A stretch of 64,000 bases of DNA, from contig NC_092678.1 of NCBI RefSeq assembly GCF_964355755.1, positions 24,073,365-24,137,364 of the forward strand, in the 5' to 3' direction. This DNA is from Antedon mediterranea. Lineage: Eukaryota > Animalia > Echinodermata. Position numbers and translations under genes: made by a program. The notes under the pieces are model-generated. The model had not been told where the DNA came from. It did no database searches and saw only the letters and a program-made list of their open reading frames with translations. Below are positions 1-64,000 of this stretch, piece by piece. Positions within the stretch are counted from its first letter, which is position 1, and the number at the start of each line of letters is the position of its first letter.

Positions 1-174
1 CTGTTGTTTATGGTGACGTTACTGCCAGAGACCAAAGGGAAGCGTCTTGAGGACATCCAACGACTATTTGATCGGCCATGTATACTATGCGTGTCAGATG
101 ATGAAACGCCTGATGTACGTTACGTAAGAGTAGCACCACGTCGGGATGCTGATGGATCCGATGGTACGTCATAA
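1..174 (+). CDS. SLC2A13: C-terminal exon of a proton/myo-inositol cotransporter (MFS sugar porter, HMIT-like); gene begins upstream of the window
   Basis: Frame 1 reads LLFMVTLLPETKGKRLEDIQRLFDRPCILCVSDDETPDVRYVRVAPRRDADGSDGTS*. PETKG is the sugar-porter C-terminal motif, and the LFD..C.C..D...Y.RV tail resembles the vertebrate HMIT tail as I recall it. Confidence 0.85.
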   Translation: MLFMVTLLPETKGKRLEDIQRLFDRPCILCVSDDETPDVRYVRVAPRRDADGSDGTS

Positions 175-1435
175 AGTAATTAGTTTAATTGATGAGCTGT
201 TGTGTCGTCAAATTAATATCAAGATACATTAAGTATAATTTACTTTGTTGATATGATTTATCATATTTTTAGTTTTTTATATATTTTGAATTCTTCTATT
301 GACAGCATTTTGCCTACTTGTAATTTTCTATGCTTTTTTTGTACTAAATTGTATTTAAAATCCTTTTTGTTAATTGATTATGGTGTAAAAACATCAACAT
401 TTTGGATGTTTTTAGTCCAAATTTATTTAAGAAGTATTATATAATTCTTCATTTCACGGTGGCACTGTAGTTTGTTTGCTAAAATGCTTGCTTAAATAGT
501 CAAGGGTCGGGGTTCAAATCCTGATTGCAACTTTACTGTTGGATATGACAAAACAAACAAGAATAGAAATATTAGCATAAAGTAATATTAGCACTTATTA
601 AACCTTTTAAAAATAAAAGACTTATGACCTGTATGCATGAAAGAAGATATCTGAAACGTGCTAACCTTTGACCTTATTTCGCTTTTGCCTTGCACTCATT
701 TGCTTGATAAAAGATGATGGTAGGGTTAGTGTTCTGCGACACCAGCCTTATAGCAGTTACTATGGTACCTTACACTGACAAGCTAGGTAATAGTGTTCAA
801 GTTTTTAGACATGCATGGTTGATTCCTAAACCTATTTTAGTGTTCTAATTTATGGCATGCATTTTTATTTGTCACAAATACTTTGAGAGGTTTGCTGTTC
901 AGTATAATAATTTCCTTATCCTTAGAAATATTAATTATTTTACGCTGTGGTGAAATGTTAAGATTGGTTTAACTTTTATGGTTTTTTTTTTTTTTTAGTA
1001 GATTCCCCCAAACTGTTTTAGTTAATTAACCATCATGTGAAACCAAAATGTAGTTTGTCTACCAGTTGCATGCTACAGAATATAGATCTAGAATAATCTG
1101 CCAACCTGCTGATGATTGCAAAATAAAATAAGAACAAGTGTATCTAGTATAGTAGCACCTACTGGTTATCATAATCAAACATGTTTTCTGTTGATCGATT
1201 ACAGTTGGTCACCAGGCTTTAATTGGTCCAACTACCTTGATATAAAATCCTCGAAGGAGAAAATGAATGATATTGAGATTCAAGCGCGTGTGTCCAAATA
1301 TATAATAAAATCCTCCTTCACTTTGATTATACAGGAATTACCAGTGTAATAATAATTGGTATGCATGTAACAACTCCATTTTTAAGTAGTTTTTTGAAGA
1401 TGATTTAATAAACTTGTTTAAACGTATATTTTCAG

Positions 1436-1512
1436 AGGTTCGGCAACACTTACTTCAAGAAGAGGAGGAAGATGACGATGAGGTTGATACAAGATATCCT
1501 GTCAGGAGTTAA
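1436..1512 (+). CDS. SLC2A13: Probable alternative or true last coding exon of SLC2A13 (EVRQHLLQEEEEDDDEVDTRYPVRS*)
   Basis: Donor G|GTACGT at 163/164 (phase 1) joins acceptor ttttcag|AG at 1435/1436 in frame; open to TAA at 1510-1512. Confidence 0.65.
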
Positions 1513-1587
1513 TCATATTATTACCTGTTTCTGTTCATCAGTACTTTGTTTGTAATTGTGTCTGTCAGCAATGTATTCAGTTGTGTT

Positions 1588-2210
1588 AAAGCATATCCAG
1601 GGATGTCAGAAAAATCCAGGGGTCTTCAAAGGATATCCAGGGATGTCAGAAAAATCCAGGGGCGTTCAAGGCATATCCAGGGATGTCAGGAAAAATCCAA
1701 GGGTCTTCAAGGCATAACCAGGGATGTCAGGAAAAATCCAGGGGTCTTCAAAGCATATCTAGGGATGTCAGAAAAATCCAGGGGTGTTCAAGGCATATCC
1801 AGGGATGTCAGGAAAAATCCAAGGGTCTTCAAGGCATAACCAGGAATGTCAGAAAAAATCCAAGGGTCTTCAAGGCATAACCAGGAATGTCAGAAAAAAT
1901 CCAGGGTCTTCAAGGCATATCCAGAACAATCCAGGTGTCTTCAAGACATATCAAGGGATGTCAGCAAAAAATCCAGAGGTCTTCAAGACATATCGAGAGA
2001 TGTCAGAAAAATCCAGAGGTCTTCAAGCCATAACCAGTGATGTCAGGAAAAATCCAAGGGTCTTCAAGACATATCCAGGGATGTCAAAAAATATCCAGGG
2101 GTCTTCAAGGCATATCTAAAGATGTCAGAAAATATCCAGGGGTCTTCAAGGCATATCGAGGGATGTCAGAAAACATCCAGGGGTCTTCAATGCATATCCA
2201 GGGATGTCAA
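1588..2210. repeat. Minisatellite, ~42-43 bp unit (aaggcatatccagggatgtcagaaaaatccaggggtcttc), about 14-15 copies, in the presumed SLC2A13 3' UTR
   Basis: Directly visible tandem repeat; it explains the overlapping repetitive ORFs at 1546-2297. Confidence 0.95.
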
Positions 2211-2251
2211 ATATATTGTATATATAGTATATATATATATTGTTACAATTC

Positions 2252-2294
2252 TTTTCACCTGATGATGGGCTATGCCCGAAACATGTCGTTAAAA
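2252..2294 (+). ncRNA. Minimal type I hammerhead ribozyme motif (Penelope-like retroelement type)
   Basis: ttttcac-CTGATGA-t-GGGC-tat-GCCC-GAAA-CATG-TC-gttaaaa: catalytic core boxes, stem II, palindromic ACATGT stem III, GUC triplet, stem I ttttcac/gttaaaa with one mismatch. Confidence 0.65.
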
Positions 2295-3507
2295 TAAATC
2301 TATATTGAGGCAGTTTTAACTTATTTGATCTTGATTTTTTTCTATATCCTGCCTATGCAGCTCTTTGATTTATGTATATATAGTATATCTATAAATAACT
2401 TTATTATGATTTATATTAATTTCTGTGTATATATTTGTTATATGTAATTTGTATGTATTTACACCCACCATATTTACCTTTCATCCCACCAGACCTTTAC
2501 ACTATCAGTAGCACTTCACACATACTAAAAACAAAGCATTCTACCCGTTTTGTTCTGCAATAGCACACCAACATGTTTTAATACATTTATTCTGCATCTC
2601 TAAAATATAACCTTGTTTTGGGCCAAAGTTCTTACATTTCAGAAATTTTAAAAGTTGTTTTCATAAATTTATCAGAAAAATAATAATCAGGTAATTACTT
2701 GTGTGTGTGTAATGTAATTTTAACATTATGGTATGATCTTATATTTTTTATCTGTGCATTAAATATTACTTTACTACAATTATGCATGTGTCAATTCATT
2801 TATTTCATATCATTAACATTTACTTATGTTTACGAAGAGTAGATATAACTTATAATAACTTATATAACTAATTTGTAAAATGCTACAGTTTTAGAATAAG
2901 GTCATAGGTCAATGTCGTAGGTCATTGTATCTATTAAAAATCGTGTTAGTCTGTCATATTCTGGATATTTTGAAGAGGTTATTTTTATATCGTAGGTTTA
3001 GTTAATGTTACACTACCTAGCATTTGGTAGTAATAATTGCCTGGTGCTTTAATTGTTATATGCTACAGTTCAATTGTAAGCTAAATCAACATTAATAGTT
3101 TATGCTGTAAAACTGTATACATTCTGCATCAACAATTTGAAAGATTTTAATTAATTGTAAATTAGGTAGAAAGTGCATTATTGTACAAATAAAATCACAT
3201 TATTTTTATCCTCTAATATTATTATTATTAGAATTAAAAACATTTGCTTTATTTTACAGTATATAGAAAATATGTATTTATTTTGTTTTACTGAGAAGAA
3301 ATATAGTAATACACTGATAGTAAATTTACGTTTAGAGACATACGTAGAGTTACATACTTTCCAACTGCGCACAGCATATATAAATATTTAATAAGAGGTT
3401 TGCTTTCTGATAACTAAATACTATTAACTATATATTTACTAGTGTAAATAATTAAACAAAATATGTTGCTAGACAAGAATTAGCATATACTATAATATAT
3501 ATATATA

Positions 3508-3648
3508 TTGGTTCCCACATGGACGCAACGCTATGACGTAGGCGCAATGCAAGTGAGTTGACCAATCACAAGCGACAGTTTGAAAGATCCACCGCGTTGT
3601 GATTGGTCAATTACTTGCTGCGCGCTTACGTTTTTGTCCTTTATACGT
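3508..3648. mobile_element. Palindromic MITE-like element (tggttcccac... family), degenerate
   Basis: Internal inverted repeat ttgaccaatcacaagc / gttgtgattggtcaa; related copies at ~5497-5612 and ~14768-15315. Confidence 0.6.
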
Positions 3649-3948
3649 ATTTAATATAATAACTAAACTTACTGTACATTGAGTTAGCCTATATCTGTTT
3701 ATATTATTGTACCACCGAATGACTTTCGATGTAAAGTAGTATAAAATAAGTAGTAATAACTAGTTAATAAAAGAAATATAATTACATTCTTTTTTATTAT
3801 TTATTTACGATTGGAAACAATAACACGGTTGAGTCTTCAAAATATATTGTACAATTACGGTACTCGCGCTTCAATGACAAGCAAGAAATGAATGCAAAAA
3901 GACGGCAAAAACACTTGAAAATACACGTGCTGTAGTTTTAGTCGATTG

Positions 3949-6900
3949 TTAGTTTGTGGTAGCTATTACAGTGTTTACTGTATGTTCGCTCTGTTTTACT
4001 CGGTTGTTGAATGATTTCCTTACAACATCTCGCACCTACAAAAATAAAACGTAAATCGGATTTTTAAAATCAGTTTTTCTTGTTTGTATGGTGGGAATAT
4101 GCTTTACAAAAATAGGACTGAATAGATTTTCGGGAATTCTACCAGTATTTGAGTAAAACAAAGTAGAAATAGATCACCTCTTTGCTGAGAACACACTGAG
4201 TGAACCAAATGAATAGTCCCTGAAAGGAATTCATTGTCACAAAGATGTATTCCAGGCCCACCGAATCAGAGAAGATGACTACGACACCAAATATCCACCA
4301 AAGTCCAACGGTTGGTGTAAGAAGCAATATGCCACTAAATAGAGTTCTACAAAATAACGTGAAATAAATTGAATTTAGTCAACAGTGAAATTAGAAAGAA
4401 GCTTCGAACGTAAAGGTACAAGTAACTATTCCTCTTCAACTGGTATCTGGATACCATATCATGAAGTTTCTTAAGTTGCGTATGTTGCGTCTTAAGTAGT
4501 TGCTTAAAGACAAAGCATGTATACATTGTAGGGCCTAACCTGATTCTTTTGAGGTGTTGGGCATCTTCTCCTGATTGGTTTGGTAGTTGAGATTTCTTAT
4601 AAGCTACGTAGCCAATTACCAATAACTGTACAAGTACGATCTGTAAAATGAAGAACACCACACTGCAAACCTCAATTATTCTACAGCCACCCACCACATC
4701 CCCACCCACCACATCCCCACCCCTAATGTGTGTATTGACGCTTTATAATCCTTTGTAGGCCTAATTGAATAACTGTTCTTACCAACACAGCCAGGCAAAC
4801 TGGAGCGATAAATGCCCATATGGCACCTGAGTCTGTAGACAGCCAACATCTAAAAGTAGAAAATCACACAAAAATGATTGGACCGTCATTTCAAGCTTTC
4901 CACTGATTGGTTAATACCTAAAATAAGGTTTTGCTTACTTGTCAGATGCATAATTGTCTCGTGTTGATACAGCAGTTATCCCGACGATAATGGCGGGAAT
5001 AATCCAACCGATAAATCGAACGTACGAAAGTCGTCGTTCATGGTTCTGAAATGGATGCTTGATCTTGATATATAAATCGGTTGATATGATAACCATCCAT
5101 GAAACACTTGCTAACAGACTGTAATGTAAGGATCCCGCCAGCAGACTACATGCTATCTATTTGATAGGAAAAGAAAGTTTAAATGGTACTTTCGGATCGT
5201 TTCCCCTAAGCTACTTATTTTATTTAGTTTTACAACTCTGACATTGAGAATTATTTGCTCGAGTATATAAACTGAATACAGATTTTAAATTGTTTGTTGT
5301 GTAATCAAATTTAAAGTGAAAATTTGTTTAGATTAAACCATGGAGTTATGATTAAACCTTGATAGCCGTGGTTCTTGCGTTTTTTGGTAGGCTTATCGGA
5401 AATCCAACCATGAACTACTTGATCAACATAAATACAATGTCTACGTAAACCTGTGACTGTATTAAACTCTCTAAATCAGCGGAACGCAAGGTGACTTGGT
5501 TCCCACTAGCGCGCAACGTAAAGACGTAAGCCGCAACGCAAGCGAATTGGCCAATCGAAAGCTAGGCTTATTCCAACTTGCTTGTGTCTTATGTCCTTGC
5601 GTTACATCCTAGCATAGTCAATATAAAGTTTCTATTGACTATGATCCTAGCGAGAATCTTGGTTTGTTTCCTAATGATGTTACGACATGATTTGTTGAAA
5701 TATGAAACAAAATATATAAGACTCATTAGGACCTCAGCTCCACGTACCGTGATTGAGGCTGAGATGAGAAATTGAAAAATAGAGCTGCCAGGTCCCCGGA
5801 AATTATACTTTACTTTATTTCCAACATAAAAAGGCATAAACATAAAAATCATTGACAAAGAGTGTGATAAGATTTAGTTAAAAGAAACTCATTGCACGTA
5901 TACATTGAGATATGAAACGAAATTATAATTCTACAGGACCAGCCCACCATGGTTGGGTGGAGCTAGTAATTTTGAAAAAAAGAGTTGCTAAGTGCCGGCC
6001 CTGGAATTGGACCAGTCCCTGCCTATCCTAAATTAACTATACTCTCTAAATATGCATATATCTTTTAAAATAAAAGAACAACATTTTATAAAAAAAAACA
6101 CAAAAAAAACGTAGAGATTCGAACCCCAGCTAGTAGAGCTGAGAGAATTCAAACGATAGTTATTTGAGCACTACCCGTTATTGCCACAATGTACACGGGT
6201 AATGAAGAGTGACAATAGTATATTCTTATACGCGCTTCATATTACGTCATTCTAATCGTTACGTCCTAAATATGAATATTCATGAGCTTAATTTTGAGGG
6301 AACGAAACTCGTATTAACATTTCTATAAACCAGAAGGCCGGATAGCTCAGTTGGTAGAGCGTCGTGGAACACGATTATCATGGGTTCAAACCCCATGCCG
6401 GTCTCGGTGGAATTGAGTTAAAGCTATGCGAGCTTCTGTGTTTGGGGTTCACAGATTTAAACGTCCCCCTTTCCACCACGGCATTATGAGGCGATAACAT
6501 CAAAGCATCTGATGTCGTGACCCAAGGCTGTGAGAGGGCCTTACCGTGCTAGAGGCAAGGGAGCACACCAAATTTTTTTTTTTTTTTTTTTTTTTTTGAT
6601 TATCGCGTCATTCGATCTCATAAATTTTATGTTTGGCGCCCTCATTTTGAAGAACACCTGAGTTATGTCAGAAAATTAGGAACAAATAAATAGAAATGTG
6701 TAAATATGCCTGGCTAGTTTATTCTCTTTATTTATTGTAAAAAATGATTTCAGAAAAGTTTTTGAACTTTTAAGTTTTAAAATTGCTTTTTTTTCTAGTG
6801 TATTATTCTACATTTCTAGACGTACGTATAAATTATCATCATAATTGAGAATTCTCTTCGTTACGTGTTTAGAAAAAAATTAATATCTCATCGTAGTTAT

Positions 6901-9900
6901 ACGACACGGCTTGGTATGCTGTGCGTTGTTATGCAAATGTCATTGTGCAGGTGTAGAGGGACTGGTTTGTCATTCGCGGTCAACACGCCACACTATTTAA
7001 TTTTACTCGGTTAATCTTTTACATTAGAAGGTGGCCTCATATCTTGTTCTGTACTAATTCTAGTATTATTTTAACTTAACGTCACCTAGTTACTGTATTA
7101 TTGTGCTTTTATCGCTAAGTTGGTAGCGAAATATCTGTTTCATGGAAAAAATATATATATAAATAAATAAATAAATAACAGCAGAAAACTTGGTTACTTC
7201 ATTGTTTTAATCGCTACAAATTTGTTTCGTGCGACCAGCATGTAGCTGGCCGCACTCTTCAGGTGAAATGTAAAACATAAGTATTTTGAATACGTTATGC
7301 AGTGCTCTCTTGCCCTTGGACGGATAGGAATTTTTAGAGAATTTTCCTCTATTTAAGGGATTTTATTCTTTGTTTTTCGCCTATCCCAACTGTGTGGTCG
7401 CACCGTCCCAGATTGAACATGATAAATATATTGACAAAGCTTGTGATAATATTTAGTTAAAAGAAACTAATTGCACGTATACATTGGTATATGAAACGAA
7501 ATGATAATTCTACAGGACCAGCTAAGCTAATAATTTTGAAAGATACAATACACCAATTATTTTTTTCTGTGGCTTTCCGACTCCTTTCAATCTCGTAAGT
7601 TTTATGTTTGATGCCCTCAATTTTAAGAGCACCTAAGTTATGTCAGAAAATTAGGAATAAAAAAGATGCCGATGCCAATGCCTAGCCTGGCTAGTGTATT
7701 CTCTCTATACATATACATTATTGTAATAAACAGTTTTTAAAAAGTGTTATTATATTTCTTACAATAATTTCTAAAATCTCAAGACTTAGATTGGTTGAGT
7801 AACGCATACTTTGAATAATAAAGGTTTATCGAGAAAACCCCGTTTTTTTAGCACTTTAGCATATTTCTCAAACGAGAAAGCACATGTACTTGGAACTATA
7901 TCTTGCCGTTTGAAGCGTGCGTGCTAGATGATTAAGATTGGTTGGATGTAGATTTTAATGGAAATGTTAAAAAATTTATCAGATGAAATGATATAAAATG
8001 ACCATGCTGTTGGTATCTATCTATCTCGGTGGCTGGATCTCAATGTATAGAGAAGTGAAATAAACAGAAAGCCAGATCAAAAGTACAGCCAGAGAAAGTG
8101 CTCGGAAACCACTTTTTCCGTTGTAAGGGCTAATAACTTGAAAAGTGACATTATCTCGATTATTTACCAGTGATTTATTAGCATCTGACTCAAGTAGCAA
8201 AAACAGAATGTTGACGCAGAGTAACGACATGACCAAATGGCGCAGCATTCTGAATCTATCCGATCTTCTTAATTCTCTGAAATTAGAAAATATTGGTTCT
8301 ATTCATCGGCCCAGTGCATTAGCGGTAGGCCTAAAAACTTATAGGAGCAACTTTGAAATTATTTAAATTATTTGTAACTACCTGAAACAGCAAATAATGA
8401 CAAGTGTGGTGATGAGGAAAAAAGTGGAAGTTACCAATCCACATTTTGTGAGTGTAGACATGTGTTGATAATCCGTTGATTCCTCCTTAAACTGAACAGA
8501 AAATATTTAACTATAAGTAACCCATTGAAATATAGCCTAAAATACATAAACTGCTACAAAAACCCAATGATAGAGAAGTATAAAAAGAAGAACTAACCGG
8601 TTTTGGTTTCATGAGAATGACAAATGACGTCAGATGACTACATCTACACGTCACACCAGTTACGTAATAGTCTTCTTCGTATACTGTTACACATCCATCA
8701 GTTGCCCATAAACACTCGCTTTAAACATTACAAAGTAAATCTTTAGTAAGTAAGTTTATTGGTAATTATCAAAGGGTTGCCATAAATCCTTCACAATCTT
8801 TGGATTACTTTTTTATGTTGGTAAAAGGGTACTTCAGTAGTAGTAAGTGATTTTGGAAAGTCAGAAACAAAAGCAACAAACAGCAACCACAGTGATATGT
8901 GTGTTATGGATTGTGAGCGTTCAATGTGTGCGTGGTATTTTATCTGAAATTGATACTTACGACGGAGGGTGATCATCATTTGTAAAGTGGCAAACTGGCA
9001 TCAAATTTCTATTCAACGCAATTTTCTTTTTGTTGGATTAAAAATGAATACCGAAAATTATTTTTTGGAACATATGATTATTGTGATACACTTCTTCGTC
9101 AGTTAACGTCGATAGGCTTAGTATCAATCATTTCGAAATAATAAATCACATTATAAATCTTATGCATGTAATCGCTTTTTGGTGTTTTAAACTTACCTTT
9201 AATATAGGAAAATGAATCCGACAATTTAATCTTATTTTTGTAAACTTTCTATCAAAAATGTCAAGAGTAACTACGTCTGTTGCAGTTTCGAAAAACTCTC
9301 TATCGCTGAAAGAAAATTAGATTGAAACATTTCTAGTAAATTGTCGAATCCCTGGTTGATATAATGAATGATTGAAAATGTTCATCTGGTTTGTAGGTAT
9401 GAATATATTGAAAAAATCAATATATTGATATAATGTACCCTATTTTCATAAAAGGGTCTATTATTTAAAACCTGCCATGGATGAAGAATAGGAATATCTG
9501 TATTTGTTATTGTATAAGTTCTTTATACTTATTTATTTTACTTACACAGTTTCCAATAATGTATAAGCCGAAAGTTCAATTAAACTTGCATTAACAACAA
9601 ATGGTCCATCTATAAAATAAAATAATCTTTATAAATCCCATCTTAAAACTGTAAGCGTCTCTAAATTGTGTTACTATTGAATTGACGTTCGCGTACTAAA
9701 AATGTACTGTCATCAATCATATTTTTTACGCGTGCGGTTTTGTTGATTTGTATGTGTGTGGTGTCATTGGCAAGGTATGCAAAGTATTTTTAAGAAAGTT
9801 TGAAAAAAAAATGTATGGTTTATGGTATTGATAGTAAACAAAATGTGTTTAAACGTTCAGTTAGCTTAGTTAGTTCATTTTAGACACATACCTTCTTTTA

Positions 9901-12900
9901 CAGCGTTTTCGGTCGAGGCCCAAAACACGATACTATCTGGTTCAGTTGATACAGGGCTTGTTATGTTGCGTTTTTCCTCTAATGTAAAGTAGGCTTTATT
10001 AAAATTAAAAAAACAATACGTTTAAGCTTATGTGTTGTTTTATGTAATAAGGTACTACTGTATGTTCACTGTCATCAGCTTCACCAATAATAAAATGAAA
10101 ATTGACACGATAATATTTTAATTTAGATATCAATAATAATAATAATAATAATAATAACACCAATAATACTAACAATAATAATAATAATAAAAACTACGCA
10201 ATAATACTTTTATAACGCGCTCGCGTGCATAATGTGTTATCTTACTTGGAACCGTTAACCTAAATTCACAGAAATCTATGTTTCCCGATAAATCAGCTAC
10301 TGTGAAGTTGTACACCTTTTCTCCAATACCAATTCCTCCATAAAATGTTGCATTAGGATTTGGGGAGAAGATTATTTTCATTGAGTTGTCCCTTGCTGTT
10401 ATTATTTCTGAGTAGTTTAGAGATGCCAATACAGAATCAGTATTTGGATAAATCGTCATGTTGGTAGATGGACAATTTAACACTGGATCTTCTATATCTG
10501 TTATCATTATATAAATTAAAAGGATATTATATTCGCACGTATGCTGCTCTTTTCAATACATGCATAAAAAACACAATACAAATAGCAAATACTGAAAAAT
10601 AAAATGTATGAATTAAAAAATGGTGATCTTACATAACTTTTGTTATTTCCGATTTTTATGTATATTGTTGAATAAAAATTATAATGAAATTTTGCTTAGA
10701 ACCACGTAACCCCCTAAAACTTAGTGTAGTTTATAATCATCATTATCATGTGTGCCAACTCATATGGAAGACAAGATATGACGTCATCATTTGATATACG
10801 TAGTTTTATACTTTACCTTGAACGTTTGTTTCAACTGTACACTTCACACTGTTTCCACTTGGGTCAGTTGCGAAGAACGTGTCCACACTTTTTCCAATTG
10901 GATACAATCCAATAGTTGTTGTAAAATTACCAAAAACGTGTCCGGAATTATCAGTTGCGTATAATGTAGTTGTAAAATTAACCGTCGCCACATCGCTTCC
11001 GGGATCGGTAGTGAAATTACCACCAGGTGGACAGTAAAGTACAGGTGGTTCTGTATCTAATAATTCGTAATTTAAATTAACATAATAGTAGAAGAATGAA
11101 GCCGTAGTTGTGAAAAGAAAATGTTTGTGACTTCATTGACGTAGTTTGATTAGCTTGATATGTTTAATCTTTGCTATATAATTAAAAATCATAAATATGC
11201 AAGAATTCGTTCCCACAGCCCGATCCGGGAATACAATAGATCAGGATGTACTAGGAGATTGGATCAAGACTGTATACAAGACAACAAACCGAAATCACCC
11301 GACAACAACCCGAAATCAACCGACAACAACCCGAAATCAAACGACAACAAAACTATGTAATTATTTTAGCGAACTTGCATTTAATTTAAATTAACGTCTT
11401 TATTTAAACTTTCACCTCAACACATTCTCTGTTTTTTTTCTGTTTGATGTTCATCATTATTAAACGTTTAGTTCATCTATCATCACTTACCTTGAACGTA
11501 AATTTCAACAGTACACTCCACGTTGTTTCCACTCGGATCACTTGCTGTGTAATTTTCCACCCTTCTTCCAATTGAATAATTCATTCGGAGAGTTTGATGA
11601 ATTTGAACTTCTCCAGAATTATCCGTTGCTTTGATTAAATTCGATAAATCAACTGTGCCCTTGTCACTTCCAGGATTGGTATAAAAAGTATAACCAGGTG
11701 GACAGTCAAGTTCAGGTGGTGTTATATCTTAAATACGGGGAAAAATCGTAACATTTATTCAAACTGGAAGCTTGTGAAGGAGTTACGGTGTGGTATTGTA
11801 TCGAAATTGAATAAAATGATTTAAAAAATGGATTTCTGGAATTTGTATAAAGACCATGCTACCGAAAATTGTTATTTGAAATGTACAGCTACCGACATTT
11901 CATGACGAGTCGTTTGCTGTGAAGGTAAAGTCTCCAATATTAACGGGGAATACATCTTCAGGATGAGGATGAATGATAAGGGTGTCGTTTGTGTTGTCAC
12001 TTGCATTTATTGTCACTGGGACTACTTTCAATGTTGCATTATCTTCAAGAAATGTCGTTATGTCAGCAGGGCATTCCAATACGTTGATTTCATTTATATA
12101 ATAATTTACCTTGAACGTGAATTTCAACTGTACACTCCACGTTGTTTCCACTCGGATCACTTGCTGTGTAATTTTCCACCCTTCTTCCAATTGTATAATT
12201 TGTTCGGAGAATTTGATGAATTTCCACTTCTCCAGAATTGTCCGTTGCTTTTATTAAATTCGATAAATCGACCCTGCCTATGTCATTTCCAGGATTGGTA
12301 TAAACAGTATAGACAGGTGGACAGTCAAGTTCAGGTGGTATTATATCTTGATTTCAAATTAATAAAAAAAAAAGTATATTGAATTTTTTCAGAACTACAC
12401 CCTAGTTAGTGTCGGCAGAAGATGGACATTTAAAGAAATTATATCAAATAGAAAACTGGCCTTCAGGGTGTGGCATTAATTCAAAGCGAATACTTGTCTA
12501 TAATTGAAATCGGTCTATAGGCTGATTTACCCAAAATTGTTATTCGAAATGTACAGCTGCCGACATTTCCTGACGAGTCGTTTGCTGTGAAGGTAAAATA
12601 AAAGTCTCCAACTCCAAGATTAACAGGAAATATATCTTCAGGATGAGGACGAATAATAAGGATGTCGTTTGTGTTGTCACTTGCATTTATCATCGGCAAC
12701 CAGATATTCACTGTTTCATTCTCTTTAAGGGGTGTCAACATGTCCTCAGGACAATTCAATACAGGCTGCTCTGTATCTATTAATTTACAGATGTATTAGT
12801 CAAAATTTAACAGTAAGTATAAAATTCAATCAAATAATATTAATAATGAAAAATTCTTACTGGTTAGGCAGTTGCTGTAAATATATCGGAAGTACGTCTT

Positions 12901-15900
12901 ATCATCGTCATTCGACGTAATTGTTTGCTCCTATTTTTATTATCCGATACATTATTTTAATCACTCACCTCGGACGTTTATTTCAACAGTACACGCCACA
13001 CTGTTTCCACTTGAGTCAGTTACGACTAAAGTTTCCTCACTTTTTCCAAGTGGATAAAACATTGTTGACAAATTACTAAAAACTTGTCCAGAATTATCCG
13101 TTGGGTGAAATACAGTTGGGAAGAAAATCGTAGCTATGTCACTTCCAGGATCATTATTGAAATTACTAATAAAAGGTGGACAAGCCGGTGGTTCTTCATC
13201 TATTAAAAGATAGATTATTTATTTGTTAGTGCTACTAACACAATATTAGCAGCCAAAAGACTGAAAGAACCTTTAACAGACAAAATAATTCATCAAATAA
13301 ATGCAATATCTCACCTCGAACGTTTATTTCAACTGTACACGTCACATTGTTACCGCTCGAGTCACTTGCAGAAAAAGTTTCAACACTTTTCCCAATTGGA
13401 TAAATCTGTAAACCAGCCGTAACATTACTAAAAACCTCTCCTGCATTATCGATTGCGTAAAATGTAGTTGAGATATCAATCGTAGCATAGCTTCTTCCAA
13501 TATTGGTAGTGAAATTCCCACTACCAGGTGGACACGAAGGTGGTTCTTTGTCTATTAATTAAGATAAGATAAATAAAAGATTTATCCATTGCAATGTCGA
13601 CAGTAAGACCAAATAATAGTAATTAAAAAAAAACTTAAACATAAGAAAAGGCTGTAAGATCATTGAAGGTATATAAAAAGAATTTATTAGTAAAAAATCG
13701 CTAAAAATCTGCAGCTGAATATGTAGTACAATATGATGCATGCTATGTAACAACTTTCAATTTACAATTTTGTTGTTCAACAAATAACAAGCTGGTGTCG
13801 TTGAAAGTTTACATTTAAGTTTAATTATTTTCATAATTTGTAATTATTTCTCAAAGAATATTCACCTTCAACAATGATTACCACTAAACACGTTACTTCA
13901 TTTTCACTCGAGTCTTCAGCTTTGAACGAAAATTCATTGTGTCCAATTGGAATATCCGTCGGGAATACGTCAATTGGACGAGGCGTTACGTCTACTTGTT
14001 GTGAGTTATCAGTTGCCGTTATTTCATTTGAATAATCAATGGAAGCCGTGTCGCTTCCAGGATCAGTAGTGAAATAAGCACCAGATGGACAATTAAGCAC
14101 AGGCAGTGTTACGTCTACACAAATCAATAAGAAATATATTTAATTGTTTTCAATTAATGTTTTGGCTCAATGTTATATTTTATAGAATGTCACATTAGCG
14201 ATTGACTTGAACGTGGATATAAATGCAATATATTGCCGGCGGCCGGCTGAATGGGCATCTTGTTGTTATTGTTACCTACCGACTATTGTTATTGTGAATG
14301 TACAGCTACCGAAATTTCCCGATGAATCATTTGCTGTGAAAGTATAACTAGTCTTTCCAACTCGAAGATGAGCAGGAAACCAAATATCAGGATGTGGGTG
14401 GGACGTGAGATTTTCTTGTGAGTTGTCAGTGACACCAACCGGATTTCCAAATTCTATGTATCGTGTGGCCTCATTTACACGCAGACTTTTGGTAACGTTA
14501 CCCGGACAGTCAAGTACAGGAACCTCTGTATCTAATATTTAATTTTAATGAAAAACAAATTTAATTTTGTCATGTGTAGGCCTAATTAATGAAGGTCAAA
14601 ACAAAAATGACTATATTGAATCATTATAATTCCAACATGTTGGTGAGTAGTAGTAGACTTATAGTATATCAAATTACACCGTACGTTAACAATGAAGTGA
14701 ATTAAATTTAACAGCTCATTTGCTTAATACTATAATGCTTACGCCTAAAAAATAGAGAATCTTTTAAAGCTTGGTTTTCCACTAGAACACACCAACTCAA
14801 TTGCGTTGTACCGACTTAAATTTCCTTCTTCCAAATTGAATTGTGCTTTTAACCTGCTTGATTTGCGTCAACGTTTAGTTGCCGTAGACTTTCACTTCAC
14901 ACTCTGCGCTGCACTACGCGTTGCTGCGTTAAGGGTCTTTCACATCTGTTCCGACACGGTTCTGGTCCAGCGCCGGCGACAAATCCAATCGAAAGTCAAT
15001 GTTTCGTTTTCACGCGATTACGCGCATATTGATTGGCGCACAGTTGCGTTTTGAAGCACTTGCATCGCCGGTTCCCACGTGATTACTTAAATCTCTGTCT
15101 ACACTATCAAACTTTATGTGACAAAAAAATGTGATGTGCCCATATATATGGACATGATGATGTTATATCACTACCATATTTAAGCATATCACTACCATAT
15201 ATGGGCACATCACACTTTTTTGTCACAGAGGTCTAAAGTTTGATTTACTTTGACAGAGCTTAGTACAGCACTTTGCTTCGTTAAGTCGATGCATTGCGTT
15301 CTAGTGGGAAAATATTTAAAGGTAACACGTGCAATTTTGCGTTTTAATTTTCTTCTCCATATTATCAGAGTCAATTATTTTACTGTACCTGGTTTTTATA
15401 TTCTCACCTTTGACATTTATTTCAATTGTACACGATAGACCTACATATTTTCCTGCCTGATCAGTAGCTCTGAAGACAGTGTAGTGTTTTCCAATTCGAA
15501 ATTGACCAAATGATGGGGTAATAGTTAGTGGTCCTGAACTGTTCGTTGGATGTATTACTATTATATTATTAAAATCAACCGAAGCTTTGTGGCTTCCAGG
15601 ATCGGTAGAGACATTAACAGTAGACGGACAATCAAGTATATCTAATATTAAGAAAACAAATTCGTAAAACACATTTTCATAAAAGCTCAATACAATAATA
15701 TGTACAGATAGATTTACTATTGAAAATGTTTAAAAAGTGAGAAAAAATGAATTTAATATTGCACGCTTTGTATGCTTGCCATAACATCTACAATTATTCA
15801 CTATAGAGATGCCAACATACATATCAACACAAAGTTGTAGATTTAAAGTGGAGCTACACTCAGACTTTTTCAGCTTATATTATGTTTAAGTATGTTTAAT

Positions 15901-17399
15901 TGAAAGTGATTACATAAAAAAAACCAGGAAAAATACGGAAATATTTTCCAAAAACTCATTTCTAAAAAATCGGTCAGAAAATAGTGTTTTTTAACAAATT
16001 ACAGTTTTTCAGTAACTTAGGGGTTATTAGTTTACAATACGTCGCGAAACGCGTTACACTTAGCGACTGACGCGTTTTAGTCGCTGGTCAACGCATTGTG
16101 GAAATTTCTTCCCTTTGGTAAATTATGTGTCGAAAAATTGGGAATAAATTTTATACACACAATTAATACGATTTGTTTAGGCCTAAGTAATATTTCCGAT
16201 AAGAATGTCAGTATAATTTACATGTAACCTCATGATTTTCACTGTACAACAACAACAGCATTATAATCTTATCAGATTGCTTTTAACTTTAAGCTAGGGC
16301 TAGGCCTAGCTAAGCCGTCTGCTCAGCCTAGCTAGGCTTGAATTTTTGTCTAGAGGCCTATGTATTCATAGGCATGGTCGTTTCGCCCCATTTATCGTTC
16401 CTGGGTTTTCTCGCATATTAAGAACTGTGAAACACAAAATCCTATACAGAACAAGAGTAGTAAAGAATAGTAAAGCGATGTGCAAGCTTAGACCTGACTG
16501 AAAAGCAACTATTCAGGCACCCTATCATGGCCCATGGGTAGGCCAAGGTCGGGTGACAGCAAAACAAACTTCACTGCTGTCAGCCTAGCCTAGCTAGAGG
16601 CCAAGCCACTAAGCAGCATCGGTACATACCTACACTCTAGTAGGCCTAGGCCTAGCTTTATTGAATATATAGCCACATCTTTCTCAAATCTCGTTAAATT
16701 TGACATTTTAGTAATAGTCTCATAATCACATTATTACACTGTGAAACATAATAGGGTCACATTCAGAATGTTTTAATATACTTTTCGCCCGTCAAAAATA
16801 ACATCGCGACAAAATAACAGATCGCCAGCTGCAGTAGTGTGTGATTGTGAAAAATGTCACGTGATCGGACTCCCTAGCAAAATAAAAAACCCAATTGGAC
16901 CCGAACGGGGGAAAGTGTCTATTTACGCAAAATTGCGCAATGTATACGTGATAAAAATACCAGAAATAGAAAGATCTGGAAAAGTTACATAAATATACAT
17001 TTTACTTTTTTTTTTTGGTGAAGAAATGAATTTTTTAGGATTATTCAAATATACCCCCCTTTTGCATGTAAAAGAATAGGAAATTACAAGGTATCCCCCC
17101 AAAACGCAAAAAGGCGTGATTTTCAAGAAAATCGTACTCATTGAAAAAAATTTCAAAAAAATATGAAGTATAAGGGATGATATTTTTAAATAATAGTTGA
17201 AATGTATGAAAAATAGTAATTTTCTGGGTGGAGCTCCACTTTTAACACAATTTGAAGCATATATAATATATAAACGTTTATCATTGTTTAAAGTTGTTTG
17301 GACTGCAAGTACAATTAAAAAATACTCACCACTGTAGGCTAAATGATTAATACAAATGTAAAATAAAGCAGAGTAAAATAAAGTCCTCAATTTCATCAT
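3949..17399 (-). CDS. Adhesion GPCR paralogue A: signal peptide, 10 HYR domains, short GAIN/GPS, secretin-type 7TM (multi-exon)
   Basis: Signal exon 17399-17330 (MMKLRTLFYSALFYICINHLAYS). Phase 1-1 HYR exons at ~15641-15408, 14531-14280, 14114-13866, 13551-13315, 13199-12969, 12776-12531, 12346-12110, 11727-11491, 11056-10817, 10497-10246 (D..PP.L.CP...ATDNSG...PIG...F.A.D.SGN...C). GPS exon ~8718-8598 (ECLWATDGC...TCRCSHLTSFVILM). TM exons ~8491-4178 (CWLST, FVTMNSFQGLFIWFTQCVLSKEVR). Last exon 4035-3949. Confidence 0.9.
5497..5612. mobile_element. Second copy of the tggttcccactag MITE family
   Basis: ttggttcccactagcgcgcaacgtaaagacgtaag...ccaatc...cttatgtccttgcgtt matches the 3508 copy. Confidence 0.55.
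6336..6597 (+). mobile_element. tRNA-derived SINE or Pol III transcript: cloverleaf head 6336-6404, ~170 bp body, poly(T) tail
   Basis: A box TAGCTCAGTTGG, B box GGTTCAAACCC, paired D and T arms, anticodon arm TCGTG-GAA-CACGA with only a 3 nt loop, T run at ~6574-6597. Confidence 0.75.
7204..7276 (-). ncRNA. Minimal type I hammerhead ribozyme motif in an intron of GPCR A (sense to the gene)
   Basis: Minus strand: ttcac-CTGAAGA-GTGCGGCCAGC-tacat-GCTGGTCGCAC-GAAA-CAAATTTG-TA-gcga. 11 bp stem II, palindromic stem III, GUA triplet; stem I imperfect. Confidence 0.65.
11861..12085 (-). pseudogene. Dead HYR exon inside GPCR A
   Basis: Paralogue of exon 12776-12531, but it has lost its acceptor and 5' end, lies ~25 bp from the previous donor, and has TGA in place of the Gly of DSSGN (11900-11902). 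Confidence 0.75.
14768..15315. mobile_element. Nested MITE cluster: outer ttggttttccactagaac...gttctagtgggaaa element containing a hairpin MITE at ~15091-15262
   Basis: Outer inverted termini. Inner ctctgtctacactatcaaact...agtttgat...gacagag with palindromic tgtgatgtgcccatata/tatgggcacatcaca; an inverted second copy lies at ~37811-37965. Confidence 0.7.
15847..17241. mobile_element. Non-autonomous DNA transposon with TTAA-flanked short TIRs (Kolobok-like) in intron 1 of GPCR A
   Basis: Left ttaa|AGTGGAGCTACACTCAGA, right TCTGGGTGGAGCTCCACT|(t)ttaa (16/18 inverted match); no transposase ORF. Confidence 0.7.
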
Positions 17400-18413
17400 G
17401 AGAGTATTCTGAGTTGAAAGACGGTAAACTTATACTGTATACTTTATGCTGGAGACTAGATCATCTACATCACCAAACCAGTCAACTACTTTCTTGACGA
17501 ATTAGTTGAGAGATAATATCACACATATTTAAGCTGAGTTTGAAAGGCAATATGTAATTAAACTCAAATATACCATTGTTATACATTCTTAATGTTTTAT
17601 TATAATTTCGTACTAATCGATCCAATCGAACTTGTTAGTAGTATTTGAATTATACAATTTGATATATATAATTCGACCAAACCTAAACAACCAAGCAATC
17701 ATTTTATCATAAATAAGCCACCAAAATTATTCAACACAAAACATTGATCGTTACGACTATTCCTATTATTTTATGAAAAAAAAATCCAACATAATTTGGA
17801 AGTAATCAAGCACAGGTTTTTTTTGTCTTTCTCAAATTAAACCACCTAATTAAGGTTTTCGCAAATTTCTGTTTGTGCTGTAAATACTTTTAAATAAAAG
17901 TAAAAGATGCCTAGAAATTAGCAATCATCTTTGTTTCGTTTACAAACAATATGACGCTTTCGTTTTCATAAGGCGATCTTTCACAACTGCTTCCGGTTTA
18001 TAGAAATCTTAATTTTTACCTAATTTTCTATTAAACCAAACTGTTGCAAACCTTCTTCTAACATTATATATAACCAGTAAATACAACTTTGGTTCATAAA
18101 AGTACAAATATATTAAGAATTTTTTATTATCAATTTTTTTCAAAATGAAAACAATGTTTAAACATGCTTATCTCAACAATATTATATTACTCGCACTTCA
18201 ATGACATTCGTTGAAATATACATACATTTAATTGTATTTATTATTAGTTTAAAATTAAAACAGTTTAATATCTAAAATATTATATTTTACAAATAACAAT
18301 AATATATTACAATATTCGCGCGTCAATAAAATTCGTGCAACAAGTGAGATGAAACGTGTAGTGGATATGTATAACACGCGAGTAATCCGCGTGCTGTTAG
18401 TTTTAGTCGATTG

Positions 18414-21400
18414 TTAGTTTGTCGTAGCTATTGCAGTGTTTACTGTATGTTCGCTCTGTTTTACTCGGTTGTTGAATGATTTCCTTACAATATCTCGCAC
18501 CTACAAAAATGAAAGGTAAAATTAAGGGCCTTTTTCAAATTTGTTTTCTAAATTTGTTTTCTAAATTTGTTTTCTAAATTTGTTTTCTAAATTTGTTTTC
18601 TAAATTTGTTTTCTAAATTTGTTTTCTAAATTTGTTTTCTAAATTTGTTTTCTAAATTTGTTTTCTAAATTTGTTTTCTAAATTTGTTTTCTAAATTTGT
18701 TTTCTAAATTTGTTTTCTAAATTTGTTTGTATAATAGGAGGTTTCTACATTTAGAAGTTCTGTTACTGGGATTCCCCCTTTTCATTCGTTTCTTTTACTA
18801 TATGTGAACTTTATTCAATCAATCGTACATTTGTTAAAATGGTAACCACAATAAGATATAATATTACAGTAGATTTTTACAAAAAAAAAAAAAACAAGAC
18901 CAATATAAATATAAATTATAAAATATATACAATGATTATTTACAGTAATGATAAAAATAAAAATTAATTGTTTATATTGACTATTATTGGAAACAGAAGT
19001 TGAATAATAAAATACTGGAAAGTTTAGTTAGAGGTTTACAATCAATGGAAAAGATGAAAACATATAATATTGTAAGTATTAAAAGTAGCATTGTTTAGGG
19101 AGATTACTGTTTTCTCTAATTATGCTATTCATATTCATGTATTCGTTTTTTCTCTCTTCTTTTTTCGATGAAAGAAAAAATATTATCAATATAACAAATT
19201 GAACAAATATATCACCTCTTTGCTGAGAACACACTGAGTGAACCAGATGAATAGTCCCTGAAAGGAATTCATTGTCACAAAGATGTATTCCAGGCCGACC
19301 GATTCAGAGAAGATGACTACGACACCGAATATCCACCAAAGTCCAACGGTTGGTGTAAGGAGCAATATGCCACTAAATAGAGTTCTACAAAATTAAGTAA
19401 AATAAATTGAATTTAGTCAACAGTGAAATTAGAAAGAAGTTTCGCACGTAAAGGTACAAGTAACTATTCCTCTTCAACTAGTATCTGGATACCATATCAT
19501 AAAGTTTCTTAAGTTGCGTATGTTGCGTCTTAAGTAGTTGCTTAAAGACAAAGCATGTATACATTGTAGGGCCTAACCTGATTCTTTTGAGGTGTTGGGC
19601 ATCTTCTCCAGTTTGGTTTGGTAGTTGAGATTTTTTATAAGCTACGTAGCCAATTACCAATAACTGTACAAGTACGATCTGTAAAATAAAGTAATTGAAT
19701 GAAAGAACACCAAACATGTTCTTTGTGTGTATACATCATGATGTATTATTAACTTATTCGTTAACTTTGTAAATGGAATAAATGTTCTTACCAACACAGC
19801 CAGGCAAACTGGAGAAATGAATGCCCATGTACTCCCTGAGTCTGTGGACAGCCAACATCTAAAAAATAGAAACAATATAGGAATATTTTTTTAATGACCA
19901 TCATGGCGAACATTGTTATTGGTTAATAACTATTTTTGTACTAACCTATCAGATGCGTAATTGTTTTGCGTTGACCCAACAGTTATCCCGACGATAATGG
20001 CGGGAATAATCCAACCGATCAATCGGCTGTACGAGAATCGTCGTTCATGGTTCAGAAATGGATGCTTGATCTTGATATATAAATCGGTTGATATGATAAC
20101 CATCCATGAAACACTCGCTAACAGACTATAGTGTAAGGATCCCGCCAGCAGACTACATGCTATCTGTAGATTGGATTGAAAAAGAAGTTTAAGAAAAAAT
20201 CAACGAGAAGAAGAACAATGTTATTACAACCAACCTTACAAACTATTCAAGTTTTCAAAGGAACTTATTTCAACTGTTAAGTCAGTGACATTCGATATAT
20301 TTACCAGAGATTTATTAGCATCTGACTCAAGTAGCAAAAACAGAGTGTTGACACAGAGTAACGAAATCACCAAATGGCGCAGCATTCTAAATCTATCCGA
20401 ACTTCTTAATTCTCTGAAATTAGAAAATAGTTGTTATGTTAATTCGTTTAATCGATCGTGTATTACTTATTTCGTACCATTAGCTTTAGTCTAGGTTCTA
20501 TAGACTGTATTTCAATTTCATATTGGTAAAAAGATAAATATTTTGGCACACAAGGCGTTTCATATGTGTAATAGCTCTTGAAATAGCCAGTAGTTACTTC
20601 CAGGCAAAATCGAAACGCCGACAAATGGACTGACATAAGAAAAGACAAGAACAAAAACCTTGGGGCATGGGTATTGTCTACATTTTCAATACACGTGGTG
20701 CCGTACTTCTTCTCAGCTTGAAATTCACAACGTATAAGGATTAGAGTGGCGAGGATTAAGCGATACCACAGGTAGGCCTATTTGTAACTTACCTAAAACC
20801 ACAAATAATAACTAGAGTGATGATGAGAAAAACGCTGGAGATTACCAATCCACATTTCGTGAGTATAGACATGTGTTGATCCGTTGATTTCTTTATTAAA
20901 CAGAAAACAGCAATTGAGTAAAGTATTATACAAAGCTAAGAATACACTAACACAACCAGTTTGTGTGTGGTAGTAGCCATTAGTGGGTCTGATATCAGAA
21001 ACAAGTTATGAATGAGTTCACAGCAAAACCACATATGGCCTAATTATATAAAGCTATTTCCCCTTGCTATGAGAAGGTGACGTTTTAATAACCGGGGGAA
21101 CCTTCGGTACCCAAGAAAGCGATTCATTTATAGGGCCAATGTCCCCTGACATGGCCTTGTGTTAATAAAACAGATATGTACTGTATATATCCTTCGCGAT
21201 GTTCTGAAGGAAGAGTTCTATTCTATCAGTTAAATTACCGGTTTTGGTTTCATGAGAATGACAAATGACGTCAGATGATTACATCTACACGTCACACCAG
21301 TTACGTAATAGTCTTCTTCGTAGATTGTTACACATCCATCAGTTGCCCATAAACACTCGCTTTAATAAAGTGAAAAATTACAAAGTAAATCTTTAGTAAG

Positions 21401-24400
21401 TAAGTTTTGTATTATGGTGTATGAGTCGCTTACGTTCTGTCCCATGTCTTTATATCATTACGAAATACTTGTTCAGTAGGCCTACTAGAAATCTCGGAGA
21501 GTTCGCATGGTCGTATCTGGTTTCTGAGCGTGTGCAGATTGTTTTTTTTTTCTTCTAAAATTGATACTTACGATGGAGGATATTTATCATTTGTAAAGTG
21601 ACAAACCGGAAGTACATTTTCATTCACCTCCACATTCTCCTTTAAAGAAAAATTACAATAACAACAAACATTTAAGTTGATTTGTATATAAATGTTTTAC
21701 AACTTAGTTTAAACGTGTTTAATTTTTCTTGTAATGTTCCTATGTTTCAATCTTACCTATGTTTCAATCTTACCTTTAATGTAGGAAAGTAAATCTCACA
21801 ATTCAAACTTATTTTTGTAAAATTTCTATCAAAACTATCAAGATTAAGTACGTCAGTCACACTTTTGTAAAACTCTCCATTGCTGAAAAAAAAAATTAAT
21901 TTGGGATACTGAAATAAAAGAATATATTCACGATTTACGTAAAAATGTAATTTCTTTTCCATGTATTTCACATAAGGTTGACACATCTGCCTGTATTTAC
22001 CAATGAATACAGTTAAGAGGGTAGCTGCAATTGATTTATTATTTATTGTTATAGGCTGACACTTGATCATTACTTACACAGTTTCCAATAATGTGTTAGC
22101 CGAAAGTTTAGTTAAACTTGCATTAACAACAAATGGTCCATCTAAAAAAATACAATAATCTTGATGAATCCCATCGTAAACTATAGGACTATTACTATTT
22201 TGTTACTGTTAGTTGTACGCGCGTGTGCGCGTGCGCTTCTTTGTAGTGTCACTGACGAGGTAAGCCACGATTTTTTGTTGGATTTTGGAAGATAGTTCCA
22301 ATGTTTATTATATTTGACTTACAACAATGATCTTACGATGTTGAGCATAATGTGTTCTAATGTAAGGAAAACAGTAACCAGTTATTTGATTAAATCTGAA
22401 GAATATTAATATTGTATTCAGATGTTAACCTATGATTAAATCATACCTTCTTTTACAGCGTGTTCAGTCGAGGCCCAAAACACGATACTATCTGGCTCAG
22501 TTGATACAGGGCTTGTTACATTGCGTTTTTCTTCTAATGTAAAATAAACTGTAATAAGAATATTAAACAATTTATTAAGTGATGGCGTGCTGATAAATCT
22601 TTGCTTTCATTATCTATAAATGATAGGAGCGTTTCCTTACCTGGAACCATTAACCTAAAATCACAGAAATCCGTGTTTCCCGATAAATCAGCTGCAGTAA
22701 ATTTATACTCATTCTGTCCAATACCAATTCCTCCATAAAATGTTGCATTAGGATTTGGAGAGATGATAATTTCCATCGAGTTGTCCTTTGCTGTCATTAC
22801 TTCTGAGTAGTTTAGAGATGCCAATACAGAATCAGTATTTGGATAAATCGTCATGTTGGTAGATGGACAATTTAACACTGGATCTTCTATATCTGTTACG
22901 GTATATTACATAAATTAAAAGAAATTGTTTTAATCACATGTACGTCACTCTTTCCAATACATCCGTAAAAAAACACAAAGAACATAACAAAGTATGAGTA
23001 AGAATGTGCAAGTTTACAAGCAATGACTCGCTATGCAGCTATCGGTGCTTCATCACTAAATAGCGCCAAAAATGATACTCAAATGGACCGTATTTAGAAT
23101 CACGTACTTTATTGGATGTTTATATAACTTTTTTATAACTCATGTGAGTGATTATCGTTACTATCATTTTTGACGTCATTCTTGATATTAAGCTGTTTTT
23201 CATTTCATAATCACTCACCTCGAACGTTTATGTCAACTGTACACTTCACACTGTTTCCACTTGGATCAATTGCAAAGAACGTGTCCACACTTTTACCAAT
23301 TGGATAAAAACCAACAGTTGTTGTAAAATTACCAAAAACGTGTCCGGAATTATCAGTTGCGTATAATGTAGTTGAAAAATTAACCGTCGCCACATCGCTT
23401 CCAGGACCGGTAGTGAAATTACCACCAGGTGGACAGTAAAGTACAGGTGGTTCTGTATCTAATAATTCGTAATTTAAATTAACATAATAGTAGAAGAATG
23501 AAGCCGTAGTTGTGAAAAGAAAATGTCTGTGACTTCATTGACGTAGTTTGATTAGCTTGATAGCTTGATATTTTTAATCTTCGCAACATAATTAAAAATC
23601 ATGAATATGTAAGCATTTTGTTCCCACAGCCCTACTCTGGAATATATCACAGATCAGGAAATACTAGGAGATTGAATCAAGACTGTATACGCGACAACAA
23701 ACCGAAATCAACCGACAACAAACCGAAATCAGCCGACAACAAACCGAAATCAACCGACAACAAACCGAAATCAACCGTCGACCTATACCTGGTATGTAAT
23801 TAATTTAGCGTTTAGAATTTAATTTGAATTAAGATTTTTTTTAAATGTTTACCTAAACACTGTACATTCTCTGGTACAGTTTTACTTTGATGTTCATCAT
23901 TATTATATTATTCATCAACGTTAAATTATGTATTAAATGATTATTCCCTTTCTATAATCACTTACCTTGAACGTAAATTTCAACTGTACACTCCACGTTG
24001 TTTCCACTTGGATCACTTGCTGTGTAATTTTCCACCCTTCTTCCAATTGTATAATTCGCTCGGAGAGTTTGGTGAATTTCCACTTCTCCTGAATTATCCG
24101 TTGCTTTTATTAAATTCGATAGATCAACTGTGCCCTTGTCACTTCCATGATTGGTATAAAAAGTATAGCCAGGTGGACAGTCAAGTTCAGGTGGTGTTAT
24201 ATCTTAAATTCAAATTAATAAAAATGTATAATTGAATTGTTTTAGGACTACATCCTGGTTAGAGAATCTACATTTGTAAGATAATATAAAGTAGAGGGCA
24301 TCATGTCATGGTGTTTGGTACAATTATGATTTACAGAACCGTACAATCTAAACAAAATAGATATCAAAAAAAGCCTGTTTTCCACGAGGCGAATTTAGTC

Positions 24401-27400
24401 GTGCTAATCAATGCAATTTATTGTGTTACAGAAAGTATATAAAATATGTAAATTATATACGCATGCGCATTTAGTTAACGCTTTATTATTCACACGAATA
24501 AATTGATCTACAGGCTGAGTTACCTAAAATTGTTATTTGAAATGCACAGCTACCGACATTTTCTGACGAGTCGTTTGCTGTGAAGGTAAAATAAAAGTCT
24601 CCAACTCCAAGATTAACAGGAAATATATCTTCAGGATGAGGACGAATGATAAGGATGTCGTCTGTGTTATCACTTGCATTTATCATCGGCAACCAGATAT
24701 TCACTGTTGCATTCTCTTTAAGGGGTATCAACATGTCCTCAGGACAATTCAATACAGGCTGCTCTGTATCTATTAATTTACAGATGTATTAGTCAAAATT
24801 TAAAATTAGGTATAAAGTATCAAATAATATTAATAATGAACAATTCTTACTGGTGAGGCAGTTACTGTTAAAGGATATCCTATTCGTACTACACTGGAAA
24901 GATATATCGGAAGCACGTCTTATCATCGTCATTCGACGTAATTTTTGCTCCTATTTTCATTATCCGATATATTATTTTAATCACTCACCTCGGACGTTTA
25001 TTTCAACAGTACACTCGACACTGTTTCCACTTGGGTCAGTTACAACTAAAGTTTCCACGCTTTTTCCAACTGGATAAAACCCAACCATTGTTGAAAAATT
25101 GCCAAAAACTTGTCCGGAATTATCAACTGGGTAAAATGTAGTTAAGAAATCAACTGTAGACCTGTCGCTTCCAGGATCGGTAGTAAAATTACCACTACCA
25201 GGTGGACAAGATGGCGGTTCGTTATCTATTAATTGATAAATGATTTGTTTATCAGAGTTTAAATACACATAATATAAGTCAAAGGTCAAATTAAGAAATC
25301 GCAAAAAAAATGGCAGTAAAAAACAACAATAAGTAATCAAAGTATATACTCATAAATAATTGGTTAAATTCGGTTGAACAATTATTATTATTGTTTTCTT
25401 TTGTTTACGTATTTATTTATGTTCACCTTCAACAGTTATTAACACCGAACAAGTGTCTGAATTTTCACTCGGGTCCTTTGCTCTGAAATTCTTTTGACTG
25501 TTTCCAATCGGAAAATCCATAGGGAATACGTCATTTGGACGAGGCCTTACGTCTACTTGTCCCGAGTTATCAGTTGCGTTGATTTCATCTGAATAATCAA
25601 TGGTAACCACGGCGCTTCCAGGATCGGTAGTAAAATGACCACCAGGTGGACAGGAAAGTACAGGTAGTGTTAGATCTGTAAATTGATTAATTGATACTTA
25701 TTTGCAAAGTAAGCTGTAAGTTTGGTTTCTAAAGCCAATACTACTTTACTAAACAAAAGCTTTGATCGAGTAGGCCTTTCCCTCTGTATGCCAAGTTTGC
25801 TCTTTCATAACTTTTGATTTTGACGTCTACTCTGCTACTTACCTATAACTTCAATTGTAAATGTACAGGTAGCTGTATTTCTTGCTGAGTCCATTGATAC
25901 AAAAACAACAGTTTGCACGCCAACTCCGAGATCAACAGGAAACACTACTTTAGGATCAGGATAGATGGCTGGAACTTCTCCTGAGTTATCAGTTACACTG
26001 AAACTGTCACCAAGATCAAAGTGTCGTGTTGGTCCGTCTTGTAAAAATTCCAGGATGTCACCAGGGCAATTCAATACAGGAGCCTCATTATCTATTAATG
26101 TAAAAAGTAATGAATAACAATAACCTTTGGATTTACTAGCATATTTCCAAAATCATTATCATTTCTTTTCTTTTATTTAATCATATCATTATCATCATTT
26201 CTTTTTATTTTATTTTTGTATTTTATAATAATGATGGAGTAAGAGCAGTTTTCTGTTTGGGCTCATGCCTATTGCTTGCTCCTGGCAAGATGAAATATAA
26301 AACGTACTTTTAAGAACTTTTGCAGAATAAATATTATTATTATTATTATTGTGTGGTTTTATCAGAAATCCTACATTCTTCCAGACACATTGATTTGGCA
26401 TATAAAATATAAAAGTTTAACTAGTAGAACCAAACGCTTTAACGGTCACAAAATAATTGTATATGATTTTAAATGATAATATTTATAATAATGATACTAA
26501 ATCAACCTCCATGTCGTAGGTGACTCTAAACCTAAAAAACAACAATAAATTCAAGTTATCACAATACCAAAGTGGCAGGCAAGGATCGACTTCGAGCTAA
26601 TTGTGTAAATATATTTTCGGAAACACAATACTTCGTCAATATTAATCTTTTTGTATGAATTTCTTTACACAATATGACCAGGAAATGACTATAAAATTAT
26701 ACAACCCAATATGCTATAACTGGTTAGTGAACTGTGGAATGAATAGGGCTGGTGGCTAAAAAGTACACAATGAACCAAAATGAATAGGGTTGGCTAAAGA
26801 GTACACAATGAACCAAATGAATAGGGTTGGCTAAAAAATACACAATGAACCAAAATGAATAGGGTTGGCTAAAGAGTACACAATGAACCAAATGAATAGG
26901 GTTGGCTAAAGAGTACACAATGAACCAAATGAATAGGGTTGGCTAAAGAATACATAATGAACCAAATGAATAGGGTTGGCTAAAGAGTACACAATGAACC
27001 AAATGAATAGGGTTGGCTAAAGAGTACACAATGAACCAAATGAATAGGGTTGGCTAAAGAGTACACAATGAACCAAATGAATAGGGTTGGCTAAAAAATA
27101 CACAATGAACCAAAATGAATAGGTCGTGCTCTATCATTAGCTTGGTCATGCAATTCCTCTATGCTTTAAAATTTTGATCAACATCAGTCATAAAAGCGAA
27201 ATAAGAATACAATAGAAAGAACAAGGTGAATATCAGCAGTACGAATGGCAAATATGGCGGAAAAACCAACCGGATATTATTGTTATGTTAAAATACTCAA
27301 TACTACTACAAATTAAAAATGGGAAAACAAACCATTATCCCGAGTTTATTCAGAACAACAGAATTACTCTTCTTATAAATAAAAGTAAACAAACATCTCA

Positions 27401-30400
27401 AAATCATCTTAAACAAATTTAAAAATGCAGTTTTTCCAAATGTCCACTTCGATTAAATCTATATTTATACATCTAACTGTAATGGGCCTTTTTTATTTTT
27501 ATTATTATTATTTTACTTCCTATGAACATTTATTCATTTTTTCCAATCGGATAATATATTTTGGGTCCTGGAGTAATTGATAGAACATTTGACTGATCGT
27601 CTGTTCCTGATACTAATGACATAAAATTAACCGCTTCCAAGATTTGTATAAATATTAACGACAGGTTGGCATGTCACTACTGGTGGTGTTGTATCTTGAA
27701 TAGGAATTAATAAACACTCAGTTATTTTTAAATAAATTGTAAATGACTAGAATTCAATAAAATGAGCTGTTTTAACTTTATGGGATATATGGGAAATAAA
27801 TATGAGTTTTTAAACACACAAATAAAAAGAATACTTGCCCGCCGCACTGTATGGTAAATTTAGAACGTAAAATAAAACAAAATATTCAAGATTCAAGATT
27901 CAAGATTCAAGAAATGTTATTTGTCCATAAAAATGGAAATTCACTTTGCTTGGTAGATTAAAACAACAGTATTGCAACAATTTAAAAACGTGCAGAATTA
28001 TAACAGATTAAAAATACAAGATAAAAAGTAAAAAATACTGTTAAAAATGTAAAACTATTAAAAATTGCATTAACGTCTTACATTAGAATTAAAAATATGA
28101 ATGCTATTTACAATGAAGGAGTTTCTAGTTCTACAAAGATTTGCTCTTGGAGGTCGTAGCCTAATGCCTGATCTATTTAAGTTATAACAGTAATGTAACG
28201 GATGAGTGGGGTCTTTCATAATATTGTTTACTTTTTTTTAGAATACTCTTTTCATAGATAAATGAACAAGGCGTTAGATCAGCTTTAATAATACGTTGTG
28301 CAATTTTACGTGGTCTCTCAATATTTTTCTTATCAAATATAATAAAGTGATTGATTGCATCATGTATAGAAGCACATACAGAATGTATACGTTATGCTTG
28401 AGTCGTCGAAGATCATAAACTGTTCAAAAGTGTTTCTTGTCAAATTAGTTGAGAGATAATAACCACACATCTTTCAGGTGACTTAAAAGGGAAGATATTT
28501 TATGTAATGTAATTTATTGTTGTTTGCTATTTGTTTTTTAAATATTTTTATATAGTTTATTTTATATCATTGTTGTTACTTTGGGAGTACGGAACCTGAA
28601 CTCTTGTTATAGTGATTAGGTTCACTTTTAGGTTCCTGCCTACTCCCTTAGTTTCTGTGTTTTGTTTTTTGTAACTGGTTTTTGGCAATAAATAATAATA
28701 ATAATAATAATAATTAAACAAAAGGCAGTTGACGACCATTATCATACAACTCTTATTTCTTTAATCAACTGATACATTTGAATTAAATAATTCGACTAAG
28801 CTAACAACCAATCGTGTATTGATCGTTACGACTATTCTTATTATCTTTATGCACTACAAAAAAAAATGCACAAAATCTAATTTGGAAGTAATCAATTGAT
28901 GTTTTTTTTCTCAAACTAAAACCATCAAATTACATCAAGTTTTTTTCGAATTTCTTGGGGGTTTTTTTCCGTGTAAATACGTTTTTAAAAAATTGATAAA
29001 GATGCGTTATATAATAGTGATGAGCTTGATTGCATATTTTGTTTACATTTCTTGGGCGGAGTAAATATTATTCATTATATTGTATTTTCTGACAACAAGT
29101 TTCGTCCATATTTCTTCGAACTAAATTTAAATGAGATTCCTCTCAATTGTCTGATACTCTACTCTCTCGTCATAATATTTTGATGGTCAAGTTTATCTTT
29201 TAATCTTTTAATTGTTCTATTAAAATACCCGTATGATTGTCGTCCTATAAGTCTTGACCATCCAGTAAGTCTTGACCGTTCAGCTTTTGAGTTTGTACAT
29301 AACCAGGTGTGCATTACATGTGCCACAATGGACACCTCCTGTAGTGGTACATTACTAATGGTAACAGTTTGTTTAGTGAAGTCTGTGGAGTTCCTGAGTT
29401 TGATCTTTCGTAACTTTCGACGTTAAAACAATATTTACCTAGAATTTCCATTGTAAATGTACAGTTATCGGTATTTCCTGCTGTGTCCGTTGCTGTAAAA
29501 ACAACAGTATGGACGCCAACTCCGAGATCAACATTGGGATCAGGAGAGATGGTTACAACCTCCCGTGAGTTGTCAACTGCAGTTACATTGTCACTAAGAT
29601 CAAAGTGTCGTGTGGGCTCATCTTGTAAAAACACCTGGATGTCACCGGGGCAATTCAATACAGGAGCCTCATTATCTATTAATGTAAAATTTAATTAATA
29701 AAAATAACGTTAGGAATTTTATAGCACCTTTCCAAAAATAAAAGAGCTGTAATATCAGAATGTTAAACTCATGTTTATACTATGAATCATTGCTGCTTCG
29801 GTATAGATATCAATCAATCAATCTCACTACGTTGGTCGGTCGGACGGTTGGTCGGTAAACACTAACTTGAGCACGCGACCATGTATATGGCCCTGTTTTT
29901 ATTGAAATTTGTATACAAATTGAACATTTTATTATAGTGTACATTTCAAGGAAAAGGAATGGAATCCGATAAAAGTTTACAGAAAATGACAAAAAGGTAC
30001 TACGAGTAAAGAAAATACACGAAAGAAAAAGAAATAACATTCATTATCCACAATTGTACATTACTAACCTTCCACGTTTATTTCAATTATACATGAGCCG
30101 CTGTTTAGAGACGGGCCAATTACTATGAACATTTCTTCGCTTCGACCAATCGGATAATCTATTATGTGTCCTGGAATGATTGTTATTATATTATTTGCTT
30201 GTATAAATGACCGAATATCAACCGTTCCCTCATCGCTTCCAGGATTTGTATAAACATAAACGACAGGATCACAAACAAGAACTGGCGGTGTTGTATCCAA
30301 GGAGTGTGTTAGCATCACCATGCAAATTTTAAAGAACAAGAAGATTAATGGTTGCAAAAACGCACACATAAATAAAACATTGAGTAAGTTCTAAATACTG

Positions 30401-30865
30401 AAATACTAGATATACTGCACGAAGCGCAGTGGCGGATCTAGGATTTTGAAATTTAAAAAATGGTGAAATGAAGGGCTCATCTTAATCTTATTTTTTGCAT
30501 TAAAATTTGCGACAATTAATAATGGGGGGCGTTAAATATTAAGTAAAAGTAGTATAAAACACTATGGTTATATTACAAAGTTCTCAATTCATCTTCAAAA
30601 CCATGAAAATGTAGAAGCGTAGAGCTTAAAAGAAATCTGAAGTAGTTTAATGCGCAGAATTTAAGACAATTAAAAAACAAAATTGTAAACCAGCTGGATG
30701 AACAATATCATTGTCACGTACTTTTTGTTTTAGAATGGCAGTTATTTACCATCTATACCTAGACCCGAATAAAACAAACAAAAAATAATACTTACCCCAA
30801 CTGTAAGCTAAATAATAAGTAAAAAGGTAAAATAAAACACTGTGTAATAAAGTCCTCGATTTCAT
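18414..30865 (-). CDS. Adhesion GPCR paralogue B: signal peptide, 8-9 HYR domains, short GAIN/GPS, 7TM (multi-exon)
   Basis: Signal exon 30865-30796 (MKSRTLLHSVLFYLFTYYLAYSW). HYR exons at ~30296-30069, 29675-29439, 26090-25843, 25675-25427, 25225-24989, 24769-24523, 24202-23966, 23458-23219, 22892-22641. GPS exon ~21358-21238 (CNHLTSFVILM). TM exons ~20890-19216. Last exon 18500-18414. Colinear with paralogue A from the C-terminal HYRs through the 7TM. Confidence 0.88.
18537..18727. repeat. 14 bp tandem repeat (aaatttgttttcta) x ~13 in the last intron of GPCR B
   Basis: Directly visible. Confidence 0.95.
26738..27123. repeat. ~37-38 bp minisatellite (gaatagggttggctaaagagtacacaatgaaccaaat) x ~10
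   Basis: Directly visible; intronic. Confidence 0.95.
27516..27695 (-). pseudogene. Frameshifted, truncated HYR exon (DTTPPVVTCQPVVNIYTNLGSG*)
   Basis: Paralogous to the exon at 30296-30069; an internal deletion gives an early TAA and the 3' part is lost. Confidence 0.7.
27839..28363 (-). pseudogene. Third signal-peptide exon (MMQSITLLYFVLFYVLNLPYSAA) split by a LINE insertion
   Basis: Removing 27886-28334 plus one copy of the ATATTT duplication restores a 70 nt phase-1 exon, the same length as the first exons of A and B; the donor is GC (gcaagt). Confidence 0.75.
27886..28334 (-). mobile_element. 5'-truncated non-LTR retrotransposon (Rex1/Babar-like or CR1-group 3' end)
   Basis: Minus strand encodes DKKNIERPRKIAQRIIKADL...KVNNIMKDPTHPLHYCYNLNRSGIRLRPPRANLCRTRNSFI, then a 3' UTR and a (TCTTGAA)n tail; ~6 bp TSD aaatat at 27880-27885 and 28335-28340. 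Confidence 0.75.
28430..29410 (-). repeat. Diverged duplicate of ~31030-31860 (GPCR upstream region plus part of the REDIC1 last exon)
   Basis: Shared blocks gtcaaattagtt.agagataata..cacacatctttcag, ttgtattttctgaca...cgtccatatt, tacatgtgccacaatggacacct, tctgtggagttcctga. Confidence 0.8.
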
Positions 30866-31442
30866 AACTTAGAGAAGAAGAGTTTAAAGATACTGCACAC
30901 AACACGTAATGCACACACTAATCATATATACACTGGACCCTCTGCGAGAACAGTCTTACACTGAAGAGGCTATCCAGTAAAGATAAATAAAAAAATGCTT
31001 GATCCGAGGATTATCAACTGACCAAACAGGTTTTTTGTCAAATTAGTTAAGAGATAATAATCACACATCTTTCAGATAAATTTAAAAGGGAAGACATTGA
31101 ATGTAATTAATTTAAAGAAGTAAAGTGACGTTGTCATACAATTTTTATTTCTTATTATAATCAACTAAGTAGATTACTTGAATTATACAATATGTTCAAT
31201 CTAAATAATTCGACTAAACTAACAACAACTAATTATGTTATTAAACTCAATAGAGAATATCTCCATCCACTTGGAATTAAATTCAAACCAATTTTAAGTA
31301 AAGTAATCAATTTTTTTCTCAAATTAAACCACCAAATTAAGTTGTTACAAATTTCTGTTTTCGCTGTAAATAGGTTAAAAGTATAAAGTTTGCTAAAGAT
31401 ACATTATAGTGATCAGTTTTATAGTGTGTTATTTACCATATT

Positions 31443-34400
31443 TTATTTGTTTAAATTTCTTGGACGAAGAGAATATCTTATTCTTTCATTACATTGTATT
31501 TTCTGACAAATGTTGTCGTCCATATTGCTACCAACTAAAACTAAATTAGATTCTTTTAGATTTTCTAACACTTCACTCTCATTAGTCATAATATTTTGGT
31601 GGTCACGTTTATTGACATCTTTTAATTGACTTAATTTTTCTATCGAAATGTCCGTATGATTGTCATCTTGATTTTCTTGACCGTCAAGTGTTTGCAGCTT
31701 TTGAGTGTGTTCTAAACCAGGTGTACATAGGCATTTACATGTGCCACAATGGACACCTGTAGTCTGAGTGGTACAATCACGTGACGTTCTACTAACTTTA
31801 ACAGTTTGTTTAGTAAAGTCATTTAATGCATTCTGTGGAGTTCCTGATGATTTCAAGATTTTGTTTGTTTCTTGCAAATGTGTAGTCTGAATAAGATTAG
31901 ATTTAACCTGAATAAGGTTAGATTTAACCTGAATAAGATTAGATTTAGTCTGATTAACAATAGGTGTAGTCTGAATAAGATTAGGTGTAGTCTGTGTAAC
32001 ATTAGGTGTAGTCTGTGTAACATTAGGTGTAGTCTGTGTAACATTAGGTGTAGTCTGTGTAACATTAGGTGTAGTCTGAATAAGATTAGGTGTAGTCTGT
32101 GTAACATTAGGTGTAGTCTGTGTAACATTAGGTGTAGTCTGTGTAACATTAGGTGTAGTCTGTGTAACATTAGGTGTAGTCTGTGTAACATTAGGTGTAG
32201 TCTGTGTAACATTAGGTGTAGTCTGAATAAGATTAGGTGTAGTCTGTGTAACATTAGGTGTAGTCTGTGTAACATTAGGTGTAGTCTGTGTAACATTAAG
32301 TGTAGTCTGAATAAGATGAGTTTCGCTAAGCTGAGGTCCTGTATCTTCAGTAGAATTGTGACCCTTAACAATCTTAGGTTCTGCTGTGATCCTGCTGCTG
32401 CTGACGTCAGTTTCATCTTTAGCTAGTTTATTATTTACATATTGTTCCTAAAATATAAACAAATATTAGAAAAAAGTTTTAAGAATTCCAAAGAAATGTT
32501 TTTATTTCAAATCTGCCCCAAAATTATTCCTAAGATTTCCTAATACAAGGGCTGATTGAGTGTTCTTACCGGTGATGGACTGTTGTTGACTGAAAAACAT
32601 TCATGGTAATAACCATGTGATGATTGAGTGTTGGATAGATTTGAGAAAACTTGATCTATTTGATAAAATAAAACAATAATAAGGAACATACCTATAATTA
32701 GATAATATGAGACAATTAATTGGAAAGGAGAAAGTTTAGTAAATTTAAAAGTGTTGACATTATTCATCAGTCATAGTGGGCAATAGATACGCTTTAATGT
32801 TAACTTATCCATAAACAAATCCCAGAATGCATTTAGTACTAACATTTCATGCTAATCATGTGATCTGAACTTCTAGTTACAATTGGGTGATATAATCATG
32901 TGATTTGAGCTTCTAGTTACAATTGGGTGATATAATCATGTGATCTGAACCTATAGTCACAATTGGGTGGTAGAAGTGGTGATCACTGCTGCAGAATCTA
33001 AACCATGGACCTATACAAATTATCTAATGTATAGGTCCATCCTAAACCATGCCATAAACAATCTTCCCAATTCTATTTGAGATTCACCTTTAATCAGTGT
33101 TTTTTAAAACACGCCTTTTTAATTCAATCTAATATATAATACAATCTCCTTTTTTTTTATTTATTAGCGCTTTGGGTTTTAGCGTTTAAAAAGATTTTTA
33201 TAATTATGACAAGCTCTAACATTAACAATTTTGGTATACTGAAAGTTTCATACCTAATGCTGTATCATCTATCTGTTGTGTTGCAATTGTACTCATTATT
33301 TCTTCATCTAGCGATAAAACCTGAAATTAGATAACCATTAGGTATTTTGCATTTGTCATTTAAAAAATAGAGTTAATTAAGCATTACATAAGACTAATCT
33401 GTGTGCAGCATTTTATTATAATTGGTGACTTGTTGTGACTAAATTAGACAAAAAAAAAAGAAACTAATAAGGCATAAAGCAGAGAAGAGTAAAAGTAATT
33501 GTAATTTCATTTTTCCTCGGTATAAGCTATAATTAACTGTCAATCATCTTCCTATTATGCTAGTTGCAAATAAAGCATATGACAAGTAAGTTACCCTGAC
33601 TCAGATAAGCATAATGAACTGCGTTAGTCTGACCCAGATATTCTTATGTCATCTTAACATTTTAATAACAATTGTACCTGCTGCATTAATTCCTCAGACA
33701 TACTGTTCATTTTCAACTTGTTTGTATCCAACTCAACGTCACATATCTGATGCCTGTAGAAAGTAAACAAAATTCATATTTATTATGTGTGCATATTCAG
33801 CAGGTACCTTAGGATTACTTCCATCCTAAAAAAAAACATATTTAACATTGCAAACACCACCTGTGATGTCATCAAGTCTTGGTTATGACTTGATCATCGT
33901 CACAAAATAAAAATTCTCACTTTATATCAAGCTTTCTATATCTTTTTTACATTACTTACCTTTCACAGAATGTATTGTCCTGAGAAGAATCAAATATAAA
34001 ATTTCTCCAATCAGAACTTCTACCAGAAGTTTGGCATTTTGAAGATTCCACACAACTAGACTGCAATTGTACTCTGTGCTTCGGTGGTGATTTTAGTTGC
34101 TTACTTAACCGCATATCAGAGGGATAGAAGCTTTCTGTGTTGTAAGCATCTGTATACTGATTGGTCCGTTCTAAGTCTCCCATACCATATGGGTCTGGTG
34201 AGGTTGGTACATAATGTTGGTACCTACTAGGGTGAGGTGCTTGGCTATGATTCTCATAAATTGAACCAACTTGGTTCTTAGTTTGATTTAGTATCATACT
34301 TAAGTTTGATTCACACTTGTGGTTATGCTCATCATCTACAAAGGATTTTTGCTGTGATGTTAAAATGTTGTTGAATTTCTGTTTCTTCAAAAAGGAATCA

Positions 34401-36607
34401 TAACCTACTGAAGCATCAAACTTAACGTGTGGTGATGTCACATCAAACTTATCCCGCATTGGTGACGTCACATCAAACTTATCCTGCATTGGTGACAAGG
34501 TTGAATATGGTGTTGACGTACAATAGATATCATTTTTTGTAAATGGTTTCAAAACAGACGATTGTTTTTTTGCGCTGTTGGACATTATACTTTCAGAAAT
34601 ATATTGCTCCTGATCAAAGAAGAAGAAAATGATGTGAAAGCATTGCAGTGTGTAGAAGTAATGTACAGAATTGAGTTCTGATTCATTTTTATACCCGCTG
34701 CTATATATACAGTGGCTTAACGGCTATGAGCGCTCATTTGCTAAACCCAGGAGCCCAAGAGCTTACAGGGGTCCAGAGAAAAAAACCGCCATTGATATAC
34801 ACCCGCCTCTAGCGGTAGGGTTCCTAAACCAGGGGCCCTATGAATAATAGTGAAGTAACAGCTTAGATCAATTTTGTATACTGTCTATCATAATGTTTAC
34901 CATGGGTTTATGCATATTTTCCTTATTTCTACCATCTTCAAAAACTGGTTGAATTCTAGGTTTCTGGTCACAGGATTGTATTGAGTGTCTGTGGCCTGAA
35001 ATACTGGTAGCACATGCATGGTATGGATGAGAAAATCTAATGCAAAAGAATATATAGTTCACTATTGTATTACAGTAGGTATCAAACATTAGAAGTCCAA
35101 AATAGGCTGTGTCCAAACTTGAATTGATCACAATATTATACAGTAAATCAGATTTTTAGAAATACCATTTTATATATACTTATGTATATACTTAAGTATA
35201 TACTTATGCATATACTTATGTATATACTTATGTATATACTTATGTATATACTTATGTATATACTTATGTATATACTTATGTATATACTATGTATATACTA
35301 TGTATATACTTATGTATATACTACACTGTATTGTAAACATTATTATAGGCATTGTTACATTTTATTTACTATAACTTTGAGTATTCTAAATTCAAGAATA
35401 TAATGAGAAAAAAAAGAGAGTAGTATGTTAATATGTATTTGTAATAATTATGAAGAATGAGTAAATTATATAGTAAATCAGATTAATAGATACAAAAGAA
35501 AATAAAAACATTTCTTGCAAGCCTACCTTGAAACATCATGTTGGTCGTTGAGGTCTAGCTTAGAGGGCGTTTCAATAGGAGACATTGGTAGTTCCATGTT
35601 TCTTTTTCTTTTACGATAATTTTGAAAAGGATCAAATACTTTTTCTAAATCTACATGGTTAACCTTCTTGATTCCTTGCATTCGTTTTGCTGCAAAAAAA
35701 TAAAAAATTAATAATAAAAGTTATTGGGTGAGGTGGGGTGGGTTGTGATCCAGGGTTTTTTAAATGGGGAAGCAATACTATACAATTATTCTTCAAAGTA
35801 AGTAGTGCATGATTATATTTATCTATCAAAAGGGAGGAGATGCCCCCTGATAAGACACTTATGGTTTTCATTGAAATGTTGCTTTACAGTACATATAAAT
35901 GTAATATAGTATATTTATTTTCATCATTTTTTTAGCTGTAGTATGGTACCTTGTTTTGTCTTATGGATGTGGTTACAAGTATTGATAGACAGTAGATCCT
36001 GACTACCACCAGCTGAATGTGACGACTTGCTTGAGGAAGAAGCATCAAATACTCGGTTTAACTTGTTCATATATCGCTTCTTTTCAAAATATTCCTAAGA
36101 AAAAAAATGAATATGCTGTGAAAATAACAATACATTACAATAGGCCTAATGAGTAATAATAATAGTAATAATGCATAGGCCTAGGCCTAGCCTAGGCCTA
36201 AAAAAATAAAAAGCTGTTTTGTATGTAGAACAAGATTAAGAATGTATTGTATTTCTCCCTTATTTACCTGTTGTATTCTCTTTTCCTCTTTTGTACTTCT
36301 TACACGCTTCCTACAGTATAATAAAATACATTTATCATCAAATCATTAATCTTAGATTAAACATTAAGGCCTACAGGGGCCTAGGCAGGCCCCGGCCTAC
36401 ACTATCCTACTGCTCTACGCTACCGCGGGCCGGGATAGATAGCTAGGCCCTAGGCCTAGCCTATATGCCTAGATTTCCGCCCGGTAGTGTACATCATTAC
36501 ATTACTTTAGTAGGCCCTTTAGTCTAGTCCACCAATACATAGGCCTACATGAAATCACTAAGACGCATGTTATAGTCATCCTACCTTATTCCACCCACCC
36601 AATTCAT
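31443..36607 (-). CDS. REDIC1: REDIC1/C12orf40 homologue (regulator of DNA class I crossover intermediates 1), multi-exon
   Basis: Spliced exons 36607-36585, 36310-36268, 36094-35950 and 35689-35527 give MNWVGGIRKRVRSTKEEKRIQQEYFEKKR...SQDLLSINTCNHI...KKVNHVDL...MELPMSPIETPSKLDL, matching the C12orf40 N-terminus I recall (MNWVGG.R, QKEYFEK.R, S.D.L, EL.MSP..PSKL). Further exons at ~35035-34901, 34609-33960, ~33754-33679, ~33320-33254, ~32657-32570 and a last exon 32447-31443. Middle boundaries are approximate. Confidence 0.85.
31878..32318 (-). repeat. Coding 21 bp tandem repeat x ~21 in the REDIC1 last exon, read as NVTQTTP/NLIQTTP
   Basis: This frame is continuous from the acceptor at 32447 to the stop at 31443 (1005 nt). 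Confidence 0.85.
32853..32970. repeat. ~40 bp tandem repeat x3 (taatcatgtgatctgaacttctagttacaattgggtgata), intronic
   Basis: Directly visible. Confidence 0.85.
35171..35322. repeat. 12 bp tandem repeat (tatgtatatact)n, intronic
   Basis: Directly visible; source of the spurious MYIL ORF. Confidence 0.9.
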
Positions 36608-37810
36608 ATTCTACGGTGCAAAATTGTAATAATAAGCCTAAATTTGTAAATTAAAGAGAGAGACGCGTCGATAAAGGGTCGATCTATCGCAGATCGACTG
36701 CTGACACTACAAACTTTCCTCCAATCCGATACTAGCATCTTGGAAAAAAAGATTGCCAGAATTAGTGTTCGCCAGGAGAGAGCAAAAGTACACACATTAT
36801 TTGCTTAAAAATTAGCATTATCAAAATAAAATATAAATATATATTCATATATACACGAAATTATGTATTTCAGAATTACCTAAGCATTTTGTAGTGTTTT
36901 TATTTTGTGTTACTTTTATTGTCCATACCAAAATGTATTCAATATTTTGTTAGCTTAGGGACTCTGAACCGGACTAAAATATTTATTCTGGATTGTACCA
37001 TTAGAGAGGGCGCTATACCATTTAAAGGCTGCCTCAGCAGTATGATAGCGTACAGTTATTGTACGTACATGTCTACAGGGTTTGTTTTTTTTCACGGTAA
37101 AATTATTTAATGCATATAAATGGCAGTTACCATGATTTATTTGAACATTGTTAGCCTATAATATATAATGTAACTGTAAATAATAATAAAAACAAATCAA
37201 ATCGGTTATATAAGACTTATTATTCGTCCTAACCGATCTTCAAAATGGACTCGGATTCAATGTCTTTAATAAAAGTCGATATTCCTGTTTCTTAAAATTG
37301 AATACAGGTGTTGTACACAGGGATATTAAATTCTTTCTGCTGTAACGCCATTTTATTCTGTGGAATTCTATACCCGAATCAGTAGGTTCTGCAAAGTATA
37401 CAGTCCTAGGGTCAAACAAGAATTGTCAGATAACTATACGGATCACGTCACCCTATGCAAGTTTAATTTAATATGTTTGCCAGACACTGGTGGTAGGAGT
37501 ATAGAAGCGCAATAATTACTTATAAACGGTAGGTACATACCACATGATCATCTCGCACGTGACATCGGTTCAAGATTAGGGTTAAAAAAATGTGGGTTTA
37601 TGTATTATGTATTTCAAATGATATGTGTCAGTATAAATTGTCAATTAAAATAAATCATTATAAAGGCAGAAAGCGTTATAAACATCAATCTGTATCATTA
37701 AATATTTATTTTGTTACAAAAAATAATAACAAAAAATAACCAATAGTTAGAATAGATTATACACACTCTAAATTTAGTAAATAAATACAAAAATATCGTG
37801 AAATTAATTT

Positions 37811-37965
37811 TCTCTGTGTACACTATCCAATTTGACAAACAAGTGTTATGTGCCCAATTATGGCAGTGATATGCCTAAATATGGTAGTGATAGGATGTCA
37901 TCATGTCCATATATCGCCACATCACATTTTTTGTCACATAGGTTTGATAGTGTAGACAGAGAGCT
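37811..37965. mobile_element. Hairpin MITE, inverted copy of the 15091-15262 element
   Basis: ctctgtgtacactatc...gatagtgtagacagag termini and a shared interior. Confidence 0.75.
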
Positions 37966-38749
37966 TTATACATTGTGTGAATGTTTGTCATTTGGAATTG
38001 TGTCTCGTTAGATAGGGAAGGAAATTATGATAAAATGATTGCATTTATAGAATTCAAACGTAAAATTCTACCCTAACGGTCTAATCTCATATTCAAATAA
38101 TAACGTACCATATACAAATATGATCTAATTCAAATTAATTCTCAGAGAAATAGTTAATTCATAATATAATACAAGCATGCCTGTAATATTGTATATTTTA
38201 AAATTAAGAATTCTGTTTTTTGTTAAAATATAATATTCATACAATCTTGTTAGAGTAACCTATTAATGGTAGAAGGTTAATTCCAACCACACTGATAAAG
38301 TTGTGCTTAGTGTCCCATAATTATTATTAAAGCTTGGAGTGTGTTCCTGTTGCTTTGTATTTGTAAAAAGTAGGCCTATTTATTTTGGGCAGTGAAGGCC
38401 TAGTTTTGCAGTTTATCCATTCAGCAAATTAGTATATTAATAAGAATCTTCTTTAAATTTCAGTAAATTAATCTTATGAAATAAAAATTTACTATAAAAC
38501 AATAGGATTGATTACGAATTATTCGTCGGTCTTCTTATTAACTTGGGAATAATTTTACTCAAAATAATACCGCCACCTATCGTATTCAATAGTTTAGACA
38601 CCCTAAGCTAATAGAAGAAGTAATTTTGATAACTTGTTTGTCCAGGCGTTTTGAGGTCCTTACAAATAATAACAACATAATATTCTATTGCATGATCCTG
38701 GCAACCTTACTACATGTGTTGCGCCCTCTACAATATTACAAGTTCTTAA

Positions 38750-38975
38750 AAACTTCCGGGGCGGAGCTTAGTACCAGACACGTGTTTCTGAATTACCAAT
38801 CGTTGTTATGAAGAAGTTCAGAATGCGCGGGGGCAACAGTAATAATTGAGTAACCAATCAACGAGTCACAGCAACGAGGATGACGACGAATTAGCCAATC
38901 ACAGTTAGAATAAGTTCATCAACAAATTTGCATATTTAGTTTTCGTCCCGCCACCAACTTACGTTGCCATTTCGT
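38750..38975 (+). promoter_or_regulatory. Pol II promoter of the repeat-array transcription unit
   Basis: ETS/GC box acttccggggcggagc (~38752-38767), CCAAT boxes at ~38795, 38854 and 38895, octamer ATTTGCAT at 38926-38933, GCCATTT at ~38966, local CpG enrichment, followed by a GAA-rich exon ending in AG|GTAAGT at 39056/39057. Confidence 0.7.
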
Positions 38976-40459
38976 AAGTTGACGGCGGCGAAGAAACATC
39001 TCGAAGAAGAAGAAGAAAAAGAAGATGAAGAGACAGGTAGAGTAGGCCGAGAGTAGGTAAGTATTTTATTGGTTTGAAAATACCTTTATTCAAAATATCT
39101 TCGAGTTCACGATTATCATATCGACTTCTAGTATGCCCTAGCTAATCATTTTGTTATTTAGCTTATTTAATGTCACATTTTTATACCGAAAATATTGATT
39201 TTATGAACTACCTTTTCACCGCCTCACCACACACACACACACCGTCGACTCATCATATAAAGTTTTAATTGAGGCTACTTAATTCTGCCTACTAAATTAC
39301 CAATTTTCAATTTCAACACATTGATTATTAGCAACTACAACACTGATTTCATCAATACAGTTCATTTTATCAATTGTTAGCGAATGAAACTGAGCCTATT
39401 TATTTTCATAGGTTTTCTGAAAAGTAAATCACCGCGAAGAACATTATCGTCTGCCTAGCGCGTTCACTGGTTCCTGGTAACTGTGACGTACTGCCAGGTG
39501 TTAGCGCGTACGTTGTCTGATTTTCTACTCGGCCCAATCTACTCGCGGGAACAGAACTTCTTGGTGGTAGAGACTGTTCTCGAACGAAGAATATTTATAC
39601 GTCGAAACTTATTGTTGAATTTAATAGATTAAAGCACATGTTACAATAATTTAATTATTACGAATATATTATTTAACATTATTTTTTTTTTATATTAGTT
39701 TTTATTTTATTTATTTAATTTCTTTTTTCAACTTTTTTCAACTTTTTTTTTTCAGGTTTTAATTCTAGACCGTTACCTGGTATCATCATTCATGCTGTGC
39801 TTCTCCACACTTATGACAGATAAGTAATATTATTTTATACTCTTAAATTTCACAGTAGAAATCCCTATTGGTGTTCATACTTCTTGGTACTTTCGAGATT
39901 TTTCTGTTTCTGCATGCACTTCTGCAACCTTTTACGTTTACACAAATAGATGTTTTGTTATGTGCTTTTCTTGTTTATGAATGTTTTGTTAACTGTAAAT
40001 TAATTAAGAGTATTTTTTCCCTGCACTTTCTTTTATTTTCCAGGTAATTTAGGTTTCTTGGGACATCAGCAAATGCAGACACAGATATGAATGTTACTTG
40101 TATACTAACACATCACTTGTTTATATTGTGTTAAACGTAAAAGGTGTCAGAAAGCATGGAAAATGAATTTGGGGAACCTTGAAACAAATAATTAAAATAG
40201 AGTAATGCTTAAACTAAGACATATAAATAACAAGTTATTATATAATCATGTTTCATATCTTTTCAGATCTAGTTTTGACATTACAAGGAAAGCAATCAAA
40301 GAGCATCAGATGTACAGATGCAATAAGGCTGTTGGAACCAATAAGGTAATAAACATCTTAGTCAATCTAATAGTATAATTTCAATTTTCTTTTTACTTTC
40401 TTTTTTTCAGATAGCAGCTATGGAGACAAATGCAAAGTCACAGGTAAGTAAAAATACAT

Positions 40460-43400
40460 GTATTGCATTTTAAATCATGTTTTTTGGGTAAATGTATTTG
40501 ATATAATGTGTGAGGTGGCATTATATTTTGGTATAGTACATTTTGCCTGCAGGTATGTGTGTAGCTAAGATATATTAAATGTAGCTAAGGGTCTAGAGGT
40601 TTAAGTTTCAATGCATTTTAAATTATGGTATTTTTTTGTAAATTTATTTGATATAATGTGTAAGGTGGCATTATTGGTATTTTAAACTTTGCCTGCAGGT
40701 GTGTGTAGCTAAGATATATTAACAGTAGCTAAGGGTCTAGAGGTTTAAGTTTCAATGCATTTTAAATCATGGTATTTTTTGTATATGTATTTGATATAAT
40801 GTGTAAGGTGGCATTATATTTTGGTATTGTACATTTGCAGGTATGTGTGTAGCTAAGTTATATTAAGTGTAGCTAAGGGTCTAGAGCTTTAAGTTTCAAT
40901 GCATTTTACATTATGGTATTTTTTGTAAATTTATTTGATATAATGTGTAAGGTGGCATTTTTGGTATTGTAAACTTTGTCTGCAGGCAGCTAAGATTTAT
41001 TAAATGTAGCTAAGGGGGTACAGGTTTAAATTTAAATGCACTTTAAATCATGGTATTTTTTGGTAAACTTATTTGATATAATGTGTAAGGTGGTAGGTAA
41101 TGGTAAAATATAGTTTTTATTTAGGTAATCTTTTCAGGTCATACTATATGGATGGATAGATGCAAGGATGTTTTTGAAACCAATTACAGGTAAGAAACAT
41201 CATATTCTATGTAATGGTATAAGTAATTGTCTATTTAGTTACTATTTTCAGATCACACTAAGGATGTACAGGTTCAAGGCATTTGGAACCAATCACAGGT
41301 AAGAAACATCATATCCTATGTCATATTATTAAGAGTATAATTCATTTTCTTTATACTTTTTCTTTTCAGATGGCACCTATGGACATACCAATGCTAGGCT
41401 GTTGAAGAAAATGAAAGGTAAGACTTATCTTTGTCTATCTAATAGTATAATTCATATTCTTTTTTACTTCTCTTTTCAGGTAGGACCATGGGGAGACCGA
41501 TGAAAGGATGTTGGAACTAATCACATATAGGGAACATCAGATGTACTCAGATGCAAGACTGTTGGAATCATTCAGGTAAATAAAAAAATAAACATCTTAG
41601 CCTATCTAATGGTATAATTAGTTTATTTAAACATTCTCCTTTCATTCATTCTTTTTTATTACTTTTTAGGTCTTTCCGATAAAAGTACATTTTTTCAACC
41701 AGTCACCGGTATGCAAATGTACATAGTAAGTTTTCCTTACTATTTAATTTTTCAGATTGCACCTATGAATATACCGATGCAAGGTTGTTTCAAACAATAA
41801 CAGGTAAGAAACATCATATTCTATGTAATGGTATAATTAATTGTCTATTTAGTTACTCTTTTCAGTTCGCACTAAGGATGTACAGGTTCAAGGCATTTGG
41901 AACCAATCACAGGTAAGAAACATCATATCCTATGTTATATTATTAAGAGTATAATTCATTTTCTTTATACTTTTTCTTTTCAGATGGCACCTATGGAAAT
42001 AGCAATGCAAGGCTGTTGGACAAAATCAGAGGTGAGAAACATCTTAGTCTATCTAATAGTATAATTCATTTTCTTTTTTATTTCTCTTTTCATGTATTAC
42101 CATGGGGAGACCGATGCAAGGATGTTGGAACTAATCACATATAGGGAACATCAGATGTACTCAGATGCAAGACTGTTGGAATCATTCAGGTAAATAAAAA
42201 AATAAACATCTTAGCCTATCTAATGGTATAATTCATTTTCTTTTTAACTTCTATTTTCAGGTAGGGCCATGGGGAGATTGATGCAAGGATGTTGGAACTA
42301 ATCACATATAGGGAACATCAGATGTACTCAGATGCAAGACTGTTGGAATCATTCAGGTAAATAAAAAAATAAACATCTTAGCCTATCTAATGGTATAATT
42401 AGTTTTTTTAACATTCTCCTTTCATTCATTCTTTTTTATTATTTTTCAGGTTTTTCCGATAAAAGTGCATTAATTGTTATTTTTAATTTCAACCAGTCAC
42501 AGGTATTCAAATGTAGATAGTAAGTTTTGCTTACTATTTAATTTTTCAGATTGCACCTATGGATATACCGATGCAAGGTTGCTGCAACCAATCACAAGTA
42601 AGAAACATCATATTCTATGTAATGGTATAATTAATTGTCTACTTAGTTACTCTTTTCAGATAGCACTATGGATGTACAGTTTAAATTGTTTTGGAACCAA
42701 TCACAGGAAAGAAACATTATAGCATATAAAATAATTTTCCTTTTGATTTCAACTTTATCCTTTCAGATAGCATTGGAGGTACAGATGCAACAAACTTGGT
42801 ATTATTATACCAGATCTCACCTATAGACATGTCATTTGAGGGCTGTTGGAAACAAGTGAATCACAGGTAAGAATACAAAATATCACATGCACATAACCAT
42901 TTTCTTTTTTATTAATAATAGTATAATACATTTTCTTTATACGTTGTCTTTTCAGATAGCAAATGTACATACCAATGCAAGGCATTTGGAACCAATCACA
43001 GGTAAGAAATATTTTAGTCTATCTAATAGTATAATTCATTTTCTTTTTACTTTCTATTTGCAGATATCAGCTATAGACATACCATTGCAAGGCTGTTGAA
43101 ACCAGTCACAGGTAAGGATGCCACATCCACAGGTATGTGTGCTAAGATATATTAAGTGTAGCTAAGGGTCTAGAGGTTTAAGTTTCAATGCATTTTAAAT
43201 TTTGGTATTTTTTTGTAAATTTATTTGATATAATGTGTAAGGTGGCATTATTGGTATAGTACATTTTGCCTGCAGGTATGTGTGTAGCTAAGATATATTA
43301 AGTGTAGCTAAGGGTCTAGAGCTTTAAGTTTCAATGCATTTTAAATTTTGGTATTTTTTTGTAAATTTATTTGATATAATGTGTAAGGTGGCATTATTGG

Positions 43401-46400
43401 TATTGTAAACTTTGCCTGCATGTGTGTGTAGCTAAGATATATTAAGTGTAGCTAAGGGTCTAGAGGTTTAAGTTTCAATGCATTTTAAATCATGGTATTT
43501 TTTGGGTAAATTTATTTGATATAAATAATGTGTAAGGTGGTATTATTGGTATTTTAAACTTTGCCTGCATGTGTGTATAGCTAAGATATATTAAATGTAG
43601 CTAAGGATCTAGAGCTTTAAGTTTCAATGCATTTTAAATTATGGTATTTTTTGTAAATGTATTTGATATAATGTGTAAGGTGGCATTATATTTTGGTTTA
43701 GTAAATTTTGCCTGCATGTGTGTGTAGCTAAGATATATTAAATGTAGCTAAGGGTCTAGAGGTTTAAGTTTCAATGCATTTTAAATCATGATATTTTTTC
43801 GTAAACTTATTTGATATAATGTGTAAGGTGGCATTATTGGTATTTAAAACTTTGCCTGCAGGTGTGGGTAGCTAAGATATATTAATGGTAGCTAAGGGTC
43901 TAGAGGTTTAAGTTTCAATGCATTTTTAATCATGGTATTTTTTGTATATGTAATTGATATAATGTGTAAGGTGACATTTTATTTTGGTATTGTACATTTT
44001 GCCTGCAGGTATGTTTGTAGCTAAGATATATTAAGTGTAGCTAAGGGTCTAGAAGTTTAAGTTTCAATGCATTTTTAAATCATAGTATCTTTTTTATAAA
44101 TTTATTTGATATAATGTGTAAGGTGGCATTATTGGTATTGTAAACTTTGTCTGCAGGCAGCTAAGATTTATTAAGTGTAGCTAAGGGTCTACAGGTTTAA
44201 GTTTCAATGCATTTTAAATAATGGTATTTTTTGGTAAACTTATTTGATATAATGTGTAATGTGGTAGGTAATGGTAAAATATAGTTTTTATTTAGGTACT
44301 CCTTTCAGGTCATACTATATGGATGGATAGATGCAAGGCTGTTTTTGGAACCAATTACAGGTAAGAAACATCATATTCTATGTAATGGTATAATTAATTG
44401 TCTATTTAGTTACTCTTTTCAGATCACACTATGTATGTACAGGTTCAAGGCATTTGGAACAAATAACAGGTAAGAAACATCATATCCTATGTTATATTAT
44501 TAAGAGTATAATTCATTTTCTTTATACTTTTTCTTTTCAGATGGCACCTATGGACATACCAATGCAAGGCTGTTGGACAAAATGAAAGGTAAGAAACATC
44601 TTAGTCTATCTAATAGTATAATTCATTTTCTTTTTAACTTCTCTTTTCATGTATTACCATGGGAGACCGATGCAAGGATGTTGGAACTAATCACATATAG
44701 AGAACATCAGATGTACTCAGATGCAAGACTGTTGGAATCATTCAGGTAAATAAAAAAAATAAACATCTTAGCCTATCTAATGGTATAGTTAGTTTATTTA
44801 AACATTCTCCTTTCATTCATTAATTTTTATTACTTTTCAGGTATTTCTAATAAAAGTACATTTGTTATTTTTAATTTCAACCCGTCACCGGTATGCAAAT
44901 GTACATAGTAAGTTTTCCTTACTATTTAATTTTTCAGATTGCACCTATGGATATACCGATGCAAGGTTGTTTCAACCAATCACAGGTAAGAAACATCATT
45001 TTCTACGTAATGGTATAATTAATTGTCTATTTAGCTACTATTTTCAGATCGCACTATGTATGTACAGGTTCAAGGCATTTGGAACCAATCAAAGGTAAGA
45101 GACATCATATCCTATGTTATATTATTAATAGTATAATTCATTTTCTTGATACTTTTTCTTTTCAGATGGCACCTATGGACATACCAATGCAAGGCTGTTG
45201 AAGAAAATGAAAGGTAAGAAACATCTTAGTCTATCTAATAGTATAATTCATTTTCTTTTTAACTTCTCTTTTCAGGTAGGACCATGGGGAGACCGATGCA
45301 AGGATGTTGGAACTAATCACAAATAGGGAACATCAGATGTACTCAGATGCAAGACTGTTGGAATCATTCAGGTAAATAAAAGAAATAAACATCTTAGCCT
45401 ATCTAATGGTATAATTAGTTTATTTAACATTCTCCTTTCATTCAGTCTTTTTTATTACATTTCAGGTCTTTCTGATAAAAGTGCATTTGTTATTTTTAAT
45501 TTCAACCCGTCACCGGTATGCAAATGAACAAAGTAAGTTTTCCTTACTATTTAATTTTTCAGATTGCACCTATGGATATACCGATGCAAGGTTACTGCAA
45601 CCAATCACAGGTAAGAAACATCATATGCTATGTAATGGTATAATTAATTGTCTACTTAGTTACTCTTTTCAGATCGCACTTTGTATGTACAGGTTCAAGG
45701 CATTTGGAACCAATCACAGGTAAGAAACATCATATCCTATGTTATATTATTAAGAGTATAATTCATTTTCTTTATACTTTATCTTTTCAGATGGCCCCTA
45801 TGGACATACCAATGCAAGGCTGTTGGACAAAATGAAAGGTAAGACTTATCTTTGTCTATCTAATAGTATAATTCATATTCTTTTTTACTTCTCTTTTCAG
45901 GTATTACCATGGGGAGACCGATGCAAGGATGTTGGAACTAATCACATATAGGGAACATCAGATGTACTCAGATGCAAGACTGTTGGAATCATTCAGGTAA
46001 ATAAAAAAATAAACATCTTAGCCTATCTAATGGTATAATTAGTTTATTTAAACATTCTCCTTTCATTCATTCTTTTTTATTCCTTTTTAGGTCTTTCCGA
46101 TAAAAGTACATTTTTTCAACCAGTCACCGGTATGCAAATGTACATAGTAAGTTTTCCTTACTATTTAATTTTTCAGATTGCACCTATGAATATACCGATG
46201 CAAGGTTGTTTCAAACAATAACAGGTAAGAAACATCATATTCTATGTAATGGTATAATTAATTGTCTATTTAGTTACTCTTTTCAGATCGCACTAAGGAT
46301 GTACAGGTTCAAGGCATTTGGAACCAATCACAGGTAAGAGACATCATATCCTATGTTATATTATTAATAGTAGAATTCATTTTCTTGATACTTTTTCTTT

Positions 46401-49400
46401 TCAGATGGCACCTATTGACATACCAATGCAAGGCTGTTGAAGAAAATGAAAGGTAAGAATTATCTTAGTCTATCTAATAGTATAATTCATTATCTTTTTA
46501 ACTTCTCTTTTCAGGTAGGACCATGGGGAGACCGATGCAAGGATGTTGGAACTAATCACATATAGGGAACATCAGATGTACTCAGATGCAAGACTGTTGG
46601 AATCATTCAGGTAAATAAAAAAAATAAACATCTTAGCCTATCTAATGGTATAGTTAGTTTTTTTAATATTCTCCTTTCATTCATTCTTTTTTTTTTTTTA
46701 CTTTTCAGGTCTTTCCGATAAAAGTACATTTTTAATTTTTAATTTCAACCCGTCACAGGTATGCAAATGAACATAGTAAGTTTTCCTTACTATTTAATTT
46801 TTCAGATTGCACCTATGGATATACCGATGCAAGGTTGTTTCAACCAATCACAGGTAAGAAACATCATTTTCTACGTAATGGTATAATTAATTGTCTATTT
46901 AGCTACTATTTTCAGATCGCACCTATGGGTGTACAGGTTCAAGGCATTTGGAACCAATCACAGGTAAGAAACATTACATCAAACATTGTATAAAATAATT
47001 TTCCTTTTGATTTCAACTTTATCCTTTCAGATAGCATTGGAGGTACAGATGCAAGAAACTTGGTATTATTATACCAGATCTCACCTATAGACATGTCAAT
47101 TGAGGGCTGTTGGAAACAAGTGAATCACAGGTAAGAATACAACATATCACATGCACATAACCATTTTCTTTTTTATTAATAATAGTATAATACATTTTCT
47201 TTATACGTTCTCTTTTCAGATAGCAAATGTACATACCAATGCAAGGCATTTGGAACCAATCACAGGTAAGAAATATCTTAGTCTATCTAATAGAATAATT
47301 CATTTTGTTTTCACTTTCTATTTGCAGATATCAGCTATAGACATACCATTGCAAGGCTGTTGAAACCAGTCACAGGTAAGGATGCCACATCCACAGGTAT
47401 GTGTAGCTAAGATATATTAAGTGTAGCTAAGGGTCTACAGGTTTAAGTTTCAATGCATTTTAAATTTTGGTATTTTTTTGTAAATTTATTTGATATAATG
47501 TTTAAGGTGGCATTATTGGTATAGTACATTTTGCCTGCAGGTATGTGTGTAGCTAAGATATATTAAGTGTAGCTAAGGGTCTAGAGCTTTAAGTTTCAAT
47601 GCATTTTAAATTTTGGTATTTTTTTGTAAATTTATTTGATATAATGTGTAAGGTGGCATTATTGGTATTGTAAAGTTTGCCTGCATGTGTGTGTAGCTAA
47701 GATATATTAAGTGTAGCTAAGGGTCTAGAGGTTTAAGTTTCAATGCATTTTAAATCATGGTATTTTTGGGGTAAATTTATTTGATATAAATAATGTGTAA
47801 GGTGGTATTATTGGTATTTTAAACTTTGCCTGCATGTGTGTATAGCTAAGATATATTAAATGTAGCTAAGGATCTAGAGCTTTAAGTTTTAATGCATTTT
47901 AAATTATGGTATTTTTTGTAAATGTATTTGATATAATGTGTAAGGTGGCATTATATTTTGGTTTAGTAAATTTTGCCTGCATGTGTGTGTAGCTAAGATA
48001 TATTAAATGTAGCTAAGGGTCTAGAGGTTTAAGTTTCAATGCATTTTAAATCATGATATTTTTTCTTAAACTTATTTGATATAATGTGTAAGGTGGCATT
48101 ATTGGTATTTAAAACTTTGCCTGCAGGTGTGGGTAGCTAAGATATATTAATGGTAGCTAAGGGTCTAGAGGTTTAAGTTTCAATGCATTTTTAATCATGG
48201 TATTTTTTGTATATGTAATTGATATAATGTGTAAGGTGACATTTTATTTTGGTATTGTACATTTTACCTGCAGGTATGTTTGTAGCTAAGATATATTAAG
48301 TGTAGCTAAGGGTCTAGAAGTTTAAGTTTCAATGCATTTTTAAATCATAGTATCTTTTTTATAAATTTATTTGATATAATGTGTAAGGTGGCATTATTGG
48401 TATTGTAAACTTTGTCTGCAGGCAGCTAAGATTTATTAAGTGTAGCTAAGGGTCTACAGGTTTAAGTTTCAATGCATTTTAAATAATGGTATTTTTTGGT
48501 AAACTTATTTGATATAATGTGTAATGTGGTAGGTAATGGTAAAATATAGTTTTTATTTAGGTACTCCTTTCAGGTCATACTATATGGATGGATAGATGCA
48601 AGGCTGTTTTTGGAACCAATTACAGGTAAGAAACATCATATTCTATGTAATGGTATAAGTAATTGTCTATTTAGTTACTCTTTTCAGATCACACTATGTA
48701 TGTACAGGTTCAAGGCATTTGGAACAAATAACAGGTAAGAGACATCATATCCTATGTTTTATTATTAATAGTATAATTCATTTTCTTGATACTTTTTCTT
48801 TTCAGATGGCACCTATGGACATACCAATGCAAGGCTGTTGAAGAAAATGAAAGGTAAGAAACATCTTAGTCTATCTAATAGTATAATTCATTTTCTTTTT
48901 AACTTCTCTTTTCAGGTAGGACCATGGGGAGACCGATGCAAGGATGTTGGAACTAATCACATATAGGGAACATCAGATGTACTCAGATGCAAGACTGTTG
49001 GAATCATTCAGGTAAATAAAAGAAATAAACATCTTAGCCTATCTAATGGTATAATTAGTTTATTTAACATTCTCCTTTCATTCAGTCTTTTTTATTACTT
49101 TTCAGGTATTTCTAATAAAAGTGCATTTGTTATTTTTAATTTCAACCCGTCACCGGTATGCAAATGAACAAAGTAAGTTTTCCTTACTATTTAATTTTTC
49201 AGATTGCACCTATGGATATACCGATGCAAGGTTGCTGCAACCAATCACAGGTAAGAAACATCATATTCTATGTAATGGTATAATTACTTGTCTATTTAGT
49301 TACTCTTTTCAGATCACACTATATATGTACATGTTCAAGGCATTTGGAACCAATCACAGGTAAGAAACATTACATCAAACATTGTATAAAATAATTTTCC

Positions 49401-52400
49401 TTTTAATTTCAACTTTCTCCTTTCAGAGCATTGGAGGTACAGATGCAACAAACTTGGTATTATTATACCAGATCTCACCTATAGACATGTCAATTGAGGG
49501 CTGTTGGAAACAAGTGAATCACAGGTAAGAATACAACATATCACATGCACATAACCATTTTCTTTTTTATTAATAATAGTATAATTCATTTTCTTTATAC
49601 TTTATCTTTTCAGATGGCACCTATGGACATATCAATGCAAGGCTGTTGAAGAAAATGAAAGGTAAGAATTATCTCAGTCTATCTAATAGTATAATTCATT
49701 TTCTTTTTTACCTTCATTTTCAGGTAGGACCATAGGGAGATTGATGCAAGGATGTTGGAACTAATCACATATAGGGAACATCAGATGTACTCAGATGCAA
49801 GACTGTTGGAATCATTCAGGTAAATAAAAAAATAAACATCTTAGCCTATCTAATTGTATAGTTAGTTTTTTTAACATTCTCTTTTCATTCATTCTTTTTT
49901 TTCACTTTTCAGGTCTTTCCGATAAAAGTACATTTTTTATTTTTTATTTCAACCAGTCACAGGTATGCAAATGTGGATAGTAAGTTTTGCTTACTATTTA
50001 ATTTTTCAGATTGCACCTATGGATATACCGATGCAAGGTTACTGCAACCAATCACAGGTAAGAAACATCATATGCTATGTAATGGTATAATTAATTGTCT
50101 ACTTAGTTACTCTTTTCAGATCGCACTATGGGTGTACAGGTTCAAGGCATTTGGAACCAATCACAGGTAAGAAACATTACATCAAACATTGTATAAAATA
50201 ATTTTCCTTTTGATTTCAACTTTATCCTTTCAGATAGCATTGGAGGTACAGATGCAAGAAACTTGGTATTATTATACCAGATCTCACCTATAGACATGTC
50301 AATTGAGGGCTGTTGGAAACAAGTGAATCACAGGTAAGAATACAACATATCACATGCACATAACCATTTTCTTTTTTATTAATAATAGTATAATACATTT
50401 TCTTTATACGTTCTCTTTTCAGATAGCAAATGTACATACCAATGCAAGGCATTTGGAACCAATCACAGGTAAGAAATATCTTAGTCTATCTAATGGAATA
50501 ATTCATTTTGTTTTCACTTTCTATTTGCAGATATCAGCTATAGACATACCATTGCAAGGCTGTTGAAACCAGTCACAGGTAAGGATGCCACATCCACAGG
50601 TATGTGTAGCTAAGATATATTAAGTGTAGCTAAGGGTCTACAGGTTTAAGTTTCAATGCATTTTAAATTTTGGTATTTTTTTGTAAATTTATTTGATATA
50701 ATGTTTAAGGTGGCATTATTGGTATAGTACATTTTGCCTGCAGGTATGTGTGTAGCTAAGATATATTAAGTGTAGCTAAGGGTCTAGAGCTTTAAGTTTC
50801 AATGCATTTTAAATTTTGGTATTTTTTTGTAAATTTATTTGATATAATGTGTAAGGTGGCATTATTGGTATTGTAAAGTTTGCCTGCATGTGTGTGTAGC
50901 TAAGATATATTAAGTGTAGCTAAGGGTCTAGAGGTTTAAGTTTCAATGCATTTTAAATCATGGTATTTTTTGGGTAAATTTATTTGATATAAATAATGTG
51001 TAAGGTGGTATTATTGGTATTTTAAACTTTGAATGCATGTGTGTATAGCTAAGATATATTAAATGTAGCTAAGGATCTAGAGCTTTAAGTTTCAATGCAT
51101 TTTAAATTATGGTATTTTTTTGTAAATGTATTTGATATAATGTGTAAGGTGGCATTATATTTTGGTTTAGTAAATTTTGCCTGCATGTGTGTGTAGCTAA
51201 GATATATTAAATGTAGCTAAGGGTCTAGAGGTTTAAGTTTCAATGCATTTTAAATCATGATATTTTTTCGTAAACTTATTTGATATAATGTGTAAGGTGG
51301 CATTATTGGTATTTAAAACTTTGCCTGCAGGTGTGGGTAGCTAAGATATATTAATGGTAGCTAAGGGTCTAGAGGTTTAAGTTTCAATGCATTTTTAATC
51401 ATGGTATTTTTTGTATATGTAATTGATATAATGTGTAAGGTGACATTTTATTTTGGTATTGTACATTTTACCTGCAGGTATGTTTGTAGCTAAGATATAT
51501 TAAGTGTAGCTAAGGGTCTAGAAGTTTAAGTTTCAATGCATTTTTAAATCATAGTATCTTTTTTATAAATTTATTTGATATAATGTGTAAGGTGGCATTA
51601 TTGGTATTGTAAACTTTGTCTGCAAGCAGCTAAGATTTATTAAGTGTAGCTAAGGGTCTACAGGTTTAAGTTTCAATGCATTTTTAAATCATAGTATCTT
51701 TTTTGTAAATTTATTTGATATAATGTGTAAGGTGGCATTATTGGTATTGTAAACTTTGTCTGCAGGCAGCTAAGATTTATTAAGTGTAGCTAAGGGTCTA
51801 CAGGTTTAAGTTTCAATGCATTTTAAATAATGGTATTTTTTGGTAAACTTATTTGATATAATGTGTAATGTGGTAGGTAATGGTAAAATATAGTTTTTAT
51901 TTAGGTACTCCTTTCAGGTCATACTATATGGATGGATAGATGCAAGGCTGTTTTTGGAACCAATTACAGGTAAGAAACATCATATTCTATGTAATGGTAT
52001 AATTAGTTGTCTATTTAGTTACTCTTTTCAGATCACACTATGTATGTACAGGTTCAAGGCATTTGGAACAAATAACAGGTAAGAAACATCATATCCTATG
52101 TTATATTATTAAGAGTATAATTCATTTTCTTTATATTTTTTCTTTTCAGATGGCATCTATGGACATACCAATGCAAGGCTGTTGGACAAAATCAAAGGTA
52201 AGAAACATCTTAGTCTATCTATAGTATAATTCATTTTCTTTTTTACCTTAAATTTCAGGTAGGACCATGGGGAGACCGATGCAAGGATGTTGGAACTAAT
52301 CACATATAGGGAACATCAGTTGTACTCAGATGCAAGACTGTTGGAATCATTCAGGTAAATAAAAAAATAAACATCTTAGCCTATCTAATGGTATAGTTAG

Positions 52401-55400
52401 TTTATTTAAACATTCTCTTTTCATTCATTCTTTTTTATTATTTTCAGGTCTTTCCGATGTAAGTACATTTTTTTTTTATTTCAACCAGTCACAGGTATGC
52501 AAATGTACATAGTAAGTTTTCCTTACTAATTAATTTTTCAGATTGCACCTATGGATATACCGATGCAAGGTTGTTTCAACCAATCACAGGTAAGAAACAT
52601 CATTTTCTACGTAATGGTATAATTAATTGTCTATTTAGCTACTATTTTCAGATCGCACTATGTATGTACAGGTTCAAGGCATTTGGAACCAATCAAAGGT
52701 AAGAGACATCATATCCTATGTTATATTATTAATAGTATAATTCATTTTCTTGATACTTTTTCTTTTCAGATGGCACCTATGGACATACCAATGCAAGGCT
52801 GTTGAAGAAAATGAAAGGTAAGAAACATCTTAGTCTATCTAATAGTATAATTCATTTTCTTTTTAACTTCTCTTTTCAGGTAGGACCATGGGGAGACCGA
52901 TGCAAGGATGTTGGAACTAATCACAAATAGGGAACATCAGATGTACTCAGATGCAAGACTGTTGGAATCATTCAGGTAAATAAAAGAAATAAACATCTTA
53001 GCCTATCTAATGGTATAATTAGTTTATTTAACATTCTCCTTTCATTCAGTCTTTTTTATTACATTTCAGGTCTTTCTGATAAAAGTGCATTTGTTATTTT
53101 TAATTTCAACCCGTCACCGGTATGCAAATGAACAAAGTAAGTTTTCCTTACTATTTAATTTTTCAGATTGCACCTATGGATATACCGATGCAAGGTTGCT
53201 GCAACCAATCACAGGTAAGAAACATCATATTCTATGTAATGGTATAATTACTTGTCTATTTAGTTACTCTTTTCAGATCACACTATATATGTACATGTTC
53301 AAGGCATTTGGAACCAATCACAGGTAAGAAACATTACATCAAACATTGTATAAAATAATTTTCCTTTTAATTTCAACTTTCTCCTTTCAGAGCATTGGAG
53401 GTACAGATGCAATAAACTTGGTATTATTATACCAGATCTCACCTATAGACATGTCAATTGAGGGCTGTTGGAAACAAGTGAATCACAGGTAAGAATACAA
53501 AATATCACATGCACATAACCATTTTCTTTTTTATTAATAATAGTATAATTCATTTTCTTTATACTTTATCTTTTCAGATGGCACCTATGGACATATCAAT
53601 GCAAGGCTGTTGAAGAAAATGAAAGGTAAGAATTATCTCAGTCTATCTAATAGTATAATTCATTTTCTTTTTTACCTTCATTTTCAGGTAGGACCATGGG
53701 GAGATTGATGCAAGGATGTTGGAACTAATCACATATAGGGAACATCAGATGTACTCAGATGCAAGACTGTTGGAATCATTCAGGTAAATAAAAAAATAAA
53801 CATCTTAGCCTATCTAATTGTATAGTTAGTTTTTTTAACATTCTCTTTTCATTCATTCTTTTTTTTCACTTTTCAGGTCTTTCCGATAAAAGTACATTTT
53901 TTATTTTTTATTTCAACCAGTCACAGGTATGCAAATGTGGATAGTAAGTTTTGCTTACTATTTAATTTTTCAGATTGCACCTATGGATATACCGATGCAA
54001 GGTTACTGCAACCAATCACAGGTAAGAAACATCATATGCTATGTAATGGTATAATTAATTGTCTACTTAGTTACTCTTTTCAGATCGCACTATGGGTGTA
54101 CAGGTTCAAGGCATTTGGAACCAATCACAGGTAAGAAACATTACATCAAACATTGTATAAAATAATTTTCCTTTTGATTTCAACTTTATCCTTTCAGATA
54201 GCATTGGAGGTACAGATGCAAGAAACTTGGTATTATTATACCAGATCTCACCTATAGACATGTCAATTGAGGGCTGTTGGAAACAAGTGAATCACAGGTA
54301 AGAATACAACATATCACATGCACATAACCATTTTCTTTTTTATTAATAATAGTATAATACATTTTCTTTATACGTTCTCTTTTCAGATAGCAAATGTACA
54401 TACCAATGCAAGCCATTTGGAACCAATCACAGGTAAGAAATATCTTAGTCTATCTAATGGAATAATTCATTTTGTTTTCACTTTCTATTTGCAGATATCA
54501 GCTATAGACATACCATTGCAAGGCTGTTGAAACCAGTCACAGGTAAGGATGCCACATCCACAGGTATGTGTAGCTAAGATATATTAAGTGTAGCTAAGGG
54601 TCTACAGGTTTAAGTTTCAATGCATTTTAAATTTTGGTATTTTTTTGTAAATTTATTTGATATAATGTTTAAGGTGGCATTATTGGTATAGTACATTTTG
54701 CCTGCAGGTATGTGTGTAGCTAAGATATATTAAGTGTAGCTAAGGGTCTAGAGCTTTAAGTTTCAATGCATTTTAAATTTTGGTATTTTTTTGTAAATTT
54801 ATTTGATATAATGTGTAAGGTGGCATTATTGGTATTGTAAAGTTTGCCTGCATGTGTGTGTAGCTAAGATATATTAAGTGTAGCTAAGGGTCTAGAGGTT
54901 TAAGTTTCAATGCATTTTAAATCATGGTATTTTTTGGGTAAATTTATTTGATATAAATAATGTGTAAGGTGGTATTATTGGTATTAGTACATTTTGCCTG
55001 CAGGTATGTGTGTAGCTAAGATATATTAAATGTAGCTAAGGATCTAGAGCTTTAAGTTTCAATGCATTTTAAATTATGGTATTTTTTGTAAATGTATTTG
55101 ATATAATGTGTAAGGTGGCATTATATTTTGGTTTAGTAAATTTTGCCTGCATGTGTGTGTAGCTAAGATATATTAAATGTAGCTAAGGGTCTAGAGGTTT
55201 AAGTTTCAATGCATTTTAAATCATGATATTTTTTCGTAAACTTATTTGATATAATGTGTAAGGTGGCATTATTGGTATTTAAAACTTTGCCTGCAGGTGT
55301 GGGTAGCTAAGATATATTAATGGTAGCTAAGGGTCTAGAGGTTTAAGTTTCAATGCATTTTTAATCATGGTATTTTTTGTATATGTAATTGATATAATGT

Positions 55401-58400
55401 GTAAGGTGACATTTTATTTTGGTATTGTACATTTTACCTGCAGGTATGTTTGTAGCTAAGATATATTAAGTGTAGCTAAGGGTCTAGAAGTTTAAGTTTC
55501 AATGCATTTTTAAATCATAGTATCTTTTTTATAAATTTATTTGATATAATGTGTAAGGTGGCATTATTGGTATTGTAAACTTTGTCTGCAGGCAGCTAAG
55601 ATTTATTAAATGTAGCTAAGGGTCTACAGGTTTAAGTTTCAATGCATTTTAAATAATGGTATTTTTTGGTAAACTTATTTGATATAATGTGTAATGTGGT
55701 AGGTAATGGTAAAATATAGTTTTTATTTAGGTACTCCTTTCAGGTCATACTATATGGATGGATAGATGCAAGGCTGTTTTTGGAACCAATTACAGGTAAG
55801 AAACATCATATTCTATGTAATGGTATAATTAGTTGTCTATTTAGTTACTCTTTTCAGATCACACTATGTATGTACAGGTTCAAGGCATTTGGAACAAATA
55901 ACAGGTAAGAAACATCATATCCTATGTTATATTATTAAGAGTATAATTCATTTTCTTTATATTTTTTCTTTTCAGATGGCACCTATGGACATACCAATGC
56001 AAGGCTGTTGGACAAAATGAAAGGTAAGAAACATCTTAGTCTATCTAATAGTATAATTCATTTTCTTTTTAACTTCTCTTTTCATGTATTACCATGGGAG
56101 ACCGATGCAAGGATGTTGGAACTAATCACATATAGAGAACATCAGATGTACTCAGATGCAAGACTGTTGGAATCATTCAGGTAAATAAAAAAAATAAACA
56201 TCTTAGCCTATCTAATGGTATAGTTAGTTTATTTAAACCTTCTCCTTTCATTCATTAATTTTTATTACTTTTCAGGTATTTCTAATAAAAGTACATTTGT
56301 TATTTTTAATTTCAACCCGTCACCGGTATGCAAATGTACATAGTAAGTTTTCCTTACTATTTAATTTTTCAGATTGCACCTATGGATATACCGATGCAAG
56401 GTTGTTTCAACCAATCACAGGTAAGAAACATCATTTTCTACGTAATGGTATAATTAATTGTCTATTTAGCTACTATTTTCAGATCGCACTATGTATGTAC
56501 AGGTTCAGGGCATTTGGAACCAATCAAAGGTAAGAGACATCATATCCTATGTTATATTATTAATAGTATAATTCATTTTCTTGATACTTTTTCTTTTCAG
56601 ATGGCACCTATGGACATACCAATGCAAGGCTGTTGAAGAAAATGAAAGGTAAGAAACATCTTAGTCTATCTAATAGTATAATTCATTTTCTTTTTAACTT
56701 CTCTTTTCAGGTAGGACCATGGGGAGACCGATGCAAGGATGTTGGAACTAATCACATATAGGGAACATCAGATGTAGTCAGATGCAAGACTGTTGGAATC
56801 ATTCAGGTAAATAAAAGAAATAAACATCTTAGCCTATCTAATGGTATGATTAGTTTATTTAACATTCTCCTTTCATTCATTCTTTTTTATTACATTTCAG
56901 GTCTTTCTGATAAAAGTGCATTTGTTATTTTTAATTTCAACCCGTCACCGGTATGCAAATGAACAAAGTAAGTTTTCCTTACTATTTAATTTTTCAGATT
57001 GCACCTATGGATATACCGATGCAAGGTTGCTGCAACCAATCACAGGTAAGAAACATCCTATTCTATGTAATGGTATAATTACTTGTCCATTTAGTTACTC
57101 TTTTCAGATCACACTATATATGTACATGTTCAAGGCATTTGGAACCAATCACAGGTAAGAAACATTACATCAAACATTGTATAAAATAATTTTCCTTTTA
57201 ATTTCAACTTTCTCCTTTCAGAGCATTGGAGGTACAGATGCAACAAACTTGGTATTATTATACCAGATCTCACCTATAGACATGTCAATTGAGGGCTGTT
57301 GGAAACAAGTGAATCACAGGTAAGAATACAACATATCACATGCAAATAACCATTTTCTTTTTTTATTAATAATAGTATAATTCATTTTCTTTATACTTTA
57401 TCTTTTCAGATGGCACCTATGGACATACCAATGCAAGGCTGTTGAAGAAAATGAAAGGTAAGAATTATCTTAGTCTATCTTATAGTATAATTCATTTTCT
57501 TTTTTACCTTCATTTTCAGGTAGGACCATGGGGAGATTGATGCAAGGATGTTGGAACTAATCACATATAGGGAACATCAGATGTACTCAGATGCAAGACT
57601 GTTGGAATCATTCAGGTAAATAAAAAAATAAACATCTTAGCCTATCTAATTGTATAGTTAGTTTTTTTAACATTCTCTTTTCATTCATTCTTTTTTTTTA
57701 CTTTTCAGGTCTTTCCGATAAAAGTACATTTTTTATTTTTTATTTCAACCAGTCACAGGTATGCAAATGTGGATAGTAAGTTTTGCTTACTATTTAATTT
57801 TTCAGATTGCACCTATGGATATACCGATGCAAGGTTACTGCAACCAATCACAGGTAAGAAACATCATATGCTATGTAATGGTATAATTAATTGTCTACTT
57901 AGTTACTCTTTTCAGATCGCACTATGGGTGTACAGGTTCAAGGCATTTGGAACCAATCACAGGTAAGAAACATTACATCAAACATTGTATAAAATAATTT
58001 TCCTTTTGATTTCAACTTTATCCTTTCAGATAGCATTGGAGGTACAGATGCAAGAAACTTGGTATTATTATACCAGATCTCACCTATAGACATGTCAATT
58101 GAGGGCTGTTGGAAACAAGTGAATCACAGGTAAGAATACAAAATATCACATGCACATAACCATTTTCTTTTTTATTAATAATAGTATAATACATTTTCTT
58201 TATACGTTCTCTTTTCAGATAGCAAATGTACATACCAATGCAAGGCATTTGGAACCAATCACAGGTAAGAAATATTTTAGTCTATCTAATAGTATAATTC
58301 ATTTTCTTTTTACTTTCTATTTGCAGATATCAGCTATGGACATACCATTGCAAGGCTGTTGAAACCAGTCACAGGTAAGGATGCCACATCCACAGGTATG

Positions 58401-59285
58401 TGTAGCTAAGATATATTAAGTGTAGCTAAGGGTCTAGAGCTTTAAGTTTCAATGCATTTTAAATTTTGGTATTTTTTTGTAAATTTATTTGATATAATGT
58501 GTAAGGTGGCATTATTGGTATAGTACATTTTGCCTGCAGGTATGTGTGTAGCTAAGATATATTAAGTGTAGCTAAGGGTCTAGAGCTTTAAGTTTCAATG
58601 CATTTTAAATTTTGGTATTTTTTTGTAAATTTATTTGATATAATGTGTAAGGTGGCATTATTGGTATTGTAAACTTTGCCTGCATGTGTGTGTAGCTAAG
58701 ATATATTAAGTGTAGCTAAGGGTCTAGAGGTTTAAGTTTCAGTGCATTTTAAATTATGGTATTTTTTTTAATGTATTTTATATAATGTGTAAGGTGGCAT
58801 TATATCTTGGTATTGTACATTTTTCTTAAGGGTATGTGTGTAGCTAAGATATATTAAGTGTAGCTAAGGGTCTAGATGTTTAAGTTTCAATGCATTATTT
58901 CAAAACAGGTTTTTTGTAAATGTATTTGATATAATGTGTAAAGTGGCATTATATCTGGTTTAGTACATTTTGCCTGCAGGTGTGCGTAGCTAAGATATAT
59001 TAAGTGTAGCTAAGGGTCTAGAGGTTTAAGTTTCAATGCATTTATATTTATGGTATTTTTTTGTAAATTTTTTTGATATAAATAATGTGTAAGGTGGCAT
59101 TATTGGTATTGTAAACTTTGCCTGCAGGTGTGTGTAGCTAAGATATATTAAGTGTAGCTAAGGGTCTAGAGGTTTAAGTTTCAGTGCATTTTAAATCATG
59201 GTAGTTTTTGTAAATGTATTTGATATAATGTGTAAGGTGGCATTATATCTTGGTATTGTACATTTATGGTATGTGTGTAGTTAAG
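40460..59285 (+). repeat. Higher-order repeat array: five 3.2-4.3 kb superunits, each a block of ~110 bp-derived exon/intron units plus a block of ~147 bp repeats
   Basis: The landmark gtaaggatgccacatccacaggtatg recurs at ~43112, 47376, 50579, 54543 and 58375. The 147 bp blocks lie at ~40460-41105, 43132-44275, 47397-48540, 50600-51885, 54564-55708 and 58396-59285. A ~620 bp sub-repeat occurs inside the exon blocks. Confidence 0.95.
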
Positions 59286-59369
59286 TATTGTTTCTCTTAA
59301 GCACTATTTTTTTAGTTTGTGCGTGTACAGGTTTTGTCACTCAAGGTACTTGTAGGGTGAAATATCCAG

Positions 59370-60145
59370 ACCAGATACATGTGCGGTACTTTGATGCTAT
59401 GGTGGAATAGCAAGGAAAACAGAACCAACACATTAGAAGATAGAGGACAATCAAAAGTAAGTTTACTACTAACCTCAATTACACAATTTCAGAGTTGATA
59501 AATTATATTCGGAGCAGCTCGTCTATCAGAGATACATGTGCGGCACTTGGATACTATGGACATACAGGATGGAATAGCAAGAAAAACCGGACCAACACAC
59601 TGGAAGATGGAAAGACAATCAAAAGTAAGTTTACTACTAACCTCAATTCCACAATTTCAGAGTTGATAGGTTATATCCGGAGCAGCTTGTCTATCAGAGA
59701 TAAATGTGCGGATACTATGGACATACAGGATGGAATAGCAAGAAAAACCGGACCAACACACTGGAAGATGGAAAGACAATCAAAAGTAAGTTTACTACTA
59801 ACCTCAATTCCACAATTTCAGAGTTGATAGGTTATATCCGGAGCAGCTTGTCTATCAGAGATAAATGTGCGGATACTATGGACATACAGGATGGAATAGC
59901 TAGAAAAACCGGACCAACACATTGGAAGATGGAAAGACAATCAAAAGTAAGTTTACTACTAACCTCAATTCCACAATTTCAAAGTTGATAGGTTATATCC
60001 GGAGCAGCTTGTCTATCAGAGATACATGTGCGGATACTATGGACATTCAGGATGGAATAGCAAGAAAAACAGGACCAACACATTGGTAGATGGAGGACAA
60101 TCAAAAGTAAGTTTACTACTAACCTCAATTGCACAATTTCAGAAT
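59370..60145 (+). repeat. ~161 bp tandem repeat x5, each containing gtaagtttacTACTAACctcaattccacaatttcag
   Basis: GTAAGT at 59457, 59625, 59786, 59947 and 60107. Confidence 0.92.
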
Positions 60146-60774
60146 TGACTGCACGAGTTGGTGATTACAAAACTTATTACACAAAGGAATATGACAGCTA
60201 AACTGTAAGTATATCTGTAAGGTAAGTAAGATAAGTATAATATTTAGATTAGTGGATATATTCTCTTCAGGCCCTGTGACACATAATGTTGCAGTGTACT
60301 CCAGATGCCTAGCTGTTTATGGCATGTTTTAGATTTATTCCTATAGTCCCAATTCCATTCTCCATGTAGGCCTACTCCAATTAGAATAGGATATATTATT
60401 GTTTTTCATATGTATATTTCTTGATAAAATGTATTGTATATTTTGCTATGTTTTTTGCACCGTTGAGGAGCATCATTACACGTGCTACCTGCCCTAGGTG
60501 TCCTCGCTGTGATCATCAACCTTGACGTGGTAGCGAGGCTTGTGTGTTTCCAACTTGGAAGCCGGACTAATGATGATCTTAACAAATGTTTAATGTAATA
60601 CATTTATGTGATAAAAAATAATATTATTAATTTTGTTTTATGAACATTCAAACTAAAATGTTGTGTTCAATTGATGCCAATTTGCAATCAGAGAACACAA
60701 AGTTATAAAAATAATAAACTTTCTTCATGCACACTCACACCTATAAATGATATGTGCAAATTATTATAAACATT

Positions 60775-60895
60775 TAACCAATCACAAACCAGAACTTTAA
60801 AACGCTAGTCTGATTGGTCATAATATTTGACTCCCTAGATTGATAAAAATTTCCAGATTCTTTTTTGGCCCCGAGACGTAGCTGAAACATGGCGA
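60775..60895 (+). promoter_or_regulatory. TOMM6 promoter region
   Basis: Opposed CCAAT boxes (aaccaatcac ~60776, ctgattggtc ~60810) and a YY1-like AAACATGGCG overlapping the start codon. Confidence 0.55.
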
Positions 60896-63418
60896 ACGAT
60901 AAAGTCTGTAAAACGTGGGTGGTTTTTGTTCAAAGTTTATACAAAGATCCATTTAAAAGGTAATGTCGATTTTTATCAGTATTATTATTCTGAATGTTAT
61001 ATTTAATAATAGTTTTTTAAAAAGAAGGAAGTAGATCATATTTGTGATTATGATAAAGCTAGGCCTAGCCTCTACTAGAAATAGAGAGGCTACCTAGCTG
61101 GGACCGCCTCTACTACTACTAGACTAGGACTAGGCCTATAGAGGTAGGGCCTAGGATTATTAAATTCGCCGTGGTTAGGATTCCGGCACCGGAACTCAAC
61201 TGCCCAGCGTTAGGGATTCCGACACGCTATTGCGCATGCCCAGAGCGAGGTAATCGGCGACTCTATACTTATCAACAGCGATGGATTATTTCATAGCTGC
61301 GCCACACGGCGAACTAGCCTAGAGGCCTTCTAATATGGGATCCACTAATCTAGGCTAGGGCTACCAGTTAGACTACGTGACCAGTGGGCCTATAGTATTT
61401 ATTTTGTAATCAAAAAGTGGTTGCTTAATTCATATATAAAATTCATATCATTATGAATTATATAATTACATGACTAGTTTTTTGATTTTTCATAACGCAT
61501 TATACTGTACATATATACAACATGCAATCACAAGTTGATTTGTTGACGGCAGCCACCGCGTGGATGTGAAAAAAACTGTTCGGGAAGTCAGGGTCACAAC
61601 GCTAAAAACGGCATTACGATTCTTAGATAGATACTGATACGTGTTAATATCATTATCAGGGATGTCACCACGCTGGTCGGCGCTGGTCGGCCCCGACCAG
61701 CACTCAACATTTCCGACCAGGATTCACAGGCTGCCGACCACCACTATTATTTATTAATAATTACGATATTTATATTAGGCCTAGGCCTAACTAAAATTCG
61801 TACTAAAACATTTTACCTAGCACATCGTTAATAACAGACAAGCTAGCCTCATATAGATAAGACAAAAGACTACAGCAAATGTTTCCGTGGTTACGTACGT
61901 TACTTTATTTGTAACACAATACCAGGCCTACTCTGCCCTGGTATTCATTGTTACAGCTTGTGAGTCATGGCGAACAACGTGCTACGCAGCACAGTGTACA
62001 AGTTTAAAGTTCACATAGCGACCATTCAAGCGTTTTATTTTGCACAGATTAAAAATACAAACAAGTACGCAGTAATTAAAAATGTACAACTACATAGACC
62101 TAAACAAAATCATTTTTAATTGCTGAATGTTTTTTCACCCTGCTTTAATTATATTATGTTACTAGTTTTACATTTTTGTACTCTACGAACTATTAAAAAA
62201 AAATAAAAAAACATGCGCATGGTTCAGTGGGACCGGGCAAGTTCGTTCGTTTATGATCGCCGAGCATGGTACAATAATTACACGTCCCTGGGATAACTTC
62301 AGGTTGCTGAACTTCAGTTAACCCATAAACACGTGTCTGTTCTTGCCGGCCATGCACTACATGCTTGCCGCACAGTTGTGAAACAAAAAATCCGGAATTC
62401 GCGAATACGCTAAAAAACTCTCGCGCAAAAGAACACGAACATTATATCGAGCAACAAGTAGTAAGGTCTAGGCTAATAATTTATCTACAGTATTTGATTG
62501 GGGATTAGGCCTAAATAAGGAAGCGCCAGTTTTTGTGGAATTCAGATTTTGGGGCATCTATCTAAGCCTTGGTTAGGCCTAGTGGTCGTAGTGTCTACAA
62601 GGCTAGGCCTAAGCCTGACGCGATCTATTGCTATTCATTTCGTAAGCGTTTTTTTGTTTTCGCAAATAATAACGGCGACTCCCCGGTCGTACAAGGTTAG
62701 GCCTAGACCTGACGCAATTTGTTGTTATTTATTTTCATAATTCTTTATGTTTCGCTAAAATAACGACAACCCCCCCCCCCCCCCCCCCGGGGGGGGGGGG
62801 GGGGTGAACACCGGGGTACCCCCCCCCCCCCCCCCTGGGGGGTGTATTTTTGCGACCGGCACTCCAAAAAGCTGGTGACATCCCTGATTATAATTATTTT
62901 AACGCGTGGCGTAGTCATATTTTAATTATTAATTCATGTATGGCATAGGCCAAGTTTCATCCATCGCTCTCTCGCTCAACGACTATCTAGGCTACAGTAA
63001 ATCCCTATAACACTCCGACTCTCCGTGGTGTGGCACTATTATTAGTGCAAGCTATAATTCACTTCCCAGAGCTCTGGACATGCGCAATAGCGTGTCGGAT
63101 TCCCTAACGGTGGGCAGTTGAGTTCCGGTGCCGGAATCCTAACCACGGCGTATTAAATTGACTGCCTGGCCCGGCCCCTCTTAACTAGAATGGTATTCAG
63201 ATAGTAGGCCTAAATAAACATCTGAGCTGACCCTAGGCATGCACCATGTACACAAGGCCATTCTAATTCAAAATTAATAATTAATACTGTAATATTAAAT
63301 AAAATTCAATTCATATTTTTTTAGGTCTTTTGTGAAGAACGCTATTTTCTTTTCTGTTGGTGTTTGGCTGGCAAGAAGTTTTGCAGACGTTGATGTGGCT
63401 GCACCACAAGCTATGTAA
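60889..63418 (+). CDS. TOMM6: Mitochondrial import receptor subunit TOM6 (54 aa; coding exons 60889-60959 and 63325-63418)
   Basis: Spliced product MANDKVCKTWVVFVQSLYKDPFKRSFVKNAIFFSVGVWLARSFADVDVAAPQAM* matches the TOM6 motif F.R....N...F..GVWLAR...D.D..APQ. Canonical phase-2 GT-AG intron; a further 3' UTR intron at 63426-~63734. Confidence 0.88.
61167..63150. mobile_element. Non-autonomous TIR transposon with 9 bp TSD (Mutator/MULE-like) in TOMM6 intron 1
   Basis: ~80 bp TIRs (cgccgtggttaggattccggcaccggaactcaactgccca... / ...gaatcctaaccacggcg), with an exact TSD tattaaatt at 61158-61166 and 63151-63159. Confidence 0.88.
61657..62886. mobile_element. Nested non-autonomous TIR element (CAGGGATGTCACCA termini; hAT-like)
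   Basis: 14 bp perfect TIR cagggatgtcacca / tggtgacatccctg, subterminal cgacc(a/g)gcact motifs, flanking 5 bp direct repeat attat. Confidence 0.75.
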
Positions 63419-64000
63419 CTAGGAGGTAAGAGGTTAAAGAGGGTAGGCCTATCTCCACGTTTAAAATATCTATATAATTATAATATTGTTTATTTTAAAA
63501 TACAATGATAAACAATATATAACTTTAAATAAAATAATATTAATAATAACCCCACTTACTTTTCATCAGTGGTAAAGCAGAAATAAGCCTTTTTTAAATA
63601 TTATAATACTACAGCAGGATTCTTTTGTAATGTTATTCACGGAGCTACTACACCCTTTAGTAATAAGGTTGGTGATGTAGCCTTATGTCGTATGTTTGTA
63701 ATGAATTTAATTTAGTGATTTTTTTCTTCTACAGAGTCGACGCGATATGTCTTTGAAAAATTGCCAAGAATCAAAAGAATGTTGAAGATGAAAAACACAT
63801 TTTAAGAAAATGTGAATTGAACCTGTCTCAGACAATATTACTAGGAATAAAATGCAGAGTGCTGAGGCTCCTGGTTTAGGAACCCCAAGTGGCCCTCCAA
63901 CGCTGGAGACCTCGAGTGTTTTTAACTTGTATTTTCCTCTGGACACTGCTTAGGGCTCCAATAAGCTCCATGGCCCATGAGCGCTGATAACCATTACGCC

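Follow-up and report, generated by a model that had tools for sequence, protein, structure and literature searches.

A 22-kb locus built of 99 exon-plus-intron units was characterized in a window of 64,000 nucleotides from the crinoid Antedon mediterranea (contig NC_092678.1; coordinates count from the first letter of the window). In our judgement, the chances are even that the array gives rise to one long non-coding RNA that is often exon-skipped and probably serves as a multivalent nuclear scaffold. Nine reference exons served to place the exon bodies by edit distance, and the 104 matches were reduced to 99 units by removing five that were spurious or outside the array (three E-like matches in introns, 40305–40345, and 60747–60786). 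The monomer is an exon plus an intron, as in the 48-nt exon at 41370–41417, which is followed by a 62-nt intron. The nine diverged exon types proposed in an earlier sequence-only reading, made by a model, were borne out by this placement: C (19 units), D (15), A, E, and F (14 each), H (8), and B, I, and J (5 each), with 67% identity between monomer types on average. All 99 units repeat one motif as separate exons (one feature of the Firre-like working class used here), and they form tandem non-coding exon-plus-intron units of the SNHG14/116HG type. Exon lengths of 46, 47, 48, 50, 52, 96, and 100 nt, reported earlier, were all confirmed, and lengths of 39, 53, 95, and 98 nt were additionally found. 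The D and H types consist of two monomers each, fused without an intron between them, which had been overlooked. Array introns span 47–98 nt, most of them 47–71 nt.

The units are arranged in five superunits of 16, 25, 16, 21, and 21 exons, matching the earlier hand count exactly, and the superunits are 91–98% identical to one another. All lie on the + strand, as had been stated: Y6NCAG occurs 42 times on that strand and AGGTAAG 66 times, compared with none of either on the − strand. Block 1 (41138–43111, 16 units) has the order BCADEFCADDEFCHIJ; it is followed by block 2 (44309–47375, 25 units), which includes the stretch where the RNA joints described below were placed, and by blocks 3 (48574–50578, 16 units), 4 (51918–54542, 21 units), and 5 (55744–58374, 21 units). 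The long introns between the blocks (43112–44308, 47376–48573, 50579–51917, and 54543–55743, all +) consist of a 144-bp satellite that the earlier reading had missed, and the final intron (58375–59330, +) contains it as well. A conserved recursive-splicing ratchet in this satellite was considered and rejected: zero-length AG|GT exons were not conserved, with CAG|GT in just 23 of 43 junctions and CAT|GT in 12, CAG|GC in five, and other sequences in three.

Splice sites were kept in most copies, as originally claimed. The acceptor AG was present in 96 of 99 units and the donor GT in 98 of 99; the AG-less acceptors were three D copies with AT instead, and acceptor position −3 was C in 97 of 99 units. 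The prediction that splice dinucleotides would be more conserved than their flanks was supported between types but did not reach significance within them. GT and AG were fixed in all nine intron types tested, compared with a neutral expectation of 7.8 hits (star-tree P ~8e-5; 0.015 at half branch length), in a comparison that assumes independent types, is subject to survivor bias, and has 9 of 41 interior columns likewise invariant. By comparison, CAG|GT persists at 23 of 43 junctions of the 144-bp satellite in this locus. Within types, variation was seen in 2 of 40 GT/AG columns and in 51 of 494 columns of the intron interior (P=0.22), and recent selection on the splice sites is therefore unsupported. 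Judged from the sequences compared, the splice sites have outlasted the deep divergence of the unit types.

Upstream of the array, a CpG-rich, TATA-less candidate promoter (38750–38990, +) was recognized by motif scan, with a GC box at 38759, CCAAT at 38796, 38854, and 38895, and an octamer at 38926. Predicted exon 1 (38960–39056, start approximate, donor GTAAGT at 39057) was called from sequence only; predicted lead exons 2 (39412–39476) and 3 (39756–39823, weak donor and uncertain end) follow on the same strand. Candidate lead exon L1 (40267–40345, +) carries a diverged monomer as its 3' half, and its following intron is homologous to array introns, while L2 (40411–40443, +) is a monomer shortened to 33 nt. 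The next intron (40444–41137, +) contains 4.4 copies of the 144-bp satellite. The 3' tail (59331–60221, +), also overlooked before, is made of 4.6 copies of a 161-bp repeat, each predicted to comprise an exon of ~125 nt, weakly related to the monomer, and a 36-nt intron-like element that combines the donor GTAAGT with TACTAAC and a 3' splice site. This element is present in five copies, one with a broken AG. The predicted terminal exon (60271–60720, +) has a lone AATAAA at 60713.

The CpG observed/expected ratio was 1.33–1.37 in the promoter and fell downstream of it to 0.32 in the non-repetitive lead introns, 0.17 in the array (0.21 non-redundant), and 0.44 at the 3' end. These lowered values resembled the body of the neighbouring gene (0.33–0.34), unlike intergenic DNA (0.79) and the HYR gene region (0.94). 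In the excerpted source, such loss marks methylated, transcribed gene bodies in invertebrates, and repeat methylation is given as an alternative cause (PMC8857917); the depletion in the array may come from the latter.

RNA evidence was sought in 374 contigs of one sample, where run X1 (guessed to be RNA) was compared with runs X2–X4 (DNA-like). Three of the seven joints listed were GT..AG joints at predicted sites, all in X1, and none was among the joints listed for X2–X4. The deepest, D>F (46611–46805, +; depth 16.9), excises 195 nt and skips E, and its contig could derive from any of 14 copies. F>H (46854–47030, +; depth 8.56) excises 177 nt and skips C, and H>I (47131–47219, +; depth 3.94) excises the 89-nt intron. 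The joined 50-mers had at least 13 mismatches to every ungapped position in the window. Since each joint is supported by a single contig with a short side of 25–27 nt and 3–5 nt of shared letters, template switching or DNA-level fusion is a possible source; spurious joints between repeats are reportedly a recognised artefact. DNA-fused monomers, namely D and H, do exist in the array family, which bears on the DNA-fusion source.

The abundance in X1 was low, ~1x per copy, and the depth per copy of 0.5–1.4 covered an equal range for joints and unspliced pieces (nine values); summing contig depths was dismissed as a measure of copy number. One of seven adjacent-exon joints was seen among the joints listed in X1, and A>D, D>E, E>F, F>C, C>H, and I>J were not among them, in contigs that drop rare forms. 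Unspliced contigs ran across introns, and excision of 47–67-nt introns was seen in none of five cases. The mature RNA of ~5–6 kb with every mini-exon, as first envisaged, was not borne out: an all-exon product of 5.9 kb is unsupported because two of the three joints skip an exon and none of the five short introns was seen excised. What stands of the long non-coding RNA proposed then is a spliced, non-coding, repeat-built transcript, to which the three X1 joints, the CpG loss, and the closed reading frames point. A run search with 59300–60760 gave five runs, with no RNA run among those listed; X1 contained 0.14 of the words of this stretch, and the outcome is neutral as evidence. Loose ends of contigs in X1–X4 revealed further unit types with intact acceptors, absent from the window.

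For the long non-coding RNA, an ancestral unit of ~110 bp (48-nt exon and 62-nt intron) would have diverged into nine types, which unequal crossing-over may then have copied as 628-bp and 3–4-kb higher-order repeats. Transcription by RNA polymerase II would begin near 38.96 kb, at the CCAAT/CpG promoter; skips of at least 89 nt would be excised, and many 47–67-nt introns would be retained or their exons skipped. This would give a mixed RNA population, each molecule with dozens of copies of the ~48-nt motif and many U1/U2AF sites left unused, probably retained in the nucleus in the manner of 116HG or Firre. A nuclear scaffold function of the RNA is likely, and a condensate function possible. 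Neither the exons nor the spliced units showed a conserved RNA structure (z −0.9 to +1.1).

The absence of a continuous frame was confirmed. Exons joined in order gave 5878 nt with 55, 58, and 52 stops in the three frames. Lengths that shift the frame occur in five of the nine types (B, C, E, H, and I). Of the 15 D copies, 11 are interrupted by stops in every frame, and the path D>F>H>I has 2–3 stops in each frame. No protein-coding frame is thus present in order or along the observed joints, while skip paths exist on paper; symmetric exons keeping one open frame, as in micro-exon genes of the MEG/BR3 type, were not found.

It is conceivable, if somewhat unlikely, that the locus was once a micro-exon protein gene with symmetric exons of 16 codons, whose frame was then lost, leaving a transcribed pseudogene under neutral satellite expansion with splice sites intact through recent copying. 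The near-identity of the superunits and the non-significant within-type conservation agree with such a past, as do the 48-nt consensus monomer, which is open in phase 0, and the lengths of A, F, J, and D, which are multiples of three. Joining the array gives a longest ATG ORF of 108 codons, slightly more than in shuffles (mean 72, 95th percentile 102). Among exon types, dN/dS was 0.62–0.65 in phase 0 vs 1.07–2.24 in the other frames, but this signal fell short of significance (P=0.08 for phase 0 by itself, 0.24 as the best of three), and a third-position coding signal that seemed strong at first impression failed the formal test (excess P=0.4). Nor did protein searches give a coding relative: none of the 36 candidates from the phase-0 profile search scored. 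Types B, C, E, H, and I retain both splice sites despite their shifted frame, and paralogous exons inferred by hand from the loose ends are ~41 nt, not a multiple of three, which also argues against a coding origin. Profile matches from the whole library numbered four, each of 10–14 positions in unrelated repeat proteins, and were judged chance sums. Metagenome contigs gave no matches to the exon-end motif, as expected for an animal.

A rather doubtful proposal is that the locus has been selected as a cargo-free polyvalent splicing substrate, on which early spliceosome parts would load dozens of sites spaced too closely to finish. The spacing would force skipping, and the RNA would be kept at the locus as a splicing-factor body. 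This is suggested by the 60 of 94 short introns that are ≤67 nt and by the 36-nt donor-TACTAAC-acceptor cassettes of the tail. On this reading, another array of the family at a second genomic site would point to a recurring class of cargo-free spliced-satellite RNAs.

It is quite improbable that the array RNA is a small-RNA precursor (piRNA, endo-siRNA, mirtron, or intronic snoRNA) routed by dense or stalled splicing. This option, also raised in the earlier reading, draws on the CpG loss, which suggests germline transcription, on the intronic cargo of the 116HG precedent, and on introns of 47–71 nt, which are mirtron-like sizes. However, the hairpin and Rfam searches left it unsupported: none of 11 intron types folded end to end (z −1.7 to +1.1), the RUGAUGA box of intronic snoRNAs was absent from 41138–58374, and Rfam gave no match at the gathering score and none at E≤1 in 38700–44400. 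A z of −3.4 for the EF intron comes from a local 8-bp stem. The mirtron and snoRNA versions were rejected on these results.

An active protein-coding gene whose isoforms select frame-compatible exons by skipping, for which schistosome micro-exon genes are a precedent, is very improbable. A stop-free path of 724 codons exists if skips of ≤2 exons are allowed, both skipped types seen (E and C) shift the frame, and a 92-codon ORF beginning at 39792 crosses the predicted lead exons and reaches B, C, and A. Against this, the deepest joint, D>F, uses a type that the open paths bypass; D>F>H>I keeps no frame open, and the 92-codon ORF requires a weak donor. The sole open frame of H, compared with a protein database including the annotation of the species itself, gave four candidates, none of which scored, in a test flagged as weak by the tool. 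It is also very improbable that the array works at the DNA level, through clustered NF-Y (CCAAT) sites or by keeping two promoters apart as a chromatin spacer, with RNA as a by-product. RRCCAATSR occurs 32 times in the array vs four in 1–38700, but types A, D, and H have lost this motif, splice sites are better preserved across the array than it is, and CpG depletion of the methylated gene-body kind extends over the entire array.

The assertion that no described family has this architecture was too strong, because the 116HG/IPW-A array is already described. At this mammalian Prader-Willi locus (SNHG14), tandem exon-plus-intron units yield a spliced repeat RNA that forms a nuclear cloud, according to excerpts of the sources (10.1101/305557, PMC4742849). 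Both loci are composed of such non-coding units, which would form a host transcript in Antedon too. In those excerpts, each 116HG/IPW-A intron holds a C/D snoRNA (29 SNORD116 copies in human), whereas neither snoRNA nor hairpin was found in the 47–98-nt Antedon introns, and the Antedon units are of nine diverged types in higher-order repeats. In Firre, likewise, one motif recurs as separate exons of a spliced lncRNA; the excerpted source describes the RRD as a nuclear retention signal bound by hnRNPU, in 7 of 13 human and 11 of 23 mouse exons, with discontinuous local repeats of 100–750 bp (PMC4820808). The Antedon array, unlike Firre, has 99 head-to-tail units with homologous introns, and the likeness is one of design, with no sequence kinship claimed. 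Gomafu/MIAT, as excerpted, carries tandem UACUAAC repeats that bind SF1 and slow splicing (PMC3116199). Repeated splice signals in non-coding RNA, predicted in the case of Antedon, are common to both, but the five TACTAAC of the Antedon tail lie within 36-nt donor-branch-acceptor cassettes and are absent from the main array. Balbiani ring 3 of Chironomus is protein-coding. It resembles the array in its diverged internal repeat cut by many introns (38 in 11 kb in the excerpt of PMC4192438), while the array lacks an in-order frame and has its units separated by 98 introns. Among the papers listed in a search of the open literature, none came closer to the architecture than Firre. The array is closest to 116HG/IPW-A and Firre, but is snoRNA-free with many more, smaller units.

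Repeat-built nuclear RNAs are known mainly from mammals. If the long non-coding RNA is real, a cargo-free satellite of 99 units in a crinoid would bring their design into the invertebrate deuterostomes and show that an RNA can be spliced without carrying a snoRNA or an ORF. The array also offers a natural series of near-identical introns in one transcript (47, 62, 67, 71, 89, and 94 nt), on which the lower size limit of intron definition and skipping among repeats can be tested directly, as can precise intron loss on the fused exons D and H. If neutral, it would still be a clear example of a satellite born from the exon-intron unit of a gene.

Downstream, a TOM6-like gene with two predicted coding exons (60890–63418, +) matched Pfam TOM6p at 63326–63415 with E=1e-5, slightly below the curated cut-off. 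The divergent upstream neighbour (31446–36609, −), which bears a resemblance to REDIC1 that Pfam did not support, matched the Antedon mediterranea protein XP_071960931.1, named uncharacterized.

Units of the array (41138-58374, + strand) were located by exon-body search, which returned 104 matches; five were discarded (three E-like matches in introns and two outside the array) and 99 exon-plus-intron units were retained, belonging to nine exon types (C, 19; D, 15; A, E and F, 14 each; H, 8; B, I and J, 5 each). The block sizes of 16, 25, 16, 21 and 21 proposed in the sequence-only reading are identical to this count, and its description of the splice sites as mostly kept agrees with an intact acceptor AG in 96/99 units and donor GT in 98/99. 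The ~48-nt exon monomers have a mean identity of 67% among types, and the intron types are also homologous to one another (73%), so the ancestral unit was about 48 + 62 bp. Higher-order repeats recur at offsets of 628 bp and of about 3.2-4.3 kb (identity 91-98%). In all copies, D and H exons consist of two monomers each, joined at the exon-exon junction with the intron gone (46515-46610 and 47031-47130, respectively); these fusions are precise intron losses, attributable either to a deletion at CAG microhomology or to a recombination event involving spliced cDNA. The array contains 94 short introns (60/94 of 67 nt or less); the eight gaps between coding matches of the divergent gene at 31446-36609 (− strand) measure 98-595 nt. 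Human introns below 66 nt are described as rare (PMC4463651), and short introns as common in insects (PMC4192438). The exon ends in 41138-58374 hold 32 NF-Y-like RRCCAATSR sites, and the sense strand of this interval has 34 AATAAA motifs, many directly past the D donor.

The long introns consist of a 144-bp satellite (40444-41137, 43112-44308, 47376-48573, 50579-51917, 54543-55743 and 58375-59330), the unit of which looks like an entire intron duplicated head to tail. Its CAG/GT junction is retained in 23 of 43 cases, an internal contrast to the fixed GT/AG of the array introns. Across the nine intron types, GT and AG were unchanged, where the interior rate predicted 7.8 hits (P about 8e-5 on a star tree; 0.015 with half of each branch counted), a test subject to survivor bias and non-independence of types, and with 9/41 interior columns likewise invariant. 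Within types, the difference had the right direction and was not significant, for both GT/AG columns (variable in 2/40 vs 51/494, P = 0.22) and extended splice-signal columns (9/117 vs 110/984, P = 0.16).

The tail is a 161-bp repeat, the exon of which shows a weak relationship to the monomer (P 0.02, <0.002 and 0.08 with three probes). It carries five 36-nt cassettes (59457-60142), each combining a GTAAGT donor, a TACTAAC motif and a 3' splice site; a possible second acceptor 37 nt further on would give a 73-nt intron. Sequence composition and motifs gave signs of a gene that are independent of the contig data. The candidate promoter has three CCAAT boxes, one GC box and one octamer, and a single AATAAA lies at the 3' end of the locus (60713). 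CpG o/e was 1.33-1.37 in the promoter and first 600 bp, 0.32 in the lead introns, 0.17 in the array and 0.44 at the 3' end, compared with 0.33-0.34 in the body of the divergent gene, 0.79 in intergenic DNA and 0.94 in the HYR region. Invertebrate methylation is located on transcribed gene bodies and targets intronic repeats as well (PMC8857917).

Five sequencing runs matched, none recorded as RNA, and contigs of four were aligned to one array unit (46380-47395): 45 from X1, guessed to be RNA, and 374 from the DNA-like X2-X4, three runs of a single sample. X1 gave three GT..AG joints, all on predicted sites, namely D>F (46610>46806, skipping E, depth 16.9), F>H (46853>47031, skipping C, 8.56) and H>I (47130>47220, 3.94), each supported by one contig with short sides, shared letters at the joint and no strand information. 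No GT..AG joint was found in the X2-X4 contigs. The joined forms are absent from the window as contiguous DNA (13-19 mismatches of 50). Four further listed joints did not end in GT..AG and probably reflect alignment to different copies of the repeat; spurious junctions among repeats are a recognised artefact (PMC10632439). Of the seven adjacent joints, one was listed, and none of the five introns of 47-67 nt was among the listed excisions. Unspliced X1 contigs cover introns, with a depth per copy (0.5-1.4) in the same range as the joints. Given these joints and unspliced contigs, the locus looks spliced, of low abundance in the X1 sample, and given to exon skipping or intron retention. Loose contig ends in both samples (46814, 46891, 47227, 47232, 47239 and 47274) lead into additional types of intron and exon whose polypyrimidine-CAG acceptors are intact, the exons being about 41 nt by hand count; 7/8 loose-end strings were not in the window, and these types point to a putative second array or other haplotypes.

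The array is real, is likely transcribed and spliced, and is non-coding as read. We favour, with about as much doubt as confidence, a repeat-built lncRNA gene: unequal crossing-over would have expanded the exon-plus-intron unit, the transcript would be spliced with exon skipping and intron retention, and the RNA would likely serve as a multivalent scaffold retained in the nucleus. The anatomy, the closed frames, the joints and the CpG loss are direct observations, from which we infer the continuity of a single transcript, its nuclear retention, and partners and a function for the array RNA. The resemblance to Firre (PMC4820808) is one of repeated-exon design; the tail recalls Gomafu (PMC3116199), and BR3 is a coding analogue (PMC4192438). 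A similar build is described for 116HG/IPW-A (10.1101/305557 and PMC4742849); no snoRNA was found in the array, which is therefore not a member. Searches of the open-access literature yielded no cargo-free array of this kind.

The leading alternative, a transcribed pseudogene of a micro-exon gene expanded neutrally, is less likely. A coding ancestor is possible, as judged from the consensus, which reads through phase 0 without a stop and has a dN/dS of 0.62-0.65 (P = 0.08 alone and 0.24 as best of three frames, not significant). Protein searches with array exon frames and a profile found no relative. As previously claimed, no continuous frame runs through the exons in order: joined together they total 5878 nt and carry 52-58 stops in each frame, the longest ATG ORF being 108 codons (shuffled mean 72, 95th percentile 102), and 11/15 copies of D have stops in every frame. 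That the RNA is a small-RNA precursor is quite improbable; no mirtron folding was found among the intron types and no C box or Rfam match in the array, and exons and spliced units were no more structured than shuffles. An active gene coding through exon skipping is more improbable still. Free skipping of 0, 1, 2 or 3 exons opens hypothetical paths of 99, 228, 724 and 1058 codons, so such paths do not discriminate; the D>F>H>I path has 2-3 stops in every frame. Least probable is a DNA element. A 92-codon ORF (39792-41405) extends from the predicted lead exons into B, C and A and requires the donor at 39823, which is weak.

With a GC fraction of about 0.30, the window is AT-rich animal DNA. The divergent gene (31446-36609, − strand) had a single protein match, Antedon mediterranea XP_071960931.1 (98% on the query exon, 100% on most exons), recorded as uncharacterized. 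Its last exon includes a 21-bp coding tandem repeat (31880-32309). The REDIC1 label it had been given reflects a resemblance that found no support in Pfam. Upstream lies one HYR-repeat gene (10169-30390, − strand) of many single-exon HYR domains (match in 5/5 exons tested), with a duplicated block at about 10-14 kb and 22.5-26 kb; within this region, 29038-29400 (− strand) is a diverged copy (44%) of the last 135 codons of the divergent gene. Downstream of the locus is a TOM6-like gene (E = 1e-5), an intron of which holds a long inverted repeat pair, spotted by eye (61164-61242 and 63079-63148, around about 1.8 kb), that resembles DNA transposon termini. An Rfam tRNA match (43.9 bits) was found at 6336-6404 (+ strand).

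What the first reader, a model, noticed from the sequence alone, without database searches (positions are those of the whole stretch)
59457..60142. Five 36 nt micro-introns with a perfect TACTAAC branch point 10 nt from a perfect GTAAGT
Seen: gtaagtttacTACTAACctcaattccacaatttcag separates ~125 nt repeated exons (one copy ends in caa instead of cag). Established: a donor-to-branch distance this short sterically blocks splicing and enforces mutually exclusive exons (alpha-tropomyosin exons 2/3), and UACUAAC is the SF1 and Quaking/STAR binding motif. Inference: the 3' end of the array is a mutually exclusive exon cassette, an unusually small intron class, or a retained U1/SF1/QKI-binding module that could hold the RNA in the nucleus. 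The same exon-intron design recurring in a largely different repeat supports selection on splicing signals at this locus.
Basis: partly seen in the sequence, partly recalled or inferred. Interest (0 to 1): 0.7.

Follow-up and report, generated by a model that had tools for sequence, protein, structure and literature searches.

The report
Duplicated shrunken intron in feather star
In a feather star, one 36-base stretch carrying textbook splice signals has been copied five times in a row at the end of a likely non-coding, repeat-built gene; it is likely a shrunken intron too short to be cut out on its own, so it looks like a duplicated leftover rather than a new class of tiny introns.

Summary
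The sequence is as described: five 36-nt GTAAGT…TACTAAC…CAG elements, branch A at +16, one ending CAA. They are copies of one 161-nt tandem unit (94% matches), so they count as one event; TACTAAC is not enriched in the window (13 vs 13.7 expected). The organism is a crinoid. The repeat ends a 19-kb array of about 96 exon/intron-like units with no long reading frame, whose predicted short introns are 47–98 nt and never carry TACTAAC (0 of 88). A 16-nt donor-to-branch distance is far below the ~50 nt reported for human spliceosomes (PMC6692369). The only RNA evidence is one low-depth contig that runs unspliced through a donor and an acceptor boundary; DNA or pre-mRNA is not excluded. Across copies the 36-mer is no more conserved than its exon. 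A mutually exclusive coding cassette fails: no frame, unequal exon lengths, no distant branch point. Best reading: a shrunken intron, amplified in tandem, retained or bypassed by longer splices. A selected U1/SF1 retention module remains possible but untested. The host array is the more unusual object.

The parts
59457..59492 (+). 36-nt element, copy 1 (GTAAGT, TACTAAC at 59467-59473, ends CAG)
59625..59660 (+). 36-nt element, copy 2 (ends CAG)
59786..59821 (+). 36-nt element, copy 3 (ends CAG)
59947..59982 (+). 36-nt element, copy 4, acceptor dead (ends CAA)
60107..60142 (+). 36-nt element, copy 5 (ends CAG), followed by unique sequence after about 7 nt
59403..60148 (+). 161-nt tandem array, 4.6 copies, 94% matches; units 168/161/161/160 nt; likeness to the unit extends back to about 59370
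59316..59456 (+). predicted exon E0 ahead of copy 1 (acceptor AG at 59315, or at 59330)
   Evidence: sequence pattern only
59493..59624 (+). repeat exon E1, 132 nt; a second AG at 59529 would give a 73-nt intron
59661..59785 (+). repeat exon E2, 125 nt; second AG at 59697
59822..59946 (+). repeat exon E3, 125 nt; second AG at 59858
59983..60106 (+). repeat exon E4, 124 nt; second AG at 60019; covered with both flanking 36-mers by one contig of run X1
60143..60204 (+). predicted unique exon E5 (62 nt)
   Evidence: sequence pattern only
60205..60270 (+). predicted last intron, 66 nt, GTAAGT...TTCAG
   Evidence: sequence pattern only
60271..60718 (+). putative terminal exon; the only AATAAA/ATTAAA before the next gene is at 60713
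   Evidence: inference
41138..58374 (+). host array: 96 predicted exons (39-100 nt) and 95 predicted introns (88 of them 47-98 nt), five higher-order modules, no long reading frame
38759..40443 (+). putative promoter (GC box 38759; CCAAT 38796, 38854, 38895) and first short exons of the host, first donor at 39057; two of these exons match the array exon profile (E 4.7e-07, 1.2e-05)
   Evidence: not tested on RNA

Best explanation
The five elements are tandem copies of one 36-nt stretch that is likely a shrunken intron near the 3' end of a likely non-coding exon-intron array gene, and it is predicted to be too short to be excised on its own. Shown: one duplicated unit, intron-like ends, branch consensus 16 nt from the donor and 20 nt from the AG, no reading frame, one dead acceptor, and an RNA-run contig that crosses a donor and an acceptor boundary unspliced. 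Inferred: an ordinary 50-70 nt intron lost sequence between donor and branch point; U1/U6 and U2 cannot occupy one 36-mer together, so each element is retained or is bypassed when the donor of one copy pairs with the acceptor of a later copy (196-686 nt introns of normal geometry), skipping the repeat exon between. The copy number comes from recent unequal duplication, not from selection for a cassette.
For: One unit, 94% matches, unique in the window. Branch-to-AG distance 20 nt is normal (19-35 nt, PMC5378181, passage); only donor-to-branch is short. The TTTCAG end is the acceptor of 88 of 95 predicted array introns, on the same strand, between a predicted acceptor (59315) and donor (60205). 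No other branch-like A lies beyond +21 inside the 36-mer. Human data: ~50 nt needed, 35 nt abolishes assembly (PMC6692369). Other introns here are longer: 47-98 nt predicted in the array, 115 nt or more between 16 HYR exons of the neighbour gene. Run X1 holds spliced RNA (the TOM6-like exon 1 contig continues into exon 2) and one 190-nt contig, 59952-60141, 0 gaps, depth 5.8, with 31 letters past the acceptor boundary and 35 past the donor boundary. No extra conservation of the 36-mer. No frame with or without the 36-mers; no protein relatives.
Against: The RNA evidence is a single low-depth contig of one run: strand unknown, DNA or pre-mRNA not excluded, and it appears to carry the CAA allele, which could not be spliced in any case (my reading of table 3). 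The size limit comes from human extracts; animal introns of 22-27 nt exist in myxozoans and dicyemids (PMC13644364) and human ones of 43-56 nt (PMC4463651); the crinoid minimum is unknown. No longer ancestor of the 36-mer was found: likeness to the 47-nt array class vanished once splice motifs were held fixed (212-855 of 2000 shuffles), and the array exon profile hits the unit only at E 2.5-2.8. A block of about 34 columns over donor and branch site is invariant in 5 of 5 copies. No ortholog could be compared. Transcription of the host gene was not tested.
Confidence: 0.5

Rival explanations
1. Dead or never-used signals: the repeat is a local minisatellite, or part of a decayed and silent gene, and the splice motifs are chance or inert relics that no spliceosome meets.
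For: TACTAAC not enriched; a loose donor-branch-acceptor pattern appears in 1,326 of 20,000 unit shuffles and once on the - strand of the window; kinship with the array is unproven; the X1 contig could be DNA.
Against: Exact GTAAGT plus TACTAAC plus TTTCAG in order, on the array's strand, between predicted exons; a promoter-like stretch and eight diverged intron classes that keep their ends suggest a gene that is or recently was spliced (partly by construction, as introns were picked by their ends).
Confidence: 0.16
2. True 36-nt introns: the crinoid spliceosome excises them, using A16 or the weaker A21 as branch point.
For: All three signals are present; 36 is a multiple of 3 and stop-free in one frame; the array predicts 14 introns of 47 nt; much shorter animal introns exist (PMC13644364).
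Against: A16 and A21 are both below the 35 nt that blocked assembly in human extract (PMC6692369); short-intron animals have reduced, not strengthened, signals (PMC13644364); the only RNA contig is unspliced; one acceptor is dead; neighbour introns are 115 nt or more.
Confidence: 0.15
3. A selected retention module: unspliceable donor plus branch consensus, five times over, holds U1 and SF1/U2 in a stalled complex and keeps a long non-coding RNA in the nucleus (Gomafu-like plus 5' splice-site-motif retention).
For: Five UACUAAC within 0.7 kb, within Gomafu's 3-7 repeats (PMC3116199); a 5' splice site motif in a mature RNA promotes nuclear retention (PMC4380460, abstract); the 36-mer is unstructured (z about 0); TACTAAC is absent from 88 of 88 short array introns; unspliced contig.
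Against: Copies are recent, with no excess conservation; multiple UACUAAC are neither needed nor sufficient for retention in Gomafu; no QKI half-site; no cross-species conservation could be tested.
Confidence: 0.12
4. A steric mutually exclusive exon cassette like alpha-tropomyosin exons 2/3 or OGDH 4a/4b.
For: Neighbouring exons cannot be joined if the 36-mer is unspliceable, and longer donor-acceptor pairings have normal geometry, so adjacent exons would exclude each other.
Against: No coding frame; exon lengths differ modulo 3; exons are about 91% alike, so the choice has no evident product; no distant branch point or long pyrimidine tract; non-adjacent exons could still be included together.
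Confidence: 0.07

Closest known systems
Steric mutually exclusive exons: alpha-tropomyosin 2/3 (seen only as a citation) and OGDH 4a/4b (PMC7969005, passages)
   Same: Branch consensus closer to the upstream donor than the ~50-nt threshold, between duplicated exons.
   Different: There the branch point is 25-46 nt from the donor and far from the acceptor, in a longer intron between two coding exons. Here it is 16 nt from the donor, 20 nt from the AG, in five copies without a reading frame.
Gomafu/MIAT non-coding RNA with tandem UACUAAC repeats binding SF1 (PMC3116199, passages)
   Same: Several exact UACUAAC in a likely non-coding RNA; if retained they would be exonic.
   Different: Gomafu's motifs are conserved from chicken to human amid divergent sequence; here they are recent copies of one unit, each paired with a donor and an acceptor. 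Expression, localisation and binding are untested.
Ultra-short introns: human 37-65 nt (PMC4463651, passages); myxozoan and dicyemid 20-30 nt (PMC13644364, parts 1-2 of 3)
   Same: GT-AG element under 40 nt.
   Different: Those are validated by RT-PCR or long reads and mostly have weak or reduced signals; myxozoan ones are genome-wide. This is one AT-rich element with strong signals and no excision seen.
5' splice-site-motif nuclear retention (PMC4380460, abstract)
   Same: An unused consensus donor near the 3' end of an RNA.
   Different: Shown in human cells for mRNA reporters; not tested here, and here the donors could be used with downstream acceptors.

Membership tests
Spliceosomal (U2-type) intron | GT...AG ends and a branch consensus | tested here: met
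   4 of 5 copies; copy 4 ends CAA
Spliceosomal (U2-type) intron | Donor-to-branch distance that allows spliceosome assembly (~50 nt in human) | tested here: not met
   16 nt, at most 21 nt for a weaker site, against PMC6692369; crinoid limit unknown
Spliceosomal (U2-type) intron | Excision seen in RNA | tested here: inconclusive
   One unspliced contig in one RNA run; contigs show presence, not absence
Steric mutually exclusive exon cassette | Distant branch point with long pyrimidine tract before the acceptor | tested here: not met
   Branch A is 20 nt from the AG; longest pyrimidine run 4
Steric mutually exclusive exon cassette | Frame-equivalent coding exons | tested here: not met
   132/125/125/124 nt; stops in all frames; no protein relatives
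Steric mutually exclusive exon cassette | One exon per transcript | not testable with these tools
   Needs long RNA reads
Gomafu-like SF1-binding lncRNA | Three or more UACUAAC in the mature RNA | tested here: inconclusive
   Five in the DNA; one contig keeps them, mature state unknown
Gomafu-like SF1-binding lncRNA | Motif conserved across species while flanks diverge | not testable with these tools
   No genome or ortholog available; within the window no excess conservation
Gomafu-like SF1-binding lncRNA | Nuclear localisation and SF1 binding | not testable with these tools
   Bench work
QKI response element (consensus recalled) | ACUAAY core with a UAAY half-site within 20 nt | tested here: not met
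   0 of 5 copies
Mirtron | Intron folds into one hairpin from GU to AG | tested here: not met
   -0.6 kcal/mol, z -0.34 to +0.45 in 3 of 3 copies folded
snoRNA or miRNA host gene | Known small RNA inside the introns | tested here: not met
   No Rfam match in the locus at gathering score or at E up to 2 in 38.5-44.5 and 57-61.5 kb; unknown families not excluded

The most novel reading that the evidence does not exclude
A 21-kb crinoid non-coding gene built from about 100 exon-intron units ends in five deliberately unspliceable donor-branch modules that stall early spliceosomes and anchor the heavily spliced RNA in the nucleus, or force skipping and back-splicing of 125-nt exons: a repeat-built nuclear RNA of a kind not described in echinoderms.
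Probability: 0.12. Interest if true: 0.7.

Novelty: new variant of a known kind. Interest (0 to 1): 0.3.

Why it matters
As best read, it is a small example of how tandem duplication multiplies splice signals in a non-coding locus, and of no wider weight. If reads showed 36-nt excision with a 16-nt donor-to-branch distance in a free-living deuterostome, it would break the structural limit drawn from human spliceosomes. If the retained module proved conserved and nuclear, it would be a natural test of U1 and SF1 as RNA anchors. The host array of about 96 exon-intron units without a reading frame deserves its own look.

Tried and rejected
No RNA holder was listed on record; X1 was a guess there and is treated as RNA because of one spliced junction. 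X1 has no cover at 60146-60469 and no joint across a 36-mer; contigs show presence only, so neither is used as evidence. DNA runs X2, X3, X5 (one sample) list G at 59982, but contigs drop minor variants, so I do not conclude that CAA is absent there. Descent from the 47-nt intron class: 0-5 of 1000 plain shuffles but 212-855 of 2000 with GTAAGT and TTTCAG held in place: dropped. Kinship of the repeat exon with array exons: longest shared word 12 nt, reached by 42 of 1000 shuffles; local scores 2-195 of 300; profile E 2.5-2.8: unproven. Coding: a 127-codon open stretch runs through retained 36-mers and the 168-nt unit has one open frame (252 of 5000 shuffles), but there is no Pfam hit at cut-off, no homolog (the first covered only 224-2000 aa) and an Atlas best score of 0.77: at most a hint of coding ancestry. 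Orthologs: no genome held; two metagenome pattern scans empty. A 36-bp intron peak in tapeworms is recalled; the search for it found 0 papers, so it is not used. The bacterial promoter scan is irrelevant here. A neighbour exon search found nothing. Paper searches for a comparable exon-intron array RNA listed nothing comparable by title or abstract start; they are not exhaustive.

Full report
Observation. The branch A is at +16, 20 nt from the end. The spacers are 132, 125, 125 and 124 nt. All lie in one tandem array of period 161 with 94% matches, and no 16-mer of the unit occurs elsewhere in the window. So the five are one event. TACTAAC occurs 13 times in the window against 13.74 expected, GTAAGT 54 times against 42.4, with 6 of 100 shuffles reaching it. 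For one unit, TACTAAC arises in 300 and GTAAGT in 529 of 20,000 shuffles, and a loose intron pattern in 1,326. The combination is uncommon, but it was picked after the fact.

Context. The best hit of a neighbouring HYR exon is an Antedon mediterranea protein (96% over 64% of the query), so this is a feather star. Upstream lie HYR and 7tm_2 exons on the minus strand. Downstream is a TOM6-like gene (Pfam E 9.9e-06, just under the cut-off). Between them, on the plus strand, runs a promoter-like stretch at 38.76-38.9 kb, a few short exons, and an array from 41138 to 58374 of 96 predicted exons and 95 predicted introns. That list is a pattern walk with a few boundaries set by hand, and three exons behind mutated acceptors were left out. 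Of the introns 88 are 47-98 nt; 88 of 95 end in TTTCAG; 94 of 95 have an exonic G before the donor; 0 of 88 contain TACTAAC. Joined, the exons give 50-56 stops in each frame. Rfam finds nothing in the locus. I read it as a likely non-coding gene; its transcription was not tested. The 161-nt repeat sits between a predicted acceptor at 59315 and a predicted 66-nt last intron at 60205.

Can the 36-mer be spliced? In human extracts about 50 nt are needed between donor and branch site and 35 nt abolished assembly; the U6 and U2 helices alone take 17 and 14 nt (PMC6692369, passages). Here the distance is 16 nt, and the only other branch-like A before the acceptor is at +21. The branch-to-AG distance of 20 nt is ordinary (PMC5378181, passages). 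Shorter animal introns exist, in myxozoans and a dicyemid, with reduced signals (PMC13644364, parts 1-2 of 3), and human introns of 43-56 nt are spliced (PMC4463651, passages). The crinoid minimum is unknown; one crinoid genome paper gives only a mean of 2,728 bp (PMC13079724, passages). Introns between 16 neighbouring HYR exons are 115 nt or longer. The tract before the AG is poor in T (0.35 against at least 0.59 in 88 array introns), but neighbouring coding acceptors are A-rich too, so this weighs little.

RNA. Four runs were laid on 59930-61000. Run X1 holds spliced RNA: its TOM6-like exon 1 contig continues into exon 2. It has one contig on the repeat, 190 nt, 59952-60141, depth 5.8, 4 other letters, 0 gaps. 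It crosses the acceptor boundary of copy 4 with 31 letters and the donor boundary of copy 5 with 35 letters, unspliced. This is one low-depth contig of unknown strand; DNA or pre-mRNA is not excluded, and it appears to carry CAA, which could not be spliced anyway. It is weak support for retention and says nothing against rare excision.

Selection and origin. Among E1-E4 the 36-mer varies at 2 of 36 columns and the exon at 11 of 124 (p 0.73); with copy 1's flank, 10 of 56 (p 0.12). About 34 columns over donor and branch site are invariant in all five, which I cannot separate from chance. One of five acceptors is dead. Kinship with the upstream array is unproven, and an apparent match to the 47-nt intron class vanished under a stricter shuffle. 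The repeat has no frame across copies, spliced or unspliced, and its 127-codon open stretch has no relatives. No ortholog could be fetched.

Mechanism. Most likely (0.5) an ordinary short intron lost sequence between donor and branch point and was then amplified with its flank. Each copy would be retained, or bypassed: donor n with acceptor n+1 or later gives introns of 196-686 nt with normal geometry, and a second AG 37 nt further on gives 73 nt with a TTGAT site at +42, though with AGs in between. Shrinkage, retention and skipping are inferred; the duplication, geometry and lack of frame are shown. Rivals: inert relic or chance (0.16), true 36-nt intron (0.15), selected U1/SF1 retention module (0.12), steric cassette (0.07).

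Comparison. Steric cassettes such as OGDH 4a/4b have branch points 25-46 nt from the donor and far from the acceptor, between coding exons (PMC7969005, passages); two defining features fail here. Gomafu carries 3-7 conserved UACUAAC that bind SF1, yet these are neither needed nor sufficient for nuclear retention (PMC3116199, passages). An unused donor motif can promote retention in human cells (PMC4380460, abstract). A QKI half-site (consensus recalled) is absent in 5 of 5 copies. The element is not a mirtron. Four paper searches listed no comparable exon-intron array RNA (listings only). No supplements were read. Earlier scan notes on duplicated splice signals in other non-coding RNAs are leads, not support.

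Verdict. A real sequence feature with overstated multiplicity and unproven intron status. New variant of a known kind; interest 0.3.

Noticed in passing
window 38759-60718 (+): The host locus: about 96 exon/intron-like units in five higher-order modules (starts 41138, 44309, 48574, 51918, 55744), eight intron classes 61-90% alike inside but with kept ends, no reading frame, no Rfam match. Probably more interesting than the 36-mers; transcription untested.
   Followed up: partly
window 41726, 42520, 44908 ... 57776 (+), 14 copies: Inside the 47-nt intron class sits a second GTAAGT only 30 nt from the AG, paired in a hairpin (z -3.2 for one copy; predicted paired): a possibly masked cryptic donor.
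   Followed up: partly
window 40464-41093, 43136-44264, 47400-48529, 50603-51873, 54567-55699, 58399-59265: 144-nt tandem repeats in the long introns carry CTGCAG|GT junctions (18 copies, against 11 with CTGCAT|GT), resembling zero-length-exon recursive splice sites.
   Followed up: no
window 42093, 44650, 56085 (+): Three array acceptors read TTTCAT instead of TTTCAG, one mutation spread by duplication; the 96-nt exons behind them would be skipped or retained.
   Followed up: partly
window 41370-58374 (+): 34 of 96 predicted exons are 48 nt and 33 of them are open in phase 1, and the 168-nt unit has an open frame: a weak hint of coding ancestry.
   Followed up: partly
window 60889-60959 and 63325-63418 (+): TOM6-like gene, 54 codons, two coding exons; the junction is present in run X1. 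A 90%-alike copy of its upstream stretch 60752-60848 exists elsewhere in DNA and X1 contigs.
   Followed up: partly
window about 4100-33400 (-): Two tandem HYR-repeat, secretin-family 7TM (adhesion GPCR-like) genes with phase-1 HYR exons of 231-252 nt.
   Followed up: partly
window 33956-36110 (-): Unidentified multi-exon gene with a 220-codon exon and no homolog or Pfam match, lying head to head with the array locus.
   Followed up: partly
window 6336-6404 (+): tRNA-like match (43.9 bits), probably the head of a tRNA-derived repeat.
   Followed up: no
window 60500-60590: High-copy dispersed repeat inside the putative terminal exon (very high depth in the DNA runs).
   Followed up: no
window 62770-62845: Alternating long C and G runs forming near-palindromes in the TOM6-like intron.
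   Followed up: no
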